From positions 15,018 to 79,017 of the forward strand of contig JANOEP010000072.1 in assembly GCA_031441465.1 (NCBI GenBank): DNA of 64,000 bases, read 5' to 3'. Of the stretch, positions 1 to 64,000 are shown piece by piece (within the stretch, counting starts at the first letter, position 1; each line of letters opens with the position of its first letter). The DNA comes from a bacterium. GTDB taxonomy: Bacteria > Krumholzibacteriota > Krumholzibacteriia > LZORAL124-64-63. Below the pieces are notes generated by a model. The model saw only the letters and a program-made list of their open reading frames with translations, was not told the DNA's origin and ran no database searches. Both the position numbers and the translations under genes were made by a program.

Positions 1-300
1 CGGCTGGCCGACCTCACGCGCCTGGAATTGCGGGTCTTCCTCGAGGCTCCCGACCTCGATCGCGTACGGTTGGGGCAAGAGCTGCCGGTCGCCGTGGACG
101 CGCTGCCCGGCGTGGCGTTCACCGGCCGCGTCGCCTGGATCAGCGAGGAGGCGGAGTTCACGCCCAAGAACGCGCAGACCCGGCACGCGCGCGCCCAGCT
201 CGTGCACGCGGTGAAGCTGACCGTCGCCAACCCCGACGGGTGGCTGCATGTGGGCATGACCGCCGAAATGGGCCTGCCGGCGGAGGTCCGGCTGCCGTGA
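1..300 (+). CDS. HlyD-family efflux periplasmic adaptor subunit (5' truncated by window edge)
   Basis: Open frame from base 1; C-terminal motif GRVAWISEEAEFTPKNAQT...VHAVKL..GWLHVGM typical of YbhG-like adaptors; directly upstream of ABC genes. Confidence 0.85.
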   Translation, partial: RLADLTRLELRVFLEAPDLDRVRLGQELPVAVDALPGVAFTGRVAWISEEAEFTPKNAQTRHARAQLVHAVKLTVANPDGWLHVGMTAEMGLPAEVRLP

Positions 301-1250
301 AACCGGCGGACGACAGGCACTGGGCCGCCATCCTGGTCGAGGGCCTGCACAAGAGCTACGGGGAGCGCGAGGCGGTCCGCGGCCTGGACCTCGCCGTGGC
401 CCCGGGTCGCATCTGCGGTCTGATCGGCCCCGACGGCGCCGGCAAGACCACGACCATGCGCGTGATCTGCGGTCTGCTGCGTCCCGACGCGGGCGGCGCG
501 CGCGTGCTCGGCCGCGACAGCGCGCGCGAACCCCGCGCCGTGCGCGAGCACCTCGGCTACATGCCCCAGCGCTTCAGCCTCTACCCGGACCTGACCGTCG
601 CGGAGAACCTGCGTTTTTTCGCCGACCTGTTCGGCGTGCCGGCGGCCGAACGCGCGCGCCGCGAGGCCGAGCTGATGGAATTCAGCCGCCTCGGCCCGTT
701 CCGCCAACGCCGGGCGGGGCAGCTGTCGGGCGGCATGAAGCAGAAGCTGGCGCTCAGCTGCACGCTGATCCACACGCCCGAGGTGCTGGTTCTCGACGAG
801 CCCACCACCGGCGTCGACCCGGTCAGCCGGCGCGAGTTCTGGCGGATTCTGCGCGAACTGGCCGGCCGCGGCCTCGCGCTGCTGGTCAGCACCCCGTACA
901 TGGACGAAGCGGGACTCTGCGACGAGGTCGTGCTGATGCACGAAGGGCGGGCCATCGCCCGCGGCGCCCCGGACGAAGTGGCGGCGGCCTTCCCGCGCCG
1001 CTTGCTGGAAGTGAAGGGCGCCGGCCTGCCCGCGGCCCTGGCGCTCCTGTCGGCCTCGACGCCGCCCGGGGTGAAGGTCCACCGCTACGGCGACCGCCTG
1101 CATGTGGTGCACGACGATCCGCAGCAAGCCGCTGCGGTCGCTCGTCTGCTCGACGGCGCCGGCGTGGACATGCGCCCGGTCGCGCCCGGCATCGAGGACG
1201 TGTTCGTGGAATTGATGACGGCGCCCGCCGGCGGGCAGGCGACGCCATGA
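297..1250 (+). CDS. ABC transporter ATP-binding protein
   Basis: GTG overlapping the previous stop; Walker A GPDGAGKT, signature LSGGMKQ, Walker B VLVLDEPT. Confidence 0.93.
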   Translation: MKPADDRHWAAILVEGLHKSYGEREAVRGLDLAVAPGRICGLIGPDGAGKTTTMRVICGLLRPDAGGARVLGRDSAREPRAVREHLGYMPQRFSLYPDLTVAENLRFFADLFGVPAAERARREAELMEFSRLGPFRQRRAGQLSGGMKQKLALSCTLIHTPEVLVLDEPTTGVDPVSRREFWRILRELAGRGLALLVSTPYMDEAGLCDEVVLMHEGRAIARGAPDEVAAAFPRRLLEVKGAGLPAALALLSASTPPGVKVHRYGDRLHVVHDDPQQAAAVARLLDGAGVDMRPVAPGIEDVFVELMTAPAGGQATP

Positions 1251-1975
1251 GCCGGGAAGCGGCGGTGTTCGCCCGCGGCCTGACGCGGCGCTTCGGCGAC
1301 TTCACGGCCGTCGAGTCGCTCGACCTCGAGGTGGCGAGCGGGGAGATCTTCGGCTTCCTGGGGGCCAACGGGGCGGGCAAGACCACGGCGATCCGCATGC
1401 TCTGCGGGCTGCTACCGCCCAGCGGAGGCGAAGCGCGGGTCGCGGGTTGTCGCGTGGGGCGCGACACCGCGGCGCTCAAGCGGCGCATCGGTTACATGAG
1501 CCAGCGCTTCAGCCTCTACGAGGACCTGACGGTGCTGGAGAATCTGGAATTCTTCGGCGGCGTGTACGGACTCGGGCGCGCGGAGCTGGCGGTGCGGGCC
1601 GACGAGCTGCTGCCGCGGCTGGGCCTCGACGCCGACCGCGGCCGGCTGACCGGCTCGCTGCCCCTGGGCTACAAGCAGCGCCTGTCGCTGGGCTGCGCCC
1701 TGGCCCACCGGCCGCAGGTGCTGTTCCTGGACGAACCGACCGGCGGCGTGGATCCCGTCGCGCGCCGCAGCTTCTGGGACCTGATCTACGAACAGGCGGC
1801 CGCCGGGGTCACGGTCTTCGTCACCACGCACTACATGGACGAGGCCGAGTACTGCGGCCGCGTCTCGATCATGGTCCAGGGGAAGATCGTGGCCCTGGAC
1901 ACGCCCTCGGGCCTGAAGGCCCGCACCGGAGGCGCCGACATGCAGGACGTCTTTTTGAGGTTGGTGGACGCGTGA
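1247..1975 (+). CDS. ABC transporter ATP-binding protein
   Basis: GANGAGKT, LPLGYKQRL, VLFLDEPT, H-loop TTHYM; YbhF-like second ATPase. Confidence 0.93.
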   Translation: MSREAAVFARGLTRRFGDFTAVESLDLEVASGEIFGFLGANGAGKTTAIRMLCGLLPPSGGEARVAGCRVGRDTAALKRRIGYMSQRFSLYEDLTVLENLEFFGGVYGLGRAELAVRADELLPRLGLDADRGRLTGSLPLGYKQRLSLGCALAHRPQVLFLDEPTGGVDPVARRSFWDLIYEQAAAGVTVFVTTHYMDEAEYCGRVSIMVQGKIVALDTPSGLKARTGGADMQDVFLRLVDA

Positions 1976-3069
1976 ACCGCATCCTGGCCGTCGCCCGCAA
2001 GGAGTTCCTGCACATCCTGCGCGACCGGCGCAGCCTGGCCGTGGCCGTGCTGATGCCCCTGGTGATGGTGCTGCTCTACGGCGCAGTCATCGACATGGAG
2101 CTGCGCGATCTGCGGGTCGGCGTGCTCGACCTCGACGGCGGCGACCGCAGCCGCGAACTGCTGCGCGCGACGACCTCCAGCGGCTTCATCGTCGAGGCGG
2201 AGCGGCTGCACGGACGCGACGAGATCGAGGCCGGCTTCCGGCAGGGACGCATCCAGGCCGCGCTGGTGGTGCCGCGCGGGTACGGCGAGGATCTCGCCCG
2301 CGGCGAGGCCCGCGTCCAGGTCCTGGTCGACGGCGCCGACGCCTCGACCGCGGCCACGGTCGCCAACTACCTGCAGGCGGTGGTCGCTCTGGTCAACCGC
2401 GACCTGTTGCGCGACGCGGGCCTCGCGGCGCCCTTCGGCGCCCGCACGCGGGTCTGGTTCAACCCCGAACTGGTCAGCGCGCGGTTCGTGGTGCCGGGGC
2501 TGGTGGCGCTGGTGCTGATGATGATCTGCGCGCTGCTGACGAGCATCGCCATCACCCGCGAGAAGGAGGCCGGCACCCTCGAGCAGATCCTGACCACGCC
2601 GGTGACCCCGGCGCAGGTGATCGTGGGCAAGGTGCTGCCTTACGTGGCGCTGGGCGCGCTGGACTGCGCGATGGTGCTGATGGCCGGCAAATGGGTCTTC
2701 GGCGTGCCGATGGCCGGCTCCTGGTGGCTGCTGGCCGCCTACTGCCTGCTGTTCATCGTCATCGCGCTGGCGCTGGGGCTACTGATCTCCGCGCGGTCGC
2801 CGAGCCTGCGCGTGGCGATGATGGCCGCACTGATGGTCACCATGCTGCCGACGATGATCCTGTCGGGCTTCGTGTTCCCGATCGCCAGCATGCCGGGACC
2901 GCTGCAGGTGGTCTGCCGCCTGCTGCCGGCCACTCATTTCCTGGTCGTGCTGCGCGGCATCATGCTCAAGGGCCAGAGCTGGTTCCCGCTGCAGACCGCG
3001 GCGCTGGTCGTCATGGCGGCGGTGCTGCTGACGCTGGCGATCCGCAGCTTCCGCCTCAGACTGGAGTGA
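1972..3069 (+). CDS. ABC-2 type permease (YbhS-like)
   Basis: GTG overlapping the previous stop; ARKEFLHI start, periplasmic VDGAD, WFNPEL, REKEAGTLEQILTTP, several TM helices. Confidence 0.92.
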   Translation: MNRILAVARKEFLHILRDRRSLAVAVLMPLVMVLLYGAVIDMELRDLRVGVLDLDGGDRSRELLRATTSSGFIVEAERLHGRDEIEAGFRQGRIQAALVVPRGYGEDLARGEARVQVLVDGADASTAATVANYLQAVVALVNRDLLRDAGLAAPFGARTRVWFNPELVSARFVVPGLVALVLMMICALLTSIAITREKEAGTLEQILTTPVTPAQVIVGKVLPYVALGALDCAMVLMAGKWVFGVPMAGSWWLLAAYCLLFIVIALALGLLISARSPSLRVAMMAALMVTMLPTMILSGFVFPIASMPGPLQVVCRLLPATHFLVVLRGIMLKGQSWFPLQTAALVVMAAVLLTLAIRSFRLRLE

Positions 3070-3073
3070 ACGC

Positions 3074-4195
3074 GTGAGAGCGCTGCGTTGCCTCGTGCGC
3101 AAGGAGTTCCTGCAGCTGCGGCGCGACACCGCCCTGTTGCGGGTCGTGTTCGTGCTGCCGATCTTCCAGCTGCTGGTGCTGTCCTACGCCCTGAACAGCG
3201 ACCTGCGCAACGTGCGCGTCGGGACGCTGGACGAGGACCGCACCGCGCTGAGCCGCCTCGTCCTGGACGCCTTCCCGGCCTCGGACGTCTTCGTCGCCGG
3301 GCCCGCGGCCCGCGACGCCGCCGAGCTGGAGGCCCTGCTCCAGGCCGGGGCCTGCGACCTGGCGGTGCGCGTGCCGGCGGGCTTCGAGCGCGACGTTGCG
3401 GCGGGGCGCACGCCGTCCGTCGGGATCGACGTCGACGGGACCAACAGCAGCCTCGCCGGCCGCGGCGCCGGCTACGCCGGCGCCATCGTGATGCGGGAGG
3501 CGGAGCGTTTCGCGGCGGCGAACGCGGGCCCGGCCGCGTCCGTGCCGCGGGTGGCGACGGTGGTGCGGTTCCTGTACAACCCCGAACTGGAGAGCCGCCT
3601 GTTCATGGTGCCGGGAGTGATCGTCATGCTGGTGACGATCATCTCCGCCCTGGCCACAGGCATGGCCGTGGTGAGGGAGAAGGAGCTGGGCACCCTCGAC
3701 CAGGTCCTGGTCACGCCGCTGACGCCGCTGCAGTACGTGGTGGGCAAGACGCTGCCGTTCGGGCTGATCGCGCTGGTGGACCTGGCGCTGGCCACGCTGT
3801 TCGCGCGGGTCTGGTTCCACGTGCCGATGCTGGGCTCGCCGTGGGTGCTGCTGCTGGGAGTGCTGGCCTACCTGCTGGTGACCCTGGGCCTGGGGCTGCT
3901 GGCCTCGGCGGCCTCGAACACGCAGCAGCAGGCGATGTTCACGGTCTGGTTCTTCCTGGTGTTCGCCATCATGCTCAGCGGGTTCTTCTTCCCCGTCGAC
4001 AACATGCCGGAGTGGGCGCGGTGGCTGACGCGGGTGAATCCGATGCGGTACTTCATGGATATCGTGCGGGGGGTGCTGCTGCGCGGCGCCGGGCTGGCGG
4101 ATCTGGCGGGTGAACTGCTGACGTTGCTGGGGATGGGGGTGGCGGCGTTCGGGGGGGCGGTGGTGGCTTTTCGGAGGGAGGGGGTGAGGGGGTAG
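3074..4195 (+). CDS. ABC-2 type permease (YbhR-like)
   Basis: VRKEFLQLRRD, VDGTNS, YNPELES, REKELGTLDQVLVTP motifs. Confidence 0.92.
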   Translation: MRALRCLVRKEFLQLRRDTALLRVVFVLPIFQLLVLSYALNSDLRNVRVGTLDEDRTALSRLVLDAFPASDVFVAGPAARDAAELEALLQAGACDLAVRVPAGFERDVAAGRTPSVGIDVDGTNSSLAGRGAGYAGAIVMREAERFAAANAGPAASVPRVATVVRFLYNPELESRLFMVPGVIVMLVTIISALATGMAVVREKELGTLDQVLVTPLTPLQYVVGKTLPFGLIALVDLALATLFARVWFHVPMLGSPWVLLLGVLAYLLVTLGLGLLASAASNTQQQAMFTVWFFLVFAIMLSGFFFPVDNMPEWARWLTRVNPMRYFMDIVRGVLLRGAGLADLAGELLTLLGMGVAAFGGAVVAFRREGVRG

Positions 4196-4232
4196 GGGCG
4201 GCGGGGTTGCAGGGCGTGGCGGGCGATCTCGA

Positions 4233-4261
4233 TTTACACTGCAGGCGGTGCGGGGTATCCT
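4233..4261 (+). promoter_or_regulatory. Putative sigma70 promoter upstream of the cassette tract
   Basis: TTTACA-17 nt-TATCCT, read by eye. Confidence 0.35.
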
Positions 4262-4383
4262 TGGATGTCTATTGGTTGATAATCGTCAGGTATCGGCGTG
4301 GCGGCAGGTTGTGATTTCTCGGTATTGAGGTATTCAGGAAAACTTGCTGCTATATCTGGATACGTAGTTCAGCTTAAGTCATG

Positions 4384-4390
4384 GTTAGAT
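4384..4390 (+). mobile_element. Integron cassette left junction (core site GTTRRRY)
   Basis: GTTAGAT followed by RBS GAGGAG and ATG at 4412; its reverse complement ATCTAAC matches the downstream R'' ATCTAAG (5216-5222) at 6/7 positions. Confidence 0.6.
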
Positions 4391-4411
4391 TCAATGAGGA
4401 GCACGTGCTGC

Positions 4412-5203
4412 ATGCGTAGAATCTCTTTGTGGCTTTCCATTGCGGTAGTTCTCTGCGCGGCCGTCATGGCGAAATCAGGTGATTCGCCCCTGGACGGCTG
4501 CATGAGCCCGAGTGAATACAACAGCTTGAACCCCCCGTATCAAATAGAAGTCGTCCACTATCGTAACATCGTCTCCTTCGACATCTCTAAGGAGGGCGAT
4601 ACCTGGGCGATGATGAAAGACGGCCGAGGGCACCTGTGGATCTATCGGGACCGCAGGCAAATGCTATCTGCTCCAATTGCACCATGGGCACAAGACGGTA
4701 AGATGAGCTATCACTTCACTGTAAGTCGCGACTTCGTGGCTAGCGCTGTATTTCAGTTCGGATTCGGCCGCCACAGCGGGAAGATAATGCTCGGCGACTG
4801 GGCGGAGACTGATCCCCATTTCGACCTTTCACTCGAGCTTATCAATGCAACAATTCAAAAGGGCGGAGTCCTTCATGGCGAGTTCAAGATCGCTTGTTCA
4901 TCGAAGTACTGTTTGCAGTTTGGCAGTGACTGTATGTGGAATTACGAGATTGCGAATGCGCGCGGAGAAGTAGTTCTGCGACCCGGCGGTGCATGTGGGG
5001 AAACGCTTTGTCAGATGACGCTTGAACCGGGCGTGATCAAGTCGATCCCCTTTGCAATACCGACCGATGTTGGCCGATCCCTCGACGCAGGGGTTCTTCA
5101 AGATGGGTTTTTGCCAACCGGAGAGTACACGCTGACGGCCTATATGGAAGAGCACCGAGATATGCACCTCGAGGCTGCCGCTAAGATCACGATAACGCCA
5201 TGA
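4412..5203 (+). CDS. Secreted hypothetical protein, cassette-encoded; C-terminal half resembles a BsuPI-like Ig fold
   Basis: Signal peptide MRRISLWLSIAVVLCAAVMA; AT-richer codons; LQF..NYEI.NARGEVV...TLEPG...GEYTLTAY pattern (domain call tentative). Confidence 0.65.
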   Translation: MRRISLWLSIAVVLCAAVMAKSGDSPLDGCMSPSEYNSLNPPYQIEVVHYRNIVSFDISKEGDTWAMMKDGRGHLWIYRDRRQMLSAPIAPWAQDGKMSYHFTVSRDFVASAVFQFGFGRHSGKIMLGDWAETDPHFDLSLELINATIQKGGVLHGEFKIACSSKYCLQFGSDCMWNYEIANARGEVVLRPGGACGETLCQMTLEPGVIKSIPFAIPTDVGRSLDAGVLQDGFLPTGEYTLTAYMEEHRDMHLEAAAKITITP

Positions 5204-5215
5204 TCAACGGGCGGA

Positions 5216-5314
5216 ATCTAAGCATGGCTTGCAGCAGACGAAGCCACCCGTCACGTCGCTTGCTGGCGCAATCGCCGCGCCAGCCGTCTTCGCTGCTGAA
5301 ACGCGTCGTTAAAC
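5216..5314 (+). mobile_element. Integron attC site
   Basis: R'' ATCTAAG, 5 nt, L'' CTTGCAGC ... L' GCTGAAA, 6 nt, R' GTTAAAC; TT[G]CAGCAG[A]CGAAG pairs with CTTCGCTGCTGAA leaving two extrahelical bases; begins 13 nt after the stop codon. Confidence 0.85.
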
Positions 5315-5333
5315 ATAGTGGGAAGGCTCACAA

Positions 5334-5915
5334 TTGACCATCGACCTATTTAGCAGAATCAAGGGACAATTGGCGCAAGGACTCGCAGCCGCGCTGCTCG
5401 AAAACTACGCCTATAGAGTGATAAGGATCGGCATTGAAGAGCAATATTTCGAACTGAAGTTTCTTCCTCAGTCAGCCTATCTTGATCTGGGACTTCCGAA
5501 GCAGTTGAGGACGCTTCCGGATCTGTTAGTGACGACCCCAGATTGCCGTCGAGCCTGGATGGTCGAGGTGAAAATGCGCACCAGGCTCACAGGAGCCACA
5601 TTGCAGCAATTGGGGCAGTCACTGCGAGAACAAGCTGTCCTGTGGCCGGAAACGTACACGATTATCTTTCTTGGTCATGCATTTCGTTCAGAACGAGATT
5701 ACATTCAGGATCACCTGCGAGTAATCACGCCCGATAATATTGATATGTTGGTCGAATCCTCCACCGGAGCGGAGAGGAAGTGGGAAGCGCTTCCGATGCT
5801 TCATCATGTATTCGAATTGGTTGACGCCGGCGACTTCTTCACGCTTGCAGATCAGATAGTCCCGGCTATTCAGGCGCTTGGACTCAGTAGCCGCAACGAT
5901 GGGGCCACATCATGA
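5334..5915 (+). CDS. PD-(D/E)XK nuclease-fold protein
   Basis: PDLLV...WMVEVK motif; TTG start 20 nt after the attC core; AT-richer. Confidence 0.65.
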   Translation: MTIDLFSRIKGQLAQGLAAALLENYAYRVIRIGIEEQYFELKFLPQSAYLDLGLPKQLRTLPDLLVTTPDCRRAWMVEVKMRTRLTGATLQQLGQSLREQAVLWPETYTIIFLGHAFRSERDYIQDHLRVITPDNIDMLVESSTGAERKWEALPMLHHVFELVDAGDFFTLADQIVPAIQALGLSSRNDGATS

Positions 5916-6090
5916 CGGCACGGGCTTGACGGAAGTATGCAGCAGTCTCCGTCGTGTTCGGAGACTCAGTGATCTGTTCGCAGGAGAGGCGCTCGGCGCC
6001 TTGATCTGACGCGACATCCGCAGCTGGACGTCAATGCGATCGGCGTCGGGAATGATTACCCTATAGACCCAACCAACATCGGAGGTCCGA

Positions 6091-6477
6091 ATGCGAAGAG
6101 TCACAGGCATCGGCGGCATCTTCATGAGCGCCAAGGATCCCAAGGCGCTGTGCGAGTGGTACAAGAAGCACCTCGGGATCGACGTCCAGCCCTGGGGTGG
6201 CGCCGCCTTCGATTGGGTGGACGCCGAAGGCAACCCGACCAAGGGTACGACGGCCTGGTTGATCGGTCCGGCGGACGGCAAGCACTTCGCTCCGAGCAAG
6301 TCGACTTTCATGGTCAATTATCGAGTCGAGGATCTGGCGGCACTTCTCAAGGCCCTGCGCGAGGAAGGTTGCGACGTGCTCGAGAAGACCGACGACTCGG
6401 AGTACGGGAAATTCGGCTGGGTCATGGATCCGGAGGGCAACAAGGTCGAACTCTGGCAGCCGCTTCAAGGGCAATGA
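6091..6477 (+). CDS. VOC (glyoxalase/bleomycin resistance) family protein
   Basis: RVTGIGGIF..KDPKAL.EWY..HLG, NYRVEDL, YGKFGWVMDPEGNKVELWQP. Confidence 0.9.
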   Translation: MRRVTGIGGIFMSAKDPKALCEWYKKHLGIDVQPWGGAAFDWVDAEGNPTKGTTAWLIGPADGKHFAPSKSTFMVNYRVEDLAALLKALREEGCDVLEKTDDSEYGKFGWVMDPEGNKVELWQPLQGQ

Positions 6478-6504
6478 TGTTCGGTGACTCGCCAGGAGGG
6501 AAGA

Positions 6505-6582
6505 TATCGACCCCTCGCTCCACCGGGCACGCAATCGCCGGCTTTGCCCCCTGTCGGTCGTCGGCCAGCCCGGGCGTTGGGT
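6505..6582 (+). mobile_element. Degenerate attC-like site
   Basis: TATCGAC, 5 nt, GCTCCACC ... GGCCAGC, 6 nt, GTTGGGT; canonical attC spacing and a perfect GTTRRRY, but decayed pairing. Confidence 0.5.
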
Positions 6583-6694
6583 GACTTTGCGCGAGCTGTC
6601 TGGCATCGCACCTGACCCATCCGGCACCGGCAGGGTCGCGTCCGTTCGTAGCCGTACCCTCTGAACCGGTACTCCCGCACCAAAGGGAAACGCC

Positions 6695-7135
6695 ATGTCC
6701 GAAGTGTCGACCTTCAGGCTCTACCTGCTGAGGGCCATGTATCTGCTGATCGCCGTGGGGTTGGGGATCACGATATGGCCGGGCATCCTCTCCCCGCCCG
6801 AGAAATTGTCGCACATGAGCGGCGTGGTCCGCAGCGTGCTCGGGGCGGTCTCGCTCCTGGCGGTGTTGGGGCTCCGCTATCCCCTCCAGATGTTGCCGCT
6901 GCTGTTCTTCGAATTGCTGTGGAAGTCCATCTGGGTTCTCGCCTTCGGACTTCCCCTCTGGTCCGCTCGGCAATTGGACCCGAACACGCGGGAAACGCTG
7001 AACGCCTGTCTCATGGGCATCGTGTTGGTCCCACTCGTGATGCCCTGGGGGTACGTCTTCCGCAATTACCTGAAGGCTACCGGCGACCGGTGGGGCAGGC
7101 GCTCGGCATCGGAAAACAGACCCGGGAGGCGATGA
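6695..7135 (+). CDS. Hypothetical integral membrane protein (about 4 TM)
   Basis: RBS, ATG and four hydrophobic stretches; stop overlaps the next start. Confidence 0.75.
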   Translation: MSEVSTFRLYLLRAMYLLIAVGLGITIWPGILSPPEKLSHMSGVVRSVLGAVSLLAVLGLRYPLQMLPLLFFELLWKSIWVLAFGLPLWSARQLDPNTRETLNACLMGIVLVPLVMPWGYVFRNYLKATGDRWGRRSASENRPGRR

Positions 7136-7506
7136 TGGAACTGGGAGCTTTGTCCGTCAGCTTGGCGGTCAAGGACATCGAGGCCTCGAAGCTCTTCTAC
7201 GAGAAGCAGGGATTCACGGTGTTCGCAGCCGTCCAGGCCCAGAATTGGTTGATCATGAAGAACGGCGGCCACGTGATCGGGTTGTTCCAGGGCATGTTCG
7301 ATCAGAACATCCTCACCTTTAATCCAGGTTGGAACAGCGACGCGCAGCCGCTCGGAGCGTACACCGACATTCGGGAACTGCAACGCCGGCTCAAAGAGCG
7401 TGGCGTGGACATGATGTCGGAAGCCGACGAAAGCACGACCGGCCCGGCCAGCTTCATGATCGTCGATCCGGACGGGAACACGATTCTGGTGGACCAGCAC
7501 GTGTAG
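7132..7506 (+). CDS. VOC family protein
   Basis: LSVSLAVKDIEASKLFYEK, IGLFQGMF..NILTFNPG, PASFMIVDPDGNTILVDQH. Confidence 0.9.
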   Translation: MMELGALSVSLAVKDIEASKLFYEKQGFTVFAAVQAQNWLIMKNGGHVIGLFQGMFDQNILTFNPGWNSDAQPLGAYTDIRELQRRLKERGVDMMSEADESTTGPASFMIVDPDGNTILVDQHV

Positions 7507-7719
7507 GCGACGCGGATCGTCCCGTGCGAAGTTCAACCGCCGGGCTATCGTGAGATGCGGCCCCCTCCCCGACCGCGGCGATAGTGCTGCGATACTCATT
7601 GTCAATATGTTGGTTAATGGTACGCCCGAACGGCCCGCCTGGTCAAGACGGGCTCGATGCTGACGGCCATTCCGGTACAGGGCCTGGACCGGGAGATCGC
7701 ACTCGTCTGGAGTACTGCT

Positions 7720-7750
7720 GTCAAATTCAAAGTCGCAGTTTGATTTTCAC
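7720..7750. repeat. Palindromic motif copy 1 (GTCAAATTCAAA-N7-TTTGAATTTGAC family)
   Basis: GTCAAATTCAAA gtcgcag TTTGATTTTCAC. Confidence 0.75.
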
Positions 7751-7864
7751 CACAGGGAGATGGTGCAAGGTCACCACCGTCGCCGGAGATCGTGCGACCC
7801 GCTTGCCGGTCCGGCCGCCGACCATTCCGGATGACGTGCCGACCGGCGATTGCCCGTCGGGTCC

Positions 7865-8410
7865 TTACCGGTACAGCGCCTTGACCGTCCCGAACGACAT
7901 GGTCTCGTTCGGCACGGCCGCCTCGCAGGTGACGGTCAGCACGAGCTGATCGATCGTCAGGGTTTCGAAGCCCATCGGCATGCAGTGGATCATGTCGAAG
8001 TTGAAGCCGTGGTACTGGGCGATCGACAGGTCGGCCCGGCCGTCCTCGAGGAAGGACCAATCCGTCGGGTCCGCGCCGTTCACGAGCGTGACGGTCGCGT
8101 CGTACGGCTGCTGCAGGGGCGCCGTGAACCCTCCGCCGGCCGCGCCGTCCAGCGAGAAGTCCACCGTGTACTCCAGCCAGAAGTCGTAGCCCCACGGTTC
8201 GTCCATCATCTCGCACCAGCCATGCTGCCCGCCGCCGTAGCCGACGGCGTGGATCGACACGTCGGTCACGTTCACGAGCGTGACGCCGAGGTCGACCGGG
8301 ACCGTACCCGGGACGGGATGGTCGACGGTCCAGGTCACGGTCGCCGCGCCGACGGTCGTCGCGAACAGCACCGGGAACAGCAGAATGAACAACATGCGAG
8401 AGAAGGGCAT
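7865..8410 (-). CDS. Secreted hypothetical protein with C-terminal VPNETMSFGTVKALYR tail
   Basis: Signal peptide (LFILLFPVLFATTVGA), RBS GGAGG, tail shared with 51840 and 61231 ORFs. Confidence 0.8.
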   Translation of the reverse strand: MPFSRMLFILLFPVLFATTVGAATVTWTVDHPVPGTVPVDLGVTLVNVTDVSIHAVGYGGGQHGWCEMMDEPWGYDFWLEYTVDFSLDGAAGGGFTAPLQQPYDATVTLVNGADPTDWSFLEDGRADLSIAQYHGFNFDMIHCMPMGFETLTIDQLVLTVTCEAAVPNETMSFGTVKALYR

Positions 8411-8665
8411 CGGACCACCTCCGGGAATCGGGGAGGGGAAAGCTCACGACTGATGAACACGACTCTATCGAACTGACAATTTCAATTCAAGAGGCATCGA
8501 CCCGATCGAGGGTTACACGTCGCCGTCATTCTGAGAGCGGATAATCCTGATTATAATTATCCTGTTTTCGCCATTGCAGTTTGGCCGTGCATTCAGCGGC
8601 CCGCGGCTGGGCGACAACGTCCTGATCGCCACGGTGCGGCGCGATTCCAACCATGAGGTAACGAG

Positions 8666-11365
8666 ATGATCGGCAAGTCCCTGCTGCACTACGAGATCAA
8701 GAGCCTGCTCGGCAAGGGCGGCATGGGTGAGGTGTTCTGCGCGCGGGACACCAAGCTGGGCCGCGATGTGGCCGTCAAGATCCTCCCGCTCGAACTGAAC
8801 GGCGATCCGGAGCGCGAAGCCCGGTTTCAGCGGGAGGCGCGGGCCTTGGCCAGCCTGCAGCACCCCAACGTTGCCTCGGTCTACGGATTCGAGGAAGCGG
8901 AAGGGTGCCGCTTCCTGGTGATGGAACTGGTGGTGGGATCCGAACTGACGAAGCGGATGAGCGCGGGTCCCGTGCCGATCGCGGACGCCCTGAACATCGC
9001 CCGCCAGATCGCCGCGGGCCTGGAGGCGGCCCACGAGAACGGCATCGTCCACCGGGATCTCAAGCCGGCCAACATCATGGAGACGGCCGAGGGCGAGATC
9101 AAGATCCTGGACTTCGGCTTGGCCCAGGCCTGGTTCGGCGACGGCGTCCGCCAGGGCGAGTCCTCCATGACGCCGACCATCACCGCGGCCTTGAGCCAGG
9201 CGGGGGCCATCCTGGGCACGGCGGCCTACATGAGCCCGGAGCAGGCCCGGGGCGGCGCCGTGGACCGGCGCGCCGACATCTGGGCGTTCGGGGTCATCCT
9301 GTTCGAGATGCTGACGGGCAAGCGGCTCTTCCTCGGCGAGACCACGAGCGACACGCTGGCGGCGGTGCTGCGCGCCGAGCCGGAATGGGACTCCCTGCCC
9401 GTCGCCGAGGCGCCCGCCCTGTGCCGGCTGATCGAACGCTGCCTGGAACGGAATCCCAAGCAGCGGCTGCGCGACATCGGCGAGGCCCGCATCTTCCTTC
9501 AGGACGGCGACGCCAGCGGTTCCCACCTGAGTTTCTCCCACCTGGCGCCGGTGGCATCGTCCGCCGAATCCACCCGCGCCAGGACGCCGGCGCTCCTGCT
9601 GGCGGGTCTGGCCGTCGCGGGTCTGCTGGCCGGCTCGCTCGTGGGTTGGAAGGTGCTGGCCCGACCGGCGCCGCTCCCGGTCCTGCACGCCATGATTCCC
9701 CCGCCGGGGATCACGGACTACGAACTGAACTCCACGAATCCCGGTCCGGCGACCATCTCGCCGGACGGATCGATGCTGGCCTTCACCGCCACCGACACCG
9801 AAGGGGTGACCCGGCTCTACCTGCGGCACCTCGACCAGGGCGAGTCGGTCGGCCTGTCCGGCACCGAAAGCGCCGCGTACCCGTTCTGGTCCCCGGACAA
9901 CCGATTCCTCGGCTTCTTCGAGGCGGACGGCAAGAAGCTCAAGAAGATCGCCGTGACCGGCGGGCCGCCGGTGACCCTCTGCACCGCGGACAACGTCAAG
10001 GGCGGCTCCTGGAACGACCGCGGCGACATCATCTTCGCCCGCGGAGCCGACACCGGGATCTTCAGGGTGCCCGAGATCGGCGGCGAACCGGTCCGCATCA
10101 CCGCCGTCGGCCCGGATCACAATTCCCACCGGCATCCCCGGTTCCTGCCCGGCGGCCGGGAGTTCCTCTTCATCGGGCGCTCGACCAGCAGCGATCACGA
10201 CAACACCGTGTTCCTGGCGAACCTGGACACGACCGTCGTCCCGCGGGTCATCGCGACCTCGCAGGCCCACGCGGACTACGTCGACGGCTACCTGCTGACG
10301 GTGCGCGAGAACGTGCTGATGGCGACGCCCTTCACGCCGGACCAGAAGAGCGCGACCGCGGGCGGCGCCCCGCTGGTGGACAACGTCCTGACCATCCAGG
10401 GGGCGGTGGTCGGGTTGTTCAGCCCTTCGCCGACGGGCATGCTGGTCTTCCAGACGGGGGCCTCGGCCGAGGCCAGCCAGGTGTTGTCCTGGACCGACAT
10501 CGAGGACGGCAGTTCGCAACCTCTGGGCGACCTCGGCCAGATCTACCACCCGGCGATCGCTCCCGACGGGAAGCGCGCGGTCGTCGAGGTGCGCAACGCG
10601 TCGAACGAGGGCACGGACCTGTGGCTCGTCGACCTGGAGACGGGCTTGCGGACGCGCTTCACGTTCGCGCCCGGCGACGAGATCCGCGCCTGTTGGTCGC
10701 CGACCGGAAACTCCGTGTATTACGAGTCCAAGGAAGGGGGGAGCTTCCGCATCATGCAGCAGCCCGTGGAGGGACAGGGCGGCGCCGCCGTCCTGCTGGA
10801 GGCGGCGCGCGAGATCGCGGTCACCGGCGTGGGGGCGGGGGACCGCTCCATCCTGCTGGACTTCGAGCGTGAGGACGGGAAGTTCGAACTGCGGCGGATG
10901 TCCCTGGAAGCGGGCGGCGGCGCGATGACGACCGTGGCGACGGCGGCCGGGGTCAACCTGGGCGGCGGCGTCTACTCGCCCGACAACCGCTGGATCGCCT
11001 ACCACACCGAGACCGCCGCCGGCTGGGACATCTTCGTCATCCCCGCCACCGGCGGCGTGCGCAAGTGGCAAGTCAGCAGCGACGGCGCCGTCTACCCGAA
11101 GTGGAACCGCGACGGCACGGAACTGTGGGTTGTCCGCTTCAGCGGCGACCTCAACGCCTACGAGGTCGACGGCGCCGGCCAGACCTTCCGCGTGGGAAAA
11201 TCCCGCCGGGCGCTCAAGATCGCCTCGCCCGACGCCAGCGGCTGCTTCTACGACCTGCATCCGGACGGTCGGCGGATCCTCCAGACGGGGGCCGATCCGT
11301 CGTTCCGCTCCGAGGTCTCTTACCTGCACCTGGTCACCGACTGGAAGCGGGGGCTGGTCCAGTAG
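8666..11365 (+). CDS. Hanks-type Ser/Thr protein kinase with TM and TolB/PD40-like beta-propeller
   Basis: GKGGMGEV, VAVK, HRDLKPAN, DFG, YMSPE, DIWAFG; TM; repeated SPDG/WSPD/PKW motifs. Confidence 0.93.
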   Translation: MIGKSLLHYEIKSLLGKGGMGEVFCARDTKLGRDVAVKILPLELNGDPEREARFQREARALASLQHPNVASVYGFEEAEGCRFLVMELVVGSELTKRMSAGPVPIADALNIARQIAAGLEAAHENGIVHRDLKPANIMETAEGEIKILDFGLAQAWFGDGVRQGESSMTPTITAALSQAGAILGTAAYMSPEQARGGAVDRRADIWAFGVILFEMLTGKRLFLGETTSDTLAAVLRAEPEWDSLPVAEAPALCRLIERCLERNPKQRLRDIGEARIFLQDGDASGSHLSFSHLAPVASSAESTRARTPALLLAGLAVAGLLAGSLVGWKVLARPAPLPVLHAMIPPPGITDYELNSTNPGPATISPDGSMLAFTATDTEGVTRLYLRHLDQGESVGLSGTESAAYPFWSPDNRFLGFFEADGKKLKKIAVTGGPPVTLCTADNVKGGSWNDRGDIIFARGADTGIFRVPEIGGEPVRITAVGPDHNSHRHPRFLPGGREFLFIGRSTSSDHDNTVFLANLDTTVVPRVIATSQAHADYVDGYLLTVRENVLMATPFTPDQKSATAGGAPLVDNVLTIQGAVVGLFSPSPTGMLVFQTGASAEASQVLSWTDIEDGSSQPLGDLGQIYHPAIAPDGKRAVVEVRNASNEGTDLWLVDLETGLRTRFTFAPGDEIRACWSPTGNSVYYESKEGGSFRIMQQPVEGQGGAAVLLEAAREIAVTGVGAGDRSILLDFEREDGKFELRRMSLEAGGGAMTTVATAAGVNLGGGVYSPDNRWIAYHTETAAGWDIFVIPATGGVRKWQVSSDGAVYPKWNRDGTELWVVRFSGDLNAYEVDGAGQTFRVGKSRRALKIASPDASGCFYDLHPDGRRILQTGADPSFRSEVSYLHLVTDWKRGLVQ

Positions 11366-11620
11366 GAATCGGGGGAGGCGAGACGACGGTCATGTCAGCC
11401 CCACGCGATCAGCGCTTCGCCGTGATGGCGACCCGAGCCCCGAGGCTCAGAGTCCGGCGGTGTGCTTGATGCAAGGTGCTCCGGCGTAGCACCGGCAGGA
11501 TGCTCAAGACCATGGCCCTTCTCCGGCGGTCTCTCCGTGGTGCCGACCGCCCGCCCGAAGCCCCAACTCGAAGATCTGCTGCCGGTTATGGGTGTGAGTC
11601 GCTCTGTCCCGGGCCGTATG

Positions 11621-11651
11621 GTCAAATTCAAACTCCGACTTTGAATCTGAC
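11621..11651. promoter_or_regulatory. Palindromic motif copy 2, operator-like, immediately upstream of the AAA gene
   Basis: GTCAAATTCAAA ctccgac TTTGAATCTGAC; 11 of 12 arm positions complementary. Confidence 0.75.
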
Positions 11652-11657
11652 TTCAGC

Positions 11658-12842
11658 GTGCCCCGCAAGGTGCCCATGGTTGACAGGGATTTGGGGAACC
11701 GTCTTCTGGCGTCGGCTCGAACTTGTTCGGTGGTCACGGTTTCGGGTCCGCGGCGCAGCGGAAAGGCCGTGTTGTGCCGATCGGTGTTTTTCAGTCTTCC
11801 GTATCGGAACCTGGCAGTGCCGAATGTCCGCAGGTTCGCGCAGGAGGACCCGTTGGGTTTCCTGGCACAGCATCCCGAGGGGGCGATCCTGGATGAAATG
11901 CCGTGCTGTCCTGACATGTTGCCGCACCTGGTGCGGCAGATCCGTCTCGGTGCGGCGTCGGGCAACTGGATCCTGATCGGTTCGCAGAACTCGCGGATGT
12001 TTGCGGTGCTGGCACAATCGCTTGAAGGGCACATCGCCGAACACCGCCTGCTGCCGCTGACTCGCAACGAAATCGTACGGTTTCCCGCGCATCCGCGTTC
12101 GCTCGACGCGGCGATCATCCAGGGTGGGTATCCCGGTATTCCCGAAGAGGGTGTCGCGCCGGGCGGGTACCTGGACGACATCGTCGCAGAGTTGATCGAG
12201 CGCGACGTCCGTGCGGTCGCGACCCTGAGGAACCAGGTCTGTTTTCAGCGTTTCTTGGCGCTTTGCGCCGGTCGCACCGCTCGGCCCCTGAACTACTCCG
12301 CGTTGGCGGCCGACGCTGGAGTGTCGCAACCCACGGCCAAATTCTGGCTCTTGATGCTCGAAGCGAGCTTCATCGTCTTCCGGTTGCCCGCCTACGCCGG
12401 CCGCACCCGGAAGCGCCTGGCCAAGGCGCCGAAACTGCATTTCTACGACAGCGGGCTGGCTTGTCGGCTGCTCGGTATCGGTAGCGCCGAACAGTTGAGC
12501 TTGCACCCGTTGCGTGGCGCTCTCTTCGAGTCCTGGGTCGTCTCTGAAGTGATGAGACGGCGCGCGCATGACGGCCGGACCGGAGGCCTGCATCATGTTC
12601 GCGATCTGCGTGGAACGGAGGTCGCCCTCGTCATCGACCGTCCCGACGGGGTGTTGCTCGTCGACACGAAATCGGGCCAGACCGTGACTCCCGACATGCT
12701 CCAATCCCTCCATCAGGCCCGGATGGACTGGGGGGGGATGGCGTTGGTCGGCGCCGTGGTCGTCTACGGGGGAAACCGGTCGTGGGAACGGGAGGGAACC
12801 GAAATCGTGCCGTGGGCTTCGATGCTTGATGGGCTCAGTTGA
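11658..12842 (+). CDS. AAA_14/DUF4143-type ATP-binding protein, motifs degenerate (possibly decaying)
   Basis: GPRRSGKA (Walker A variant), ILDEMP, GGYP, KAPKLHFYDSGL, GALFES; ATG at 11677 is an alternative start. Confidence 0.85.
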   Translation: MPRKVPMVDRDLGNRLLASARTCSVVTVSGPRRSGKAVLCRSVFFSLPYRNLAVPNVRRFAQEDPLGFLAQHPEGAILDEMPCCPDMLPHLVRQIRLGAASGNWILIGSQNSRMFAVLAQSLEGHIAEHRLLPLTRNEIVRFPAHPRSLDAAIIQGGYPGIPEEGVAPGGYLDDIVAELIERDVRAVATLRNQVCFQRFLALCAGRTARPLNYSALAADAGVSQPTAKFWLLMLEASFIVFRLPAYAGRTRKRLAKAPKLHFYDSGLACRLLGIGSAEQLSLHPLRGALFESWVVSEVMRRRAHDGRTGGLHHVRDLRGTEVALVIDRPDGVLLVDTKSGQTVTPDMLQSLHQARMDWGGMALVGAVVVYGGNRSWEREGTEIVPWASMLDGLS

Positions 12843-12854
12843 CAGGATGCTGCG

Positions 12855-12885
12855 GCGAAATCCAAAGTTGTTCTTTGAATTTGAC
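12855..12885. repeat. Palindromic motif copy 3, just downstream of the AAA gene
   Basis: GCGAAATCCAAA gttgttc TTTGAATTTGAC. Confidence 0.7.
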
Positions 12886-12917
12886 CACAGCTCGATGCAC
12901 AGCGCCCCTCCAGGTCT

Positions 12918-13541
12918 CTAGACTGCCTGCCGCGCCCGCCACCGCCGCCAGTGCCGCACGAAGAACACCGCCGCCAGCGCGCCCAGGACGACCAGCACGC
13001 CGACATCGATGGTGTGGCTGTGCTTCATCACCGCCTCCCAGTTCTGCTTGAGCGCCGCGCCGGCCAGGGCCAGGGCGGTGTTCCACAGACCGGCGCCGAT
13101 CGTCGTGAAGATCAGGAACGGCAGCAGCGGCATCCGCCCGATCCCGGCCGGGATCGAGATGAGGTGCCGCACCACGGGGATGAAGCGGCAAGTGAGGATC
13201 GTGATCCGGCCGTGCTTGTGGAAGTACCGCTGCGTCGCTTCGAGCTCGTGCATGTCCAGCAGCAGGTACTTGCCGAAGCGGCGGAAGAAGGGCGCGCCGC
13301 CGAAGGCGCCCATGGCGTAGGAGAGCAGCGAGCCCACGATGCTGCCCAGCGTGCTGGCGACGATCACCCCGAAGAGCGAGAAGCGTCCGGTGGTGATCAG
13401 GAAGCCGGCGAAGGGCATGACCGCTTCGCTCGGGATCGGGAAGACCATGCTCTCGAGCACCATCAGCAGGAAGACGCTCGTGTAGCCGGTGGCGTCGATG
13501 AACGCCGTGGCGTGTTCGGCGATGAATTCCGTGATTCCCAT
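12918..13541 (-). CDS. DedA family membrane protein
   Basis: LMVLESMVFPIPSEAVMPFAGF, CRFIPVVRHLISIPAG; RBS GGAGG upstream of ATG 13541. Confidence 0.93.
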   Translation of the reverse strand: MGITEFIAEHATAFIDATGYTSVFLLMVLESMVFPIPSEAVMPFAGFLITTGRFSLFGVIVASTLGSIVGSLLSYAMGAFGGAPFFRRFGKYLLLDMHELEATQRYFHKHGRITILTCRFIPVVRHLISIPAGIGRMPLLPFLIFTTIGAGLWNTALALAGAALKQNWEAVMKHSHTIDVGVLVVLGALAAVFFVRHWRRWRARQAV

Positions 13542-13718
13542 GCGTCGTCCCTCCGTCCGCCCGGTTCCGCCGCGCCCCGCGACGCTGCCGTACACTAGGG
13601 CCGAACGGACCGTCCGGCAAGCGGTTCGCGCAATTGGTGATTGCCTGGCCCGGCGCGATTCCCTAGACTCCGGCCTCGGTCCGGCGGGCCCTTCCGGTCG
13701 CGCCAGAAAGAAGTCCGC

Positions 13719-15218
13719 ATGACCCGGCAGATCTTCGCCCGCAAGCCGCTGCAGGAACTGCTCGACGACATGGCCGGCGACAACCGGCTGCGCCGTTGCC
13801 TGGGCCCCGTCACCCTCACCAGCTTGGGCATCGGCGCCGTCATCGGGGCCGGCATCTTCGTGGCCACCGGCGAGGCGGCGCGCAACGTCGCCGGCCCGGC
13901 CCTGATGCTCTCCTACGCCGTGGCCGGGATCACCTGCATCTTCGCCGCCCTCTGCTACGCCGAGTTCGCCTCGATGGCGCCGGTGGCCGGCAGCGCCTAC
14001 ACCTACGCCTACGTCACCCTCGGGGAGCTGGGCGCCTGGATCATCGGCTGGGACCTCGTCCTGGAGTACGCCGTCGGCTCGGCCACGGTGGCCAACGGCT
14101 GGTCCAGCTACTTCCAGGAGGTGCTCAGCAGCTTCGGCTGGCATCTGCCGGAATCCATGCGCGGCGCGGCGCTGCACTTCGACGCCGTTTCCGGGCATTT
14201 CGTGCGGACGGGCTCGTACGTCAACCTGCCGGCGGTGCTGGCCACCATGGTGGTCACGGCCGTGCTGATCAAGGGCATCAAGGAGAGCGCGAGATTCAAC
14301 GCGGTGATGGTCGGCATCAAGGTGGCGGCAGTGCTCTTCGTGATCATCGTCGGGGCGTTCTACGTCGACCCCGCCAACTGGACGCGAGATTTCGCCCCCT
14401 ACGGCTGGACGGGCGTCGGCTTCTTCGGCATCCCGCTCTTCGGGCAGACATCCGCCGGCGGGACACCCGTGGGCATGCTCGCCGGCGCGGCGATCATCTT
14501 CTTCGCGTTCATCGGCTTCGACTCCGTCTCCACGCACGCCGAGGAGGCGCGCAACCCGAAGCGCGACGTGCCGATCGGCATCATCGTCTCGCTGCTGGTC
14601 TGCACGATCCTGTACATCGCCGTGGTGACCGTCATGACCGGGATGGTGCCCTACGACCAGATCGACGCCAACGCCGGCGTCTCGCAGGCCTTCGCGCAAC
14701 GCGGCCTGGGGCACGCGCGCTTCATCATCGCCGCGGCCGGCGTGGCCGGCATCACGTCCGTGCTGCTGGTCCTGATGCTCAGCGCGCCGCGCGTGATGCT
14801 GGCCATGGCCCGCGACGGGCTCATCTCGCCGAAATTCTTCGGCGCCGTGCACCCGCGCTTCCAGACGCCCTGGAAGAGCACGCTGGCCGTCGGCGCGTTC
14901 GTCACCGTGCTCGCCGGGTTCCTGCCCATCGACGCCCTGCTGCACATGACCAACATCGGCACGCTGTTCGCCTTCGTGATCGTCTGCACCGCGGTGCTGG
15001 TCATGCGGAAGATCGAGCCCGAGGCCAAGCGGCCGTTCCGCTGCCCCTGGGTGCCGCTCGTGCCGTTGCTGGGGGTCGGTTCCTGCCTGATGCTGATGTT
15101 CTCCCTGCCCGTCGCCAACTGGTGGCGGCTGATCGTCTGGCTGGCGATCGGGCTGGTCATCTACTTCGCCTACGGCCGCCGCCACAGTCACATGCGCCGT
15201 CAGACGAACAAGCCCTGA
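13719..15218 (+). CDS. APC-family amino acid permease (cationic amino acid transporter-like)
   Basis: GIGAVIGAGIF, CYAEFASM.PVAGSAY.Y, FFAFIGFD, EEARNP, FRCPWVP. Confidence 0.93.
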   Translation: MTRQIFARKPLQELLDDMAGDNRLRRCLGPVTLTSLGIGAVIGAGIFVATGEAARNVAGPALMLSYAVAGITCIFAALCYAEFASMAPVAGSAYTYAYVTLGELGAWIIGWDLVLEYAVGSATVANGWSSYFQEVLSSFGWHLPESMRGAALHFDAVSGHFVRTGSYVNLPAVLATMVVTAVLIKGIKESARFNAVMVGIKVAAVLFVIIVGAFYVDPANWTRDFAPYGWTGVGFFGIPLFGQTSAGGTPVGMLAGAAIIFFAFIGFDSVSTHAEEARNPKRDVPIGIIVSLLVCTILYIAVVTVMTGMVPYDQIDANAGVSQAFAQRGLGHARFIIAAAGVAGITSVLLVLMLSAPRVMLAMARDGLISPKFFGAVHPRFQTPWKSTLAVGAFVTVLAGFLPIDALLHMTNIGTLFAFVIVCTAVLVMRKIEPEAKRPFRCPWVPLVPLLGVGSCLMLMFSLPVANWWRLIVWLAIGLVIYFAYGRRHSHMRRQTNKP

Positions 15219-15265
15219 CCAGGTCGCAATCGAAGTAACTGACTGCCGTCATTGAAGATCGAATA

Positions 15266-15300
15266 GGAATCCGGCGCCCGGGGGGCGCCGGATTTCTTGT
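15266..15300 (+). terminator. Intrinsic terminator
   Basis: AATCCGGCGCCC/GGGCGCCGGATT stem followed by a T-rich tract. Confidence 0.75.
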
Positions 15301-15370
15301 GATCGCGTCCGCCGACCCCACCGCCGGCGGCACGATGCGGCAACATCCGCAACGGCAAGGCATTCCGCGT

Positions 15371-15397
15371 TAAAGTGCCTCCCCCGCTCGACGATAA
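15371..15397 (+). promoter_or_regulatory. Putative sigma28 (FliA) promoter
   Basis: TAAA-N15-GACGATAA versus consensus TAAA-N15-GCCGATAA, 75 nt upstream of motA. Confidence 0.7.
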
Positions 15398-15471
15398 CAC
15401 CCACGACCGCCGCATCCGGCGGAAGCGTCGGGCGTGGCCCGGCCGGAGTCCATCTCCCAGAGGAATGGCGC

Positions 15472-16329
15472 ATGCTTACCCTGATCGGCGTCCTCTTCGG
15501 CCTCGCCAGCGTTGTCGGCGGCTTCATCATGGAAGGCGGCAACCCCGCCGCCCTGTTCATCCTCGCCGAGTACGTCATCATCCTGGGCTGTTCGCTGGGG
15601 ACGCTCGTCGCGATGTCGACCCCGCGCGTCACGAAGCGCCTCGGCGCCGCGTTCGGCACCATGATGAAGGGCGACCGCAGCAGCAAGAAGAAGTACCTCG
15701 AGCTGCTCACGATGCTCTACGACCTGTTCCAGATCACGCGCAAGGACGGCCTGCTGGGCCTCGAGTCCCACGTCGAGGACCCGCCCAAGAGCGAGATCTT
15801 CTCGAAATACCCGGCGTTCCTGGCCGACCACCACGCGATGGCCTTCCTCTGCGACACGATCCGGCTGATCATCTCCTCGAACCTGCCCGCCCATGACCTC
15901 GAGGCGCTCATGGACGCGGACATCGAGACGCGCCACGCCGAGGAGCACCAGCCGATCAGCGTCCTGACGAAGGTCGCCGATGCGCTGCCGGGCCTGGGCA
16001 TCGTGGCGGCCGTGCTCGGCATCGTGATCACGATGGCGCACATCGACGGTCCGCCGGCGGAGATCGGCCACAAGGTGGCCGCGGCGCTCACCGGCACCTT
16101 CCTGGGCATCCTGCTCTCCTACGGCGTGTTCGGGCCGATCGCCACGAACATGGAGCTGCTGGCCCAGAACGAGTCGCGCTACTACTCCGTGATGAAGACG
16201 GCGCTGGTCGCTTTCTGGAAGATGCTGCCTGCGTCGGTCGCGGTGGAGTTCGCGCGGCGCACCATCGAAACCGACGTCCGTCCCTCGTTCAGCGAACTCG
16301 AAGAGGCATGCCGCGCGTCTCGCGGCTAG
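15472..16329 (+). CDS. motA: Flagellar motor stator protein MotA
   Basis: Four TM helices; RKDGLLGLE charged motif, PGLGIVAAVLG, GTFLGIL. Confidence 0.9.
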   Translation: MLTLIGVLFGLASVVGGFIMEGGNPAALFILAEYVIILGCSLGTLVAMSTPRVTKRLGAAFGTMMKGDRSSKKKYLELLTMLYDLFQITRKDGLLGLESHVEDPPKSEIFSKYPAFLADHHAMAFLCDTIRLIISSNLPAHDLEALMDADIETRHAEEHQPISVLTKVADALPGLGIVAAVLGIVITMAHIDGPPAEIGHKVAAALTGTFLGILLSYGVFGPIATNMELLAQNESRYYSVMKTALVAFWKMLPASVAVEFARRTIETDVRPSFSELEEACRASRG

Positions 16330-16344
16330 GAAGGGATTCCGGGC

Positions 16345-17241
16345 ATGGCGGAGCAGAAGGGCAAGAGCGGCGACCAGCCGCTGCAGCCCATCATCGTCAT
16401 CAAAAAGGTTGTCGGGCACGGCCACCACGGCGGCGCCTGGAAGGTGGCGTACGCCGACTTCGTGACCTCGATGATGTCGCTGTTCATCGTGCTCTGGATC
16501 GTCAATCAGGACCAGGCGGTGAAGGAAGCGGTGGCCGGCTACTTCCGCGATCCCGGCGCGTTCCGAGCCTCGGGCGCCGGTGGCCCGCTGGGCGGCCAGT
16601 CGATCCTGCCCGAATCGGGCAAGGGGATCATGGAAGGGATGCAGGCAGAGGCGAAGCGCCTGCTGGAGGAAGCGGCCACCGAGCTGCGCGAGCAGCTGTC
16701 CGGCATGGAGCACTTCGAGCAGATCATGAAGCAGGTCGAGATCAAGATGACCGACTCGGGGCTCAACATCCAGATGGTCGAGATGTCGAACTCGCTGTTC
16801 TTCGACGTGGGCAGCGCGAACCTCAGCGCGGCCGCCGAGGAAGTGCTCCAGGTCCTGGCGCGGCAGCTCAGCAAGCTGCCCAACAAGCTCGTGATCGAGG
16901 GGCACACGGACAGCCGGCCCTATCCCGCCGGCGGCGGCTACAGCAACTGGGAACTGTCGACCGAGCGCGCCAACTGTGCCCGCCGCTACATGATCAGCCA
17001 CGGCCTGCCCGGCGAGCAGGTGGCCGAGGTCAGCGGCTACGCCGACACGCGCCTGCGCCACCCCGAGGATCCGGCCGACGTCGGCAACCGCCGCATCAGC
17101 ATCACGGTCCTCTACCAGGACGGTCAGATGCCCTGGTCGTCGGGCGACGCGGGAGCGGCGCCCGGTGACGGGGAGCGCCTGCCCCAGAGCCAGAACACCG
17201 GCACCCCCAGCCCCACGATCAGCAACCCCGGCCACGAGTAG
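16345..17241 (+). CDS. motB: Flagellar motor stator protein MotB
   Basis: HHGGAWKVAYADF (conserved Asp), OmpA-like domain GHTD, NWELS..RA, NRR. Confidence 0.9.
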   Translation: MAEQKGKSGDQPLQPIIVIKKVVGHGHHGGAWKVAYADFVTSMMSLFIVLWIVNQDQAVKEAVAGYFRDPGAFRASGAGGPLGGQSILPESGKGIMEGMQAEAKRLLEEAATELREQLSGMEHFEQIMKQVEIKMTDSGLNIQMVEMSNSLFFDVGSANLSAAAEEVLQVLARQLSKLPNKLVIEGHTDSRPYPAGGGYSNWELSTERANCARRYMISHGLPGEQVAEVSGYADTRLRHPEDPADVGNRRISITVLYQDGQMPWSSGDAGAAPGDGERLPQSQNTGTPSPTISNPGHE

Positions 17242-18629
17242 CGGGGCTTGACGATCAGCAGGTCCACGCAGATCGCCACCGCGGCCAGCACGTACAGGGC
17301 CGGCAGCACCGGGTAGCCCGGCGCGCGCCAGCTCCGTACGGCCGTCGGCCGACGCCGCCGCAGCACGAAGATCCCCACCACCGACAGCGCGTAGAAGATC
17401 AGCACCGCGAAGATGACGTAGTCGAGCAGGTCGCCGTAGCGCCCGGTCAGGCAGAGCAGGCAGGCCCAGACGCCCTGCATGACCAGCGCGGCGGCGGGCA
17501 CGCGACGGCGGTTGAGCTTGCCGGTGCTGCGGAAGAAGAGACCGTCGTGCGCCATCGCGTAGTAGACGCGGGCGCCGGTCAGGATCATGCCGTTGTTGCA
17601 GCCGAAGGTGCTGATCATCACCAGCACCGCCATGATCGCGGCGGCGACCGGACCCAGGATCGTCGAGGCGGCCGCGGTGCCGACGCGGTCGGCGGTCGCG
17701 AACTGCAGCCCGCGCCCGGCCGCGTCCAGGGCGGCGGGGTCGCCGGCCACCGGCAGGGCCAGGATGTAGACCAGGTTCGTCAGCATGTAGACGACGACCA
17801 CGATGGCGACGCCCACCACCAGGGCGCGCGTGATCGTCCGCTGCGGGTTCACGGTCTCGCCGCTGGTGAAGGTGACGTTGTTCCAGGCGTCGCAGGCGAA
17901 GAGCGAACCGACCGACGCCGCGCCCAGGGCCATGAGCAGGCCGATCCCGGTCAGGGCCTCGCGCGTGACCGTCCCGTCGGCGCCCACGATCGTCCGGCTC
18001 GCCGACCACATGTCGTGGAAGTTCGCCGCGATCGCCCCGGCGTGGCGCCCCAGCGCCAGGCCGCAGACGACCAGCACGAGCAGGGCCGCCACCTTGGCGA
18101 CGGTGAAGCTGTCCTGGACGAGCTTGCCCTCGCGCAGGCCGAGCGTGTTGAGCCAGGTCAGCAGGGCGATGCTGGCGATGGCGACCAGCTGCGCCGCGTT
18201 GACGTCCAGGCCGCCGACCGACAGCAGCACGTGCTGCTCGCCCAATGACGGCGCCAGCAGCGCGAGGTGTTTGGCGAAGGCCATGCCCACTGCCGCGATC
18301 GAGCCGGTCTGGATCACCATGAACAGCGTCCAGCCGTAGAGGAAGCCGGTCAGCCTGCCGAACGATTCGCGCAGGTAGACGTACTGGCCGCCGGCCTGCG
18401 GCATCAGCGCCGCCAGCTCGCCGTAGCACGCCGCGCCCAGCAGCGTCACCAGGCCGCTGAACAGCCAGACCGCCATCAGCCAGCCCGTCGAGCCCACGCT
18501 GCGGGCGATGTCGGCGCTGACGATGAAGATGCCCGAGCCGATCATCACGCCCACCACGATCATCACCGCGTCGAAGAGGCGGATGTCCCGCTTGAACCCG
18601 GGCGCGCCCGGCGTCTTCTGATCGTGCAT
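17124..18629 (-). CDS. APC-family amino acid permease
   Basis: IVVGVMIGSGIF, CYGELAALMPQAGGQYVYL, DAWNN, RVYYAMA; RBS GGAGG before ATG 18629. Confidence 0.92.
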   Translation of the reverse strand: MHDQKTPGAPGFKRDIRLFDAVMIVVGVMIGSGIFIVSADIARSVGSTGWLMAVWLFSGLVTLLGAACYGELAALMPQAGGQYVYLRESFGRLTGFLYGWTLFMVIQTGSIAAVGMAFAKHLALLAPSLGEQHVLLSVGGLDVNAAQLVAIASIALLTWLNTLGLREGKLVQDSFTVAKVAALLVLVVCGLALGRHAGAIAANFHDMWSASRTIVGADGTVTREALTGIGLLMALGAASVGSLFACDAWNNVTFTSGETVNPQRTITRALVVGVAIVVVVYMLTNLVYILALPVAGDPAALDAAGRGLQFATADRVGTAAASTILGPVAAAIMAVLVMISTFGCNNGMILTGARVYYAMAHDGLFFRSTGKLNRRRVPAAALVMQGVWACLLCLTGRYGDLLDYVIFAVLIFYALSVVGIFVLRRRRPTAVRSWRAPGYPVLPALYVLAAVAICVDLLIVKPRYSWPGLLIVGLGVPVFWLWGRRSPSPGAAPASPDDQGI

Positions 18630-18804
18630 GTAGTACCTCCGGATCGCCGGCGGGCGGAGCGGCCCGCGTGGGCGTGGCCCCATTGGAAGCGGGGCGCGCC
18701 GGTTTGGCAAGAGGGGAGTGGCCGCGCGTGGCGCAGATCCCGATTGCCATCCCGGCGCCGCGCCGCCAAGATCGGCGGGAATCGTCCACCGGCCGGGAGG
18801 CGTC

Positions 18805-20097
18805 GTGAAGAGCCCGCAGCGTTCGCCCTGGATCTTCGTGCCCTCGCTGTATTTCGCCGAGGGCGTCCCCTACGTCCTGGTCAACACGGTCTCGGTGATC
18901 CTCTACAAGAACCTGGGCGTGGACAACGCCCGCATCGCGCTGTGGACCAGCCTGCTCTACCTGCCCTGGGTCCTGAAGATGCTCTGGGGTCCGCTGGTGG
19001 ACACGCGCTCGACCAAGCGCGCCTGGATCCTCGGCACGCAGGTCGCCCAGGCGGCGTGCCTCGCGGCCGTGGCGGCGACGATCGTCGCGCCGGGCTTCTT
19101 CTTCTGGTCGTTGGCCGCCTTCACGCTGGCGGCGCTGGTTTCGGCCACCCACGACATCGCCGCCGACGGGTTCTACCTCCACGCCCTGGACGAGCGCGCG
19201 CAGGCGTATTTCGTCGGCGTGCGCACGTTGTTCTACCGCGCGGCGATGATCTTCGGTTCGGGGCTGCTGGTGACCGTGGCCGGTCGCCTCGAGGGCGGGC
19301 CGCGCGGGGTGGCGGCCGCCTGGTCGATGGTCTTCGCGTGCGCGGCGGTCCTGTACGGGGGGATGTGGCTCTATCACCGGGCCGCCCTGCCGCGCCCGGC
19401 CACCGATGTTCTCGTCGCCGCGGGTAATCAAGGCGCCAGCAGACCGGCCGAGTCCGGCTGGTTGCGGATCGTGGCGGCGTGGCTGCGGCAGCCCCGCGCC
19501 GGTGTGATCGTCGCCTTCATCCTGCTGTACCGCCTGGGCGAGGCCCTGCTGCTGAAGCTGGCCGCGCCCTTCCTGCTGGACGGGCGGGACGCGGGCGGCC
19601 TGGGCCTGACCACGCAGCAGGTCGGCCTCGCCTACGGCACCATCGGTCTGGGCTGCCTGATCGTGGGCGGCGTGACGGGCGGCTGGCTCATCGCGCGCTT
19701 CGGTCTGCGGCGCCTGCTGTGGCCGCTGGCCCTGGCGCTCAACGTGCCCCACGTCGCGTACCTCTACCTGGCCTACGCGCAGCCCGGCCCGGTGGTGGCC
19801 TACCCCCTGGTCGCGCTGGAGCAGCTGGGCTACGGGCTGGGCACCACCGCGTTCATGGTCGTGCTGATGCGCGTCTCGCGCGGGGAACACCGGACTTCCC
19901 ACTTCGCGATCGCCACCGGTCTGATGGCGCTGGGCATGATGCTGCCGGGCATGGTCAGCGGGGCGATCCAGGCGGCGGTGGGCTACCGCGCCTTCTTCCT
20001 GCTGGTGCTGCTGTGCGGAGTGCCCGGCCTGGCGCTGCTGCCGTGGCTGCCGAGGTTCGCGGAGGAGGCCGAAGGCCGGGCGTCAGGATCCGCCTGA
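18805..20097 (+). CDS. AmpG-like MFS transporter
   Basis: LYFAEGVP, LPWVLKMLWGPLVD, SATHDIAADGFY, LYRLGE; 12-TM layout. Confidence 0.85.
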   Translation: MKSPQRSPWIFVPSLYFAEGVPYVLVNTVSVILYKNLGVDNARIALWTSLLYLPWVLKMLWGPLVDTRSTKRAWILGTQVAQAACLAAVAATIVAPGFFFWSLAAFTLAALVSATHDIAADGFYLHALDERAQAYFVGVRTLFYRAAMIFGSGLLVTVAGRLEGGPRGVAAAWSMVFACAAVLYGGMWLYHRAALPRPATDVLVAAGNQGASRPAESGWLRIVAAWLRQPRAGVIVAFILLYRLGEALLLKLAAPFLLDGRDAGGLGLTTQQVGLAYGTIGLGCLIVGGVTGGWLIARFGLRRLLWPLALALNVPHVAYLYLAYAQPGPVVAYPLVALEQLGYGLGTTAFMVVLMRVSRGEHRTSHFAIATGLMALGMMLPGMVSGAIQAAVGYRAFFLLVLLCGVPGLALLPWLPRFAEEAEGRASGSA

Positions 20098-21339
20098 GGT
20101 TCCCAGCGCCGCGGCGACCTCGCGCGCGACCACCGCGTTGCCGGGCACGCTCCAGTGGCCGTTGTTGGGGATGTACTGGCGCAGGCCGGTCTGCTGCTGA
20201 GCCAGGCGCAGGGCGTCGAGCGGATCGACGCAGGCGATGCCGCGGGCGGCGGCGAAAGCGCGCAGCCGGTGCGTCGGCGCCGAGAAGTCGTAGGCCGCGG
20301 CCGGCAGCGGCGCCCGGCGCAGGGTCAGCTCCCGCACGACCGGGTCGACCTGGATCTCCGAGGGGGCGATCAGCAGCACGCAGCGAGCACCGGCCTGCCG
20401 GCAGGCGGCGTCGAACTCCAGCACCTGCCGCTCGGCCTGCTCCCACCAGCGGGCGACCTCGGGCGGCGTCTGCGACTGGTAGAGGGGCAGGTTGTCCACG
20501 CGTCGGCGCAGGAACTCCGCCTTCAGGGGGATGCGCAGCGCGGGATCGGCCGGGTCGCCCCACATCCCCTTGAAGACCGGCGCGCCGGGATGGGCCGCGC
20601 CTTCGGGCGCCTCCGTGGCGGCCGTCGCTTCCGGCGAGGCTTGCGCTGGGGGAGCGGCCGCCGCGCCGCCGAAGCGGACCGCGGCCCGCCAGCGGCGCAG
20701 CGAGTTGACCGCGCGGACCCCGTAGAGCTGCTCGGCCAGCACGAACAGGTGGCTCTTGCGCAGCAGGTTCAGCAGCGGCTCCCGCGAACCCGTGAAGTGC
20801 AGGTTGCCCTGGAAGACGGCGCCGGGGATGGGGATGCCCGTCACGTCGCTGTCGATGGAGAAGCAGAGCAGGGCCACGTCCGGGCGCCAGGACTCGCCCT
20901 TGCCCCGCATCAGGCCCACGGCGTTGCGCACGTCCCAGCCGGGCAGGCCGGCGATCATGGCCTCGGCAGCCGCGGTCCCGGCCGGGGGGGCCGCCCGCAG
21001 CGAATCGTCCAGCACCCGCAGGAAGTTGTGGGCGATCGGCACGTCCCCGTAGACGAACGAATCCCCGATGCCGACCAGCCGCCACACGCCGGCCGGCTTC
21101 GGGACGGCGCGGTCGCGATCGCGGAAGCCCAGGGGGTTGACGTGGCGGTCGTCGTCCGGCGGGTAGAGGCCGGGATCGCCGGGATTCAGGACATAGCCGC
21201 AGTCGGGGTCGTTGCGGTAGGGCGTGCCGTCGGGGGGCGGGATCGTGCCCTGCAGGTAGCGCACCGCCAGCTCGCAGACCACCAGGGTGGCGAGCAGGCC
21301 CGCGAGGGAGATCATCAGGATGCGCAGGCGTCTTCTCAC
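20083..21339 (-). CDS. SGNH/GDSL hydrolase-family membrane-anchored protein
   Basis: N-terminal TM, NPLGFRDR, IGDSFVYG, NNGHWS. Confidence 0.85.
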   Translation of the reverse strand: MRRRLRILMISLAGLLATLVVCELAVRYLQGTIPPPDGTPYRNDPDCGYVLNPGDPGLYPPDDDRHVNPLGFRDRDRAVPKPAGVWRLVGIGDSFVYGDVPIAHNFLRVLDDSLRAAPPAGTAAAEAMIAGLPGWDVRNAVGLMRGKGESWRPDVALLCFSIDSDVTGIPIPGAVFQGNLHFTGSREPLLNLLRKSHLFVLAEQLYGVRAVNSLRRWRAAVRFGGAAAAPPAQASPEATAATEAPEGAAHPGAPVFKGMWGDPADPALRIPLKAEFLRRRVDNLPLYQSQTPPEVARWWEQAERQVLEFDAACRQAGARCVLLIAPSEIQVDPVVRELTLRRAPLPAAAYDFSAPTHRLRAFAAARGIACVDPLDALRLAQQQTGLRQYIPNNGHWSVPGNAVVAREVAAALGTSGGS

Positions 21340-21429
21340 GTCGATCCTTCGTCGGGCGGCGAATTGGAGCCGCCGCCAGTATAGACGCGGCCGGGTCGCG
21401 GCGTCAAAGTGCGAAAAACCCGCAAATCA

Positions 21430-21459
21430 TTGACAGGAATGGTCTCCGGGGGCTAGTTT
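21430..21459 (+). promoter_or_regulatory. Putative sigma70 promoter of the TBDR cluster
   Basis: Perfect TTGACA, 18 nt, TAGTTT. Confidence 0.55.
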
Positions 21460-21512
21460 CGTCCGTCACGGACCCATCGCGCACCGGCCGTGCCCCTCGG
21501 TCGCCGCCCAGA

Positions 21513-21569
21513 GGACCGCATCCCGTCATCGGGACCAGATCCCCATCTCGGGACCGCATCCCCATTTCC
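21513..21569 (+). repeat. Three imperfect 19-bp direct repeats in the 5' leader
   Basis: GGACCGCATCCCGTCATCG / GGACCAGATCCCCATCTCG / GGACCGCATCCCCATTTCC, ending just before the RBS GGAGG. Confidence 0.7.
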
Positions 21570-21582
21570 CGGAGGCCGCCCC

Positions 21583-23541
21583 TTGCCCCGCCCCGGCAGC
21601 ACCGCCCGCCTCGCCCTCGTCGCCGCTCTGTGCGGCGTCCTGTGCTTCTGCTGCGCCGGGCCGGCCGGCGCCATCCCGCGCACCGAGCTGGTGGCCAACG
21701 CGGGCATCATCGGGTTGACGATCACGAATCTCGGCTACGTCGGCAACGGGCTCTCCATTCCCTACCAGCCCTCGTGCGAGTACCCGCTCAACAGCCACGT
21801 CGAGCACCTGTTCATCGGCGGCCTCTGGGTCGGCGCCATGACGCCGGAGGGGCTGCGCCGCGTGTCGACCGGCGCCCAGGACGCTTCGAGCCTGACAAAC
21901 GGCGAGGACAACCGCGAGTTCACCGACTCCATCACGCAGGACGTGCAGGTCTGGTCCAACACGCAGAACAGCGACGACTACAACCCCGCCGCCCTGGCCA
22001 CGCAGCACATCGAGTGCTACTTCCACGACGACAAGTACGACGAGACCGGCAACCACACGCCGCTGTTCGTCAAGGTCATCCTGCGCGCGCTGTCCTGGAG
22101 CAGTTCGTACGCGGACGACTTCATCGTCCTGGACTACCGCATCATCAACGATTCGGGCAGCGAGCTGCGCGACGTGTACGTCGGCTACTGGAACGACACC
22201 ACCGTCGGCAACACGACGGTCACCGTGCCTTCCGGCTACGGCGGCGGCGCTGCGCGCCCCTGGCAGTTCTACGACGACATGAACGGCGGCTGGCGTCCGG
22301 GCGACGTCGCCGACGATCCCGGCCTCTGGATGATGTACGAGCACGACGATGACGGCGAAGAGGGGATGGCCACGTCCTGGATCGGGGCGCGCCTGCTGGG
22401 CGCCGTGCCGGCCCCCACGCCGGCCTCGGGCATGCCGCCGGTGATCTACAACAGTTGGCGCTTCGGGTCAGTGCCCGACGAGGACGATACCTACATCGTC
22501 GACGGCGAGACGGAGGCGCGGCCCGGCAAGTACCAGATGCTCTCCAACGGCGATTTCGACGCCGGCGGCGACTTCTCCTACCCCGGCAACTGGAACGGCC
22601 TGCTCGCGACCGGCCCGTTCCCCAACCTCGCCCCCGGCGACACCCTGCAGGTGACCTACGCCGTGGTCTGCGGCGCCGACTCCCTGAACCTGCTGGCCAA
22701 CGCCAAGGTGGCCCAGGTGGCCTACGACTCGGGCTTCGCGATCCCGACCGGCCCGCCCTCGCCGCGGCTGGGGCTGGAGTACGAGGACAACACGATCGTG
22801 CTGGCCTGGGCCCCCGGCGACTCCGTCGCCCTGGACGACCAGGGCGAGCCCGTGCCCCTGCTGTCCGACGACCCGCGTCGCTCCCCCGAGCACCACATCA
22901 GCATCATCACCCACCGGCCCGACTTCCAGGGCTACCGGATCTTCCGCTTCCAGGGCGAGTCCTTCGGTGGCGACCCCTACGAGCAGTCGACCATGGTGGC
23001 CCAGTTCGACAAGATCGACGGCATCGGCTTCGACACCGGGCTGCCGCCGGTCGGCGCCGACGGCAAGCGGCGCTTCCGCGACACCTCGCTGCTCGACGGC
23101 TTCGGCTACTGGTACTCCGTGGTCTCCTTCTCCGCCCCGGACGTGGTCTCCAGCCTGCCGGAGTTCCAGAGCGGTTACTACGAGAACGCGACGCTGGTCT
23201 ACCCCGGTCCGGCCCCCCAGCCGCTGGGCGAAGGCCGGGGCGTGGGCGTCTTCCCGAACCCGTACCGGGTCGCCTCGCGCTTCGACGACCAGCAGGGCGA
23301 GCAGGAGCTGGGCCGCAAGCTCTGGTTCACCGGTCTGCCGGCCCGCTGCGTCATCAAGGTCTTCAACCTCAACGGCGACCTGGTCAAGACCTTGAACCAC
23401 GACGACCCGGCCTCGGGCCTCGAGTCCTGGAACATCCTGAGCGAGCCGGTGCGCGCCATCGCGTCGGGCCTCTACATCTTCGCCGTGGAGGATCTCGCCA
23501 CCGGCAAGGTGGAACGCGGGAAGCTGGTGATCGTGAAATGA
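21583..23541 (+). CDS. Secreted protein with T9SS-like/FlgD-Ig C-terminal domain
   Basis: TTG after GGAGG; signal peptide; C-terminus VFPNPY...IKVFNLNGDLVKTL...WN...IASGLYIFAV...GKLVIVK. Confidence 0.8.
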   Translation: MPRPGSTARLALVAALCGVLCFCCAGPAGAIPRTELVANAGIIGLTITNLGYVGNGLSIPYQPSCEYPLNSHVEHLFIGGLWVGAMTPEGLRRVSTGAQDASSLTNGEDNREFTDSITQDVQVWSNTQNSDDYNPAALATQHIECYFHDDKYDETGNHTPLFVKVILRALSWSSSYADDFIVLDYRIINDSGSELRDVYVGYWNDTTVGNTTVTVPSGYGGGAARPWQFYDDMNGGWRPGDVADDPGLWMMYEHDDDGEEGMATSWIGARLLGAVPAPTPASGMPPVIYNSWRFGSVPDEDDTYIVDGETEARPGKYQMLSNGDFDAGGDFSYPGNWNGLLATGPFPNLAPGDTLQVTYAVVCGADSLNLLANAKVAQVAYDSGFAIPTGPPSPRLGLEYEDNTIVLAWAPGDSVALDDQGEPVPLLSDDPRRSPEHHISIITHRPDFQGYRIFRFQGESFGGDPYEQSTMVAQFDKIDGIGFDTGLPPVGADGKRRFRDTSLLDGFGYWYSVVSFSAPDVVSSLPEFQSGYYENATLVYPGPAPQPLGEGRGVGVFPNPYRVASRFDDQQGEQELGRKLWFTGLPARCVIKVFNLNGDLVKTLNHDDPASGLESWNILSEPVRAIASGLYIFAVEDLATGKVERGKLVIVK

Positions 23542-25046
23542 GACGGCCGCCGCTCGCCCCGCCGCTCGCCCCGCCGCTCGCCCTGCCGCTCGCCCTGTCG
23601 ATCGCCCTGTCGATCGCCGCAGTGCTCTGCGTGCTGGCGGCCGGCTGCGGCAACGACCCCTTCGATCCCGGCTCGGTGACCAACCGGCGCCCGGTCGCGC
23701 GGATCTTCGTGACCGCCCCGGTGGGGGGCGAGTTGAATCCCACGAGCTACTTCCAGCGCACGTTCCACTGGTCGGGCACCGACGAGGACGGCTTCGTCCG
23801 GGCCTACTACGTCTCGATCGAGACCGAGGCGGGCGCGAGCGCCCCCTGGGACACGACCGCCGCCACCGACACGACGATGACCTTCGAGACCGACGACACC
23901 GGCCGGGCGCAGGCCCTGATCCGGGTGGCCTGCCGGGACGACCGCGGCGCCTACAGCGACACGGTCAGCCAGTACATCCCGCTGCGGAATTTCCCGCCGG
24001 TGATCAACTTCGTCAGCGATTACGACACGTTCTTCTGGAGCTACGGCTCGGCGGACTTCCGCTGCTTCGCCCTGGATCTCGACGGCAACGTGACGATGGA
24101 CGACTCCGTCGTCTTTCATCTGGACACGGCGGACACCACGCTGGCCCCCCTGTCCGAGGGCGAGCCGGGCGCGGACCCCGCCCTGCGCCCGGTGATCAAG
24201 CGCCTCGACGACCCCGCCCTCGGCACGTTCCAGATCGACCTGCACGGCCAGGCCCAGCCCGGCCAGCGCACGCTGACCATCCGGGTCAGCGACGAGGCCG
24301 ACGCCACGACGCGCTTCGATTGGACCTGGGAGGTCCGGCCGGCGCTCAGCGACGTGCTGCTGGTCGACGACAGCGTCGGCAACTTCGACCGCGCCTTCTA
24401 CCACACGGTCATGGACTCGATCTACGGGCCGGGCGGCTGGTCCCTCTACGACATCTCCGACGGCCTGCCCGACCGGCTGTGGGTCCTGCTCGAGACCCTG
24501 CGCCAGTTCCCGGCGGTGTTCTGGTACACCGGCGCCAGCGCCTCGCCGCGCCTGGCCGCGGCGGCGGATCTCGTCGCCCAGTACGTGCAGCCGTCCGCCG
24601 GTTACGAGCCGGGCAAGCTGCTGCTGGTCTCGCCGGCCCTGATCGGCGTGCCCGGCGCGCCGCCGCCCAGCTTCGTCACCAACACGCTGGGCTTCCGGGT
24701 CACCCCGGAGCAGTCCACGTTCTACATCCCGTCCACGAAGAAGGGGCTGCCGCTGAAGGCCGGCCTGCCGGAACTGACTTTCAACGGCAACATCTCCGCC
24801 GGGGTGGGGATGGCCGCCGCGGATTCCAGCACGACCAAGTACCTCTACCGGATGGAGTACCACCGGTACATCAACGGCCGCCCTTCCAGCCGCCCCTTCG
24901 TGGCCGTGCGCAACCCGCCCTCGTCGTCCGGGACCTTCGCCCAGGCGGTGACCGTGACCGTGCAGCTGGACTACAGCACGCCGGGCAGCGGCCTGGCGGT
25001 CGTGCGCGCCCTGCTCTCGCAGGAGCTGGGGGTGATCCTGCCGTGA
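23538..25046 (+). CDS. Lipoprotein of unknown function
   Basis: ATG overlaps the previous stop; lipobox LAAG-C; FHWSGTDEDG.V..Y beta-sandwich repeats. Confidence 0.8.
   Translation: MRRPPLAPPLAPPLALPLALSIALSIAAVLCVLAAGCGNDPFDPGSVTNRRPVARIFVTAPVGGELNPTSYFQRTFHWSGTDEDGFVRAYYVSIETEAGASAPWDTTAATDTTMTFETDDTGRAQALIRVACRDDRGAYSDTVSQYIPLRNFPPVINFVSDYDTFFWSYGSADFRCFALDLDGNVTMDDSVVFHLDTADTTLAPLSEGEPGADPALRPVIKRLDDPALGTFQIDLHGQAQPGQRTLTIRVSDEADATTRFDWTWEVRPALSDVLLVDDSVGNFDRAFYHTVMDSIYGPGGWSLYDISDGLPDRLWVLLETLRQFPAVFWYTGASASPRLAAAADLVAQYVQPSAGYEPGKLLLVSPALIGVPGAPPPSFVTNTLGFRVTPEQSTFYIPSTKKGLPLKAGLPELTFNGNISAGVGMAAADSSTTKYLYRMEYHRYINGRPSSRPFVAVRNPPSSSGTFAQAVTVTVQLDYSTPGSGLAVVRALLSQELGVILP
23549..23620 (+). 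repeat. 12-bp tandem repeat in the signal-peptide coding region
   Basis: Imperfect (C/T)G(C/T)CG(C/A)TCGCCC x6 encoding PPLA-PPLA-LPLA-LSIA-LSIA. Confidence 0.75.
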
Positions 25047-27937
25047 GCGTCGCCCCGGATCCCCGCCGCGCCGCGCTGGGACTGGCGCTGGTCGTCGCGA
25101 TGCTCGCGGCGGCGACGCCGGTCTGCGCGCAGGCCCCGCGGGCCGCCGCCGTGGACCAGCGGCCGGCCATGATCAAGGGCTACGTCGTCGAGGCGGAGGA
25201 CGGGGACCCGCTGCCCTACACGAACGTCTACATCTCGAGCTCGCGCATCGGCACCATCGCCCTGCAGGAGGGCCAGTTCTTCCTGGCCGGGCTGCGGCCG
25301 GGCACCTACACGGTGAACGCGTCCTACATCTCCTACTCGCTCGGCTCCGAGACCGTGACCGTGGGGCCGGGCGAGACGGCCGTGATCGAATTCCGCCTGA
25401 CGGTCGAGGCGATCCTCAGCGAGGCCGTCGAGGTCTCGGCCGAGCGCCGGCTCATCGAGATCGAGCGCACGGGTTCCACGCACCGCCTGTCCTCGGAGCA
25501 GATGGAGGCCCTGCCGCTGGACAACCTGGTCGAGATGATCGCGCAGAAGCCGGGCGTGACGCTGCAGGACAACGAGATCCACATCCGCGGCGGCCGCTCC
25601 GACGACACGCAGTTCATCATCGACGGCGTCAGCGTCAACGACCCTCTGGCCGGCGGCGGCTACGGCTACGCCATCGACCCCTCGATCATCAACGAGATCG
25701 AGGTGCTCACCGGCGGCTTCAACGCCGAGTACGGGCAGGCCGTCTCCGGCGTGGTCAACGTCTCCACCAAGGAAGGCAGCGACCGCTGGAGCGGCAAGAC
25801 GAGCTGGAAGCGGGACTACTGGCGGCGCGCCGAGGTGTCCGTCCAGCCCGACTGGCGGCAGCCGTACGATCTCGACCGGCCCCAGAACATCGACGTGGTC
25901 AAGGCCTCCGTCTCGGGGCCCGACCCCTTCAGCGACGCCCTCGGCGCGCTGGGGCTGCGGCCGCCGGGCAAGACCTACCTGCTGCTCTCGGGCTCGATGG
26001 ACGTGCGCGACGGTCCGCTGCCGATCTACTCCCGCACGCGGCGGCTCTCCTCGCCCATGTACGACTTCGACTGGGCCGCGCCCCGGCAGCAGAACGAGTG
26101 GAACGGCCTGGCGAAGTGGACCTGGAACGTCAACGCCAGGCACAAGCTCAACTTCACCGCCAGCCGCCAGTTCGAGATCAGCCAGGGCTTCGAACTGGCG
26201 GGGGAGGGCTACCCGCGCCCGTTCCAGGACAACCTGGACCGCTACCTCGTCTTCACCAACGAGAGCATCCTGAGCCAGCTCTACTACCGCTGGGTGATGG
26301 GCGAGAACGACTACTTCGAACTCAACTTCGGCCGCAACTTCTCGCGCCAGCACGCGAACATCAACGGCAACGACGACTTCACGACCTACCCGCTCATCAA
26401 CTCCCCGCCGTCGCCCACGGGGCTCGCCTTCGGTTCGGCCGACCGCTGGCACGACCACTTCGCCGAGTCGTGGAACCTGAAGACGACGTACGCCTGGGTG
26501 GCCAACGAGACCAACCAGTTCAAGACGGGCCTGGAGATGAACTTCACCGAGATGCAGCTGGTGGACCTGCAGTCCTCGCTGGGGTCGCCCCCGCCCGGCA
26601 AGCTGGGCATCAAGGAGGACATCTTCAAGGTGCACCCCATCGTGGGCGCCGCCTACATCCAGGACACGGTCAACTACAAGGGCATGATCGTGAACGCGGG
26701 CCTGCGGCTGGACGCCTGGGCGCCGGGCCGCGAGGTCGAGTACGTCATGGACCACTCGGACGACTACCTGTTCATCTTCGACGACATGGCCGACGAGTTC
26801 TACGACAACACCGTCGAGTTCTGGATGCGCAGCTGGAAGATGCGCGTCTCGCCGCGCCTGGGGGTCAGCTTCCCGGTGACGGACAAGGACAAGTTCTTCT
26901 TCAACTACGGGCACTTCTCGCAGTGGCCGCGGTACTCGTACGTCTACCCGCAGCTGCAGGCGCAGACGGCCACCAAGATCCAGCTGCTCGGCAACCCCAA
27001 TCTCGACCCCAAGATCACCGTGGAGTACGAGACCGGCGTCCAGCACGAGTTCCCCGGGCTGTGGAGCCTCGGCGTCACCTTCTTCAACCGCGACATCTAC
27101 GGCTACGCCAAGTCGGTCCAGATGAAGCCGGTGAACATCGGCGCCGACGAGACCCCCGACCCGAACGACACCGGCACGGTCACCATCGACCCCGTGCGCT
27201 ATTTCAACGGCGATTCGGCGCGCAGCCTGGGCGTGGAGTTCAGCGTCATCAAGCGGACCACGCGCTGGCTGAGCGGTTCGGCGAGCCTCGAGCTGTCGCG
27301 CAGCACCGGCACCAACAGCGACGCCGACGAGGCGTACCTGCTGGCCGTCTACGACGAGGCCTACACGCCCACCGCGAGCATCGGCGGCCTGAAGCGCAAC
27401 CCCCTGCTCTGGGACAAGCCCTGGAAGGTCTCCTTCAACCTCGACTTCGCCGTCGACAAGAAGGACCGCCTGCAGCTGTTCGGCTGGGACCTGCCCGCCG
27501 ACTGGAGCCTCAACCTGCTCTTCCAGGCGGAGGCCGGCCAGCGCTACACGCCGCGCGGCTTCGCCGACCCGGAGAACCCCGTGTTCGGCGAGTACGTCTA
27601 CGGCGATCCCTACTCGGAGCTGGGGCCGGCGAAGCACTCGCTCAACCTGCGCTTCAACAAGACCTGGGACCTGTCGCGACGCCAGCGCCTGACGTTCTTC
27701 TTCGAGGGCCGCAACGTCCTGGACCACAAGAACTACCGGCGCATCAACCCCTGGACGGGCACGGGCTACCAGGTCGGGGACAGCAACCCCGGCTGGGTCG
27801 ACAACTACGCCGACTGGTACGGCGAGGAGGGGCCGGTCCTCAACACCTACTCCCGCGAGTACGTCAAGAGCCAGATCGACCCGAGCTACGTCGAGGATCC
27901 CCGCATGCTGCTGATGGGGGTGAGCTTCTCATGGTAG
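25043..27937 (+). CDS. TonB-dependent receptor with N-terminal carboxypeptidase-regulatory-like domain
   Basis: GYVVEAEDGDPLPY, plug IRGGRS..., GGFNAEYGQA.SGVVN, NAGLRLD, SPRLGVSFP, GNPNLDP; C-terminal aromatic FSW. Confidence 0.92.
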   Translation: MSVAPDPRRAALGLALVVAMLAAATPVCAQAPRAAAVDQRPAMIKGYVVEAEDGDPLPYTNVYISSSRIGTIALQEGQFFLAGLRPGTYTVNASYISYSLGSETVTVGPGETAVIEFRLTVEAILSEAVEVSAERRLIEIERTGSTHRLSSEQMEALPLDNLVEMIAQKPGVTLQDNEIHIRGGRSDDTQFIIDGVSVNDPLAGGGYGYAIDPSIINEIEVLTGGFNAEYGQAVSGVVNVSTKEGSDRWSGKTSWKRDYWRRAEVSVQPDWRQPYDLDRPQNIDVVKASVSGPDPFSDALGALGLRPPGKTYLLLSGSMDVRDGPLPIYSRTRRLSSPMYDFDWAAPRQQNEWNGLAKWTWNVNARHKLNFTASRQFEISQGFELAGEGYPRPFQDNLDRYLVFTNESILSQLYYRWVMGENDYFELNFGRNFSRQHANINGNDDFTTYPLINSPPSPTGLAFGSADRWHDHFAESWNLKTTYAWVANETNQFKTGLEMNFTEMQLVDLQSSLGSPPPGKLGIKEDIFKVHPIVGAAYIQDTVNYKGMIVNAGLRLDAWAPGREVEYVMDHSDDYLFIFDDMADEFYDNTVEFWMRSWKMRVSPRLGVSFPVTDKDKFFFNYGHFSQWPRYSYVYPQLQAQTATKIQLLGNPNLDPKITVEYETGVQHEFPGLWSLGVTFFNRDIYGYAKSVQMKPVNIGADETPDPNDTGTVTIDPVRYFNGDSARSLGVEFSVIKRTTRWLSGSASLELSRSTGTNSDADEAYLLAVYDEAYTPTASIGGLKRNPLLWDKPWKVSFNLDFAVDKKDRLQLFGWDLPADWSLNLLFQAEAGQRYTPRGFADPENPVFGEYVYGDPYSELGPAKHSLNLRFNKTWDLSRRQRLTFFFEGRNVLDHKNYRRINPWTGTGYQVGDSNPGWVDNYADWYGEEGPVLNTYSREYVKSQIDPSYVEDPRMLLMGVSFSW

Positions 27938-28983
27938 ACCGCGCGACACGATCCGGACGGCGCCCGGCGGCGGCGGCGCTGCTGGCGGCGGCGCTGCTGG
28001 CGACGGTTCTCGCCGGCGCCGCGCGGGCCGGGGACGTGCTCGAACTCTACGGCGACGAGAACGTGGGCACCGCCGGCGCCCAGTTCCTGCGCCTGCCGGT
28101 CGGCGCGCGCGCGGTCGGGCTGGGCCGCGCCTACGTCGCCTGCGCCGTCGACGGTCCGGCCGCCTTCTGGAACCCCGCGGGGATCATGCGCACCCCCGGC
28201 TTGAGCAACCTGTTCTTCTCCCACGTGGCCTACGCCGCCGACATCGACCTGGAATACGCCTCCTGCCACTGGCGCCGCCAGAACTTCGGCTTCGCCCTGT
28301 CGGGCGCGATGCTGCGTTCGGGCGAGATCCCGCGCACCGACGAGTTCCACCAGGAAGGGACCGGCCAGACCTTCACCGCCAACCAGTTCGTGCTGTCGGC
28401 GAGCGTGGCGAAGGCGATGACCGACCGCTTCTCGCTGGGCGGCACCGCGAAGCTCTACCAGGAGAACCTGGACGAGTTCGTGGTGCGCGGCCTGCTGATG
28501 GACCTCGGCGTGCTCTACTACACGGGCCTCGGCGACATGCGCGTCGGTTTCGCCGTGCGGAACTTCGGCCCCGACCTGCGCCCGGGCGGCACGCCGCCGC
28601 CGCTGGGCCCCGGCTACGCCACGCCGCGGGACTTCCAGAGCTTCCAGGCGCCGACCTCCGGCAGCTTCGGCCTCGCCTACACCTTCCGCCTCGGGGAGCG
28701 GACGACCCTGCTGACCACGTCCGATTTCCACCACCCCACCGACGCCTCCGAGAGCTTCCGCGCCGGCGCCGAGCTGGGGCTGGCCGAGCGCCTGCTGCTG
28801 CGCGCCGGCTTCGAGACCAACCGGCTCGAGGGCGGCCTCGGCGCGGGCTTCGGCGTGAACCTGGCGCGCGACCAGTGGCGGATCCGGCTCGACTACGCGG
28901 TCAGCGACATGGGCGCCTTCGGCACGATCCACTACCTCTCGCTCGACCTGTCGCCCCTGCCCGACGGAAGGAGGCGGCGATGA
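27931..28983 (+). CDS. PorV/PorQ-family outer-membrane beta-barrel
   Basis: AQFLRLPVGARAVGLGRAY, FWNPAG, alternating beta-strands, DYA...FG..H..S C-terminus. Confidence 0.85.
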   Translation: MVDRATRSGRRPAAAALLAAALLATVLAGAARAGDVLELYGDENVGTAGAQFLRLPVGARAVGLGRAYVACAVDGPAAFWNPAGIMRTPGLSNLFFSHVAYAADIDLEYASCHWRRQNFGFALSGAMLRSGEIPRTDEFHQEGTGQTFTANQFVLSASVAKAMTDRFSLGGTAKLYQENLDEFVVRGLLMDLGVLYYTGLGDMRVGFAVRNFGPDLRPGGTPPPLGPGYATPRDFQSFQAPTSGSFGLAYTFRLGERTTLLTTSDFHHPTDASESFRAGAELGLAERLLLRAGFETNRLEGGLGAGFGVNLARDQWRIRLDYAVSDMGAFGTIHYLSLDLSPLPDGRRRR

Positions 28984-30146
28984 CCCGCCCGCGTCCGGAG
29001 TGCGGCCGGTCGACGCCGCTGCTGCTGGCGGCGGCGCTCGCGGCGCTGGTCGCCGGCTGCGGCGTCAAGATCGTCGCGCCGCGGGCCGTCGGCCTGTTCT
29101 CGACCAACGCGTACACGACGGACACGCTGTTCGTCGACCCCGGCGCGCGGCAGATGGTCGCGGCCATCGGCCGCCTCTTCGTCGTGGGCGCCGACGGCAG
29201 CCTCGTCAAGCGCACCCTCGACTACGAGGAGTTCTCGCGCATCGACGGGTTCGCCGACCCGGTCGCCGTCTGCACCGACGAGAGCGCCCGCCTGGTCTTC
29301 GTCTGGGAGGCGGGCGCGAACCGCCTCAGCGCCTTCCATACCGCCGACCTGACGCCGGCCGGATCCGCGACGCTGACGACCGTGCAGCGGGCCACCCACA
29401 TCTACGCCTGCGAGACCGGGAAGGCGGAACTGGCGCCGACCGCGGCGACGTTCCTCTACCTCGCCGACCCCGACTCCGGCGTGGTCCACCGCTTCGCCTG
29501 GTACGAGGGCGGCGACATGGCCCCGATGGGCATCCTCTGCCGCGACGAGGGCTTGTCGACGCGCTCCGTCCACGTGCCCGCGGGCATGCTGCGCGACACC
29601 GGCGGCATGCTGCTGGTCTGCGATGCCGACACCGCGCGCAACTGGGTCACCCGCTTCGACCCGACGCCGATCCTGACCGACGTCGTCGCCGCCCCCGAAG
29701 GGCCGCATCCCTGGCGGGGCCTCGCCGTCGTCTTCGCCATGGAGGGTTGCGAGCCCCAGCCCCAGTCCGCCTACACCCTCGGCGACGCGCCGCAGTGCGG
29801 CGAGGACGAGACCTGGGTCGGCGGCCGCAGCGCCGCGCCCGGAGAGTTCGACACGCCCTCGGCCCTGGCGAGCGACGGCCAGGGCCGGATCTTCGTGGCG
29901 GACACCGGCAACGACCGCGTGCAGATCTTCTCGGACCGCGGCGTCTTCGAGATGGCCTTCCGCGACACGAGCCGGACGTCGGATCCGGTCAGCATCGGCG
30001 TGGTGGACGTGAGGATCGCCGGCGGCGGCGTCAACTACGGCGCCTACGTGTTCACGCTCTCGGGAGCGGACGGCAAGGTGCGCCGCTTCATCTCCTACGA
30101 CCACTACATGTCGCTCAACGACGAGCCGCCGCCGCCGCCGAACTAG
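28980..30146 (+). CDS. NHL-repeat lipoprotein
   Basis: Lipobox VAG-C; GEFDTPSALASDGQGRIFVADTGNDRVQIF. Confidence 0.8.
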   Translation: MTRPRPECGRSTPLLLAAALAALVAGCGVKIVAPRAVGLFSTNAYTTDTLFVDPGARQMVAAIGRLFVVGADGSLVKRTLDYEEFSRIDGFADPVAVCTDESARLVFVWEAGANRLSAFHTADLTPAGSATLTTVQRATHIYACETGKAELAPTAATFLYLADPDSGVVHRFAWYEGGDMAPMGILCRDEGLSTRSVHVPAGMLRDTGGMLLVCDADTARNWVTRFDPTPILTDVVAAPEGPHPWRGLAVVFAMEGCEPQPQSAYTLGDAPQCGEDETWVGGRSAAPGEFDTPSALASDGQGRIFVADTGNDRVQIFSDRGVFEMAFRDTSRTSDPVSIGVVDVRIAGGGVNYGAYVFTLSGADGKVRRFISYDHYMSLNDEPPPPPN

Positions 30147-30189
30147 ACCGGCCGCGGCACGCGCCTCGGGCCCACGGAGGGAAGCACGC

Positions 30190-30879
30190 ATGCCCGGACA
30201 GCCGCCAACCGCCCACGTCCGCGACGACGTGCCGTTCTACCTCTCCATCTCGGGCAACATCGGCGTCGGCAAGTCCACCGTCTGCGCCATGATGGGCGAG
30301 GCGCTGGGCTGGCCCGCCTACTACGAGCCGGTCGCCGACAACCCCTACCTCGAGGACTACTACCGGGACATGCCCCGCTGGGCGTTCCACCTGCAGATCT
30401 ACTTCCTGAGCAAGCGGTTCGAGGTCCAGAAGGACATCATCGAGCGGGGCACCTCGGCGGTGCAGGACCGCACCATCTACGAGGACGTCGAGATCTTCGC
30501 CCCGGTGCTGCACCGGCGCGGCGCCATGGACACCCGCGACTACGAGAACTACCGCGAGGTCTTCCAGAACATGATCTCGTTCCTGCGGCCGCCGGACCTG
30601 GTGCTCTACCTGCGCTGCTCGCCCGACGTGGCCATGGCCCGCATCGGCGACCGCGGCCGCGACTGCGAGAAGACGATCCCCCGCGACTTCATCGTCGACC
30701 TGCACGAGGCCTACGAGGATTGGGTGCCCCGCGCCCGCGGGATCTGCCCGGTGCGGGTGATCGACACCGAGCAGGTCAACCTGCGCGACGACCAGGCGGC
30801 CCAACAGGCGCTGCTGGACGAGATCCGCGCCCTGCACGCGGCCAAGCGCGACCGCGCGAAACGGGAGGCGTCACGATGA
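30190..30879 (+). CDS. Deoxynucleoside kinase (dCK/dGK family)
   Basis: SGNIGVGKST P-loop, YEPV, AFHLQIYFL..RF, QDRTIYED. Confidence 0.92.
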   Translation: MPGQPPTAHVRDDVPFYLSISGNIGVGKSTVCAMMGEALGWPAYYEPVADNPYLEDYYRDMPRWAFHLQIYFLSKRFEVQKDIIERGTSAVQDRTIYEDVEIFAPVLHRRGAMDTRDYENYREVFQNMISFLRPPDLVLYLRCSPDVAMARIGDRGRDCEKTIPRDFIVDLHEAYEDWVPRARGICPVRVIDTEQVNLRDDQAAQQALLDEIRALHAAKRDRAKREASR

Positions 30880-31973
30880 GCATCGGCCGACGAAGCGACC
30901 TGCTGCGGGGGACCCGCATCCCCGACGACGTGCTGCGCGAGCTGCCCAAGACCGACCTGCTGCGGCACCTGGACGGCAGCCTGCGCCCCGGCACGTTCCG
31001 CGAGCTGGCCGCCGCCCGCGGCTGGGAGGTCCCGGCCGGGGACCGCGCCCTGCTCGCGCGCTACTTCCCGGTGGATCCCGAGAGCTGCCAGCAGCACTTC
31101 GTGAACTTCTTCGACCGCACGACCGAGGTGCTGCAGCGGGCCGACGACTTGGCGCGCGTCGCCCGCGAGACGGTCGAGGACGCCGCCGCCGACGGCTGCT
31201 GGTACCTGGAGGTCCGCTTCTGCCCGCTGCGCCACGTGAACGAGGGCTTGTCCCCGGACGACGTCGTGACCGCCGTGCGCCGCGGCCTGGACGAAGCGAC
31301 CACCCTGACGGGCGTGCAGGCCGGGATCATCATCACCGGGATCCGCACCATCAGCCCCGACGCCTCGCTGCACCTGGCCGAGCTGGCCGTGCGCTGGAAG
31401 GGCCGCGGCGTGGTGGGGTTCGACCTGGCCGGCACGGAGCGGGACTACCCTGCCAAGGACCACCGCGAGGCGTTCTACCACATCATGAACAACAACCTCG
31501 CCGCCACCATCCACGCCGGCGAGGGCTTCGGCCCCGAGTCCATCCACCAGGCCCTGCACTACTGCGGCGCCAACCGCATCGGGCACGGCACGCGGTTGCA
31601 CGAGGACCAGGATCTGTTAGCCTATGTGAACGACCTGCGGATCCCCCTGGAGCTGTGCCTGACCAGCAACGTGCTGACGGGCGTGGTCCCGTCGGTCGGG
31701 GAGCACCCGCTGCGGCGCTACCTGGAGCTGGGCCTGCGCGTGACGCTCAACACGGACAACACGCTGTTCGCGCGCACGTCGCTGCTGACGGAGCTGCGCC
31801 GCGCGGTGGACGCCTTCGACCTGAACCTGCTGGAGACCGAGACCTTGCTGCTCAACGGCTTCAAGAGCGCGTTCCTGCCGCAGGCGGTCAAGGCCGACCT
31901 GATCCGCGAAGCGGCCGGGGCCTTCCTGTCCCTGCGCGACAAGTTCGACCTCGACGCGCTGGAAATCGCATGA
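30876..31973 (+). CDS. add: Adenosine deaminase family protein (first Zn-ligand His replaced)
   Basis: LPKTDLLRHLDGS, GFDLAG.E, TIHAGE, RIGHG, ELCLTSN, LNTDN. Confidence 0.85.
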   Translation: MSIGRRSDLLRGTRIPDDVLRELPKTDLLRHLDGSLRPGTFRELAAARGWEVPAGDRALLARYFPVDPESCQQHFVNFFDRTTEVLQRADDLARVARETVEDAAADGCWYLEVRFCPLRHVNEGLSPDDVVTAVRRGLDEATTLTGVQAGIIITGIRTISPDASLHLAELAVRWKGRGVVGFDLAGTERDYPAKDHREAFYHIMNNNLAATIHAGEGFGPESIHQALHYCGANRIGHGTRLHEDQDLLAYVNDLRIPLELCLTSNVLTGVVPSVGEHPLRRYLELGLRVTLNTDNTLFARTSLLTELRRAVDAFDLNLLETETLLLNGFKSAFLPQAVKADLIREAAGAFLSLRDKFDLDALEIA

Positions 31974-32863
31974 CCGGGGATCGCTCGGGCGGGCGCGCCA
32001 GCAGGCTGAGCGACCTCTGGCGCGGGCGCGTGGAGGAGGCCGCCGCCTGGCTGCGCGGGCGCGGCTTTACCGGCGGCCAGGGTCGTACGAGAGGCATCGG
32101 CATCATCCTGGGCAGCGGCCTCGGCAACTTCGTCGACGCGGTGAGCGACCCGCGCGCGATCGACTACGCCGGGATCCCCGGCTGGGCGACCACCACCGTG
32201 GCCGAGCACCGCGGCCGCCTGGTGGCCGGCACGGCCGGCGGCCGGGACGTGGTCGTCATGCAGGGCCGCCTGCACCCCTACGAGGGCCTGCCCTGGGACG
32301 AACTGCTGCTGCCCACGGCGGTGCTGGCCTGCCTGGACGTGGACACGGTCGTGGTGACCAACGCCGCGGGCGGACTGAACCGGTTCTATCGCCCCGGCGA
32401 CCTGATGGTCATCCGCGACCAGCTCGACCTGCACCTGCAGGACCCGCTGCGCGGCCTGCTGGCCGACCCCGTGCCGCCGGCCGCGGCGCCGGGCCGGGGC
32501 GCGCGGCCGCACGCCGTCTTCGACGAGGACCTGGCCCGCGCCCTGCTCGCGGCCGGCGCCGCCACGGGCGTGCCCCTGCACGCCGGCGTCTACGGCAGCA
32601 TGTGGGGGCCCGCCTACGAGACCAAAGCCGAGATCGGGATGCTGCGCCGGGCGGGCTGCGACGCCGTGGGCATGTCGACGGCGCCGGAGACGTCCCTGCT
32701 GGCGGCTCTGGGCGTCCGCGTGGTGGGGCTGTCCTGCATCACCAACCCCGCCCAAGAGGTGGGGCAGCCGGAACTGTCGCATCAGGACGTCGTAGAAGCG
32801 GGCGCGATGGTGCGGGACCGCATGGCCCGCCTGCTGCTGGATTTCCTGCCGCGCCTGGGCTGA
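31970..32863 (+). CDS. punA: Purine nucleoside phosphorylase (trimeric family)
   Basis: IILGSGLG, QGRLHPYEG, TNAAGG, GPAYET.AE, VGMST, SCITN. Confidence 0.9.
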   Translation: MTGDRSGGRASRLSDLWRGRVEEAAAWLRGRGFTGGQGRTRGIGIILGSGLGNFVDAVSDPRAIDYAGIPGWATTTVAEHRGRLVAGTAGGRDVVVMQGRLHPYEGLPWDELLLPTAVLACLDVDTVVVTNAAGGLNRFYRPGDLMVIRDQLDLHLQDPLRGLLADPVPPAAAPGRGARPHAVFDEDLARALLAAGAATGVPLHAGVYGSMWGPAYETKAEIGMLRRAGCDAVGMSTAPETSLLAALGVRVVGLSCITNPAQEVGQPELSHQDVVEAGAMVRDRMARLLLDFLPRLG

Positions 32864-32895
32864 CCCCGGGCGTTTTCTCAAGGGAGTGAGCGCAC

Positions 32896-33567
32896 ATGTT
32901 CGACATCACGTTCGCGCTGCTGATCCCGGTGTTCATCTTCGCCCTCTGGGCGCAGCACCGTGTCAAGACCACCTACGCCAAGTACCTGCTGGTGCCCGCC
33001 GCCCGCGGCCTGACCGGCAGCGAGGCCGCCCGCCGCCTGCTGGACGCCGCCGGGCTCTCGGCGGTGGGCATCGAGCGCATCGGCGGCGACCTGACCGACC
33101 ACTACGACCCGCGCAAGCGCGTGCTGCGCTTGAGCGAGGCCAACCACGAGGGCCGCAGCATCGCCGCGTTGGGCGTCTCCTGCCACGAGGCGGGCCACGC
33201 CGTGCAGCACGCCCGCGGCTACGCGGCGCTGCAGGTCCGACAGGCCATCTGGCCGGTGGCCGGCTTCGGCAGCACCCTGGCCATGCCCCTGTTCTTCATC
33301 GGATTCCTGTTCCACTTCCCGATGCTGATGGACGTGGGTATCCTGATCTACGCCGTGGCGGCGGTGTTCACGCTGGTGACCCTGCCGGTGGAGTTCGACG
33401 CCAGCAACCGCGCCGTGCAGTTGCTGACGACCCATGGCATCGTCTCGACGCAGGAGCGCGGGCAGGTGCGCGCGGTGCTCAACGCCGCCGCGCTGACCTA
33501 CGTCGCGGCGGCCCTGATGGCCGTGGTCCAGCTCGTGCGGTTGCTGCTGCTGCGCGGACGTCGCTGA
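32896..33567 (+). CDS. YugP-like neutral zinc metallopeptidase (membrane)
   Basis: LTDHYDP, HEAGHAVQH, LPVEFDAS.RA, VLNAAALTYVAAA. Confidence 0.92.
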   Translation: MFDITFALLIPVFIFALWAQHRVKTTYAKYLLVPAARGLTGSEAARRLLDAAGLSAVGIERIGGDLTDHYDPRKRVLRLSEANHEGRSIAALGVSCHEAGHAVQHARGYAALQVRQAIWPVAGFGSTLAMPLFFIGFLFHFPMLMDVGILIYAVAAVFTLVTLPVEFDASNRAVQLLTTHGIVSTQERGQVRAVLNAAALTYVAAALMAVVQLVRLLLLRGRR

Positions 33568-33619
33568 CCGTTCGTCGATCCCGACCCCGAACCCGGCTCG
33601 GCCGGACCTGGAGGACCGC

Positions 33620-34378
33620 ATGCGCCGCAAGCTCGTCGCCGGAAACTGGAAGATGAACCTCGGACCCGCCGCCGCGACCAAACTGGCGCGCCAGGTGGCC
33701 CTCGGCGTGCCGGGTCTCGACGGGCCGCCCGAAGTGCTGGTCTGCCCGCCCTTCGTCTCGATCCCCGCCGTGGCCGCCGTCCTGAAGGACAGCGCCGTGC
33801 TGCTCGGCGCCCAGAACTGCGCTGGCGAGGACGCGGGCGCCCACACCGGCGAGGTCGCGGCGCCCATGCTGAGCGAGGTCGGGGCGACCCACGTCATCGT
33901 CGCCCACTCGGAGCGGCGGACCCACCAGCGCGAGACCGACGACGAATTCGTGCGCAAGATCGACCGCGCCCACGCGGCCGGCCTCACCGCCATCTTCTGC
34001 TACGGCGAACGCATCGAGGAACGGCGGGCCGGCCGCGAGCGCGACGTGGTCCGCGCCCAGCTCGCCGGCGTGCTGCCGCGCCTCGCCGCACCCACGCCCG
34101 CGAACCTGGTGCTGGCCTACGAACCGGTCTGGGCCATCGGCACCGGCGAGACGGCGACCCCGGAGCAGGCCCAGGAGATCCACGCCTTCTCGCGCGGGAT
34201 CGTGGGCGAGCTGCTCGGCAACGACGCGGCCGCCCGGATGCGCATCCTCTACGGCGGCAGCATGAAGCCCGACAACGCGGCGGAACTGATGCGCCAGCCG
34301 GACATCGACGGCGGCTTGATCGGCGGCGCCAGCCTGAAGGCCGACGATTTTCTGGCGATCGTGCGCGGCGCCCTCTGA
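33620..34378 (+). CDS. tpiA: Triosephosphate isomerase
   Basis: AGNWKMN, HSERR, AYEPVWAIGTG, LYGGS, GGASL. Confidence 0.96.
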   Translation: MRRKLVAGNWKMNLGPAAATKLARQVALGVPGLDGPPEVLVCPPFVSIPAVAAVLKDSAVLLGAQNCAGEDAGAHTGEVAAPMLSEVGATHVIVAHSERRTHQRETDDEFVRKIDRAHAAGLTAIFCYGERIEERRAGRERDVVRAQLAGVLPRLAAPTPANLVLAYEPVWAIGTGETATPEQAQEIHAFSRGIVGELLGNDAAARMRILYGGSMKPDNAAELMRQPDIDGGLIGGASLKADDFLAIVRGAL

Positions 34379-34401
34379 CGTACCCAACCCGGGAGACGAA
34401 C

Positions 34402-37026
34402 ATGTACCGACGCCTCCAGCGCCCGGCCGCCGTCGCGGCGTGCGCGTTGCTGATCACGATCGTGACCGCGACCGCGGCGCTCGCCGCCGGCGAGGACCTG
34501 CTGTTCCCCGACCCGGTTTTCCCAGACTTGCCGCCCGGCGCCGAAGTCCTGAGCCTGGAGAACGGCCTGCAGGTGGTGCTGCTGCCCAACCCGGCCCAGC
34601 CCATGACGGCGGTGCTGACCCAGGTGCGGGTCGGCTCGGCGTACGAGGACTTCCGCACCAGCGGCATGAGCCACATGCTCGAGCACCTGCTGTTCAACGG
34701 CACCGCGACGATGACCCAGGAAGAGCTGTACGCCGCCGCCGACCGCCTCGGTGCCTGGAACAACGCCCACACGAGCGACTTCTTCACGAACTTCATCATG
34801 ATCGTCCCGTCGGCGAAGCTGGCCGAGGGTGTGGCCCTGCAGGCCGGGATGCTCTTCCACTCCACGCTGCCGGCCGACAAGTTCGAGAAGGAGCGGGGCA
34901 TCGTGGTGGGCGAGATCGTCCAGGCCCGCGATCGCGACGAAGACCCCGCGGGCGGGATCATCCGCGAGGCCGCCTTCGCGGGCAGCAGCCTCGCGCTGCC
35001 GACCCTCGGCACCCTGAGCACGATCGAGCACCTGCGCCGCGACGACGTCGACGCCTTCTACCACAACCACTACGTGCCCAACAACATGATCACCACGGTG
35101 GCCGGCAACTTCGACCGCGAGGCCGTCCTCGCCCTGCTGCGCGAGCACTTCGGCGCCGTGCCGCCCGGCACCGTGCAGCGGCCGCCGCTGACGCCCGCGC
35201 CGCCGGTGAACGGCGCCGGGGTCGTCACCCGCCGCGCCGGCGACACCCACGTGCTGGCCCTGGTCTACGAGGCGCCCGGCTACGGCGCGGCTGATTTCTT
35301 CGCCTTCGAGGCCCTGACCGGTCTGCTGGACGCGCCCGCGACCGGCCTGCTGGCGCAGGCCTTCGTGAAACTGCCCGAGGACCGGCGCCCCACCGTGTCG
35401 TCGTGGTGGGACCGGGCCGACGGTTTCGCCCGCCTCACGCTGCGCCTCGACCTGCCCGCGGACGCCGATCCCGCCCTCTACCGCGGTCTGGTCGTGGACG
35501 CCCTGGCCGCGGCCGCGAAGAAGGGCTTCGCGGCGGCCGACATCACCGAGATCGTGCGCGGGCGCACCACCGCGACGCTGCTCGAACGCGAGCAGTTGCG
35601 GATGCTGGCGATCACCGCCGCCGAGCCCCTGACCCTGGGCGGTCCGGACCACTTCCTGGGCTACCTCGACCGTCTGGCCGCCGTCTCGCCCGCCCGGATC
35701 GTCCGCACCCTCGAACGCCACCTCGTGGGCCGGCCGCACCTGGCGGTGCACGTGCTGCCCGCCGCGGCCGCCGCCGCCGGCGCGGACAGCGCCGCCGTCA
35801 TGGTGGAGCGCTCGACGTTGGCCAACGGCACGGTGCTGGTCACGCTGCGCAACCCCGTCTCGCCGCTGTTCGCGGCACACGTCGCGGTGCGCAACCGCGT
35901 CGCCCTGGACGGCGACCACGCCGGCGCCCTGAACCTCGTGCACCGGCTGTTGCCGATGGGCACGCGGGACTGCGACCGGGAATGCCTCGCGCACCGCCTG
36001 GGCGCGCTGGGCGCCGAACTGAAGCTCGTCGACGATCCGAACATCCCCATGGACGACTACTACACCGGCGGCCGCTTCTCCTGGGTGCGCCTGGAGACCG
36101 GCGCCGACGTCGGCCCGGCGGCCCTGACCCTGTTGCTCGGCCTGCTGCGCGAACCCGCCTTCACGGCGGCCGACGTGGCCGCCGAAATCGCGGCCCAGCA
36201 GGAGATCCTCCAACGCCAGGCGGGCAGCGCCGGGCAGCGCGCGCGGCGCCTGTTCGCCGACGCCCTCTACGGCGCCCACCCGCTGTCCCGTGCGCCCGAG
36301 GGTGTGCCGGGCTCGCTCGACGGCCTCGACCTCGCGGCCCTGAAGGACCTCCACCGCCGCGCCTTCGCGCCGGCGAATCTGGTGGTGACCGTGGTGTCGT
36401 CCTTGCCCCACGCGCAGATCGCCGCGCTGGTCGAGGCCCACCTGCCCGGCCGCGGCGAACCCAGCCCGGAGCTGCCGGCCCTGCCGGTGACCGCGCAGGA
36501 CGCCCGCGTGACCGCGACGGCCGGCGGGCCCATGGCCGCGATCCGCACCGGCTCGCTCTTCGCCGTCGATCCGGCCGACGCCCCCGCCCTGCAGATGCTG
36601 GTGGACGTGCTGTCGGACCGCATCGCGATGGATCTGCGCGAGACGCGCGGTTTGAGTTACAGTACGGGGGCCGGCGTGGAGATTCACGGCTCGGGAGCGG
36701 CCCTCGAGGCCTGGCTCAACCCCCCGGCGGCGCGCCTGGCCGAAGGGGAGCAGGCGCTGCTGGAGGCGGTGCGCGGCTTCGACGCCGCGACGGTCACGCA
36801 GGCGGAGCTGGACAAGGCGCGCGGGGCGCGCTCCGGCCGCCTGATGATGCGGCGCCTGGCGAGCATCAGCCAGGCCTACTACCTGGCGACGGCCGAACTC
36901 GACGGTCGGGTCGACGGCTACCTGACGGCGCTCGCGGCCCACGACACGGTGACGCTGGACGACCTCGTGCGCGTCGGCGGCAGGTACCTGAAGGACCGGC
37001 CGCTGGTGACCGCGGTCGCGAACTGA
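34402..37026 (+). CDS. M16 family (insulinase) zinc peptidase, secreted
   Basis: Signal peptide; HXXEH as SHMLEHLLF; NAHTS.D.T; second-half R/Y pair RETRGLSY. Confidence 0.92.
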   Translation: MYRRLQRPAAVAACALLITIVTATAALAAGEDLLFPDPVFPDLPPGAEVLSLENGLQVVLLPNPAQPMTAVLTQVRVGSAYEDFRTSGMSHMLEHLLFNGTATMTQEELYAAADRLGAWNNAHTSDFFTNFIMIVPSAKLAEGVALQAGMLFHSTLPADKFEKERGIVVGEIVQARDRDEDPAGGIIREAAFAGSSLALPTLGTLSTIEHLRRDDVDAFYHNHYVPNNMITTVAGNFDREAVLALLREHFGAVPPGTVQRPPLTPAPPVNGAGVVTRRAGDTHVLALVYEAPGYGAADFFAFEALTGLLDAPATGLLAQAFVKLPEDRRPTVSSWWDRADGFARLTLRLDLPADADPALYRGLVVDALAAAAKKGFAAADITEIVRGRTTATLLEREQLRMLAITAAEPLTLGGPDHFLGYLDRLAAVSPARIVRTLERHLVGRPHLAVHVLPAAAAAAGADSAAVMVERSTLANGTVLVTLRNPVSPLFAAHVAVRNRVALDGDHAGALNLVHRLLPMGTRDCDRECLAHRLGALGAELKLVDDPNIPMDDYYTGGRFSWVRLETGADVGPAALTLLLGLLREPAFTAADVAAEIAAQQEILQRQAGSAGQRARRLFADALYGAHPLSRAPEGVPGSLDGLDLAALKDLHRRAFAPANLVVTVVSSLPHAQIAALVEAHLPGRGEPSPELPALPVTAQDARVTATAGGPMAAIRTGSLFAVDPADAPALQMLVDVLSDRIAMDLRETRGLSYSTGAGVEIHGSGAALEAWLNPPAARLAEGEQALLEAVRGFDAATVTQAELDKARGARSGRLMMRRLASISQAYYLATAELDGRVDGYLTALAAHDTVTLDDLVRVGGRYLKDRPLVTAVAN

Positions 37027-37045
37027 GCCGGGGACGGGGAGGACC

Positions 37046-39124
37046 ATGATCCGGAGAGCGACGATCCTCTGCGCCTGTCTGCTGACCGCCGCCGCCGCGA
37101 GCGGGATGCCGGTCATCCATCACGATCTCCAGGTGCGCTTCGATCTGCCGAACCACCGCGTCGACGTCACGGACCAGCTGACGGTGCCCGCCGGCGTCGA
37201 CACCCTGCTGCTGAACGCGGGCGTGGCGCTGACGGGCCTGTCCCGCCGCCATCCCGACGGCACGGGCGAGCAGCAGAAGCTCGACGCCGCCGTCGGGGAG
37301 ACTGCGCCGCCCGACACGGCGGTCGTCCACCTGCAGGTCGATCCGAGCGGGCACACGCTCGCGGAGGACGAGGTCCTGCAGATGACCCTCACGTACGCCG
37401 CCCGCTGGTCCGAGTCCACCGCCGACGTCACCTTCTCCCGCGAGAACGTCGGCCGCGAGATCCAGGGCACGATCTCCGACGAGGGGATCTACCTGGCCGC
37501 GTCCTCCTACTGGCTGCCGCTCGCCGACGGCGCGCTGCACACCTACCGCTTGAAGGTCGTCACGCCGGCGGGATGGGAGCCGCTGACCCAGGGCGAGCGC
37601 ACGCTGCACGAGGAGAAGGACGGCCTGCTGACGACGGTGTGGGAGTCCGCCGAGCCCTCCGACGGCCTCACCCTGATCGCCAACCGCTACCTGGTGACCG
37701 AGCGCGACTTCGGCGGCGTCCTGGGCGCCACGTACTTCCTCGCCGACGAGCCGGCGCTGGTCGAGACCTACCTCGAGCGCACCGGCGCCTACCTCGACAT
37801 GTACCGCGCGATGATCGGCCCGTACCCCTTCAGCCGCTTCACGACGGTCGAGAACTGGTTCCCCACCGGCTACGGCATGCCCGGCTGGACCCTGCTCGGC
37901 GGCCAGGTGCTGCGCCTGCCCTTCATCCCCACCACCAGCTTCGGCCACGAGATCGCCCACAACTGGTGGGGCAACTCGGTGTTCGTCGACGTTGAGCGCG
38001 GCAACTGGTGCGAGGGGCTGACCGTCTACTGCGCCGACTACCACTACAAGGAGCTGGAGTCGCCCGCGGCCGCGCGGGAGTACCGCCGCACCCTGCTGAA
38101 GGACTACGCCGCCTACGTGCGCGACGGCCGCGACCTGCCGTTGCGCGACTTCCGCGAGCGCCACAGCGGCGCCACGCGGGCCGTGGGCTACGGCAAGTCG
38201 ATGATGGTCTTCCACATGATCGACGAGACGATCGGCCGCGACGCGTTCCTGTCCGCCCTGCGCGACGTCGCCCGCACGCACCTGTTCCGCGAAGCGGCCT
38301 GGGACGACTTCCTGGCGGCCTTCGCGGCGTACGGGACCCGCGACCTGACGGCCTTCGGCGAGGCCTGGCTGGGCCGCGCCGGCGCGCCGACGCTGCGCCT
38401 GGAGTCGGCGGCCCGCGAGGGCGACCGGGTGACGGTGACGCTGACCCAGGGCGACGACGTCTGGCCGCTGCGGGTGCCGGTCACGGCCACGACACCGGCG
38501 GGCCCGATCACTGCCATGGTCGTGATGGACGACCGGCGCCTGACCCACACCTGGACGGCGCCCGGAGCGACGGCGGTCCAGGTGGATCCCGATTATCATG
38601 TATTCCGGCGCCTGCATCCCGAGGAGATCGAACCGACCCTCAGCCAGATCCTCGGCGATCCCGCGCCCCGTTTCATCCTGCCGGCGGGAGCGCTGGCGGA
38701 TGCGGCCTCGGCCTTCGCCGCCGACTGGGTCGAAGGGGGAGAGGCGGTCGTCGTCGACGCCGCCGCCGATCCCGAGGGCCACAGCCGGATCCTGGTGAAC
38801 CCCGACGGCGCCGTCGCCAAGACGCTGCTGCCGGCCCAGGCGCAACTCGCGGGCGGGCTGCTGTTCCTGAACGGGCAGCGCCTCGACCTCGCGACCAACG
38901 ACGCGGTCCTGGCCGTGCCGGCACCCGGCCGGCCGGGAGCCGCCGACCTGCTGGTCTTCTGCCGTTCGGCCGAGCGCCTGACGGCGTTGGCCGGCCGACT
39001 GAGCCACTACGGCAAGTACTCGCACCTCGTGTTCCCCGCCCGGGGAGCCGCGCTCAAGGGCAACTGGGAGGCTGCGGCCTCGCCCCTGCGCGCGGACCTC
39101 ACCGGCAAGACGAAGGAGAAGTGA
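37046..39124 (+). CDS. M1 family aminopeptidase, secreted
   Basis: Signal peptide; HEIAHNWWG then NWCEG; YGKS. Confidence 0.88.
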   Translation: MIRRATILCACLLTAAAASGMPVIHHDLQVRFDLPNHRVDVTDQLTVPAGVDTLLLNAGVALTGLSRRHPDGTGEQQKLDAAVGETAPPDTAVVHLQVDPSGHTLAEDEVLQMTLTYAARWSESTADVTFSRENVGREIQGTISDEGIYLAASSYWLPLADGALHTYRLKVVTPAGWEPLTQGERTLHEEKDGLLTTVWESAEPSDGLTLIANRYLVTERDFGGVLGATYFLADEPALVETYLERTGAYLDMYRAMIGPYPFSRFTTVENWFPTGYGMPGWTLLGGQVLRLPFIPTTSFGHEIAHNWWGNSVFVDVERGNWCEGLTVYCADYHYKELESPAAAREYRRTLLKDYAAYVRDGRDLPLRDFRERHSGATRAVGYGKSMMVFHMIDETIGRDAFLSALRDVARTHLFREAAWDDFLAAFAAYGTRDLTAFGEAWLGRAGAPTLRLESAAREGDRVTVTLTQGDDVWPLRVPVTATTPAGPITAMVVMDDRRLTHTWTAPGATAVQVDPDYHVFRRLHPEEIEPTLSQILGDPAPRFILPAGALADAASAFAADWVEGGEAVVVDAAADPEGHSRILVNPDGAVAKTLLPAQAQLAGGLLFLNGQRLDLATNDAVLAVPAPGRPGAADLLVFCRSAERLTALAGRLSHYGKYSHLVFPARGAALKGNWEAAASPLRADLTGKTKEK

Positions 39125-39780
39125 TGATGCGCAAGAAGATGATGGTCGGATTCCTGTTGATGGCGGCCCTGGCCCTGGTCCTGGGCGGTTGCGGCATGAG
39201 CCGGGCCCAGAAGGGCGCGCTGCTGGGCGGCGCGGCGGGCGCCGGCGCCGGCGCGGCGGTGAGCAAGAACAACACCAAGGGGGCGGTGATCGGCGGCGCG
39301 GCGGGCGCCGTCATCGGCGGGCTGATCGGCTCCTACCTCGACAACCAGGCGCGCGAGATGGAGGAGATCGAGGGGGCCGCGGTCACCCGCCAGGGCGACG
39401 AACTGCAGGTCACCTTCGAAAACGCCATCCTGTTCGACTACGACTCGTCGGCCCTCAAGACCGCCTCGCAGGACCAGCTGCGCGAGGTCGCCGACGTGCT
39501 CTCGCGCTACCCTGACACCGACATCATGGTCCGTGGACACACCGATAGTTCGGGTTCCGACGACTACAACCAGTCCCTCAGCGAGCGCCGCGCCGCCGCG
39601 GTCCGCGGCTTCCTGATGGGCGCCGGCGTGGCCGCGAACCGCATCACCGCCCACGGCTACGGCGAGTCCGCACCGGTCGCCGACAACGGCTCCGAGTCCG
39701 GCCGCTCGCAGAACCGCCGCGTCGAACTGAACGTCCAGGTCAACGAGGAATTCCGCCAGCGCGCCGCCGAGCAGGGCTGA
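39124..39780 (+). CDS. OmpA-family lipoprotein with glycine zipper (YiaD-like)
   Basis: Lipobox LGG-C, GAAAGAG zipper, LFDYDS, GHTD, LSERRA, NRRVE. Confidence 0.92.
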   Translation: MMRKKMMVGFLLMAALALVLGGCGMSRAQKGALLGGAAGAGAGAAVSKNNTKGAVIGGAAGAVIGGLIGSYLDNQAREMEEIEGAAVTRQGDELQVTFENAILFDYDSSALKTASQDQLREVADVLSRYPDTDIMVRGHTDSSGSDDYNQSLSERRAAAVRGFLMGAGVAANRITAHGYGESAPVADNGSESGRSQNRRVELNVQVNEEFRQRAAEQG

Positions 39781-39854
39781 TCCGATCCCGATCCCGGGCG
39801 GGCGGCGTCCCTGCCGCCCGCCCCGCCGCCGACCGACCAACCAGGGAGCGAACC

Positions 39855-41312
39855 GTGACCACCTACGAGAGCCTGCAGCCCCGGTCCGTCTGGAGCATCT
39901 TCGCCGAACTGTCCCGCATCCCCCGCGGCTCCGGCAACGAGGCCGCGGTCCTGGACATGCTCAAGGCCTGGGCCGACGCCCGCGGCCTGAAGTGGAGCCA
40001 GGACCAGGTGGGCAACCTCCTGGTGCGCATCCCGGGCACGCCGGGCCGCGAGCAGGCCGCGCCGGTGCTCGTGCAGGGGCACGTCGACATGGTCTGCGAG
40101 AAGAACGGCGCCACGAAGCACGACTTCGCCAAGGACCCGATCAAGCTCCTGGTTGCCGACGGCTGGGTGACGGCCGACGGCACCACGCTGGGCGCGGACA
40201 ACGGCATCGGCGTGGCCATGGGGCTCGCCTTGGCCGACGAGAAGGGGCTCAAGCACCCCCCGGTGGAAGTGCTGCTGACCGTCGACGAGGAGCGCGGCCT
40301 GACCGGCGCGGCCGGCGTCGAGCCGGGCTTCTTCAGCGCCCGCCGCATGATCAACCTCGACTCCGAGGAGGACCGCTCCCTGTTCATCGGCTGCGCCGGC
40401 GGACGCGACTCGGTCATCACCGTGAAGAACAAGAAGAGCGCGCTGGGCAAGGGGCTCGTCGGGCACAAGGTCGTCGTGTCCGGCCTCAAGGGCGGGCACT
40501 CCGGCCTGGACATCGACAAGAACCGCGGCAACGCGATCAAGATCCTCGCCCGCCTGCTGCTGGCCGCGCGCGAGACGGTGCCCTTCAAGCTCGTGGACTT
40601 CGACGGCGGCAGCATGCGCAACGCCATCCCGCGCGAGGCCACGGCCCGCGTGGCGGTGCCCGAAGCGCAGGCCGGCGCCTTCAAGAAGCTCGTCGACAAG
40701 GCGGCGGCGGCGCGCATCCTGAGCGAGGAACTGGCCGGCATCGACGACCTGGCGTCCGTGAAGGTCGCCAAGTGCAAGGTGGACCACAGCCTGGGCGGCA
40801 ACTGCACCCTGCGCGTCCTGCGCCTGATCGAGGCGCTGCCCAACGGCGTGCTGGCCATGAGCCAGGCCATCCCGGGACTGGTCGAGACCAGCTCCAACGT
40901 GGGCGTGGTGAAGACCAAGGGGACCACGGTGGAGCTGGTCTGCTGCAGCCGCTCCTCGAACATGTCGGCCCTGGACGGCCTCGTGCAACGCCACCGGACC
41001 ATCGTCGCCCTGCTGGACGACCGGGCCGCGATCGAGCAGCCCGAAGGCTACCCCGGCTGGCAGCCGAACCCGGCCTCGCTGCTGGTGCAGGCCACGGCGC
41101 GCACCTACGAGCGGATCTTCAAGGTCGTGCCGGAGCTGAAGGCGATCCACGCCGGTCTGGAGTGCGGCCTGCTGACCGAGAAGTACCCGGACCTGGACAT
41201 CGTCTCCTTCGGCCCGGACATCCACGGCGCCCACTCGCCCGACGAGAAGGTGAGCGTGGCCTCGGTCGCGAAGGTCTGGCAGCTGTTCACCGGGGTGATG
41301 AGCGAACTCTAG
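39855..41312 (+). CDS. pepD: Aminoacyl-histidine dipeptidase (M20C)
   Basis: QGHVDMVCEK, GTTLGADNGIG, TVDEERGLTGA, NLDSEE, IHAGLECG. Confidence 0.95.
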   Translation: MTTYESLQPRSVWSIFAELSRIPRGSGNEAAVLDMLKAWADARGLKWSQDQVGNLLVRIPGTPGREQAAPVLVQGHVDMVCEKNGATKHDFAKDPIKLLVADGWVTADGTTLGADNGIGVAMGLALADEKGLKHPPVEVLLTVDEERGLTGAAGVEPGFFSARRMINLDSEEDRSLFIGCAGGRDSVITVKNKKSALGKGLVGHKVVVSGLKGGHSGLDIDKNRGNAIKILARLLLAARETVPFKLVDFDGGSMRNAIPREATARVAVPEAQAGAFKKLVDKAAAARILSEELAGIDDLASVKVAKCKVDHSLGGNCTLRVLRLIEALPNGVLAMSQAIPGLVETSSNVGVVKTKGTTVELVCCSRSSNMSALDGLVQRHRTIVALLDDRAAIEQPEGYPGWQPNPASLLVQATARTYERIFKVVPELKAIHAGLECGLLTEKYPDLDIVSFGPDIHGAHSPDEKVSVASVAKVWQLFTGVMSEL

Positions 41313-41337
41313 ACGGAGCGGCTCCCACCGACACGGA

Positions 41338-41370
41338 AGCGGCCCCTGCTCACCGGGAGCAGGGGCCGCT
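41338..41370. terminator. Hairpin between convergent genes
   Basis: AGCGGCCCCTGCTC-accgg-GAGCAGGGGCCGCT, perfect 14-bp stem. Confidence 0.7.
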
Positions 41371-41389
41371 CGCGTCTGGGGAGACGCGG

Positions 41390-43558
41390 TCACTCGCGGG
41401 GATCGAGCGGCCGTTCGCCGTCGTGTTCCAGGGCCGCGGCCCGCCGCACGGCGTCGCGGAAGTCGCGGACGCGCCCGTCGCCGCGCAGCTCGTCGGCCAG
41501 GTCGTCGGCCAGCGGGATCAGGTCGGCGATGCGGTGCTCCTTCGCCCAGAAGCTGTGCCGCAGGATCTCGGCGAACTCCGCCACGGCGGCCTGCAGGCGG
41601 AACCGCGCCGGCGCGGCGTCGAAGCTGCGGGAGAGGTCCTCCAGGCCGACGCGCTGCTCGATCTCGCGGACCGTGCCGCGGTCGCGGCCGGCCGGCTCCT
41701 CGTAGCGGACGCGCACGGTCGCCAGGCGGGGGGCGCGGCGCCGCGCGAGCGGGTCGGCCCGGTCGTCGCCGCGGACGAGCTTCAGCTCGTAGAGTGCGGT
41801 CACGGTGTGGCCGGCGCCGACTTCGCCCGCGTCCACGTCGTTGTTGCGGAAGTCGCGGTCGGCGACGTCGCGGTTCTCGTAGCCGAGCAGGCGGTAGCGG
41901 TCGACCGTCTCGGGGTCGAACTCCACCTGGATCTTCGCGTCGCGGGCGACGACCTGCAGGGTCGCGGTCAGGTTCTCGCGGAAGACGCGCTCGGCCTCGT
42001 CGGCGCGGTCCACGTAGGCGTAGTTGCCGTCGCCCGAGTCGGCCAGCCTCTCCATCAGCACGTCGTTGTAGTTGCCCATGCCGAAGCCCACCGCCGACAG
42101 GTAGATGCCGCGGTCCGACTCGCGGCGGGCGCGGGCGAGGATGTCGTCGGCCGCGGTCTGCGCCACGTTGGCGACGCCGTCCGAGCAGAGGACCAGGCGG
42201 TTGTTGGCGCCGTCGCGGAAGTGGCGGCGCGCCATGTCGTAGCCCTCGTCGAGGCCGGCCGCGGCGTTGGTGCTGCCCTCGGGCCGCAGTCGGTCCACGG
42301 CGTCGAGGATCAGTTCGCGGCGCGAAGCGTCCACCGGCTCGAGGACCGTGCGCGCGTCGGAGCCGTAGACCACGATGCCCACGCGGTCGCCCTCGCCCAG
42401 CTCGTCCACCAGGACGCGCAGGGTCCGCTTCACCAGGCCGAGGCGGTTCTCCTGCTCCATCGAGCCGGACACGTCGATCACGAAGACCAGCTGCGAGGGA
42501 CGCCGCCGTTCCGCGCTCACGGTGCGGCTCTGCACGGTCAGCCGCAGCAGGTGGTAGCCGTCGCGGAAGGGGGCCGGCGAGCCGTCGGCGTGGATCGCGA
42601 AGTCGCCGCGGCGCTCGGGCGCGAAGCCGGCGTCGAAGGCGTTGACGAACTCCTCGACCCGCACCGCCGCCGCTGGCGGCAATTCGTTGCGGGACAGGTA
42701 GTTGCGCGTCACGGTCCACGACGCCTGGTCCACGTCCACGGCGAAGGTCGACAGGGGGTCGTCCTCGACGGCGATGAACGGGTTCACTCCCGCGTGTTCG
42801 AAGTACATCAGCTCGTAGGGCTCGCCGTTGGGCGGGGTGGTGCCGCCGGTGACCGAGCCGCGGCCGGGTTCGACGACCGGCGCTCCGGGGACCCGCATGG
42901 CGACCTCTCCGCTGCGACCGCCGCGGCCGCTCATCTCGCCTTCGCGCATCCGTACGCCGCCTTGCTTGGCGCTGGATTCCTCGACCGAATCGATGGCGTA
43001 ATCGGAGAGTCGGTCGCCTGTGAAGGACTGCTCCGTCGTGGCGTTCTTGTCCTCGACCATGTACTTCGAACCTTCGACAACGAACGCCTCCGTGGTCATC
43101 AGCACGTCGTCCGGCGAACCGCCGCCGGTATCGCCCGAAATGCCGGCGACTTCGTCGCGGCCGGATTTCCGGGCCTCGCCGGCCGCGGTCCGCGGCGCCG
43201 GCGGCGGCGTGCCGTGCTCCGGCGTCGCCCTCGTGCCGAGATCGGCGGGCGCGGTCGCGGCCGAAGGCACGCCCAGCTCCGTGTAGCGGACGGTCCCGGT
43301 CGCGGGCGCCTCCAGGACGCGTTCGTCCACGATGTGCGTGGACCCGCGAATCGCCGGGTTTTCCCGTGCGACGTCGCCGCCGCGCATGACGAGCAGCGCC
43401 AGCGCGGCCAGCGCCAGGGTGCCCGCGACACCGGTCGCCGGCAGCAACAGGGTGCGCCGGCGGGGACGCGCCTCGCCCTCGGCGACGATCCGCCGCCAGA
43501 GGCTCTCGCGTTCGTGATCGGTGAGCAGGTGCTGGTTCTTATCGAGATGGCTTTTCAT
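41390..43558 (-). CDS. YfbK-like VWA-domain membrane protein with N-terminal anti-sigma-like segment
   Basis: Short N-terminal domain and TM; STFAVDVDQAS, VRVEEFVNAF, MIDAS DVSGSM, SDGVAN, YRLLGYENR, DAGEVGAGH.VTALYE. Confidence 0.9.
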   Translation of the reverse strand: MKSHLDKNQHLLTDHERESLWRRIVAEGEARPRRRTLLLPATGVAGTLALAALALLVMRGGDVARENPAIRGSTHIVDERVLEAPATGTVRYTELGVPSAATAPADLGTRATPEHGTPPPAPRTAAGEARKSGRDEVAGISGDTGGGSPDDVLMTTEAFVVEGSKYMVEDKNATTEQSFTGDRLSDYAIDSVEESSAKQGGVRMREGEMSGRGGRSGEVAMRVPGAPVVEPGRGSVTGGTTPPNGEPYELMYFEHAGVNPFIAVEDDPLSTFAVDVDQASWTVTRNYLSRNELPPAAAVRVEEFVNAFDAGFAPERRGDFAIHADGSPAPFRDGYHLLRLTVQSRTVSAERRRPSQLVFVIDVSGSMEQENRLGLVKRTLRVLVDELGEGDRVGIVVYGSDARTVLEPVDASRRELILDAVDRLRPEGSTNAAAGLDEGYDMARRHFRDGANNRLVLCSDGVANVAQTAADDILARARRESDRGIYLSAVGFGMGNYNDVLMERLADSGDGNYAYVDRADEAERVFRENLTATLQVVARDAKIQVEFDPETVDRYRLLGYENRDVADRDFRNNDVDAGEVGAGHTVTALYELKLVRGDDRADPLARRRAPRLATVRVRYEEPAGRDRGTVREIEQRVGLEDLSRSFDAAPARFRLQAAVAEFAEILRHSFWAKEHRIADLIPLADDLADELRGDGRVRDFRDAVRRAAALEHDGERPLDPRE

Positions 43559-44154
43559 GACCGGCCTCCTCGGATGACATCCAGTCCGCTGTCCGCGTCC
43601 TGGAGGAATGTCCGCATGCTGTGGCACGCCCGGTGGTGGTGGACCCGCGCGGTGGCCTCGGCGCAGCCGAGGCAGTCCGCGACCTCGCGGAACGGGAGTT
43701 CCTCGAGTTCCCGCAGCAGCAGGGCGGCCCGCTGCTGGGCGGGCAGCCGCATCAGCGCCGCCCGGAAGGCGGGATCGGCGACGGTCGGCGCGGGTCCGGG
43801 GGGCGCGACGGCGAGGTCGGAGGCGGTCTCGAGCGCGAAGGAGCGCAGGTGCCCGAGCCGCCGGCGCAAGCCGCGCCGCCAGTCCAGGGTCTTGCGCAGG
43901 GCGATGGCGCGCAGCCAGCCGAGCACGGGAGCCTCGCCGCGGTACGACGACATCCTGTGCATCGCCGTGACGTAGGTCTCCTGGAGCAGGTCCAGCGCGG
44001 TGTCGCGATCACCGGTCTGGTAGCACAGGAAGTTGAAGAGGGGCCGGCAGGTCTCCTCGTAGAGAGTCCGCCAGGTCTGCTCGTGGTCCCGTGCCGTGTC
44101 GTGCTCGTTGGTCAAGGCAGGTCGTCCTGAGGGTTCCGCGTTCATGGTCTCCAC
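43555..44154 (-). CDS. ECF sigma-70 family RNA polymerase sigma factor
   Basis: Region 2 DLLQETY, WL.AIA; region 4 LP.QQR.ALLLRELE.L...EVA..LG; stop overlaps the VWA start; start could be 44145. Confidence 0.9.
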   Translation of the reverse strand: METMNAEPSGRPALTNEHDTARDHEQTWRTLYEETCRPLFNFLCYQTGDRDTALDLLQETYVTAMHRMSSYRGEAPVLGWLRAIALRKTLDWRRGLRRRLGHLRSFALETASDLAVAPPGPAPTVADPAFRAALMRLPAQQRAALLLRELEELPFREVADCLGCAEATARVHHHRACHSMRTFLQDADSGLDVIRGGRS

Positions 44155-44171
44155 CTCCGTTCACCCACCAG

Positions 44172-44199
44172 GACGTTCCCGGCGGGCGATCCGTTTACA
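44172..44199 (-). promoter_or_regulatory. Putative ECF autoregulatory promoter
   Basis: TGTAAAC-17 nt-CGTC on the minus strand just upstream of the sigma gene. Confidence 0.55.
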
Positions 44200-44258
44200 C
44201 GGACGGAAGCTTTTCATGAGGAAGCGGGCGGGAGGGCGGCCCGTCAAGCCCGGAAAGA

Positions 44259-44290
44259 GCGGCGGCGGCCCCTTGCGGAACCGCCGCCGC
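44259..44290 (-). terminator. Probable terminator of gdh
   Basis: GCGGCGGCGG/CCGCCGCCGC stem followed by TCTTT on the minus strand. Confidence 0.55.
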
Positions 44291-44310
44291 GCCGTCGTCG
44301 GGATCGCGGG

Positions 44311-45597
44311 CTAGACGCGGCCGCGCAGGCGGCAGGCCTCGGCCACGCGCTGGATGGCGATCATGTACGCCGCGTCGCGCATGGGCACGTTCTGGGTTTC
44401 GGCGAGGTCGGCCACGCCGTGGAAAGCCTTGGTCATGATGGCGTCGAGGCGCTCCAGGACCTCGTCCTTGGGCCAGAAGTAGTTCATGTTGCACTGGACC
44501 TGCTCGAAGTACGAGCACGTCACGCCGCCGGCGTTGCACAGGAAGTCGGGGATCGTGAAGACGCCGTGGGCGAACAGGACCTCGTCCGCCTCGGGCGTGG
44601 TCGGGCCGTTGGCGCCTTCGGCCATGAACTTCACGCGCTTGCCGATCTTCTTGACCGTCGCGGCGTTGACCTGGTTCTCCAGGGCGCAGGGCAGCAGGAT
44701 GTCGACGTCCTGCTCGATCCAGGCGTCGCCCGGCAGCACCTCGTAGCCGGCGGCCTTGGCCTTGGCCTTGTCGATGCCGCCGAAGCGGTCCGCCATGCCC
44801 TGCAGCTCGTGCAGGTTGATCCCGGACGTCTTCTTGAAGGTATAGCTGGTCTGGTCGCCCTGGTCCCAGCTCGAGACGCAGATCGCGCGGCCGCCCAGCT
44901 TCGTGTACAGCTCGACGCCGTACTGGGAGACGTTGCCGAAGCCCTGGAAGGAGGCCGTGGTCTTGGCGATGTCGACGCCCTTGCGCTTCAGCGCCTCGCG
45001 CAGCGTGTAGACGACGCCGTAGCCGGTCGCCTCGGTGCGGCCCTCGCTGCCGCCCATGCCCAGGGGCTTGCCGGTGATCATGCCGGGGAAGTGGCCGCGG
45101 TGGATCTTCTCGTACTCGTCCATCATCCACAGCATGTGCTGGCCGTTGGTCATCACGTCGGGAGCGGGCACATCCTGGACCGGGCCGATGTAGCCGGAGA
45201 CCTGCTGGACCCAGCCCCGGCACAGCCCTTCCTGCTCGCGCTGGGAGAGGTGGTGGGGGTCGCAGATCACGCCGCCCTTGCCGCCGCCCAGCGGAATGTT
45301 CACCACGGCGCACTTCCAGGTCATCCAGGTGGCCAGCGCGCGCACCGTGTCGACGGTCTCCTGGGGGTGGAAGCGGATGCCGCCCTTGCAGGGGCCGCGC
45401 GCGTCGTTGTGCTGCACGCGGAAACCGCGGAATATCTTCATGCTCCCGTCATCCATGCGCACCGGGACGTTGAACTGGAACTCGCGGTCGGGATTGCGCA
45501 GCAGATCCCGCGTCGCCTGGTCAAGACCCAGCATCTCGGCCACGCGGTCGAACTGCTGCTGGGCCATCGCGAAAGCGTTGAACGACTTGTCGGCCAT
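44311..45597 (-). CDS. gdhA: Glu/Leu/Phe/Val dehydrogenase (glutamate dehydrogenase)
   Basis: RVQHNDARGPCKGGIRF, MTWK, GGGKGG, DVPAPD, ITGKP, ATGYG, EGANGP, NAGGVT.SYFE. Confidence 0.93.
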   Translation of the reverse strand: MADKSFNAFAMAQQQFDRVAEMLGLDQATRDLLRNPDREFQFNVPVRMDDGSMKIFRGFRVQHNDARGPCKGGIRFHPQETVDTVRALATWMTWKCAVVNIPLGGGKGGVICDPHHLSQREQEGLCRGWVQQVSGYIGPVQDVPAPDVMTNGQHMLWMMDEYEKIHRGHFPGMITGKPLGMGGSEGRTEATGYGVVYTLREALKRKGVDIAKTTASFQGFGNVSQYGVELYTKLGGRAICVSSWDQGDQTSYTFKKTSGINLHELQGMADRFGGIDKAKAKAAGYEVLPGDAWIEQDVDILLPCALENQVNAATVKKIGKRVKFMAEGANGPTTPEADEVLFAHGVFTIPDFLCNAGGVTCSYFEQVQCNMNYFWPKDEVLERLDAIMTKAFHGVADLAETQNVPMRDAAYMIAIQRVAEACRLRGRV

Positions 45598-45888
45598 GTC
45601 CTCGCTCCTCGATGAGAAACGTCCCGTGTCCGCGTCTGGATCGGGGCAGGTCCCGGTTCCGGACCCCGGGCCGGGATGGCTCGGGTGCGCGGTGCGGCGC
45701 CGGATGATCCGTCGCCGCAGCCCAAATCTAGGCTCCCGGGGCAGGTCGTCCAAAGAAAAACAGGTCCGCGACGCCGTCGCCGTCGTGAACGGTTCACGGA
45801 CGGCGCCCCGGATCGGGACTTGCCGTCCCGGGAAATCCTGCGTATCCCTGTGATGCTTGTTGCAACAACCTTTATCGGAGGCACCCGC

Positions 45889-46143
45889 ATGGACAAGCCG
45901 AAAATCGCCGACACCCGGCCCAAGGTGCTCGATCTGCAGCCCGGCACCTACTACTACTGCGCCTGCGGCGAATCGCAGAGCCAGCCCTTCTGCGACGGCG
46001 CGCACACGGGCACCGCGTTCGCGCCGCTGAAGTTCGAGATCGCCGAGACCACCCGCGCCGCCCTCTGCCAGTGCAAGCGCTCCCGCGAGGAACCGCACTG
46101 CGACGGCAGCCACAAACTGTACACGCAAGGAGAGACGCGATGA
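45889..46143 (+). CDS. CDGSH iron-sulfur domain protein (two motifs)
   Basis: CACGES..QPFCDGAH and CQCK....PHCDGSH. Confidence 0.92.
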   Translation: MDKPKIADTRPKVLDLQPGTYYYCACGESQSQPFCDGAHTGTAFAPLKFEIAETTRAALCQCKRSREEPHCDGSHKLYTQGETR

Positions 46144-46730
46144 AGATCCGCAACACGATGTCGGCCTTCCTGGCCGTGAGCCTGCTGACGGCGGCCGTCG
46201 CCGGCGCCGCCACCTACACCATCGACGCCAGCCACTCGTCGGTGGGCTTCAAGGTGCGCCACATGATGGTCAGCAAGGTGACCGGGTCGTTCGGCGAGTT
46301 CGCCGGCACCGTCGACTACGTCGAGGGCCAGCCCGGGCAATGGACCACCACCGCGACGATCAAGACCGCGTCGGTCAACACCAACGACGCCAAGCGCGAC
46401 GGCCACCTCAGCGGCGCCGACTTCTTCGACGCCGAGAAGTACCCCGAGATCACCTTCGCCTCCAAGGGCGTGCGCAAGGAAGGCGACGGCTGGGTCCTGG
46501 CCGGCGACCTGACCATGCACGGCGTGACCAAGCCCGTCGAGCTGGCGCTGGAGTTCAACGGCGCCATGACCGACCCCTGGGGCAACAACCGCATCGGTTT
46601 TTCCGCTGAGGGTGTCCTGGACCGCCGCGACTTCGGGATCAGCTACAACACCGTGCTGGACAAGGGCGGCGTGGCGGCCAGCAACGAGGTCGACCTGATG
46701 CTGGAGATCGAGGCCATCGCGAACAAGTAG
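46140..46730 (+). CDS. YceI family periplasmic protein
   Basis: YTIDASHSSVGFKVRHMMVS, RDGHL..ADFFD, GDLTMHGVT. Confidence 0.95.
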   Translation: MKIRNTMSAFLAVSLLTAAVAGAATYTIDASHSSVGFKVRHMMVSKVTGSFGEFAGTVDYVEGQPGQWTTTATIKTASVNTNDAKRDGHLSGADFFDAEKYPEITFASKGVRKEGDGWVLAGDLTMHGVTKPVELALEFNGAMTDPWGNNRIGFSAEGVLDRRDFGISYNTVLDKGGVAASNEVDLMLEIEAIANK

Positions 46731-46758
46731 CGGGTGGACTGACCCAGTCGATACCAAA

Positions 46759-46788
46759 GAAGGGGCGGCCCACCCGGGCCGCCCCTTC
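46759..46788. terminator. Bidirectional intrinsic terminator
   Basis: GAAGGGGCGGCCC-accc-GGGCCGCCCCTTC between convergent genes. Confidence 0.8.
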
Positions 46789-46811
46789 GTTCTGTCCTTC
46801 GCGGCGTCGGC

Positions 46812-49430
46812 CTAGCGCACCATCATGATGCGGCCGACCTTCGTCTCGCCGCCGGCGCGGGCCCGCACAAAGTACACGCCCGAAGGCGCCGTGCGACCGC
46901 TCGTGTCGCGGCCGTCCCAGGTCAGCAGCACCGTGCCGGCCGCGCTGTCGCCGGCGTGGAGGCTGCGCACGACCTGGCCGCGGGCGTTGTAGACGTCCAC
47001 GGTCAGGGCGCCGGCCCGCGGCAGGTTTAACTGGATGCCGGCCCGGTCGCCGGTCACCCCGCCGAGCACCGACAGCCCGAGGCTGCGCAGCGCGTCCCCG
47101 GCGCCGACGATGTACGACTCGTAGAGGAAGCTCCAGGTATCGCCGAGCGGGCCGCGGGCCGTGGGGTCGGCGGCGTAGGCCCGCCACCAGTAGGTGCCGT
47201 CCACGGTGAGGCCCGGGAAGAAGGACGGGGAGGTGAGGCCGTCGGCGCGCGCGGCCAGGTCGGTGCCCAGGGCGTCGCGATAGACGCGGAAGCCGTAGGT
47301 GACCGGGCCGGGGCCGTCGGGATCGGTCGACGTTGCGGCGACGAGCTCGGTGACCGGTCCCAGGGGGCCGCCGTCGTACGGCGACACGAGCGCCGGCGCG
47401 GGCGGCGTCTGGTTCTGCGAGCCCAGGCCGGTCACGATCAGGTCGTCGAGGTACCAGCCGTCGAGGGTGACCGAGGAGTCCGTCTCGAACCGGAAGCGCA
47501 GGTAGACGGACTGGCCGGCGTAGGCGCTCAGGTCGACTTCGGCCTGGGTCCAGGCCGTGATCGTGCCGTTGTACGTCGCCACCGTGGTCCAGGTGGAGTT
47601 GTTGGTCGAGACCTGCACGTAAGCGTAGTCGTAGCCCGACTCGAGCGCGTACTTGTGCCAGAACGACAGCTTGGCGCCGGCCGGCATGGCGATGGGCGTG
47701 TTCAGCGAGGCGTAGGTCGCGCTGTTGTCGACGTAGTCGCCGGCGGGCGAGTCGTGCAGCGAGTGCGTGGCCGAGTGGCTGGAGTTGGTGACCAGGGCCC
47801 AGGTGCCCGTCGTCGTCCAGCCGGCGAAGCCGCTCTCGAAGGTGTTGCTGTAGACCGAGACGGGCAGGCCCGCCGGGTAGTTCAGGGTGAACGAACTGGT
47901 CTGGCCGTCGGCGACCACGGTCACGTGCACGGGCACGCTGTGGGCCGGCGGGACTCCGGCGTCCAGGGTCACGGAGAAGGGCGTCGCCGTCAGCGACAGC
48001 GAGGAGCGGGCGCCGATCGCGCCCACGGTGCGCTGGGCCTCGTGCAGCTGGAGGTAGGGGTCGTCGCTGGACAGCGTCACCGAGACCGAGGAGGCGCCCA
48101 CGGTCACGCCCAGGTTCTCGAGCGTGAAGGCGAGGCCGGCCGTCTCGCCGGGATCCAGGATGGCGTCGCCGTCGCCGCCGACGACCGCCGGGGTCCTGGC
48201 CTGGACGTAGAGTCCGGCCGCCTTGACCTGGTAGAGCGAGGGGAAGAGGTTCTCGGCGAAGAGCGCCGGGATGCGCGACTCGTCGGGCCAGAACCCGTCA
48301 CCGCTGCCGCCGATCTCGTTGGAGAAGGCGAGGCACTCGGGGTGCTCGCTGGTGGCGCCGTAGACCCAGTCGAAGGAGCCGCCGTTGACCGCGTAGAGCA
48401 GGTCGGGCGCCTGGCCGGGTTCGTAGGCGTTGTACTGGCACATGATCGCGGCCATGTGCTGGAAGACCGCCTCGTCGGGCGAGTTGGTGGACGTGTAGCC
48501 CCACGGGTACAGCGTCAGGTTGCTGTAGGTGTGGAAGCTCTGCGAGGTGATGAAGTTGTGCGAGTTGACGAGGGCCATGATCGCCTGGACCTCGCGCTCG
48601 CTGCCGGCCGAGGGGCCGCGGTAGGTGTCGTCGCTGGGGATCGTGCTGCTGCCGCCGCCGACCCACTGGTACGGGTAGTTGCGGTTGGGGTCGACGCCGT
48701 ACGAGCCGTCGCCGTTGGCGCGCCGGTTCTTGCGCCACATGCCGCCGCCGGTCGGGTTGGTCGACTCGTTGTAGAGGAACCCGTCCGGGTTCACGATCGG
48801 CACGATGTAGATCTCGCGGTTGTCGAGCAGCCAGGTGATCTCGGGATCGACGCCGTAATGCGAGCCGAAGTACTCCACGAGCATCGAGGCGGTTTCCGAG
48901 GACATGATCTCGCGGGCGTGGTGCATGGCGTCGAACAGGATCTCGGGCTCGCCCGCCTCGTTGACCTCGGGATTGTCGGAGACGCGGACGCACCAGATCG
49001 CGTTGCCCTGCAGCGTCGTGCCCAGGCTCCACTTGGCGCTGACGACCTCGGGGTACAGGGTGTGCAGCTGGTCGAGCCAGGTGATGGTCTCGGAGTAGGA
49101 ATGGAACAGGCCGAAGTTCAGGCCCCGGTTGCGCGAGGCGTACATCGCCTCCATGTCGGGCTCCACCACTTCGTAGCGCACGCCGGCCTGGTCGAGCCAG
49201 GTCAGGTCCTTGGGCAGGGCCACGATCTCGACGTGGTGGCCGGGTTTGCGGGCCACGATGTCCAGGCCGGGGTTGGTGCTCAGGGCCGCCTCGACGCCCG
49301 TGGCGTCCAGCGCGACGCGCACCAGGGCGTACTTGGGATTCTCGGCCGAGGCGGTGGACGCCAGGCACAGGACGAGCAGCAGGGCTGCCGCGATCAGGGC
49401 GCGGCTTGGGAGATGCAGGCGAATGGACAT
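46812..49430 (-). CDS. M14 zinc carboxypeptidase with beta-sandwich domains and FlgD-Ig/T9SS-like C-terminal domain
   Basis: Signal peptide; HHARE, WRKNRR, DPNRNY, FHTYS; C-terminus VYNARGQVVR.L...WDGRD.SG...SGVYFVR. Confidence 0.92.
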   Translation of the reverse strand: MSIRLHLPSRALIAAALLLVLCLASTASAENPKYALVRVALDATGVEAALSTNPGLDIVARKPGHHVEIVALPKDLTWLDQAGVRYEVVEPDMEAMYASRNRGLNFGLFHSYSETITWLDQLHTLYPEVVSAKWSLGTTLQGNAIWCVRVSDNPEVNEAGEPEILFDAMHHAREIMSSETASMLVEYFGSHYGVDPEITWLLDNREIYIVPIVNPDGFLYNESTNPTGGGMWRKNRRANGDGSYGVDPNRNYPYQWVGGGSSTIPSDDTYRGPSAGSEREVQAIMALVNSHNFITSQSFHTYSNLTLYPWGYTSTNSPDEAVFQHMAAIMCQYNAYEPGQAPDLLYAVNGGSFDWVYGATSEHPECLAFSNEIGGSGDGFWPDESRIPALFAENLFPSLYQVKAAGLYVQARTPAVVGGDGDAILDPGETAGLAFTLENLGVTVGASSVSVTLSSDDPYLQLHEAQRTVGAIGARSSLSLTATPFSVTLDAGVPPAHSVPVHVTVVADGQTSSFTLNYPAGLPVSVYSNTFESGFAGWTTTGTWALVTNSSHSATHSLHDSPAGDYVDNSATYASLNTPIAMPAGAKLSFWHKYALESGYDYAYVQVSTNNSTWTTVATYNGTITAWTQAEVDLSAYAGQSVYLRFRFETDSSVTLDGWYLDDLIVTGLGSQNQTPPAPALVSPYDGGPLGPVTELVAATSTDPDGPGPVTYGFRVYRDALGTDLAARADGLTSPSFFPGLTVDGTYWWRAYAADPTARGPLGDTWSFLYESYIVGAGDALRSLGLSVLGGVTGDRAGIQLNLPRAGALTVDVYNARGQVVRSLHAGDSAAGTVLLTWDGRDTSGRTAPSGVYFVRARAGGETKVGRIMMVR

Positions 49431-49563
49431 CGGGGCCTCCAGCCTCGTGAGGGTCGCGAGAGCCAAGGATTGAGTGTGGCGGGTACTCGATTCTAGCATG
49501 TCCGGCAGATTGATGCCAGAACTCGGTTTTTGTCGTTCAGAGGGGTTGTGGATTCGCGTCCTG

Positions 49564-49602
49564 ATAGTAACGGTTGACGTTAATAACGTCTCGCGTTACT
49601 AT
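49564..49602 (+). promoter_or_regulatory. higBA-type promoter embedded in a 39-bp imperfect palindrome
   Basis: ATAGTAACG..GACGTTA-A-TAACGTC..CGTTACTAT centred on 49583; -35 TTGACG (49574-79), 17 nt, -10 TACTAT (49597-602). Confidence 0.8.
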
Positions 49603-49611
49603 AGGGGTGGC

Positions 49612-49644
49612 ATGATCAAGTCGCTCAAGGGAAAAATAGGTGAC
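49612..49644 (+). pseudogene. Possible remnant of a higB toxin 5' end
   Basis: ATG gives MIKSLKGKIGD, in frame with higA and resembling the MIKSF(K/R) start of HigB toxins. Confidence 0.45.
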
Positions 49645-49965
49645 ATGAGCGGTCAGAAGCTCCCCCCAGTTCATCCCGGCGAGATCCTGAACGCGGAGTA
49701 CCTCGTGCCGCTGGGGATCAGCCAGTACCGACTCGCCAAGGAAATGAGCGTGCCGCCGCGCCGCATCAACGAGATCGTTCACGGGAAACGTGCGATTAGT
49801 GCGGACACCGCCCTGCGGCTGTCGCGGTTCTTCGGCACGACCGAGCAGTTCTGGGTCAATCTGCAAGTCAGGTACGATATGGAGATCGAGAAGGATCGGC
49901 TTGCGGATCGGCTCGAGAAGGAAGTGTCGGTGTACAAGGCGCCTGGAAGCTGGAACGTGATCTGA
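49645..49965 (+). CDS. higA: HigA family addiction-module antitoxin (Xre HTH)
   Basis: PPVHPGEIL, ISQYRLA, RRINEIVHGKRAISADTALRL.RFFGT...FW.NLQ..YD. Confidence 0.93.
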   Translation: MSGQKLPPVHPGEILNAEYLVPLGISQYRLAKEMSVPPRRINEIVHGKRAISADTALRLSRFFGTTEQFWVNLQVRYDMEIEKDRLADRLEKEVSVYKAPGSWNVI

Positions 49966-49999
49966 CGGTGTGCATGCGGATCGACGGCTATGAACGAAC

Positions 50000-50029
50000 A
50001 AAGCCCCTGTCCATCGACAGGGGCTTTGC
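50000..50029. terminator. Bidirectional terminator
   Basis: CAAAGCCCCTGTC-catc-GACAGGGGCTTTG. Confidence 0.8.
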
Positions 50030-50048
50030 CGTGGCCTCTGTGTCGGAA

Positions 50049-51113
50049 TCACTTCTTCTTTGTCGGCGCCGACTTTTTCTTGGCCGCCGGCGCCTTCGCG
50101 GCCGGTTTCTTCGCCGCCGCCGTCCTGCCCGCCTTCTTCTCCTTGTCCATCTCCGCGCCCATGCGGTCGACTTCCCGGGCGGTCTGACGCACGGCTTCGA
50201 CCGAGGCCTTGAACAGTTCCTTCTCGGCGGGGGTCATCTTGACCTCGATGATCCGCTCGATGCCGCCGCGGCCCATGACGGCCGGCACGCCGATGAACAG
50301 GCCGTGGACGCCGTACTCGCCCTCGAGCAGGGTGGCCACCGGCAGGATCTTCTTCTTGTCGTGGACCTGGGCCTCCATCATCTCCAGGGTGGCCCAGCAC
50401 GGGCTGACGAAGGCCGAACCGGTGCCGAGCAGGCTGACGACCTCGCCGCCGGCCTTGCGCACGCGGTCCTCGATCTCGTCCAGCTTCTTGCTGCTGATGA
50501 ACTGCTCGACCGGCATGCCCGCGATGCGGGTGCAGCTGCGGATCGGCACCATGGTGTCGCCGTGGCCGCCCAGGACCATCGCCTCGACGTTCTCCACCGA
50601 CACGCCCGCTTCCTGGGCGATGAACAGGCGGTAGCGGGCGGTGTCCAGCACGCCGGCCATGCCCGAGATCCGGTGCTTGGGCTTCTTGAGCTTCTGGTGC
50701 AGGCGGTAGACGATGGCGTCCAGCGGGTTGGCGATGTTCACCAGGCAGGCGTCGGGGCAGTACATGTTGATGCCGTCGGCGACCGCGTCGGCGATCTGCA
50801 GGTTCGTGGCCAGCAGTTCCTCGCGGCTCGGGAAGGTGCCGTCGGGGCGCATGGCGCGCGGCACGCCGGCGGTGTTGATGACGCACTCGCAACCCTCCAG
50901 CGCGCTGAAGTCGCGCGAGGCGACGAAGTTGACGTCGGCGTTGATGATGGGCGTGCCTTCGGCCACGTCCAGGGCCTTGCCGGCCGCGACCGCCGGCGGC
51001 TTGATGTCCACGATGCCGATCGTGCGCGCCAGCTTGCGGGCGGCGATCTCCAGCAGCAGGATGCCGCCGATGTTGCCGGCGCCGACGATGCCCAGTTTTC
51101 TCTTGATGGCCAT
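50049..51113 (-). CDS. mdh: Malate dehydrogenase (LDH-like) with Lys/Ala/Pro-rich C-terminal tail
   Basis: GAGNIG, TAGVPR...SREELL..N, ANPLD, GVLDTAR, LGGHGD, GTGSAF. Confidence 0.9.
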   Translation of the reverse strand: MAIKRKLGIVGAGNIGGILLLEIAARKLARTIGIVDIKPPAVAAGKALDVAEGTPIINADVNFVASRDFSALEGCECVINTAGVPRAMRPDGTFPSREELLATNLQIADAVADGINMYCPDACLVNIANPLDAIVYRLHQKLKKPKHRISGMAGVLDTARYRLFIAQEAGVSVENVEAMVLGGHGDTMVPIRSCTRIAGMPVEQFISSKKLDEIEDRVRKAGGEVVSLLGTGSAFVSPCWATLEMMEAQVHDKKKILPVATLLEGEYGVHGLFIGVPAVMGRGGIERIIEVKMTPAEKELFKASVEAVRQTAREVDRMGAEMDKEKKAGRTAAAKKPAAKAPAAKKKSAPTKKK

Positions 51114-51240
51114 GCTCGTTCTCCTCAGGGTCTGACGACGGTTGGTTGCGCAGTGCGGTAATCTACACGGGTCGAGAACCCTCTTTCAACGTGAAAATCT
51201 CACAGCATGATGCTGGCCGCGGGTCGGCGGACAGTCTACC

Positions 51241-51849
51241 ATGGTCGGCATGAACAGCTGGGACGACAAATACGCTGCCGAACGCTACTACTACGGCACC
51301 GAGCCCAACGAGCTGGTGCGGGACGCGATCGCCGGTCTGCCGACCGGCCGGGCCCTGTTCCTGGCCGAGGGGGAGGGCCGCAACGCCGTCCACGCCGCCT
51401 CCCTGGGCCACGAGGTCGTCGCGGTGGACTCGTCGGCCGAAGGCCGCCGCAAGGCGCTGGCCCTGGCCGCCGAGCGCGGCGTGACCCTGACCTACCTCCT
51501 GGGCGATGTCGAGGTCACGGACTGGGACGACGCCCCCTACGACCTGGCCGTGCTCTGCTTCTTCCACAACGCGCCCGCCGCGCGCGCCCGCATCCACGCC
51601 CGCGTCGCCGCGGCGCTGCGGCCGGGCGGCCGGCTGGTCGTGGTCGCGTTCGCGAAGGAGCAGTTCGGCCGCGGCACCGGGGGGCCGCGGGATCTCGAAC
51701 TCCTGCAGGATCTCACCGAGGTGTGCGGGGATTTCCCGGGCGTGACCTGGGAGCGGACCGAGCGGCTGGAGGTCGTCCAGCGCGAGGGTCCCGGCCACGA
51801 CGGGGCGGCGTCGGTGAACCTGCTGGTGGGGACCGCCGGTCAGCGGTAG
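51241..51849 (+). CDS. Class I SAM-dependent methyltransferase (TehB-like)
   Basis: WDDKY....YYYGTEPN, LFLAEGEGRNAV; start may be 51250. Confidence 0.88.
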   Translation: MVGMNSWDDKYAAERYYYGTEPNELVRDAIAGLPTGRALFLAEGEGRNAVHAASLGHEVVAVDSSAEGRRKALALAAERGVTLTYLLGDVEVTDWDDAPYDLAVLCFFHNAPAARARIHARVAAALRPGGRLVVVAFAKEQFGRGTGGPRDLELLQDLTEVCGDFPGVTWERTERLEVVQREGPGHDGAASVNLLVGTAGQR

Positions 51850-52508
51850 GCGGCTTTGATGGTGGACCAGCTTCCCGACTGCGCCGCGACGGTGCCCTCG
51901 TAGACGATGACCAAGCGCGGCGGGATCGCGTAGGCCGTACCCCCCACGGAAATCCAGTCCTCGTAGCCCACTTCGGAGTACACGCCGGCCAGCAGGAAGC
52001 CCGCCCGCGCCGCGCCGCCGGCGACGAGATCCTGCACCGCCGCGGTGACGTCGAAACTCAGATCGACGTTGGCCGACGACGGGAACACCACATCCAGCAT
52101 GGTGTCGGGGCTCAGCGCGTTGCGGTCCACCGAGACCGGTTCGCCCGTCGCCGGGTAGTCGAAGACGCCGACGTAGGGGAAGCCCTCGGAGTCGTCGGAG
52201 TAGCCGGTCTTGCGGACCGTCAGCGTGGCTGAGATCACCGGCTGCTGGGCCGGCACGGCGTCGAGACTGAACTCCAGGCTGGTCGCCCACTCCGAGTCGC
52301 AGCCCGCCGCCTCGCCCCCGATCTTCAGGTGCAGGGCGGTTGAGACGGTGCCGGCCGTGAATTTCGTTTCCTGGAGGCAGGCGCCGGCGCTCTCCTCGCG
52401 CTCGTCGTCGCCGCACTGCAAGGGGGGGATGGTGGCGGTGTCGGAGGCTGATGAAGTTGCCGCTATGACGATGAGCAGATAGCAAAGCAGCGAGATCTTG
52501 TGAAACAT
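51840..52508 (-). CDS. Secreted hypothetical protein (DNRLRE-like fold, tentative) with C-terminal SWSTIKAAYR tail
   Basis: Signal peptide; EFSLDAVP....ISATLT, FDVTAAVQ...GFLL, PPRLVIVY; shared tail. Confidence 0.75.
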   Translation of the reverse strand: MFHKISLLCYLLIVIAATSSASDTATIPPLQCGDDEREESAGACLQETKFTAGTVSTALHLKIGGEAAGCDSEWATSLEFSLDAVPAQQPVISATLTVRKTGYSDDSEGFPYVGVFDYPATGEPVSVDRNALSPDTMLDVVFPSSANVDLSFDVTAAVQDLVAGGAARAGFLLAGVYSEVGYEDWISVGGTAYAIPPRLVIVYEGTVAAQSGSWSTIKAAYR

Positions 52509-52520
52509 GGATCCCCAATT

Positions 52521-53672
52521 CTATCTAGTGAGTGTCTGTGTTTCGGATGGTTTCTTATTGATCGGCTCCACCCGGATCAAGGTGTCAAAGACCGTGCTGG
52601 CGGCGAGACTCGCACCCGCGTCGGTCAAGTGCACGCTATCAGCGAAGGTGGCATCATCCTTGGGCATGGACGCCTCAAGATCGATCAGCACGTAGCCCAC
52701 ACTATCGCAATGCGCACGTGTGGTATTGGCGAATTCGCGTGAAATGGCCAGCAGTCCGGAGGGTGAGTAACTGGGGAGCCAGTGCTGTCGACCCAGCATG
52801 CCGGCAACGGCCGACTTCGACCCGTCGATGCGCAAACTGTTGGGATAGGTGCTGAACGCCACGTCCACGCCATTCGTGGCAAGTTGTCGGGCCAGTTTGT
52901 CCATGAGTTGGGTGTAGGCCGCCAGGTGTTGTTGCGGCGGCGAGTCGAGGAGCACGGTGGGATTGATGGGGTCGGGATGTCGTATTTTGTTTTTCAGACG
53001 TCGCAGGCCGATGGCGAGGGAGTCCGTCCATTTTTCGGGCAACCGGCTTTTCAGGCAGGCGCGGGCCTTGGGAAGAAATCGCGAGTAATCCCGCATCGTC
53101 GGTTTGCAGGCGGCACGCATGCGGGCGATACGATCAGGATTGGAAAACTCCGTCACTTCGGGCGCAGCCTCGCCATTCATGCCCTGGACGAAGCTGAAAG
53201 GACTGATGACCAAGACGACCAGGTCGGGATGCTGCGGCAATACGTAGTGATCGAGGTAGGCTGCGTATTGGAATGGGGACATGCCGACGACGGAGGCGTT
53301 GGAGCACGCGAACCCATACCGTGCGGAGATCTCAGCCAAGGCGGCGGGCCACTCCCGTCCATAGCTCTCGTAGAGTCCGTAGGATTCGGATGTTCCCAGG
53401 CATATGATGTCGGCCAAGACAGAGTCCGTGGCGGCATGATAGGGGTGTGAGCGGAAACCGCGCTCATCGTGCCGCCATTTCTCGAACCTGATGCCGGGTT
53501 GGTTGAAGGTAAGGCCGCGATCGTCCACCCAACGGAGATTCAACGACCCGTAAAAGGCAAGGGGATCGGCTCGGTAATGAATCCAGTCGTCGGCTCGGGC
53601 AGCGATCTCGAAGGTAACCCCCACTAGGATGCAGGCTATCGATAATCGAATCAGTCTGCGGGCGCGTCCCAT
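52521..53672 (-). CDS. SGNH-hydrolase-like protein (polysaccharide O-acylation partner)
   Basis: N-terminal TM, ERGFRS, LGTSESYG, FADSVHL; AT-richer; adjacent to MBOAT. Confidence 0.75.
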   Translation of the reverse strand: MGRARRLIRLSIACILVGVTFEIAARADDWIHYRADPLAFYGSLNLRWVDDRGLTFNQPGIRFEKWRHDERGFRSHPYHAATDSVLADIICLGTSESYGLYESYGREWPAALAEISARYGFACSNASVVGMSPFQYAAYLDHYVLPQHPDLVVLVISPFSFVQGMNGEAAPEVTEFSNPDRIARMRAACKPTMRDYSRFLPKARACLKSRLPEKWTDSLAIGLRRLKNKIRHPDPINPTVLLDSPPQQHLAAYTQLMDKLARQLATNGVDVAFSTYPNSLRIDGSKSAVAGMLGRQHWLPSYSPSGLLAISREFANTTRAHCDSVGYVLIDLEASMPKDDATFADSVHLTDAGASLAASTVFDTLIRVEPINKKPSETQTLTR

Positions 53673-53685
53673 GCAACCACCTACC

Positions 53686-55113
53686 TCAGAACTGGGCGTA
53701 GATAAAAGATTGCGTTTGCACGCCGAGAATGAAGACAGCGTAGGCTGCAAGGGCGATCAGGATGGGCTTACTCCACCAGGGAAGCCGGGCGCTTCCCAAC
53801 AGGCGGGGGTTCTCTTCCTTGCCGGCGAGTACGTCGATCAACATCATCAGAACTGCCAAGGGGGCGACTGTCGTCAGGAATGATCGCCATTCCCCGGCTC
53901 CGTCGGTGATGCCGCCCTTCAAAGCCGAGGTGAGTTGTCCTGGTCCATCGGCACGAAAGATCAGCCAGCCGACGCACACCAGTGAGAACGTGAGCGCGAT
54001 CTCGGTGGCGTGCCGCAGCCGGCCCCGCAAGCGCAACCGGCGGCGCAGCCGCTTCAACGACGGCTGTAGGACGCGGTGCCCCACCAGCAGCAGCCCGAAA
54101 TACAGTCCCCACAGCACGAACATCCACGAGGCGCCGTGCCAGAGGCCGGCCACGAGCATCGTGATCACCAGGTTCAGGTACGCGCGGCCGCGGGAGCGGA
54201 AGGCGCCGCCCAGCGGCAGGAACACGTAGTCGCGCAGCCAGGACGACAGGGACATGTGCCAGCGCTGCCAGAACTCGCTGGGGCTGTGCGCCGCGTACGG
54301 GGTGCGGAAGTTGATCGCGAGGTCGAAGCCGAGGCAGGCGGCGAACCCGCGCGCGATGTCCGTGTAGCCGGAGAAGTCGGCGTAGATGAAGAACGCGTAG
54401 GTGACGGCCGCCAGGGCCGCAGCTCCCGTGCTCGTGAAATCGCCGGCGAAAGCCCGGTCGACGGCGACGGCCAGATGATTGGCGATGACGAGCTTCTTGA
54501 TGACTCCCGCGAACAGCAGATCGCCGCCGCGGCGCAGGGAGGCCAGCAGAGGCGGGCGGGCGGTGGGGTCCAGTTGGGCGAGGAACGGTTGCGGCCGGTC
54601 GATGGGCCCCGCGGTCAGGGATGGGAAAAACAGAAGATAGATGGCGTGGTGGAGGGGCGTGGGCGCGACCGGCAGTCGGCCGAGGTACGCTTCGGCCTGG
54701 ATGGAAATGGCCTTCAGGCAGAAGTAGGACAGGCCCAGGGGGACGGCGATCTCCAGCGTGAGCGGCGCCGTGGTCAGGCCGACGGCCTGCAGGACGGCGC
54801 GGCCGCTGTCGATGAAGAATCCGAAATACTTGAACACGAACAGCAGAATGCACTGGAACGCGATGCCGGCCCGCAGGACGGCGCGGCGCCTGGCCGCGGG
54901 CGGCGTTGCGGCCGGTTGCGTGATGCTGCGGACGACGGCGTGATTGACCATCGCCGCGGCGAGCAGCAGTGCGAGCAGCCGTACGTCCCAGATCGCATAG
55001 AAAAGGACACTGGCGGCCAGCAACACCCAGGAACGGACGCGAGACGGCGCCAGCCAGTAGGCTGCGGCGACGACCGCCATGAACAGGATGAAGCCGGCGG
55101 ACAACAAGTTCAT
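53686..55113 (-). CDS. MBOAT O-acyltransferase (AlgI/DltB-like)
   Basis: PLGLSY, FFP.L.AGPI, YADFSGY.DIA, NF..PY, EFWQRWHMSLS, GLWHGA. Confidence 0.93.
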   Translation of the reverse strand: MNLLSAGFILFMAVVAAAYWLAPSRVRSWVLLAASVLFYAIWDVRLLALLLAAAMVNHAVVRSITQPAATPPAARRRAVLRAGIAFQCILLFVFKYFGFFIDSGRAVLQAVGLTTAPLTLEIAVPLGLSYFCLKAISIQAEAYLGRLPVAPTPLHHAIYLLFFPSLTAGPIDRPQPFLAQLDPTARPPLLASLRRGGDLLFAGVIKKLVIANHLAVAVDRAFAGDFTSTGAAALAAVTYAFFIYADFSGYTDIARGFAACLGFDLAINFRTPYAAHSPSEFWQRWHMSLSSWLRDYVFLPLGGAFRSRGRAYLNLVITMLVAGLWHGASWMFVLWGLYFGLLLVGHRVLQPSLKRLRRRLRLRGRLRHATEIALTFSLVCVGWLIFRADGPGQLTSALKGGITDGAGEWRSFLTTVAPLAVLMMLIDVLAGKEENPRLLGSARLPWWSKPILIALAAYAVFILGVQTQSFIYAQF

Positions 55114-55754
55114 CGGTTCACCACGATCCGCGACCAGTCCTCGAAATCACCGCCGTCGGGCGCCGCGGCCGGTGCGACCATGCCGCGCAGCCCGGCCTCG
55201 GGCAGCCACAGGGCGCGTTCCGGTTCGGCCTGCCCGCTGACGGTCGCCAACAACTCCTCATCGGAGCCCGCGATCCCGTCCAGGTCGATGCGGAAGACCA
55301 CCCCGAAGTGCACGCTCGACACGTCCTGCGCGTCTGAGTTGATGAACCCGATCGGCGACAGGGCCGTGGCCTCCACGATCAAGCCGGTCTCCTCGACCAG
55401 TTCCCGCAGCGCGCTCACGGCCAGCAGCCCGTGCGCGGCGACGGCCGGGTCGTCGCGGTCCAGGGGCTCGACGTGCCCGCCGAAGCCCACCGACCACAGG
55501 CCGCCGAGGCGGCGCTCGGTGTGCTTGCTGCGGCGCTGGTAGCAGAGGACGCGGGCGCGCGGCCCCTCACCGCGGTGCAACACCAGGTAGGGGATGATCT
55601 GCTTGTAGTGGGAGTTGCGCTCCATGTACTCGCGCTCGGCGAAGAACAGGTGCGGCAGCAGGGCGTCGAGGTCGACGCTGCCCGGCGGCAGGAACCCCTG
55701 CGGGCTCAGGCCTGGGAACAGGTGCTTGCGTTCGACGACCAGGATGCTGCGCAC
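55110..55754 (-). CDS. Predicted NUDIX-family phosphoesterase
   Basis: EYMERN..YKQIIPY, ERRLGG.WSVGFGGH, RELVEE, GFINSD...VSSVHFG. Confidence 0.8.
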   Translation of the reverse strand: MRSILVVERKHLFPGLSPQGFLPPGSVDLDALLPHLFFAEREYMERNSHYKQIIPYLVLHRGEGPRARVLCYQRRSKHTERRLGGLWSVGFGGHVEPLDRDDPAVAAHGLLAVSALRELVEETGLIVEATALSPIGFINSDAQDVSSVHFGVVFRIDLDGIAGSDEELLATVSGQAEPERALWLPEAGLRGMVAPAAAPDGGDFEDWSRIVVNR

Positions 55755-55791
55755 GCGACGGCCTTTCGCCGGAGTGAAGTGGACGGGCCGG

Positions 55792-56604
55792 TCAGCCGCG
55801 CAGCCGCGCGGTCGCCTGGCGGAAGCGGTCCTGGTAGCGGTTGCGCGGCGAGTTGCCGAGATCGTACAGCGTGATCTCGGTGCGGGCGCGCGCGATCCGC
55901 TCTTCGGTCGCCGGGTGGGTGCTGAACCAGCCGGCGGCGCCGCTCGCGCCTTCCCCGTTCATGTCGACCAGCGTCTGGAAGAAGCGCAGGATGCCCTCGG
56001 GATCGTAGCCCGCGGCGACCAGGTACTTGACGCCGAACTGGTCGGCTTGGAATTCGTGGTCGCGGCTGTTCTTCATCGTGAACAGGCCGGCTCCCAGGCC
56101 GGCCACCTGCTGCCAGGCGGCGCCCTGGGTGTCGCCCAGCAGCAGCTCGGCGGCCATCTGCATGCCCATCGTCTGCTGGATCTGGCGCACGGAATGGCGG
56201 CCGATGACGTGGCCCAGCTCGTGGGCCATCACGCCGGCCAGCTCGGACTCGTCGTGCGCGGCCTTCAGCAGTCCGGTGGTCACGTAGATGTAGCCCCCGG
56301 GGGCGGCGAAGGCGTTGACGATGTCGCTTTCCAGCAGCGTGAAGGTGTAGGCGACGTCTTTGCGCTCGCTGTGCGCGGCCACGCGCGCGCCCACCTCGGC
56401 GACGTAGGCGTTCAGGGCGGCGTCCCGGTGGGGCGGGTACTCCAGGCGGATCCCGCGGTCGGTCTCCACGCCCATCTGGATTTCGGTGGGGGTGTCGATC
56501 AGGATCAGGCTCTGCTCGCCGTGCGGGCCGGTGGTGGCGCAGCCCGCCAGCAGGGCCAGGGTCAGCGCCAGCGCGGCCGCCGTGTCACGAAGCGGGTGTC
56601 TCAT
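55792..56604 (-). CDS. M48 family metalloprotease lipoprotein (BepA/LoiP-like)
   Basis: Lipobox LAG-C; NAFAAPGG, AHELGH, E.QAD, STHP...RI; in-frame ATGs also at 56619 and 56634. Confidence 0.92.
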   Translation of the reverse strand: MRHPLRDTAAALALTLALLAGCATTGPHGEQSLILIDTPTEIQMGVETDRGIRLEYPPHRDAALNAYVAEVGARVAAHSERKDVAYTFTLLESDIVNAFAAPGGYIYVTTGLLKAAHDESELAGVMAHELGHVIGRHSVRQIQQTMGMQMAAELLLGDTQGAAWQQVAGLGAGLFTMKNSRDHEFQADQFGVKYLVAAGYDPEGILRFFQTLVDMNGEGASGAAGWFSTHPATEERIARARTEITLYDLGNSPRNRYQDRFRQATARLRG

Positions 56605-56640
56605 GGTCTGTCTCCTCATGGTCGGTCTCCTCATGGTAGG
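56596..56640 (-). repeat. 15-bp tandem repeat carrying ATG plus Shine-Dalgarno
   Basis: ACCATGAGGAGAC(C/A)G units; ATGs at 56634, 56619 and 56604. Confidence 0.75.
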
Positions 56641-57872
56641 AACGCCCTCACGTCGCCCAGCTTGCGGGGCAGGTATTCGTCGATGACGTAGTTGAGGCCG
56701 TGCTTGGCCAGGGCCTGCTGCTCCGCGCGTACTCCCATCTTAACCATTTGATGCAGCGCCAGCTGCCACGGCTTGTGGTGCAGGATGAACGGGTCGTTCT
56801 TCAGGGCGTCCTTGGCCCGCTTGATGTCCACGTCCTTCAGGGGATGGGTAGGCAGGTCGTAGTCGATGATGTCCTGCGGGGTGATGCCCAGGAACCGGGC
56901 CTGCGGCACGCAGAAGAACTCGTTCAGGTGGGCGGCGTTGCCGCTGCCGACCTTGAGCGTGCGGTAGATGTTGGAGAATCCGTAGGGGTCGCCGTCGACG
57001 AAGACGTAGACCGGGATGTTCTTCTCGTCGGCCAGCCGGCGCACGAAGCGGCGGCAGGCGCGCGTGGGCACGCCCCCGAGCGAGACCAGCACGCAGTTGG
57101 CCTGCTTCCAGTAGTTGTGCTTCACCAGGCGCTGGAACATGCCAGCTGTCTCGATGCAGAGGATGAAGTCGGCGTCGGTCTCGAAGCCGAGCGTCTCGAC
57201 CGAGATGGGGATCGAGTAGGCCCCGCTGCCGAACCGGGTGCAGTCGATGCGCAGCGTCTCGCCGGTGTCGCGGTCCTGGTCGATGACCACCAGCCGGCCG
57301 GCCACGTCGCCGCCCTTCTCCTCGGGCACGAAGCCGAGCTGCTCGCGGTTGACCCCGAAGAACGCCTCGACGTCCTCCATGACCGCGTCGGACTCGGGCT
57401 GCTCCTTGAAGCGCGCCTCCGCCCAGTTCTTGCTGACGTAGTAGGCTTCTCGCTTGGTGGCGATGTCGTCGGTGCGGACCAGCTCCTGCGACAGGGACAT
57501 CATCTTGAGCGTCTGGGCGAAGGTCTTGACCGTGCTGACGGTCAGGGTGCGCTCCTTCTCGCGGCCCTTCAGCTCGAAGTAGCCCACGCCGGGCCGGTAG
57601 GTCACGTTCTGCAGCGAGCGCACCGGGAAGCGCAGCGTCGGCTTGATGCCCTTCAGGATGCTCGTGCGGACGTCGCCCGCCTCCTTGGCGATGCGGCGCA
57701 GCAGGGGCTCGACGCCGGTCGGCGGGTCGGCCCGGCGCGCGGCGCGCCCCGGCGCGGCCTTCTTCGCGGCGGCTTTCGGCGCCGTCTTCGGCGCCGGTTT
57801 CGACGGCAGGGGCGGCCGGGCGGAGCCGAAGGCCAGCTCGGGCTGCTCGCGGTCGGGTTTCTTCTCGGGCAC
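56631..57872 (-). CDS. top6A: DNA topoisomerase VI subunit A (Spo11 family)
   Basis: TKREAYY catalytic Tyr, F.EQ.ESD..MEDVE, TOPRIM CIETAG.F, GGVP...CRRF, DGDPYG, EQQA; GTG after an RBS. Confidence 0.93.
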   Translation of the reverse strand: MPEKKPDREQPELAFGSARPPLPSKPAPKTAPKAAAKKAAPGRAARRADPPTGVEPLLRRIAKEAGDVRTSILKGIKPTLRFPVRSLQNVTYRPGVGYFELKGREKERTLTVSTVKTFAQTLKMMSLSQELVRTDDIATKREAYYVSKNWAEARFKEQPESDAVMEDVEAFFGVNREQLGFVPEEKGGDVAGRLVVIDQDRDTGETLRIDCTRFGSGAYSIPISVETLGFETDADFILCIETAGMFQRLVKHNYWKQANCVLVSLGGVPTRACRRFVRRLADEKNIPVYVFVDGDPYGFSNIYRTLKVGSGNAAHLNEFFCVPQARFLGITPQDIIDYDLPTHPLKDVDIKRAKDALKNDPFILHHKPWQLALHQMVKMGVRAEQQALAKHGLNYVIDEYLPRKLGDVRAFLP

Positions 57873-57901
57873 GACGTTCTCCCAGTCTCCCGCCGGGCGG
57901 G

Positions 57902-59395
57902 TCAGACGGCGTACAGCGCGCCGAACTTGGCGCGCAGGTAGTCGAGGTACGGGCCGGCGCCGGGTTCGCGGCCCGTCGCCGCGCGCACCAGTTCCCGCGG
58001 CGCGAGTTCGCGGCCGCGGCGGTGGATGTGCTCCCGCAGCCAGGATAGCAGCGGCAGGAAGTCGCCGCGCGCGACGTCGTCGTCCAGGCCGGGCATGGCC
58101 CGCCGCGCCGCGAGGTGCAGTTCGGCCGCGTAGAGGTTGCCCAGGGCGTAGGTCGGGAAGTAACCGAACAGGCCGAAGGACCAGTGGATGTCCTGCAGGA
58201 CGCCCTCGGCGTCGTCGGCCGGGACCACGCCCAGGTCCGCGCGCATCCGCTCGTTCCACAGCGAGGGCAGGTCGGCGACGTCGATTTCCGAACGCAGCAG
58301 CGCCCGCTCCAGCTCCATGCGCAGCACGATGTGCAGGGTGTAGGTCACCTCGTCGGCCTCGATGCGGATCGCCGAGGGGCGCACCACGTTGACGGCGCGG
58401 TCGAGCTGCTCGGGCGCGACGCCGTCGAAGCGCCCCGGGAAGTGCCGGCGCAGCAGCGGCAGCAGGTAGCTCATGAAGGCGCGCGAGCGCCCGATCTGGT
58501 TCTCCCACAGTCGCGACTGGGACTCGTGGACGCCCAGGCTCACGGCCTCGCCCAGGGGCAGGCCGACCTGGTCGGCGGGCAGGCCCTGCTCGTACATGCC
58601 GTGGCCCGCTTCGTGGATCGTGGAGTAGAGGGACTTCTGAAGGTCGTCGGCGTCGTAGTGGGTCGTCAGGCGCACGTCGCCCGGCGCGATCTGCGTGGAG
58701 AAGGGGTGGGCCGAGAGGTCCAGCCGCCCGCCCTCGAGGTCGAAGCCCAGGTCCTTCAGGACGTGGCGGCCCAGGGCGTCCTGGGCCGCGACCGGCAGGT
58801 TCCCGTGCAGCAGGTCTTCGCCGCGGTCGGCGGGGTCGCGGCGCGCGGCCTCGACCAGCGGCACCAGCGCGGTGCGCACCTCGGTGAAGATCCGCGCCAG
58901 GTCGGCGGCGCGGGCGCCCGGCTCGTACTCGTCCAGCAACGCGTCGTACGGTTCGTCCTGGTAGCCCAGAGCCTCGGCCTCGCGGCGCTTCAGGCCGACG
59001 ATGCGCCCCAGCAGCGGCGCGAACAGCGGCCACTCGTTGCGGGAGCGCGCGTCGACCCAGGCCTGCTGCGCCAGCGTGGTGGTCTCGGCCAGTTCGGTGA
59101 CCAGGTCGCGCGGCACGCGCACGGCGCGCCGGTAGTCCCGCAGGGATTCGCGCACGTTGGCCGCCGCGGCGGCGTCCAGGCCCGCGCCGCCGAGTTTCTC
59201 CAGCAGCGCGCCCAGGGCGGGGTCGGTGGCGCGGTCGTGCACCAAGCCGGCCAGCGCCGCGCGCGTCGTGGATCGCGACGCGAGGCCGCGCGGCGGCATC
59301 AGCGTCTCCTGGTCCCAGGACAGCAGCGACAGGGCCGAGTTCAGGGCCTGGATCTCCGACATGCGTTCACGGTACCGGGCATAGGCTTCGTTCAT
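57902..59395 (-). CDS. M32 carboxypeptidase (carboxypeptidase Taq)
   Basis: LSWDQET..P, YDALLDEYEPG, HPF, DVRLTT, HEAGH, HESQSRLWEN, IRIEADE, LQDIHW, YFPTYALG. Confidence 0.95.
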   Translation of the reverse strand: MNEAYARYRERMSEIQALNSALSLLSWDQETLMPPRGLASRSTTRAALAGLVHDRATDPALGALLEKLGGAGLDAAAAANVRESLRDYRRAVRVPRDLVTELAETTTLAQQAWVDARSRNEWPLFAPLLGRIVGLKRREAEALGYQDEPYDALLDEYEPGARAADLARIFTEVRTALVPLVEAARRDPADRGEDLLHGNLPVAAQDALGRHVLKDLGFDLEGGRLDLSAHPFSTQIAPGDVRLTTHYDADDLQKSLYSTIHEAGHGMYEQGLPADQVGLPLGEAVSLGVHESQSRLWENQIGRSRAFMSYLLPLLRRHFPGRFDGVAPEQLDRAVNVVRPSAIRIEADEVTYTLHIVLRMELERALLRSEIDVADLPSLWNERMRADLGVVPADDAEGVLQDIHWSFGLFGYFPTYALGNLYAAELHLAARRAMPGLDDDVARGDFLPLLSWLREHIHRRGRELAPRELVRAATGREPGAGPYLDYLRAKFGALYAV

Positions 59396-59426
59396 GGTCG
59401 CTCCCGTAGTCGTGGCGTGGACGCCG

Positions 59427-61115
59427 TCAAACCTTGCGGCTGCGTTCCAGGGTGTCGGTGAGCGTGGTGATGATCTCCGCCCGCTCGCCCTCGTCCAGGT
59501 GCAGCATGTCGCGCAGCGCGTCGCCGATGTGGGGGATGTACTTCTGGATATAGCCCTGCTTCTTCAGCGCCTCGCGCTCGCGCACGCGGCGGCGGATGTG
59601 GATCTGCAGCTGCCGGCCGGCCTCCTGGAGCGCCAGCTTGATCTCCTTGACGATCTCCGGGTAGTGGGCCACCGCCTCCTTGCTCTCCGAGGTGAACGGC
59701 ACCCAGACCGACGCCATGTGCACGAAGATCACCAGCGGACCCGACGGCAGCGCGCCCCGGGACTGCTGCAGGCCGTAGCTGCGCCAGTTGTTGGTCAGCA
59801 CGGCCTTGTGGATGGCGCAGGCCGAAGCCTGGTAGAGCAGGGGCACGCGGTTGGCGAAGCGCAGCACCTGGGCCAGGTCGTCGGCGGGCAGGCCGCCGCC
59901 GTAGGCCAGGCCCACCTCCACCTGGAAGGGGTTGCCGCGGTAGACCGACGGCGGGCGGGTGACGGCCGTGGTGAACTCGGCCTCGAGGCGCTGGCGCAGC
60001 CCGGCCAGGATCAGCGGTTCGCCGATGGGCGAGAGGCAGTCGGTCGGAGGGCTGGGGATCTTCGTGGCGGCGATGGCGTCCATCAGCCGTTGGACCTCGT
60101 CCTGGTCGGTGTGGCGCGGCGATTTGGTCGGCGCCAGGCCGGCGGTCTCGAGGATCTGATCGGCGGTCTTGGGGCCGACCCGGCAGAACTCGTGGCGCAG
60201 GAAGCCCGTCAGGTTGCGCTGCTTGGTCTCCTTGAGCATCCGCAGCAGCATGCCCAGCTCCACGCCGTAGGGGTGGGGCTGGATCTCGTGGGCCTCGACG
60301 GGCAGCTCGGCGGCGGCCCGCGGGTAGATCATCTCGTCGCCGCGCGGCGAGCGGTAGATCAGCCGCACGTGCGGGTTCGCGACGGCGGTCTGCTGGAGGT
60401 AGACGTCGACCGAGTGCTGGCCGCGCTTGTAGGAGCCGGTCAGCTCGATCTCGACGCGGGTGCCGTGGGGGCGATCCCAGTCGCACTCCTCGTCCTTCTG
60501 GACGACCGGCTCGTTCTTCTTCATGTCCAGCAACAGCTCGAAGCGGTGGCCGCGGTCCTGCTGGGCGGTGCGGCTGACGATCACCACCGGCTTGCCGGTC
60601 GTGAGCTGCCCGTACATGCCGGCGGCCGAGATGCCGATGCCCTGCTGGCCGCGACTCTGGCGCAGGCTGTGGAACTTCGACCCGTACAACAACTTGCCGA
60701 AGATGCGCGGCACCTGCTGGCGCACGATGCCCGGGCCGTTGTCCTCCACGACGACCCGGTAGCGCTCCTCCTTGACCGGGGCGACGGCGCCCTTGCGGCG
60801 CGACGGCTTCTCCGGTTCGGCTTCCAGTTCCAGAACCGTCTCGAACTCGGCGCCGTTGCGTTTGCCGTTGCCCACCGGCTGGATCTCGACCAGCACTTCG
60901 GGCAGGATGCCGGCCTCCTCGCAGGCGTCCAGGGAGTTGTCGACGGCCTCCTTGATGGTCGTCATCAGCGCCTTGGCGGGCGAATCGAACCCCAGCAGGT
61001 GGCGGTTCTTGGTGAAGAACTCGCTGATGGAGATCTCGCGCTGCTTCTCGGCCATGCTCTGGGCGGTGGCGGCGACCCGGGGTGGTCGCCGGGAGGGTTT
61101 CGCGGCAGCGGGCAT
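59427..61115 (-). CDS. top6B: DNA topoisomerase VI subunit B
   Basis: ISEFF.KN...[35 protein letters not shown] (GHKL), H2TH segment, [25 protein letters not shown]. Confidence 0.95.
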
Positions 61116-61230
61116 GGGGATCCTTCCTGGTCTCCCAAGGGGGCGGTCCGTCGGATCCGCTAAGACTATAGGCAGCCGTCCGGGAGATCAAGAATGCAAA
61201 CGGGCGACGAGCGCCGGCGGGGCGCAACGC

Positions 61231-62205
61231 CTAACGGTAGAAGGACTTGATGGTGCCCCAGGCCGTCGTCTCGTTGGGGACGATCCCGTCCGTGCAGACC
61301 GACTGCAGGAAATAGAACCCGTCGAATTCGCCCGACGGGGGCTGGGCGGCGTCCACGGCCAGGTAGTAGGTGTGGCGAGCGCCGGTGAGGTTGCGGTAGA
61401 CGAGGACTTCCGACGTTCCGGAGACGCCGTCGTCGGCGAAGGCGACGCAGTCGGCCGTCGCTTCGCAGCCGTCGAAGAGCCACAGCGCGGCGTCGAAGGA
61501 CTGCTCCTGCAGCGTGAGCGTCGCCCGGGCGCTGTCGGCCAGGCTCACCGCGTACCAACGTTCGCCGCCCGCCTCGAGGTACTCCGCGCAGGTATTCGTG
61601 AAGAGCTGGTTGGGCAGGCCGTAGAGGCTGCCCTCTGCGGTGGCGGCCTCCGTCCGGCAGAGCAGGGGCGTGGCGGTCGCGCAGACCTCCGGCGGCACCC
61701 CCGAGGCGAAGGCCCGCACCGTCAGGCTCCAGGGGCCGGCGGCGCCCAGGTAACCATCGATCACCACGACCCAGGGGTCGAGCCGGCCTTCGACCTCGAC
61801 CTCGAACTCGCGGGTGTGGTGGGCCACGCACAGGTCGCTGTCGCAGCCCGAGAGCAGGAAGAGGTCCAGGTCGACGGTGGATTCCAGGATCAGGTGCAGC
61901 GTGACCGGGGAAGGGACGTCCAACAGCAGCACCGACTCGGGGCCGCTCTCGTTCCAGCCGACGCAGCCGTAGCCGTCGACGACCGAGGCGCCGGCTGTGG
62001 TGTCGCCGGTGATCACGGTGTCCAGGCCCGGGGCGACGGTCAGGACGGGGGCGCTGGCGCAGCCGGGGTCGCCGGCGCGCAGGGTGGAGGAGGGGGGGAG
62101 GTCGGGGCGGTCGGTGGTCTTGGGGACGCGGAAGGAGGGGGGGGCGGCCGCAGCGGCCGTCACCAGGCACAAGGCCAAGGCGGCGCAGAACTTGCTTGCT
62201 CTCAT
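61231..62205 (-). CDS. Secreted protein with two Cys-rich PPC-like repeats and C-terminal AWGTIKSFYR tail
   Basis: Signal peptide; duplicated unit C.....C...E......DL(D/A)L(F/W)L..GC....C; shared tail. Confidence 0.8.
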   Translation of the reverse strand: MRASKFCAALALCLVTAAAAAPPSFRVPKTTDRPDLPPSSTLRAGDPGCASAPVLTVAPGLDTVITGDTTAGASVVDGYGCVGWNESGPESVLLLDVPSPVTLHLILESTVDLDLFLLSGCDSDLCVAHHTREFEVEVEGRLDPWVVVIDGYLGAAGPWSLTVRAFASGVPPEVCATATPLLCRTEAATAEGSLYGLPNQLFTNTCAEYLEAGGERWYAVSLADSARATLTLQEQSFDAALWLFDGCEATADCVAFADDGVSGTSEVLVYRNLTGARHTYYLAVDAAQPPSGEFDGFYFLQSVCTDGIVPNETTAWGTIKSFYR

Positions 62206-62366
62206 CGTGGCAGTCGACACGGGTCGCCTCCGGTTCGGGTGACCGTTGGAACCCCTTGAAATTGGCGGGGTTCCGTGAAATCACATTTAGCGCTTGTCCG
62301 GTTGATCGGGTACACTACTTTCCCGTTTCCGGCCGCCGCCCACACCAGACACGGATACCGTACCAC

Positions 62367-63692
62367 ATGCTGAACCGCTCGCTCTACCTCATGTCGTCCA
62401 AGCTGCTGGGTTACGGCGTGCGGTTGATCCTGCCGTATTTCCTGGTGCGCCTGCTGACCGTGGCGGATTTCGGCGCCTACCGGCAGTTCTTCCTGCTCGA
62501 GGTCTACATCGCGTCGCTCTTCCAGCTCGGGCTCAACCAGGCGCTGTACTATTTCATCCCGCGGGACCTTCGTAACGCCGGAGCGTATTTTCTCAATAGC
62601 GTGCTGATGAACGTGGTCGTCTTCTCGGTGGCATTCGCGGTGATCGCTTCGTTCGTGACACCGTTGAGCGGCTGGTTGAACATGGCGATCCTGAAGGAAG
62701 CTTTCTGGTTGCTGGCCGTCTATACCGTGTTGCTGATGCTGGTTTCGGCCTGCGACTGCTACTTGACTGCCCGACAGATGGTCAAGGCTTCGGCGGCGTT
62801 TGAAATCTTCGGGCAGGTAGTCGTCAGTGCGGCCACAGTGGCTGCAGCCTATGCCACGCGCAGGCTGGACTCGGTGCTCCTTGGTTTGGTCGCTGCCAGG
62901 GCCCTCCACCTGATCGTCATGCTTGCGTACATTCACCTCAAGTTGCACGGGTTCAAGGCGGATCGATATTTTTTCGGTATTACTGAGCAGATTCGCTACG
63001 GAGTGGTGCTGGGTGTGGCCGGCATGCTGTGGACGCTGATGATGCGGATGCATGAGTTCTTCGTCAGCCGTTACTATGGGACCGAGACCTACGCTCTTTA
63101 CTCGGTCGGCTGTACGGAAATTCCCATCATCCAGATCTTCACGCAGTCGCTGGCCGTGGTGGTTCTCGGCCAGTTCGCGATGCTCGATCAACAACGGGAT
63201 TGGGATGGTATCCGTGCGCTATGGAAACGCGTGCTGACGAGTACCTACGCCGTGACGATCCCCGCCACGCTTATATTCGTCCTGTTGGCGAAGCCACTGA
63301 TTGTCTTCATGTTCACCGATAGTTATGCAGCCGCGGTCCCGATCTTCCAGATCAACACGCTGCTCAAGCTACACTTCATCTTCAATGCGTCCCTGGTGCT
63401 GCGGGCCATGAACCGAAACGACGTTTCTATTTGGGTCAACATCGCCACGCTGGTAATCACGCCTGTACTGCTTTATGCGGGCATGAAATTGGGCGGTCTG
63501 GTCGGGATCATCTCCGCGCAGGCGGTGCTGATGATCGGCAGCCGGATCGCGACCACGATCATGATGAATCGACTCACGAGCGTCTACCTGCCCTATACCG
63601 TGAGGGTTCGGGATCTGATTGAGTTTTACAGGGATACTTGGGCCAAAGGTCGTAACACGATCGCGACACGCATGCGTCGCGACCCTGCTTGA
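62367..63692 (+). CDS. Oligosaccharide flippase family protein (Wzx-like)
   Basis: PYFLVRLL.VADFGAY, LGLNQALYYF, many TM helices; AT-richer. Confidence 0.85.
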   Translation: MLNRSLYLMSSKLLGYGVRLILPYFLVRLLTVADFGAYRQFFLLEVYIASLFQLGLNQALYYFIPRDLRNAGAYFLNSVLMNVVVFSVAFAVIASFVTPLSGWLNMAILKEAFWLLAVYTVLLMLVSACDCYLTARQMVKASAAFEIFGQVVVSAATVAAAYATRRLDSVLLGLVAARALHLIVMLAYIHLKLHGFKADRYFFGITEQIRYGVVLGVAGMLWTLMMRMHEFFVSRYYGTETYALYSVGCTEIPIIQIFTQSLAVVVLGQFAMLDQQRDWDGIRALWKRVLTSTYAVTIPATLIFVLLAKPLIVFMFTDSYAAAVPIFQINTLLKLHFIFNASLVLRAMNRNDVSIWVNIATLVITPVLLYAGMKLGGLVGIISAQAVLMIGSRIATTIMMNRLTSVYLPYTVRVRDLIEFYRDTWAKGRNTIATRMRRDPA

Positions 63693-63715
63693 GCCGACGG
63701 AGGAGAGCTGCGGTG

Positions 63716-64000
63716 ATGTCGAACGTCGGTCCTGGACAACCATGCCACGTGGCTCATGTCATCGGAGCTTTGCGGACGGGTGGCGCCGAACGGCAACTGG
63801 TAAACTACCTTCTAGCTGCCGACCGGACCGAGTTCCGCCATACGGTGGTGTGCCTCGAAGCGAGGGGCGAACTCGCGGCAACAGTTGAAGCAATTGGCAT
63901 CCCGGTTATTCGTATGCCGATCCGTATGCGGAGCTCCCTTGGCAGTCTCTTGCGCTTCGCGCGCTGGCTGAAAGCCGAAAATGTGATCGTTCTCCACGCG
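63716..64000 (+). CDS. GT4-family glycosyltransferase (3' truncated by window edge)
   Basis: Own translation: MSNVGPGQPCHVAHVIGALRTGGAERQLVNYL...VVCL...GELA...IGIPV...LHA; RBS GGAGGA upstream. Confidence 0.85.
   Translation, partial: MSNVGPGQPCHVAHVIGALRTGGAERQLVNYLLAADRTEFRHTVVCLEARGELAATVEAIGIPVIRMPIRMRSSLGSLLRFARWLKAENVIVLHA

Follow-up and report, generated by a model that had tools for sequence, protein, structure and literature searches.

Integron gene cassettes outside an integron in a metagenome-assembled chromosome: a probable remnant of a cassette array

Two gene cassettes downstream of an ABC-2 transporter operon

We analyzed a 64,000-nucleotide stretch of a bacterial chromosome, hereafter called the window. 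The host genome has a GC content of about 71%, and its proteins find counterparts of at least 90% identity in metagenome-assembled genomes (MAGs) labelled "bacterium", Candidatus Latescibacterota, and "Gemmatimonas sp." Apart from the cassettes described here, the window is made up of chromosomal housekeeping genes, e.g., those for TIM, malate and glutamate dehydrogenases, and peptidases. The cassettes begin 188 bp downstream of an ABC-2 transporter permease gene (3074-4195, plus strand), which is the last gene of an operon co-oriented with them. The initial annotation had read this gene as an ABC permease and not as intI, in agreement with its Pfam match (ABC2_membrane_3, 1e-46). Between the permease gene and the first cassette, we found neither a promoter nor a terminator above chance level.

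Cassette 1 starts with the core GTTAGAT (4384-4390, plus strand), placing the crossover between G4384 and T4385. The core is complementary to the R'' box of the cassette's own attC site at six of seven positions, as the near-perfect match proposed at the outset implied, and at all seven in the homologous cassette of the metagenomic array L003. A ribosome-binding site (GAGGAG, 4396-4401, plus strand), retained in the homologues of L003 and L004, lies 10 nt 5' of the ATG start codon of a 263-residue open reading frame (ORF) with a signal-peptide-like N-terminus (4412-5203, plus strand). A 99-nt attC site (5216-5314, plus strand) follows 12 bases past the stop codon. The initial annotation had placed the core, ribosome-binding site, ORF, and attC site correctly. 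Cassette 1 is a genuine integron gene cassette, composed of a promoterless ORF and an attC site. Its ORF has a GC content of 53% and a third-position GC content (GC3) of 0.60, compared with a GC3 of 0.93-0.96 in the flanking host genes; the GC3 of the ORF in cassette 2 is 0.55. Both cassettes are compositionally foreign with respect to the host genes.

The product of cassette 1 matched nothing in sequence searches of Pfam, NCBIfam, PADLOC, and the PDB, and the cassette had no match in a plasmid collection. Its relatives amount to three clusters in a search of 5.8 billion sequences, and the protein family comprises 15 representative clusters among 1.84 billion. We predict a secreted all-beta protein of an orphan family. 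The AlphaFold models of the two cassette proteins are of low confidence (pLDDT of 51 for cassette 1 and 54 for cassette 2), and Foldseek searches with them returned nothing at E<=0.001.

Cassette 2 (5308-5990, plus strand) starts at G|TTAAAC; its right end is approximate because its own attC site is missing or vestigial. The ORF (5334-5915, plus strand) encodes 193 residues with a PD-(D/E)xK-like motif (D63/E78/K80), and the PD...(E)VK pattern is conserved in all five homologues compared. The predicted order of secondary-structure elements would be compatible with a PD-(D/E)xK nuclease fold. Sequence searches of Pfam, NCBIfam, PADLOC, and the PDB gave no match for this product either, and the plasmid collection yielded a weak partial match. 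Homologues with 65-77% identity reside in co-directional arrays in three other array contexts. In two of these loci (L018 and L019) the homologue is preceded by a different attC site in each case and followed by an attC site that is short in L018 and truncated in L019. Since its homologues sit in arrays flanked by attC sites, the ORF of cassette 2 is a cassette gene, too. The region 3' of the ORF in the window scored 1.5 bits with the family models described below and gave a fold z-score of -0.8; it contains only a short hairpin and a degenerate GTTCGCA. This search relied on family-specific models and folding, which a divergent attC site could escape.

The flank upstream of cassette 1 showed neither a fold nor a model match as an attI or attC site, nor any similarity to the loci we retrieved, among which were the regions close to intI in L007 and L012. 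However, the 14 nucleotides immediately preceding the core (CAGCTTAAGTCATG, 4370-4383, plus strand) are similar to CAGCTGAAGC-NNNN-GTT, the pattern of the family, with the correct spacing to GTT, and could be a stub left over from the 3' arm (L' plus spacer) of an attC site once located upstream. The stub region is complementary to 5214-5230 at 15 of 17 positions. When scored with a position weight matrix, it ranked 27th among 1152 AAC sites, within the top 2.3% (p of about 0.02 for a likeness recognized only in hindsight), and 4370-4383 was not matched by the covariance model. These features hint that an upstream attC site was truncated, leaving its L' stub behind.

The attC site and its family

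An attC site acts as a hairpin formed by its bottom strand, in which an R box and an L box are accompanied by two extrahelical bases; cleavage by the integron integrase (IntI) occurs in R', between G and TT. The site in the window is an imperfect palindrome with the following parts on the plus strand: R'' (ATCTAAG, 5216-5222, read from the sequence), L'' (about 5227-5243), a central stem (5244-5287), L' (about 5288-5302), and R' (GTTAAAC, 5308-5314), whose sequence conforms to the GTTRRRY core expected at the 3' terminus. Folding gave -29.5 kcal/mol and a z-score of -3.7 for the bottom strand, a stability reached by none of 200 shuffled sequences, compared with a z-score of only -1.5 for the top strand. 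Such a strand asymmetry is expected for attC sites, which recombine through their bottom strand. The two extrahelical bases assigned initially, G5231 and A5238 (bottom-strand C and T), coincide with the two unpaired, bulged columns of the family consensus structure. The spacers, which the initial annotation described as the canonical 5 and 6 nt of an attC site, come closer to 4-5 and 5-6 nt, the exact lengths varying with the limits set for the L box.

We built two covariance models without the window copy. The first, R1, derives from 44 bottom-strand copies of family attC sites in other genomes and scored the window site at 91.6 bits (E=1e-31, minus strand, 5214-5320), whereas the runner-up within the 64 kb, located in GC-rich DNA that lacks an R box, reached 15.9 bits. 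The second, R2, is broader (39 more diverse copies) and gave 83.5 bits with no other detection in the window, although it is mostly a sequence model because RNAalifold kept only 11 pairs. The check by covariance model that had been suggested for 5216-5314 thus returned very strong scores. No second attC site appeared anywhere in the 64-kb window with the family-specific R1 and R2 models, run with filters off, or with nhmmer. A crude scan for R''/R' boxes with pairing arms also ranked 5216-5314 first, which is not decisive by itself. Rfam and tRNA scans of the window found nothing. Weak attC-model matches at 41305-41404 and 45656-45760 (about 16 bits, E of about 0.007) are GC-rich, lack R boxes, and were judged to be chance; the former sits between convergent genes and resembles a terminator hairpin.

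The attC site belongs to a homogeneous family whose other members are about 83-89% identical to it. Among species-representative genomes, a search with the conserved-arm pattern identified 13 loci, of which eight fall on a single MAG contig of 4.72 Mb (JADJQR010000001.1), from which loci L007, L009, L010, L011, L014, L015, and L016 were all taken. Model searches revealed at least 47 family attC sites on this contig, arranged in arrays on both strands with a spacing of about 0.5-1.5 kb. Some cassettes on the contig are apparently duplicated with identical R'' flanks, e.g., L011 692-802 and 2187-2297. The 44-copy alignment yields a consensus in which the R box is accompanied by unpaired spacers, the L-box stem carries two conserved bulges, and the central stem varies; 97.2% of the cells are paired. 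Compensatory changes occur in 18 of 31 pairs, as compared with 5.2±1.5 in shuffled alignments (none of 500 reached 18) and 4-9 in controls with slid partners. Family members end in RYYYAAC...GTTRRRY and separate unrelated co-directional ORFs.

Integron integrases of the TIGR02249 family adjoin family attC sites in L007 (422 bits) and L012 (448 bits), well above the cutoff of 265; the two IntI proteins are 64% identical to each other. In both loci, intI lies upstream of, and co-oriented with, cassettes bearing the attC family of the window, and the first cassettes next to intI carry toxin-antitoxin-like genes. This adjacency suggests that attC sites of the family would be recombined by an integron integrase. 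The presumed source of the window cassettes is a pool of large sedentary integrons with one conserved attC family and a co-oriented intI. The integron-bearing MAGs have a backbone GC content of about 0.69-0.71 and cassettes of 0.57-0.62. Since they share the high backbone GC content of the host, the low GC content of the cassettes alone is no proof of cross-phylum transfer. Family attC sites were also observed on contigs binned as Planctomycetota and Fibrobacteraceae (L006 and L013, the former only 1.5 kb long), which reflects either a widely spread cassette pool or mis-binning. This undescribed and very homogeneous attC family of high-GC uncultured bacteria may merit a study of its own.

Cassette 1 itself recurs in other arrays. 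The homologue in L003 shares 87% amino acid and 89% nucleotide identity, starts with the identical GTTAGATTCAATGAGGAGC directly after the attC site of an acetyltransferase cassette, and is followed by another, different cassette. A comparison of L003 with the window shows that the cassette is common to both from GTTAGAT to the attC site and that the neighbours differ on both sides; the similarity stops just before GTTAAAC, where a different cassette follows in each context. A more distant homologue (67%) in L004 is flanked by family attC sites on both sides. The palindromes following the homologues in L003 and L004 are about 85-89% identical to the attC site of the window. One cassette in two sets of neighbours, with the boundary at G|TT, is the signature of integrase-mediated shuffling, as read from the compared sequences.

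Using L004 as the outgroup, we identified changes specific to the window copy of the attC site: C5222G, G5272T, and G5301A. C5222G converts the R'' triplet from AAC to AAG and creates a C-C mismatch beside the cleavage position; 43 of the 44 family members have a C-G pair at this position of the R box, and L003 has ATCTAAC. G5272T touches the central stem and G5301A the outer L stem. The fold of the site is retained despite these substitutions. A relative-rate test counted six window-specific and five L003-specific changes in the attC site as against 21 and 36 in the ORF, an excess that is not significant. Given the known importance of the AAC/GTT triplet, the window attC site is probably a poorer recombination substrate. 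The description of the cassette as intact in the initial annotation was hence slightly generous: all parts are in place, but R'' ends in AAG instead of AAC and two stem pairs are weakened.

A hypervariable interval without an integrase

The absence of a nearby integrase, noted at the outset, holds throughout the 64 kb: neither Pfam searches with all large ORFs nor a six-frame motif scan revealed an integrase or an integrase pseudogene. When the two cognate IntI proteins were used as tblastn queries, the top match (E=8e-4) fell inside a peptidase gene. We also found no flanking IS element or other vehicle that could have brought in the cassettes.

Five sister loci (L020, L100, L101, L102, and L107) share both flanks with the window at about 88-92% identity. 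The permease gene is syntenic and about 91% identical in the sister genomes. Similarity to the sister loci stops between 4191 and 4225 and resumes at 7095 in L102, at 7723 in L101, and at 8635 in all of them. Because 7095-7517 is shared with L102 and 7723-8426 with L101, the segment unique to the window genome is 4226-7094 (plus strand), within the variable interval between the permease and a Ser/Thr kinase gene. Other genes occupy this interval in the relatives: NhaA only in L100, TusA-DsrE-OsmC-NhaA in L101 and L107, DUF5128, an AsnB-like gene, a VOC gene, and NhaA in L102 and L103, and unrelated sequence in L020. The permease-kinase interval is a hypervariable hotspot. We also observed that the stretch 4226-8634, between the ABC-2 permease gene and the Ser/Thr kinase-PD40 gene, resembles a recombination or insertion hotspot, and that NhaA is carried by all sister loci except L020, whose downstream part is unrelated, and is missing from the window genome.

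None of the sister loci contains a family attC site. An identical and uninterrupted locus in distant relatives, which the initial annotation had named as the case against a cassette, finds no counterpart in close relatives; all five sister loci carry other genes in its place. This outcome and the covariance-model scores both favour the initial interpretation. A precise empty GWT site was not found among these five cassette-free loci, because all of them differ from the window over the whole of 4226-7094.

The genes past the ORF of cassette 2 approach the composition of the host, with GC3 values of 0.80 and 0.83 for two VOC/glyoxalase genes, 0.86 for a membrane protein gene, and 0.94 for a minus-strand gene encoding a secreted protein. 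Behind the VOC and other downstream genes we detected no attC site, with fold z-scores between -1.15 and +1.9 in the regions downstream of the cassette 2 ORF and of the VOC genes and no model match. The VOC gene at 6091-6477 has thousands of homologues with 80-93% identity in metagenomes and is uninformative as to cassette status. The relatives of its 128-residue product include proteins in MAGs labelled Gemmatimonadota and Acidobacteriota, an unusually high cross-phylum conservation for a small accessory enzyme.

We made several further observations farther along the window. A gene on the minus strand (59427-61115) encodes a protein similar to the topoisomerase VI B subunit (Topo-VIb_trans, 6e-61) in an otherwise bacterial chromosome, and the adjoining ORF (61231-62220) has no Pfam match. 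Three segments (49000-50000, 52000-54000, and 62000-64000) have a GC content of 0.58-0.63 against a background of 0.70 and are possibly other acquired segments; for the ORFs at 52521-53750 and 62202-63194, Pfam matches are weak or absent.

Origin of the cassettes and relation to known systems

We consider the locus to be probably, although not with certainty, a decaying two-cassette remnant of an array that is now immobile and resides in a hypervariable chromosomal interval without a nearby integrase. The two cassettes would be a small remnant of a cassette array, in which cassette 2 has lost its own attC site. The array fragment may have arrived by recombination, or an older array may have decayed in place. 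The cassettes would probably be fixed where they are, because an integrase and a usable partner site are lacking and the R'' triplet is mutated to AAG. If they are expressed at all, transcription could come from read-through of the upstream ABC-2 operon, a purely inferential step.

The most serious competitor of the array remnant, which we regard as doubtful, is a direct insertion by attC x attG recombination. An integrase encoded at another place in the genome, or supplied by a transient element, would have inserted a circle of one or two cassettes at a genomic GWT, and the second attC site would later have been lost by slippage. The attC x attG route has been shown experimentally, and the loss of attC hairpins by slippage has been proposed (10.1101/2022.09.11.507474). 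In the window, both junctions read G|TT, relatives lack the cassettes, and the upstream flank is devoid of an attC fold or model match, all of which speak for such an insertion. However, the relatives offer no precise empty site, as the similarity to the sister genomes breaks off 155 bp short of the junction; the window yielded no integrase; and the 14 nt before GTT look like an attC L' arm, which is unexpected of a genomic site. The two features of the upstream flank pull in opposite directions: the stub favours an array remnant, and the unstructured flank favours direct insertion.

Two other explanations carry far less weight. It is very improbable that the cassettes belong to a complete integron with its integrase and attI site just outside the examined DNA. 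Because intI lies upstream and co-oriented in the parent integrons, upstream is the place to look, but the 4.2 kb on that side are an ABC transporter operon syntenic with the sister genomes, in which a further 10 kb upstream are also free of an integrase, and the 59 kb downstream contain housekeeping genes and no recombinase. That the palindrome at 5216-5314 might be a terminator, a REP-like element, or some other structured repeat instead of an attC site is barely credible. Its position after a stop codon and its stable fold would suit a repeat of that kind, but the site has neither a T-run nor an Rfam match, and the RYYYAAC...GTTRRRY ends of a family whose members separate unrelated co-directional ORFs, the proximity of that family to integron integrases, and the covariation of a hairpin with conserved bulges all argue for attC.

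Beyond the remnant of a decaying array, a broader interpretation may be entertained, tentatively and at rather low odds of being correct: the permease-kinase interval would be a recurrent capture site in an uncultured lineage of the FCB group, where cassettes from the sedentary integrons of co-resident high-GC bacteria become fixed and domesticated. If this were true, the locus would be a snapshot of the process, with one attC site lost, one eroding at the cleavage-site triplet, and a host operon driving expression. The cargo consists of orphan proteins and has no immediate functional or resistance relevance. The value of the locus lies in presenting clean, comparatively verified cassettes outside an integron in a lineage represented only by MAGs, with the same cassette found in a real array as well. 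It supports the view that cassettes escaping from integrons end up at ordinary sites in chromosomes, where their recombination sites are subsequently lost.

Sedentary chromosomal integrons are exemplified by the VCR arrays of Vibrio cholerae, whose cassettes have a homogeneous attC family. The family described here is similar in its homogeneity, its 47 copies on one MAG contig, its duplicated cassettes, and its toxin-antitoxin-like first cassettes; in contrast, the window holds a single copy outside any integron and without an integrase. An intI located upstream of and co-oriented with the cassettes characterizes the inverted integron-integrase group of Cury et al. (PMC4889954). This likeness concerns L007 and L012, the presumed source integrons, and not the window locus.

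The closest counterparts of the window locus are cassettes stranded outside integrons. By default, IntegronFinder 2 defines a CALIN by at least two attC sites (PMC9024848), whereas a SALIN is a single attC site with an associated coding sequence and no other att site or integrase nearby (10.1101/2022.09.11.507474). Such stranded single-attC cassettes are already well documented, with 3400 SALINs reported in 21,105 RefSeq genomes (Loot et al., 10.1101/2022.09.11.507474). The initial annotation had offered a CALIN, a solitary array, or an insertion at a secondary site. The cassette indeed lies outside an integron, but with two cassettes and only one attC site detectable by the family models, the locus is a SALIN rather than a CALIN by the software definition. 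It shares with both categories a chromosomal attC cassette without intI or an intI pseudogene, the lack of IS elements, the small size, and a cargo of unknown function (PMC4889954; PMC9024848; 10.1101/2022.09.11.507474). It differs from them in its uncultured host lineage, represented by MAGs alone, in combining two recognizable cassettes with one detectable attC site, which places it between the two software categories, and in its mutated R'' triplet.

What the first reader, a model, noticed from the sequence alone, without database searches (positions are those of the whole stretch)
7865..7918. Shared short C-terminal tail on three unrelated secreted proteins: candidate undescribed sorting signal
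Seen: three dispersed minus-strand ORFs with unrelated bodies and Sec signal peptides end in the same 16-17 aa motif. 7865-8410 ends AVPNETMSFGTVKALYR*, 51840-52508 ends TVAAQSGSWSTIKAAYR*, and 61231-62205 ends IVPNETTAWGTIKSFYR*. Consensus: V-[PA]-x-[EQ]-[TS]-x-[SA]-[WF]-[GS]-T-[IV]-K-[AS]-x-Y-R-COOH. Known: LPXTG, PEP-CTERM and GlyGly-CTERM tails contain a TM helix, and T9SS CTDs are about 70-100 aa Ig-like folds. This tail has neither feature. Inference: it is a lineage-specific export or surface-anchoring signal, perhaps a cleavage linker (V-P/A) plus a short amphipathic helix read by a dedicated processing enzyme or a PorV-like shuttle. Three copies in 64 kb would imply many genome-wide.
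Basis: partly seen in the sequence, partly recalled or inferred. Interest (0 to 1): 0.85.

Follow-up and report, generated by a model that had tools for sequence, protein, structure and literature searches.

The report
Short shared tail on exported proteins
Three unrelated exported proteins in this window end in the same 16-residue tail, which also ends hundreds of unrelated exported proteins in several uncultured bacterial phyla and matches no curated family, so it is probably an undescribed address tag for the cell envelope.

Summary
Three minus-strand ORFs (7865-8410, 51840-52508, 61231-62205) with unrelated bodies and Sec-type signal peptides end in ...[SA][WF][GS]T[IV]K[AS]xYR-stop. Nothing else in the window resembles it.

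The tail is not lineage-specific. A DNA pattern for it hit at least 117 places in metagenome-assembled genomes (MAGs) of Eisenbacteria, Krumholzibacteriota, Latescibacterota, Gemmatimonadota, Fibrobacteraceae, Coatesbacteria and UBP1. A profile search found 321 protein clusters. It sits on at least 65 unrelated body families, almost always with a signal peptide, and almost always at the very C-terminus.

No Pfam, NCBIfam or PDB entry covers it, and every source name seen is "hypothetical protein".

In one beta-helix family, the same body ends either in this tail or in a ~95-residue T9SS type A sorting domain. AlphaFold2 places the tail as a short helix on a flexible linker outside the folded body. 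One lipoprotein family carries tandem, internal or N-terminal copies.

My best reading (confidence about 0.5) is an autonomous sorting or docking tag read by an unidentified envelope receptor. Whether the T9SS is involved is open.

The parts
7865..8410 (-). Tail protein 1 (181 aa): signal peptide, a predicted beta-sandwich body matching no known family, and the tail.
   Evidence: ORF and translation. No Pfam or NCBIfam hit. Only 3 homologues, at 69-76% identity, all keeping the tail. The AF2 body is mostly beta-strand.
7868..7918 (-). Tail 1: AVPNETMSFGTVKALYR, followed by stop TAA at 7865-7867.
   Evidence: Scores 33.4 bits against the tail profile. AF2 residues 170-181 have pLDDT below 50 and no secondary structure, so they lie outside the fold.
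8345..8410 (-). Signal peptide of protein 1 (MPFSRMLFILLFPVLFATTVGA, approximate extent).
   Evidence: Read from the sequence, with a hydrophobic-window heuristic. The cleavage site was not predicted with a dedicated tool.
51840..52508 (-). Tail protein 2 (222 aa): signal peptide, a DNRLRE-like body and the tail. It lies next to GDSL-like and MBOAT acyltransferase genes.
   Evidence: NF033679 DNRLRE hit at 30 bits, below the 34-bit cut-off. Neighbours.
51843..51893 (-). Tail 2: TVAAQSGSWSTIKAAYR, followed by stop TGA.
   Evidence: Scores 26.5 bits against the tail profile.
61231..62205 (-). Tail protein 3 (324 aa): signal peptide, two beta-sandwich domains resembling the collagenase collagen-binding domain (CBD), a linker and the tail. 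It lies between a Wzx-type flippase gene and topoisomerase VI B.
   Evidence: 60 homologues, all named 'hypothetical'. AF2 mean pLDDT 91.8. Best PDB fold match is the ColG tandem collagen-binding domain. The synteny is conserved in other MAGs.
61234..61284 (-). Tail 3: IVPNETTAWGTIKSFYR, followed by stop TAG. Predicted linker at residues 307-315 and helix at residues 316-321 (WGTIKS).
   Evidence: Scores 31.2 bits against the tail profile. In AF2 the last body strand ends at residue 306, residues 310-312 have pLDDT below 50, and a helix spans 316-321.

Best explanation
The tail is an autonomous peptide tag of about 16 residues that sorts or docks exported proteins in the cell envelope.

Proposed steps:
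1. The protein crosses the inner membrane by the Sec route and loses its signal peptide. This is inferred from the N-termini.
2. The body folds. Bodies are often rich in cysteines.
3. A short flexible linker ([VST]-[PA]-x-E-x-x) holds out a basic segment of about 10 residues, S-W-G-x-[IV]-K-[AS]-[LM]-Y-R-COOH. This segment is predicted to form a short helix.
4. A conserved envelope component, most likely a protein receptor, reads that segment. It routes or holds the protein at the outer membrane or cell surface.

The tail occupies the same architectural slot as the T9SS type A C-terminal domain on homologous cargo in the same genomes. Extra copies in one lipoprotein family would raise binding strength.

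Shown: the motif, its position, its breadth, its independence from the body, the slot swap, and the absence of a curated model.

Inferred: Sec export, the existence and identity of a receptor, the destination, and whether the tail is cleaved.
For: 1. Breadth and specificity.
- At least 117 genomic places match the DNA pattern. All 120 matches end in a true stop, none in TGG, which the pattern also allowed.
- The viral-contig control gave 0 hits.
- 321 representative clusters reach E<=0.001 against 1.84 billion proteins.

2. Position.
- In 889 kb of six-frame translation there are 157 motif hits. 149 lie directly before a stop, 7 have 1-2 extra residues, and 1 is internal.
- About 135 of 144 new representatives carry the motif at or near the C-terminus.

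3. Independence from the body.
- 126 full-length proteins fall into 65 body clusters.
- Bodies include Pmp-repeat beta-helix, InhA-like MAM, pectate lyase, lamin-tail domain, DUF4440/SnoaL-like, DNRLRE and CBD-like folds.

4. Export.
- 120 of 126 have Sec-type N-termini. 22 have a lipobox-like motif.

5. Conservation beyond what the search pattern imposed.
- L/M at -3, E at -13, V/T/A at -14 and P/A/S at -15 are conserved. Cysteine is enriched at -18 to -21.
- Nearly every position except -7 is constrained. That fits a protein reader better than generic lipid binding.

6. Structure.
- In a confident model (pLDDT 91.8), the tail is a helix at residues 316-321 on a low-confidence linker after the last body strand.
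- In protein 1 the tail is disordered and outside the fold.

7. Slot swap.
- Beta-helix bodies align end to end. One then continues into a domain that passes TIGR04183 (34.2 bits, cut-off 23). The others continue into the 16-residue tail.

8. Autonomy.
- Tandem (4-5 copies), post-signal-peptide and inter-domain copies occur in the DUF4440/SnoaL-like lipoproteins.
Against: - No receptor, translocon or processing enzyme was identified.
- No gene recurs next to tail genes across 117 loci. Kinases seen nearby are not enriched.
- Every carrier is an uncultured MAG or a metagenome contig, so there is no experimental handle and no proteomic evidence.
- The destination (surface, outer membrane or periplasm) is a guess from the body types.
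- Helix versus strand is not settled. The hydrophobic moment exceeds shuffled values equally at 100-110 and 170-180 degrees. The tail helix has a pLDDT of only about 70.
- Lipoproteins already have an anchor, so the tail cannot simply be 'the anchor' for them.
Confidence: 0.5

Rival explanations
1. The tail is a minimal T9SS export signal. It mimics the last strand (motif E) of the type A C-terminal domain and is read by the same PorV/SprA-type machinery. In effect it would be a drastically shortened CTD.
For: - The same genomes and loci are full of FlgD_ig/TIGR04183 CTD proteins. These include one in this window at 46812-49499.
- The tail swaps into the same slot as a TIGR04183 domain.
- The local CTDs end in [RK][KR]-4 hydrophobic residues-[RK]-COOH (terminal R/K in 31 of 37, not imposed by the search). 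This resembles the tail's K-[AS]-[LM]-[YF]-R-COOH.
- The literature reports CTDs as short as 40-55 residues. It also reports that the last 22 residues of Hbp35 suffice for secretion in P. gingivalis (PMC11969387).
Against: - T9SS models do not hit tail proteins even at E<=10, while the positive controls pass.
- The tail has no motif B and no GxY motif D.
- At 16 residues it is far below the shortest reported CTD.
- No Bacteroidota genome is among the 66 loci whose record title names a taxon (51 of the 117 are unnamed).
- Tandem and N-terminal copies are unexpected for a translocation signal.
Confidence: 0.2
2. The tail is a direct in-plane membrane or LPS anchor. A short basic amphipathic helix would sit at the lipid interface by its W/Y residues and snorkelling K/R, as the C-terminal helices of PBP5/6 do, with no protein receptor.
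For: - Net charge is +2.1 over the last 10 residues.
- Aromatic and hydrophobic residues sit at -9, -6, -3 and -2.
- AF2 predicts a helix.
- Tandem copies would add binding strength.
- K to R and W to F/L swaps are tolerated.
Against: - Lipid-binding helices are rarely this conserved in sequence across phyla. G at -8, the small residue at -4, the terminal R and the upstream P-x-E are all constrained.
- The hydrophobic moment is only modestly above shuffled values and does not favour a helix.
- Ten residues make a very short anchor.
Confidence: 0.12
3. The tail is a processing or turnover signal. It would be a C-terminal propeptide or degron read by a C-terminal processing protease or carboxypeptidase, controlling maturation or half-life rather than location.
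For: - Strict C-terminal position with a near-invariant terminal Arg.
- A flexible linker that could be cut.
- The window encodes many peptidases, including M14 and M32 carboxypeptidases.
Against: - Degrons are seldom conserved on 65 unrelated families across phyla.
- Tandem and N-terminal copies do not fit.
- 1-4 extra residues after the YR are tolerated.
- The peptidases nearby are ordinary housekeeping types and are not linked to tail genes elsewhere.
Confidence: 0.08
4. The tail is not a functional unit. It would be chance similarity, a repeated DNA element at gene ends, or the last structural element of related bodies.
For: None found.
Against: - 0.00 matches expected in shuffles.
- Third codon positions have diverged.
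- 65 unrelated body clusters carry it.
- The tail lies outside the folded body in both AF2 models.
- Carriers cluster strongly by taxon.
Confidence: 0.01

Closest known systems
T9SS type A C-terminal sorting domain (TIGR04183 Por_Secre_tail / FlgD_ig-type CTD)
   Same: It sits at the C-terminus of Sec-exported, often enzymatic or adhesin-like proteins of FCB-type bacteria. It is found in the same genomes and in the same slot on homologous bodies. Both end in basic-hydrophobic-basic-COOH.
   Different: The tail has 16 residues against 70-100 (40-55 in the shortest reported, PMC11969387). It has no beta-sandwich and no motifs B or D. The curated models do not match it. Tail cargo is small, with a median of 240 aa against about 750 aa for CTD-bearing ORFs.
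Tripartite C-terminal sorting signals (LPXTG/sortase, PEP-CTERM/exosortase, GlyGly-CTERM/rhombosortase, MYXO-CTERM/myxosortase)
   Same: All are short C-terminal tags shared by many unrelated exported proteins within a lineage. The tail has a proline-containing signature (V-P-x-E) at its start. Some carriers lie beside polysaccharide loci.
   Different: The tail has no transmembrane helix and no terminal basic cluster after one. Only about 10 residues follow the signature, and they include a conserved Lys. No NCBIfam model hits it. No sortase-like gene was seen nearby.
Peroxisomal PTS1 (C-terminal SKL-type signal read by a TPR receptor)
   Same: The logic is the same: a very short, strictly C-terminal peptide on folded, unrelated cargo, with a basic residue near the end. 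It would be read by a soluble or docking receptor rather than by a membrane-embedded sortase.
   Different: PTS1 is a eukaryotic, cytosolic system with no sequence relationship. This is an analogy from general knowledge and was not tested here.
C-terminal amphipathic membrane anchors of periplasmic enzymes (PBP5/PBP6 type)
   Same: A short C-terminal helix on a Sec-exported soluble body.
   Different: Those anchors are weakly conserved in sequence and specific to one family. This tail is sharply conserved across unrelated families and phyla.
'Choice-of-anchor' domains (NCBIfam)
   Same: The concept is the same: one body family appearing with different C-terminal sorting signals. The window's M14 protein carries choice-of-anchor J plus a T9SS CTD. 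MAM-like bodies related to it carry the tail.
   Different: Those models describe the bodies, not this tail. None of the listed anchor types is this motif.

Membership tests
T9SS type A CTD (TIGR04183 / PF13860-type) | Match to the curated sorting-domain model | tested here: not met
   No hit on 13 tail proteins even at E<=10. Positive controls pass: window 46812-49499 at 27.3 bits and the L027 protein at 34.2 bits, against a cut-off of 23.
T9SS type A CTD (TIGR04183 / PF13860-type) | Beta-sandwich domain of about 70-100 aa (at least 40 aa in the shortest known) with motifs B, D (GxY) and E | tested here: not met
   Conservation starts only at about -17. AF2 shows a linker plus a 6-residue helix. 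Only the last 6 residues resemble motif E. CTD lengths are from PMC11969387.
T9SS type A CTD (TIGR04183 / PF13860-type) | C-terminal position on proteins with an N-terminal Sec signal peptide | tested here: met
T9SS type A CTD (TIGR04183 / PF13860-type) | Export depends on SprA/PorV, and cleavage on PorU | not testable with these tools
   No whole genomes and no experiments were available. All carriers are MAGs.
Tripartite sortase/exosortase-type signals (LPXTG, PEP-CTERM, GlyGly-CTERM, MYXO-CTERM) | Signature motif followed by a transmembrane helix and a basic cluster | tested here: not met
   Only about 10 residues follow V-P-x-E, and they contain a conserved Lys/Arg at -5. No NCBIfam CTERM model hits.
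Outer-membrane-protein beta-signal | Beta-barrel protein ending in an aromatic residue within a terminal beta-strand motif | tested here: not met
   The terminal residue is Arg. The bodies are soluble beta-sandwich or beta-helix folds.
Lpp-type covalent peptidoglycan attachment through a C-terminal Lys | Terminal Lys whose amine is cross-linked | tested here: not met
   The terminal residue is Arg. The conserved Lys at -5 is replaced by Arg in many orthologues.
C-terminal amphipathic membrane anchor | Helical hydrophobic moment clearly above that of composition-matched controls | tested here: inconclusive
   At 100 degrees the moment is 0.47 against 0.36 +/- 0.16 for shuffled sequences. It is equally raised at 170-180 degrees. 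AF2 predicts a helix at 316-321 with pLDDT about 70.
Encapsulin / microcompartment cargo-targeting peptides | Cytoplasmic cargo without signal peptides | tested here: not met
   120 of 126 carriers have Sec-type N-termini.

The most novel reading that the evidence does not exclude
This is a new class of bacterial protein-sorting signal. It is a 16-residue C-terminal peptide that is neither a transmembrane segment nor a folded domain, and it works on PTS1-like logic. A dedicated receptor or translocon, still unidentified, would read it.
Probability: 0.35. Interest if true: 0.85.

Novelty: new variant of a known kind. Interest (0 to 1): 0.72.

Why it matters
C-terminal sorting tags such as LPXTG, PEP-CTERM and the T9SS CTD each led to the discovery of a dedicated machine. 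They are also routinely used to predict which proteins a bacterium displays on its surface.

This tail marks hundreds of otherwise 'hypothetical' exported proteins in several abundant but uncultured soil, sediment and wastewater phyla. These proteins include pectate lyases, adhesin-like beta-helices and binding modules.

A model for the tail would immediately improve annotation of those genomes. It would define a cargo set for phylogenetic profiling, and so give a direct route to the unknown reader. If it is, it would redefine the minimal T9SS signal.

Tried and rejected
- Literature search for motif strings such as IKALYR and WGTIK found only noise. Searches on sorting signals and T9SS in these phyla found no description of the tail.
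- The word-indexed protein search with a tail profile collected only 18 candidates and 1 hit, so that tool cannot retrieve so short a motif. I therefore rebuilt the profile from window and P-id sequences.
- A PDB sequence search with the tail profile gave no meaningful hit.
- Neighbourhood clustering of 3034 ORFs from 117 loci found no recurrent non-cargo neighbour. The shared neighbours came from orthologous loci or from wrong-frame ORFs.
- I tested a Ser/Thr kinase (TPR/PD40) association. It was suggested by window gene 8666-11365 and by L121. Kinase domains occur in only 4 of 117 loci, so I rejected it.
- The hydrophobic-moment test of helix against strand was inconclusive.
- I tried to test whether each lineage has its own tail 'dialect' by scanning 20-kb flanks of divergent orthologues. 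Too few extra tails turned up to judge.
- I considered and rejected a DNA repeat or mobile cassette as the origin of the tails.
- I rejected Lys-mediated peptidoglycan cross-linking because Lys and Arg interchange at -5.
- P0145, a plant LRR protein, is a false positive of the profile.

Full report
**Observation.** The three ORFs named in the finding exist as described.
- 7865-8410(-) ends AVPNETMSFGTVKALYR*.
- 51840-52508(-) ends TVAAQSGSWSTIKAAYR*.
- 61231-62205(-) ends IVPNETTAWGTIKSFYR*.

Each starts with a Sec-type signal peptide. Their bodies share no detectable similarity and fall in separate BLAST clusters.

A loose regex over all six frames of the 64-kb window (GC 68.6%) finds the motif only at these three places, each immediately before a stop. 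A DNA pattern for the tail has 0.00 expected matches in shuffles. A profile made mostly from tails of other genomes separates the three ORFs (26-33 bits) from all 564 other window ORFs (5.4 bits or less).

The tails differ at third codon positions, with pairwise nucleotide identity of 46-65%. The conservation is therefore on the peptide, not on a DNA repeat.

**How widespread it is.** Protein 1 has only three database homologues, and all keep the tail.

I scanned one genome per bacterial and archaeal species for a back-translated core, [AS]WGx[VIM]K[AS]xYR(CGN)+TRR. By my own estimate for uniform base composition, about 8 would be expected by chance.

All 120 matches end in a real stop and none in TGG, which the pattern also allowed. 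The same pattern has no match in 2.9 million viral contigs.

By my count of the record titles, the carriers are:

| Group named in the record title | Loci |
|---|---|
| Eisenbacteria | 27 |
| Krumholzibacteriota | 19 |
| Fibrobacteraceae-labelled | 8 |
| Gemmatimonadota | 4 |
| Latescibacterota | 3 |
| Coatesbacteria | 2 |
| UBP1 | 2 |
| Verrucomicrobiia | 1 |
| Unnamed bacteria | 51 |

All are MAGs. One of them, L064 from a Latescibacterota-labelled bin, is 92% identical in DNA to window 55109-62156. This places the window's organism.

A profile of 28 permitted tails, searched against 1.84 billion representative proteins, gave 321 clusters at E<=0.001. That is a lower bound for so short a motif.

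**Anatomy of the tail.** Positions not imposed by the search pattern are also conserved:
- L/M at -3
- E at -13
- V/T/A at -14
- P/A/S at -15
- V/S/T at -16
- Cys enriched at -18 to -21

The unit is therefore [VST]-[PAS]-[VTA]-E-x-x-[SA]-W-G-x-[IV]-K-[AS]-[LM]-Y-R-COOH. It starts right after the last cysteine or strand of the body.

Within the orthologous family of window protein 3 the tail drifts: SWGTIKSFYR, SFGDIKAMFR, SLGSVRALFR, SAGGLKRLFR. The deeper rule is hydrophobic-G-x-hydrophobic-[KR]-x-hydrophobic-aromatic-R. The terminal Arg is nearly fixed, and Lys and Arg interchange at -5.

**Position.** In 889 kb of fetched DNA translated in six frames there are 157 motif hits.
- 149 lie directly before a stop, 7 have one or two extra residues, and 1 is internal.
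- Of the 31 hits that the DNA pattern had not selected, 23 are terminal and 7 nearly so.

Among 144 new representatives, about 135 carry the motif at or within a few residues of the end.

The exceptions are instructive. One family of DUF4440/SnoaL-like lipoproteins has four or five tandem copies at the end (P0067, P0114). It also has a copy right after the signal peptide plus one at the end (P0072, P0079), or one after each of two repeated domains (P0070). The motif is thus a self-contained unit that does not absolutely need a free C-terminus.

**Carriers.** 126 full-length carriers fall into 65 body clusters. 120 have Sec-type N-termini and 22 have a lipobox-like motif. The start codons were chosen by a heuristic that favours signal peptides, but the N-termini are visibly typical.

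Bodies include Pmp-repeat beta-helices, InhA-like MAM, pectate lyase, lamin-tail domains, DUF4440/SnoaL-like and DNRLRE. Window protein 3 has two collagenase-CBD-like beta-sandwiches.

Carriers are small, with a median of 240 aa and a maximum of 465 aa.

**Is it known?** I found no evidence that it is.
- No Pfam-A or NCBIfam 20.0 model touches the tail in 13 carriers, even at E<=10.
- No PDB chain matches the tail profile.
- Every source name seen is 'hypothetical protein'.
- Five literature searches found no description.

Absence from these libraries is not proof that nobody has noticed it.

**Relation to the T9SS.** The same loci are crowded with proteins ending in a FlgD_ig-type domain. The window's own M14 carboxypeptidase (46812-49499) carries choice-of-anchor J plus a domain that passes TIGR04183.

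In the beta-helix family, bodies align to their very end. One (L027) then continues into a ~95-residue TIGR04183-positive domain. The others continue into the 16-residue tail. The tail therefore sits in the slot of a known sorting domain.

The local CTDs end in [RK][KR]-four hydrophobic residues-[RK]-COOH. This faintly resembles the tail's K-[AS]-[LM]-[YF]-R-COOH.

Against membership:
- The models do not hit.
- Motifs B and D are absent.
- The shortest reported CTDs are 40-55 residues (PMC11969387).
- No Bacteroidota genome was among the loci whose titles name a taxon.

**Structure.** With 54 homologues, AlphaFold2 models window protein 3 confidently (pLDDT 91.8). The last body strand ends at residue 306, residues 310-312 fall below pLDDT 50, and residues 316-321 (WGTIKS) form a short helix at pLDDT about 70.

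For protein 1, with a shallow alignment, the tail is disordered and outside the beta-sandwich.

A hydrophobic-moment test does not discriminate helix from strand.

**Context.** No gene recurs beside tail genes in general. Kinases are not enriched.

The protein 3 family has a conserved place between a Wzx/Wzy/Wza/GT4 polysaccharide locus and the topoisomerase VI genes in several MAGs. The window shows the same arrangement. Protein 2 lies beside GDSL-like and MBOAT acyltransferases. This links two of the three window carriers to surface-polysaccharide genes, but it is family-specific.

**Interpretation.** The best-supported reading is an autonomous envelope sorting or docking tag. After Sec export, a flexible linker presents a short basic segment that a conserved envelope component recognises. 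This routes or holds the protein at the outer membrane or surface (confidence about 0.5).

Near-complete positional constraint favours a protein reader. Tandem copies favour binding over one-shot translocation.

The rivals are:
- a minimal T9SS signal (0.2)
- a direct lipid or LPS anchor (0.12)
- a processing signal or degron (0.08)
- no function (0.01)

**Verdict.** This is a real, widespread and apparently uncurated C-terminal motif. It is a new variant of the known kind 'C-terminal protein-sorting tag', and its architecture fits none of the known families. Its interpretation is partly supported: the tail is multi-phylum rather than lineage-specific, looser than the stated consensus, and not strictly terminal in one family.

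Noticed in passing
window 46812-49499 (-): An 895-aa M14 zinc carboxypeptidase with an InhA-like MAM / choice-of-anchor J domain. Its C-terminal FlgD_ig domain passes the T9SS type A sorting-domain model (27.3 bits, cut-off 23). So the organism uses T9SS-type CTDs alongside the short tail.
   Followed up: yes
window 55110-63692; loci L123-L128: Gene order is conserved across MAGs of different labelled phyla: polysaccharide locus (Wzx/Wzy/Wza/GT4/SPOR-ATPase), then the tail-protein-3 family, then topoisomerase VI B, M32 carboxypeptidase, topoisomerase VI A, M48 peptidase and NUDIX. In the window, topo VI B is 59427-61115(-) and topo VI A is about 56631-57880(-). Archaeal-type topo VI in these bacteria is itself notable.
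   Followed up: partly
window 52448-55109: The GDSL-like (52521-53750) and MBOAT (53686-55113) acyltransferase genes are missing from the otherwise 92%-identical MAG contig L064, where tail genes 2 and 3 lie closer together. GC is lower here (61% in 52-54 kb). This looks like an indel of an O-acylation cassette.
   Followed up: partly
window 4200-6700: A low-GC island (55% against about 69% for the window). Its three ORFs (4298-5203, 5334-5915, 6061-6696) have no Pfam match. It lies just upstream of tail gene 1.
   Followed up: partly
L120 10001-10819 (P0067); L121 4617-5468 (P0114); also P0070, P0072, P0079, P0169: DUF4440/SnoaL-like lipoproteins carry the tail motif 2-5 times. Copies are in tandem at the end, right after the signal peptide, or between repeated domains. 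This is the only family seen with non-terminal copies. Its role is unknown; it could be a high-avidity cargo, a decoy or an adaptor.
   Followed up: partly
window 8666-11365 (+); L121 1245-4560: A Ser/Thr kinase with PD40 repeats lies divergently next to tail gene 1. An ECF sigma factor plus a TPR kinase lies directly upstream of P0114. Kinase domains occur in only 4 of 117 tail loci, so there is no general link.
   Followed up: yes
window 21490-23541 (+): A 683-aa ORF with strong coding signal but no Pfam or NCBIfam match. It ends ...GKVERGKLVIVK, which resembles the end of the local T9SS CTDs, but it does not pass the model.
   Followed up: partly
window 34402-39124, 39855-41312, 46812-49499, 55792-59395: An unusual density of peptidase genes (M16, M1, M20, M14, M48, M32), together with two amino-acid permeases (13641-15218, 17124-18710). 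This fits a protein-degrading lifestyle.
   Followed up: no
L124 16388-17167 (-): A DUF4397 protein ends ...ATVATDGATWSEMKAMFE. This is a tail-like sequence with Glu instead of the terminal Arg, possibly a decayed or variant tag.
   Followed up: no

Follow-up and report, generated by a model that had tools for sequence, protein, structure and literature searches.

Topoisomerase VI of a Krumholzibacteriia family, probably inherited vertically, with an M32 carboxypeptidase gene between its subunit genes

The analysed window, a stretch of 64,000 nucleotides, carries a topoisomerase VI (topo VI) whose two subunit genes are separated by the gene of an M32 carboxypeptidase. The favoured reading, to which a probability of about 0.75 is given, is that topo VI is vertically inherited and most likely acts as the decatenase, and that the M32 gene is an old single insertion, a passenger and not a partner. 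The host is a Krumholzibacteria metagenome-assembled genome (MAG) of freshwater sediment origin, a bacterium and not an archaeon. ORF calling and family scans identified top6B, the M32 gene and top6A as three adjoining minus-strand genes (Table 1), and together with the location of the motifs they confirmed the same-strand order, the short spacers and the intact catalytic motifs described in the earlier note. Also the overlapping M48 gene reported there was recovered, sharing 4 nt with the top6A stop and followed by the NUDIX and MBOAT genes.

Table 1. Features of the topo VI locus, with positions in the window.
Feature	Position	Strand	Description
Cys-rich protein gene (orf329)	61231-62220	(-)	329 aa; normally lies just upstream of top6B in family loci (synteny)
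top6B	59427-61115	(-)	topoisomerase VI ATPase subunit, 562 aa; NF003218, PF09239, PF02518
Spacer top6B/M32	59396-59426	(-)	31 nt; nothing resembling a promoter or terminator
M32 (Taq-type) zinc carboxypeptidase gene	57902-59395	(-)	497 aa; PF02074, PDB 7A03, six signature motifs
Spacer M32/top6A	57873-57901	(-)	29 nt; GGGAG ribosome-binding site inside; nothing terminator-like on the minus strand
top6A	56631-57872	(-)	Spo11-like DNA-cleaving subunit, 413 aa, GTG start; PF21180, PF20768, PF04406
Top6A N-terminal tail	57708-57872	(-)	residues 1-55, basic, Pro/Ala/Lys-rich; beyond the PDB and Pfam matches
M48 metallopeptidase gene	55792-56634	(-)	BepA-like domain; lipoprotein-type signal LLAGC; PF01435, 131 bits
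NUDIX hydrolase gene	55110-55754	(-)	PF00293; downstream of top6A
MBOAT gene	53686-55113	(-)	after the NUDIX gene, same strand

Top6B passed the curated equivalog model NF003218 with 702 bits (cut-off 274) and matched the transducer model PF09239 with 205 bits, PF02518 and PF13589 matching as well; against the M. mazei chain 2Q2E_B it scored 520 bits. The N-box and the G1 (DNGPGI) and G2 (GQQGIG) boxes were located, as was the conserved SESK lysine of the transducer at residue 479. Top6A matched the winged-helix/CAP model PF04406 with 61 bits, the Toprim model PF21180 with 201 bits and M. jannaschii Top6A (PDB 1D3Y) with 398 bits and 60% identity over 301 residues. In the alignment to 1D3Y, in which the REAYY motif is matched, the catalytic Tyr145 corresponds to Y103 of M. 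jannaschii, E241 (IETAGMF) to E197, and D293/D295 of the Toprim DxD (DGDPYG) to D249/D251. The best NCBIfam model for Top6A, NF003337, gave 493 bits, below the 675 needed for the curated equivalog cut-off. The NCBIfam Top6A models are narrow sub-models, and all three Pfam domains clear their own cut-offs.

The catalytic tyrosine and Toprim E/DxD, like the GHKL N/G1/G2 boxes and the transducer lysine, are common to this enzyme and the archaeal topo VI of M. jannaschii (1D3Y), M. mazei (2Q2E) and S. shibatae (2ZBK). Unlike in archaea, the host is a bacterium and the subunit genes of the Krumholzibacteria locus are not adjacent, Top6A begins with a basic tail of 55 aa, and Top6B bears an insertion of ~37 aa (residues 83-119) in comparison with the M. 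mazei protein. Judged from sequence, the enzyme is a genuine type IIB, A2B2-type topo VI in a bacterial chromosome.

There is next to no probability that the cluster is an artefact, whether because the contig is archaeal or chimeric or because a mobile element recently brought topo VI in. The 60% identity of Top6A to that of M. jannaschii could be taken to indicate an artefact, and another contig end of the MAG (C53) looks chimeric. However, the order orf329-top6B-M32-top6A-M48-NUDIX was found again in MAGs obtained independently by other studies (L034, L035 and L037), in which the topo VI, M32 and M48 proteins are 92-97% identical to those of the window, and the stretch is present in two sediment runs. 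The flanks are bacterial, including a TonB-dependent receptor and the BepA-like M48 gene, the G+C content is even (about 0.69-0.72), and no integrase or repeats were seen around the cluster. An archaeal or chimeric contig was rejected on the synteny in independent MAGs and the bacterial flanks.

Topo VI was present in 55 of the 61 Krumholzibacteriia genomes, including all 37 of the M32-bearing family and 18 of the 24 that represent seven further families. Profile search for parC and parE, which the earlier note had suggested checking together with gyrA and gyrB, found neither in the source assembly nor in 60 relatives. Among the 61 genomes searched, 60 had exactly one PF00521 (GyrA/ParC-type) gene, the extra matches in four genomes being pieces of one gene and the 68% complete G028 having no match; since the genomes with a match have a single gene of this type, topo IV is absent from them. 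The source genome has one match each for PF00521, PF00204 and PF01131. Its gyrA is represented by an unusual fragment at the end of a contig (C53:2-1414), 58% identical to the GyrA of a congener, and the C-terminal domain is absent from the assembly; the adjacent gyrB is 93% identical to that of the congener. Because the source gyrA is fragmentary, the GyrA-box motifs were taken from GyrA of two related genera (G004 and G033), and the count of one gyrase rests mainly on relatives.

Between two genera, the identities were 82% for Top6A, 81% for Top6B, 79% for GyrA, 80% for GyrB and 59% for M32. The topo VI subunits are conserved on a par with gyrase, which points to housekeeping-level constraint, and topo VI is inherited vertically within one Krumholzibacteria family. 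The set of the lineage consists of one type IIA enzyme (gyrase) and one type IA topoisomerase, topo IV missing. Given the missing topo IV and the single gyrase, topo VI is most likely the decatenase, and it would decatenate daughter chromosomes in an ATP-dependent manner and relax positive supercoils, as topo IV does elsewhere.

The six genomes of the class lacking topo VI (families f3 and f7, and one member of f4) also lack topo IV and have one gyrase each, so gyrase alone can suffice and decatenation in the class does not strictly depend on topo VI. These genomes would fit an accessory topo VI, gyrase alone unlinking the chromosomes, as it does in gyrase-only bacteria, and topo VI serving a narrower task, for example at the positive supercoils of highly transcribed regions or under stress. 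Such a division of labour is improbable in view of the gyrase-like conservation of Top6A and Top6B and their retention throughout the M32-bearing family; also archaeal topo VI is a preferential decatenase according to PMC8837201. The view that a bacterial chromosome encodes an archaeal-type IIB topoisomerase, put forward in the earlier note, was upheld, and its further suggestion of a possible replacement of topo IV is plausible, as inferred from the enzyme complement, and has an already published rationale for other bacteria (PMC11302465).

Nothing relevant on topo VI in Krumholzibacteriota came up in a search of the literature. Topo VI as such is already known from bacteria, an earlier account reportedly being that of Forterre and Gadelle in 2009. 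Also the idea that topo VI stands in for topo IV as the decatenase had been put forward by Allen and Maxwell (2024, PMC11302465), according to whom the bacterial enzymes cluster close to Methanococcales, and the topo VI bacteria outside Pseudomonadota and Terrabacteria are without topo IV. The enzyme studied here is likewise two-subunit, type IIB and archaea-derived, occurs alongside gyrase and is a proposed specialised decatenase, and a further likeness is that the alignment of its Top6B to the M. mazei chain stops at chain residue ~499 of 621, short of the C-terminal part. It differs in that Krumholzibacteriota is missing from the 17 families listed in PMC11302465, topo VI is near-universal here in a whole candidate class, its genes are split by a peptidase gene, and Top6A has the basic tail with a Q-x-E-L-x-F peptide. 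The known range of bacterial topo VI is widened to the whole uncultured class Krumholzibacteriia, one of the cleaner natural cases for topo VI as a bacterial decatenase, being near-universal, conserved like gyrase and never found with topo IV.

The M32 protein matched PF02074 end to end (577 bits, model positions 2-489 of 489) and PDB 7A03 with 465 bits. It has all six motifs, HPF, DVRLT, HEAGH (the HEXXH zinc site), HES, IRIEADE and GVLQDIHW, of which at least five were present in every complete orthologue checked, and it is predicted to stay a functional peptidase. The Taq-type M32 carboxypeptidases (PDB 7A03, 5WVU/3HOA, 1K9X and 3HQ2) are likewise full-length, single-domain proteins with the six motifs, genomic position being the only difference here. 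The source genome has a single M32 gene, that adjoining top6B. In other loci the gap between top6B and M32 was -4 to 66 nt and that between M32 and top6A -8 to 87 nt, two loci excepted. As the gaps are very short and have no terminator-like site, the M32 gene is probably on the same mRNA as the topo VI genes. The promoter and terminator scan of positions 53000-62600 gave nothing in both spacers; it gave no sigma-70-like site over the whole range and is thus uninformative for this phylum. Only DNA metagenomes, and no RNA runs, were found to carry the locus. The 115-nt gap between orf329 and top6B is likely the promoter region; the orf329 product had no Pfam or NCBIfam matches.

Full-length M32 was found in 28 of the 37 genomes of one family, where it always follows top6B immediately. 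The 24 genomes sampled from the seven other families had none. The order top6B-M32-top6A, which the earlier note had proposed to survey across the lineage, is thus recurrent and not unique to the source, and neither of the findings set there against its own reading, a unique arrangement together with parCE or an archaeal or chimeric contig, was made. M32 was missing from 27 of the 55 genomes with topo VI (9 in the family and 18 in the others), and the two do not co-occur obligately.

In the quick single-gene trees, rooted by outgroup sequences, the family formed a Top6B clade with 100% support, in which the M32-bearing lineages were a basal grade and the M32-less ones were nested inside; the presence of M32 on this tree required a minimum of three state changes. 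The M32 and Top6B trees shared 23 of 29 splits and showed no strongly supported conflict. The topo VI-linked M32 sequences were placed apart from a clade (99% support) with the three unlinked M32 sequences checked. The neighbourhoods of these three were without topo VI, two of them being flanked by an M19 dipeptidase gene and one of the two also by M17 and S15 peptidase genes. Labels among the closest unlinked homologues, such as Latescibacteria or Planctomycetota, are unreliable as pointers to a donor of M32. The M32-less loci of the family showed no remnants of M32 by which the losses might be dated. A move of a resident M32 gene to this site was rejected: the M32-less class members have no M32 anywhere, and the gene was thus gained or lost in one piece.

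The M32 gene, kin to those of ordinary peptide-catabolism neighbourhoods, would have entered the short top6B-top6A spacer in the ancestor of the family and would then have been inherited alongside the topoisomerase genes, as the co-divergence with Top6B suggests, with at least two clean losses leaving topo VI in place. The junction tolerates cargo. In other bacteria unrelated genes lie there: Fic, DAO and MFS genes; PilZ and DNA-alkylation-repair genes; or an extra methyltransferase-like ORF. The subunit genes need not adjoin, and the junction repeatedly takes unrelated genes, which is relevant to annotation pipelines that expect adjacent top6B/top6A pairs.

The tight spacing and the position kept in the 28 genomes, the co-divergence with Top6B and the lack of M32 elsewhere in the genomes of the family could also mean that the peptidase is a functional partner, which trims or matures a subunit terminus or ties the level of the decatenase to peptide nutrition, its position being selected; selected co-expression would likewise predict long retention at the exact spot. 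Such a partnership is nevertheless very unlikely, as topo VI persists without M32 in 18 genomes of other families and nine of the same family, including one of a congeneric pair (G013 and G036) in which M32 is the only difference. Furthermore, the protein covers no more than the Pfam model and lacks additional domains or tails, its rate of evolution is about double that of Top6A and Top6B, and it shares its site with the unrelated cargo of other lineages; its nearest unlinked relatives lie away from topo VI, two of them amid peptidase genes. M32 is a conserved, presumably functional passenger, dispensable to topo VI because it is absent from the 24 sampled genomes of other families, was lost at least twice with topo VI kept and has no added domain. 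To the choice between passive insertion and conserved partner offered earlier, the data give a third answer: a conserved, co-diverging single insertion, without the partner role. The M32 peptidase adds no new biology.

The tail of Top6A carries a conserved peptide, QPELAF (residues 10-15, window positions 57828-57845). The pattern Q-x-[E/S]-[L/I]-x-F was present in 46 of 48 distinct tails of the family, with 0.01 expected by shuffling. Peptides binding the beta sliding clamp follow a consensus of the QL[SD]LF or QLxLxL type, to which the tail peptide bears some resemblance. The literature searched had nothing relevant on a clamp-binding motif in topo VI. A more speculative joint reading, somewhat unlikely to hold as a whole, is that Krumholzibacteria topo VI would be a replication-coupled decatenase in the place of topo IV, docking on the clamp by the Q-x-E-L-x-F peptide at the tip of the tail; the top6B-top6A junction would be a permissive slot since A2B2 assembly needs no adjacent genes, and M32 would there have gained constitutive, growth-linked expression. 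The conserved peptide, as a putative clamp contact, is the sole lead that could alter views of how bacterial topo VI acts.

An 800-aa ORF at 56631-59033 was rejected as a spurious upstream extension of top6A, whose GTG start codon is preceded by GGGAG; such extensions are common in DNA of 70% G+C. The NUDIX gene follows top6A in nearly all loci of the family, M32 being present or absent. The M48 gene lies beside top6A in no more than 14 of the 80 loci fetched, each of the 14 bearing M32; of the two insertions it is the later one, and it separates top6A from the NUDIX gene.

The gene order top6B, M32 carboxypeptidase gene, top6A, which the earlier note had described together with the short spacing and intact catalytic motifs, was borne out by the open reading frames, the family scans and the structure alignments (see table). 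The G+C content of the window is 70%, and top6A starts with GTG, preceded by the ribosome-binding site GGGAG. Alignment with solved structures placed Tyr145 (corresponding to M. jannaschii Y103), Glu241 and Asp293/Asp295 in Top6A, and the N, G1 and G2 boxes of the GHKL domain as well as the transducer lysine were present in Top6B. The window M32 showed all six signature motifs in such an alignment, and no extra domain was found in it by the family scan. Top6A is 60% identical to that of M. jannaschii, and the sole sequence criterion it missed was the cut-offs of the narrow NCBIfam Top6A sub-models; the predicted enzyme belongs to topo VI by all other sequence-level criteria tested. Compared with M. 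mazei Top6B, the GHKL domain carries a charged insertion of ca. 37 amino acids at residues 83-119, regarded as a variable loop because the gap in this place is longer in two relatives (L026 and L049). Since the two gaps flanking M32 are of ca. 30 nt and no terminator-like site was found in them, top6B, M32 and top6A are likely transcribed together.

Features of the topo VI cluster and other genes of the window
Feature	Position (nt)	Strand	Description
Cys-rich ORF	61231-62220		no family; upstream of top6B
top6B	59427-61115	minus	562 aa; NCBIfam NF003218 702 bits (cut-off 274), transducer domain 205 bits
Top6B insertion	60759-60869		residues 83-119
top6B/M32 spacer	59396-59426		31 nt
M32 carboxypeptidase gene	57902-59395	minus	497 aa; PF02074 577 bits, end to end
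M32/top6A spacer	57873-57901		29 nt
top6A	56631-57872	minus	413 aa; all three Pfam topo VI-A/Spo11 domains
Top6A tail peptide	57828-57845		QPELAF
M48 lipoprotein peptidase gene	55792-56634	minus	4-nt overlap with top6A stop; BepA-like domain
NUDIX gene	55110-55754	minus	downstream of top6A and M48
MBOAT gene		minus	downstream, beyond NUDIX
M14 carboxypeptidase gene	46812-49499		MAM-like and FlgD-Ig domains
Glutamate dehydrogenase gene	44311-46128		long

The MAG containing the window comprises 3.49 Mb in 74 contigs and is 96.8% complete, and the window stretch was found in two freshwater-sediment runs. That the contig might be archaeal or chimeric, a concern of the earlier note, was ruled out, as the same gene order was present in independent MAGs of other studies (loci L034, L035 and L037) with 92-97% protein identity for topo VI, M32 and M48. 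Also the TonB-dependent receptor encoded in the window and the BepA-like domain of the M48 protein beside top6A indicate a bacterial context. The nearby M14 carboxypeptidase and glutamate dehydrogenase genes are compatible with a peptide-degrading lifestyle, into which M32 and M48 would fit.

A full-length M32 was present in 28 of the 37 genomes of the window's family, each time directly after top6B, so the arrangement is not unique to the window genome. M32 was found neither in the other nine family genomes nor in any of the 24 genomes of seven other families, and is therefore not just a relocated resident housekeeping gene. Its presence differs even within one genus (genome G036 with, G013 without). 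In the Top6B tree, a quick single-gene tree of 91 sequences, the family was recovered as a single clade (100% support) in which the M32-bearing lineages make up a basal grade and the M32-less ones are nested. At least three changes in M32 state are needed on this tree, namely a gain in the ancestor of the family followed by two or more losses, and no M32 remnant was found in the M32-less family loci. The similarly quick M32 tree had 23 of 29 splits in common with the Top6B tree and no strongly supported conflict, and M32 has therefore co-diverged with topo VI.

The topo-VI-linked M32 proteins were separate from a 99%-supported clade with the three unlinked M32 proteins checked, none of which is encoded beside topo VI. 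Two of these (P0111 and P0073) have an M19 dipeptidase gene next to them, in one case with genes of M17 and S15 peptidases nearby, while the third (P0081) has a protein kinase gene as its neighbour on a short contig. In one family genome a second M32 match, a partial fragment, lies at a distance from the topo VI cluster (G015:C40:72290-72742; an open frame of 157 aa, model positions 339-489).

Among the orthologous loci, the gap from top6B to M32 ranged from -4 to 66 nt and that from M32 to top6A from -8 to 87 nt, apart from two loci in which the latter measures 684 and 893 nt. Every complete M32 orthologue retains five or more of the six motifs, the majority having the full set. Besides M32, the junction of one locus contains a SAM-methyltransferase-like ORF (L050:7058-7900), and in other bacteria the two subunit genes are separated by non-M32 cargo (L084:3684-7670 and L075:3572-8125). 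In a Multivoradales genome this cargo comprises Fic, DAO (FAD oxidoreductase) and MFS transporter genes, which are encoded on the opposite strand, and in a Thermoanaerobaculia genome the genes of a 1212-aa PilZ protein and a DNA-alkylation-repair protein. Taken together, the distribution, trees, spacing, motifs and other cargo show what is most likely one ancient insertion event, in which a peptidase gene, predicted to be functional, entered a permissive junction; it was co-inherited and occasionally deleted, and topo VI, as judged from the genomes, does not depend on it. The earlier note had left the choice between a passive insertion and a conserved partner; the conservation stood, M32 having co-diverged with Top6B, but a partnership became very unlikely, since topo VI stays where M32 is absent.

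Whether or not M32 is present, loci across the family (L034-L078) retain the NUDIX gene immediately after top6A and the Cys-rich ORF upstream of top6B, whereas the flanks fetched for non-family loci showed neither. Of the 80 loci fetched, just 14 have M48 adjoining top6A, and each of these bears M32; at L048 the M48-NUDIX pair is situated 3.4 kb further downstream. With M48, a second and more recent insertion took place, between top6A and NUDIX.

The earlier note had suggested that topo VI possibly replaces topo IV, and the survey of the class (61 genomes, 8 families, 45 genera) upheld its premise: a single GyrA/ParC-type gene and no second one was detected in 60 of the 61 genomes, that of the window included, extra matches in four genomes being fragments of one gene. 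The sole genome without a match (G028) is 68% complete. This single type IIA enzyme is regarded as gyrase because GyrA of two genera has GyrA-box motifs (QGRGGKG and QRRGGKG/QRRGGRG). Topo VI-B was present in 55 of the 61 genomes, and none of the 37 genomes from the window's family lacked it. Between two genera, the identities of Top6A (82%) and Top6B (81%) were close to those of GyrA (79%) and GyrB (80%), so topo VI is constrained as strongly as gyrase; for M32 the identity was 59%. The six genomes without topo VI (all four of family f3, one of f7 and one of f4) also lack topo IV, and thus gyrase alone can suffice in the class.

The window's own assembly yielded one GyrA/ParC-type match, an anomalous fragment, one adjoining GyrB/ParE-type match and one type IA topoisomerase. 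The gyrA fragment (C53:2-1414) lies at the end of another contig (C53:1-3355, locus L115) and is only 58% identical to the GyrA of a congener, whereas the adjoining gyrB is 93% identical, its divergence being confined to the region close to the 3' end. Nowhere in the assembly was a C-terminal domain of GyrA found. Probably the contig was chimerically joined within a conserved part of gyrB, or the gyrA is foreign.

Of the 17 bacterial families with topo VI in the list of Allen & Maxwell 2024 (PMC11302465), 10 lack topo IV; the list does not include Krumholzibacteriota. These authors regarded topo VI as a specialised decatenase in bacteria lacking topo IV, mentioned as an unpublished result that topo VI of M. 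mazei rescued an E. coli parE(ts) mutant, and found Methanococcales to be the neighbours of one bacterial cluster (PMC11302465). The topoisomerase set predicted for the class would fit this rationale, and the identity of the window Top6A to that of M. jannaschii is consistent with membership in the latter cluster. The occurrence of topo VI in bacteria, its origin from archaea and the argument from missing topo IV are already published; new here are the phylum, the almost universal presence in a class and the split gene order specific to the family.

Vertical inheritance is claimed only within the family, because the deeper branches of the Top6B tree unite some Krumholzibacteriia families with Acidobacteriota-labelled sequences. 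In this tree (loci L018, L020, L091 and L110), topo VI-B of family f6 grouped with sequences labelled Thermoanaerobaculia and Multivoradales, the Top6A identity across these labels being 78-80%, and a third clade included other Krumholzibacteriia- and Latescibacterota-labelled sequences. The mixed labels point to inter-phylum transfer or unreliable MAG labels.

The N-terminal tails of Top6A (compared for loci L009-L107) are variable and rich in Lys, Ala and Pro, except for a short peptide, Q-x-[E/S]-[L/I]-x-F, present in 46 of the 48 distinct family tails (0.01 expected by shuffling); the other two have QASLF and QGELEL. In the non-family loci it was largely absent (5 of 37). We take the peptide to resemble known beta-clamp-binding peptides, and by this resemblance it is a candidate beta-clamp-binding motif; a literature search found no paper tying topo VI to such a motif. 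In the window Top6A the peptide occupies residues 10-15, which supports the GTG start.
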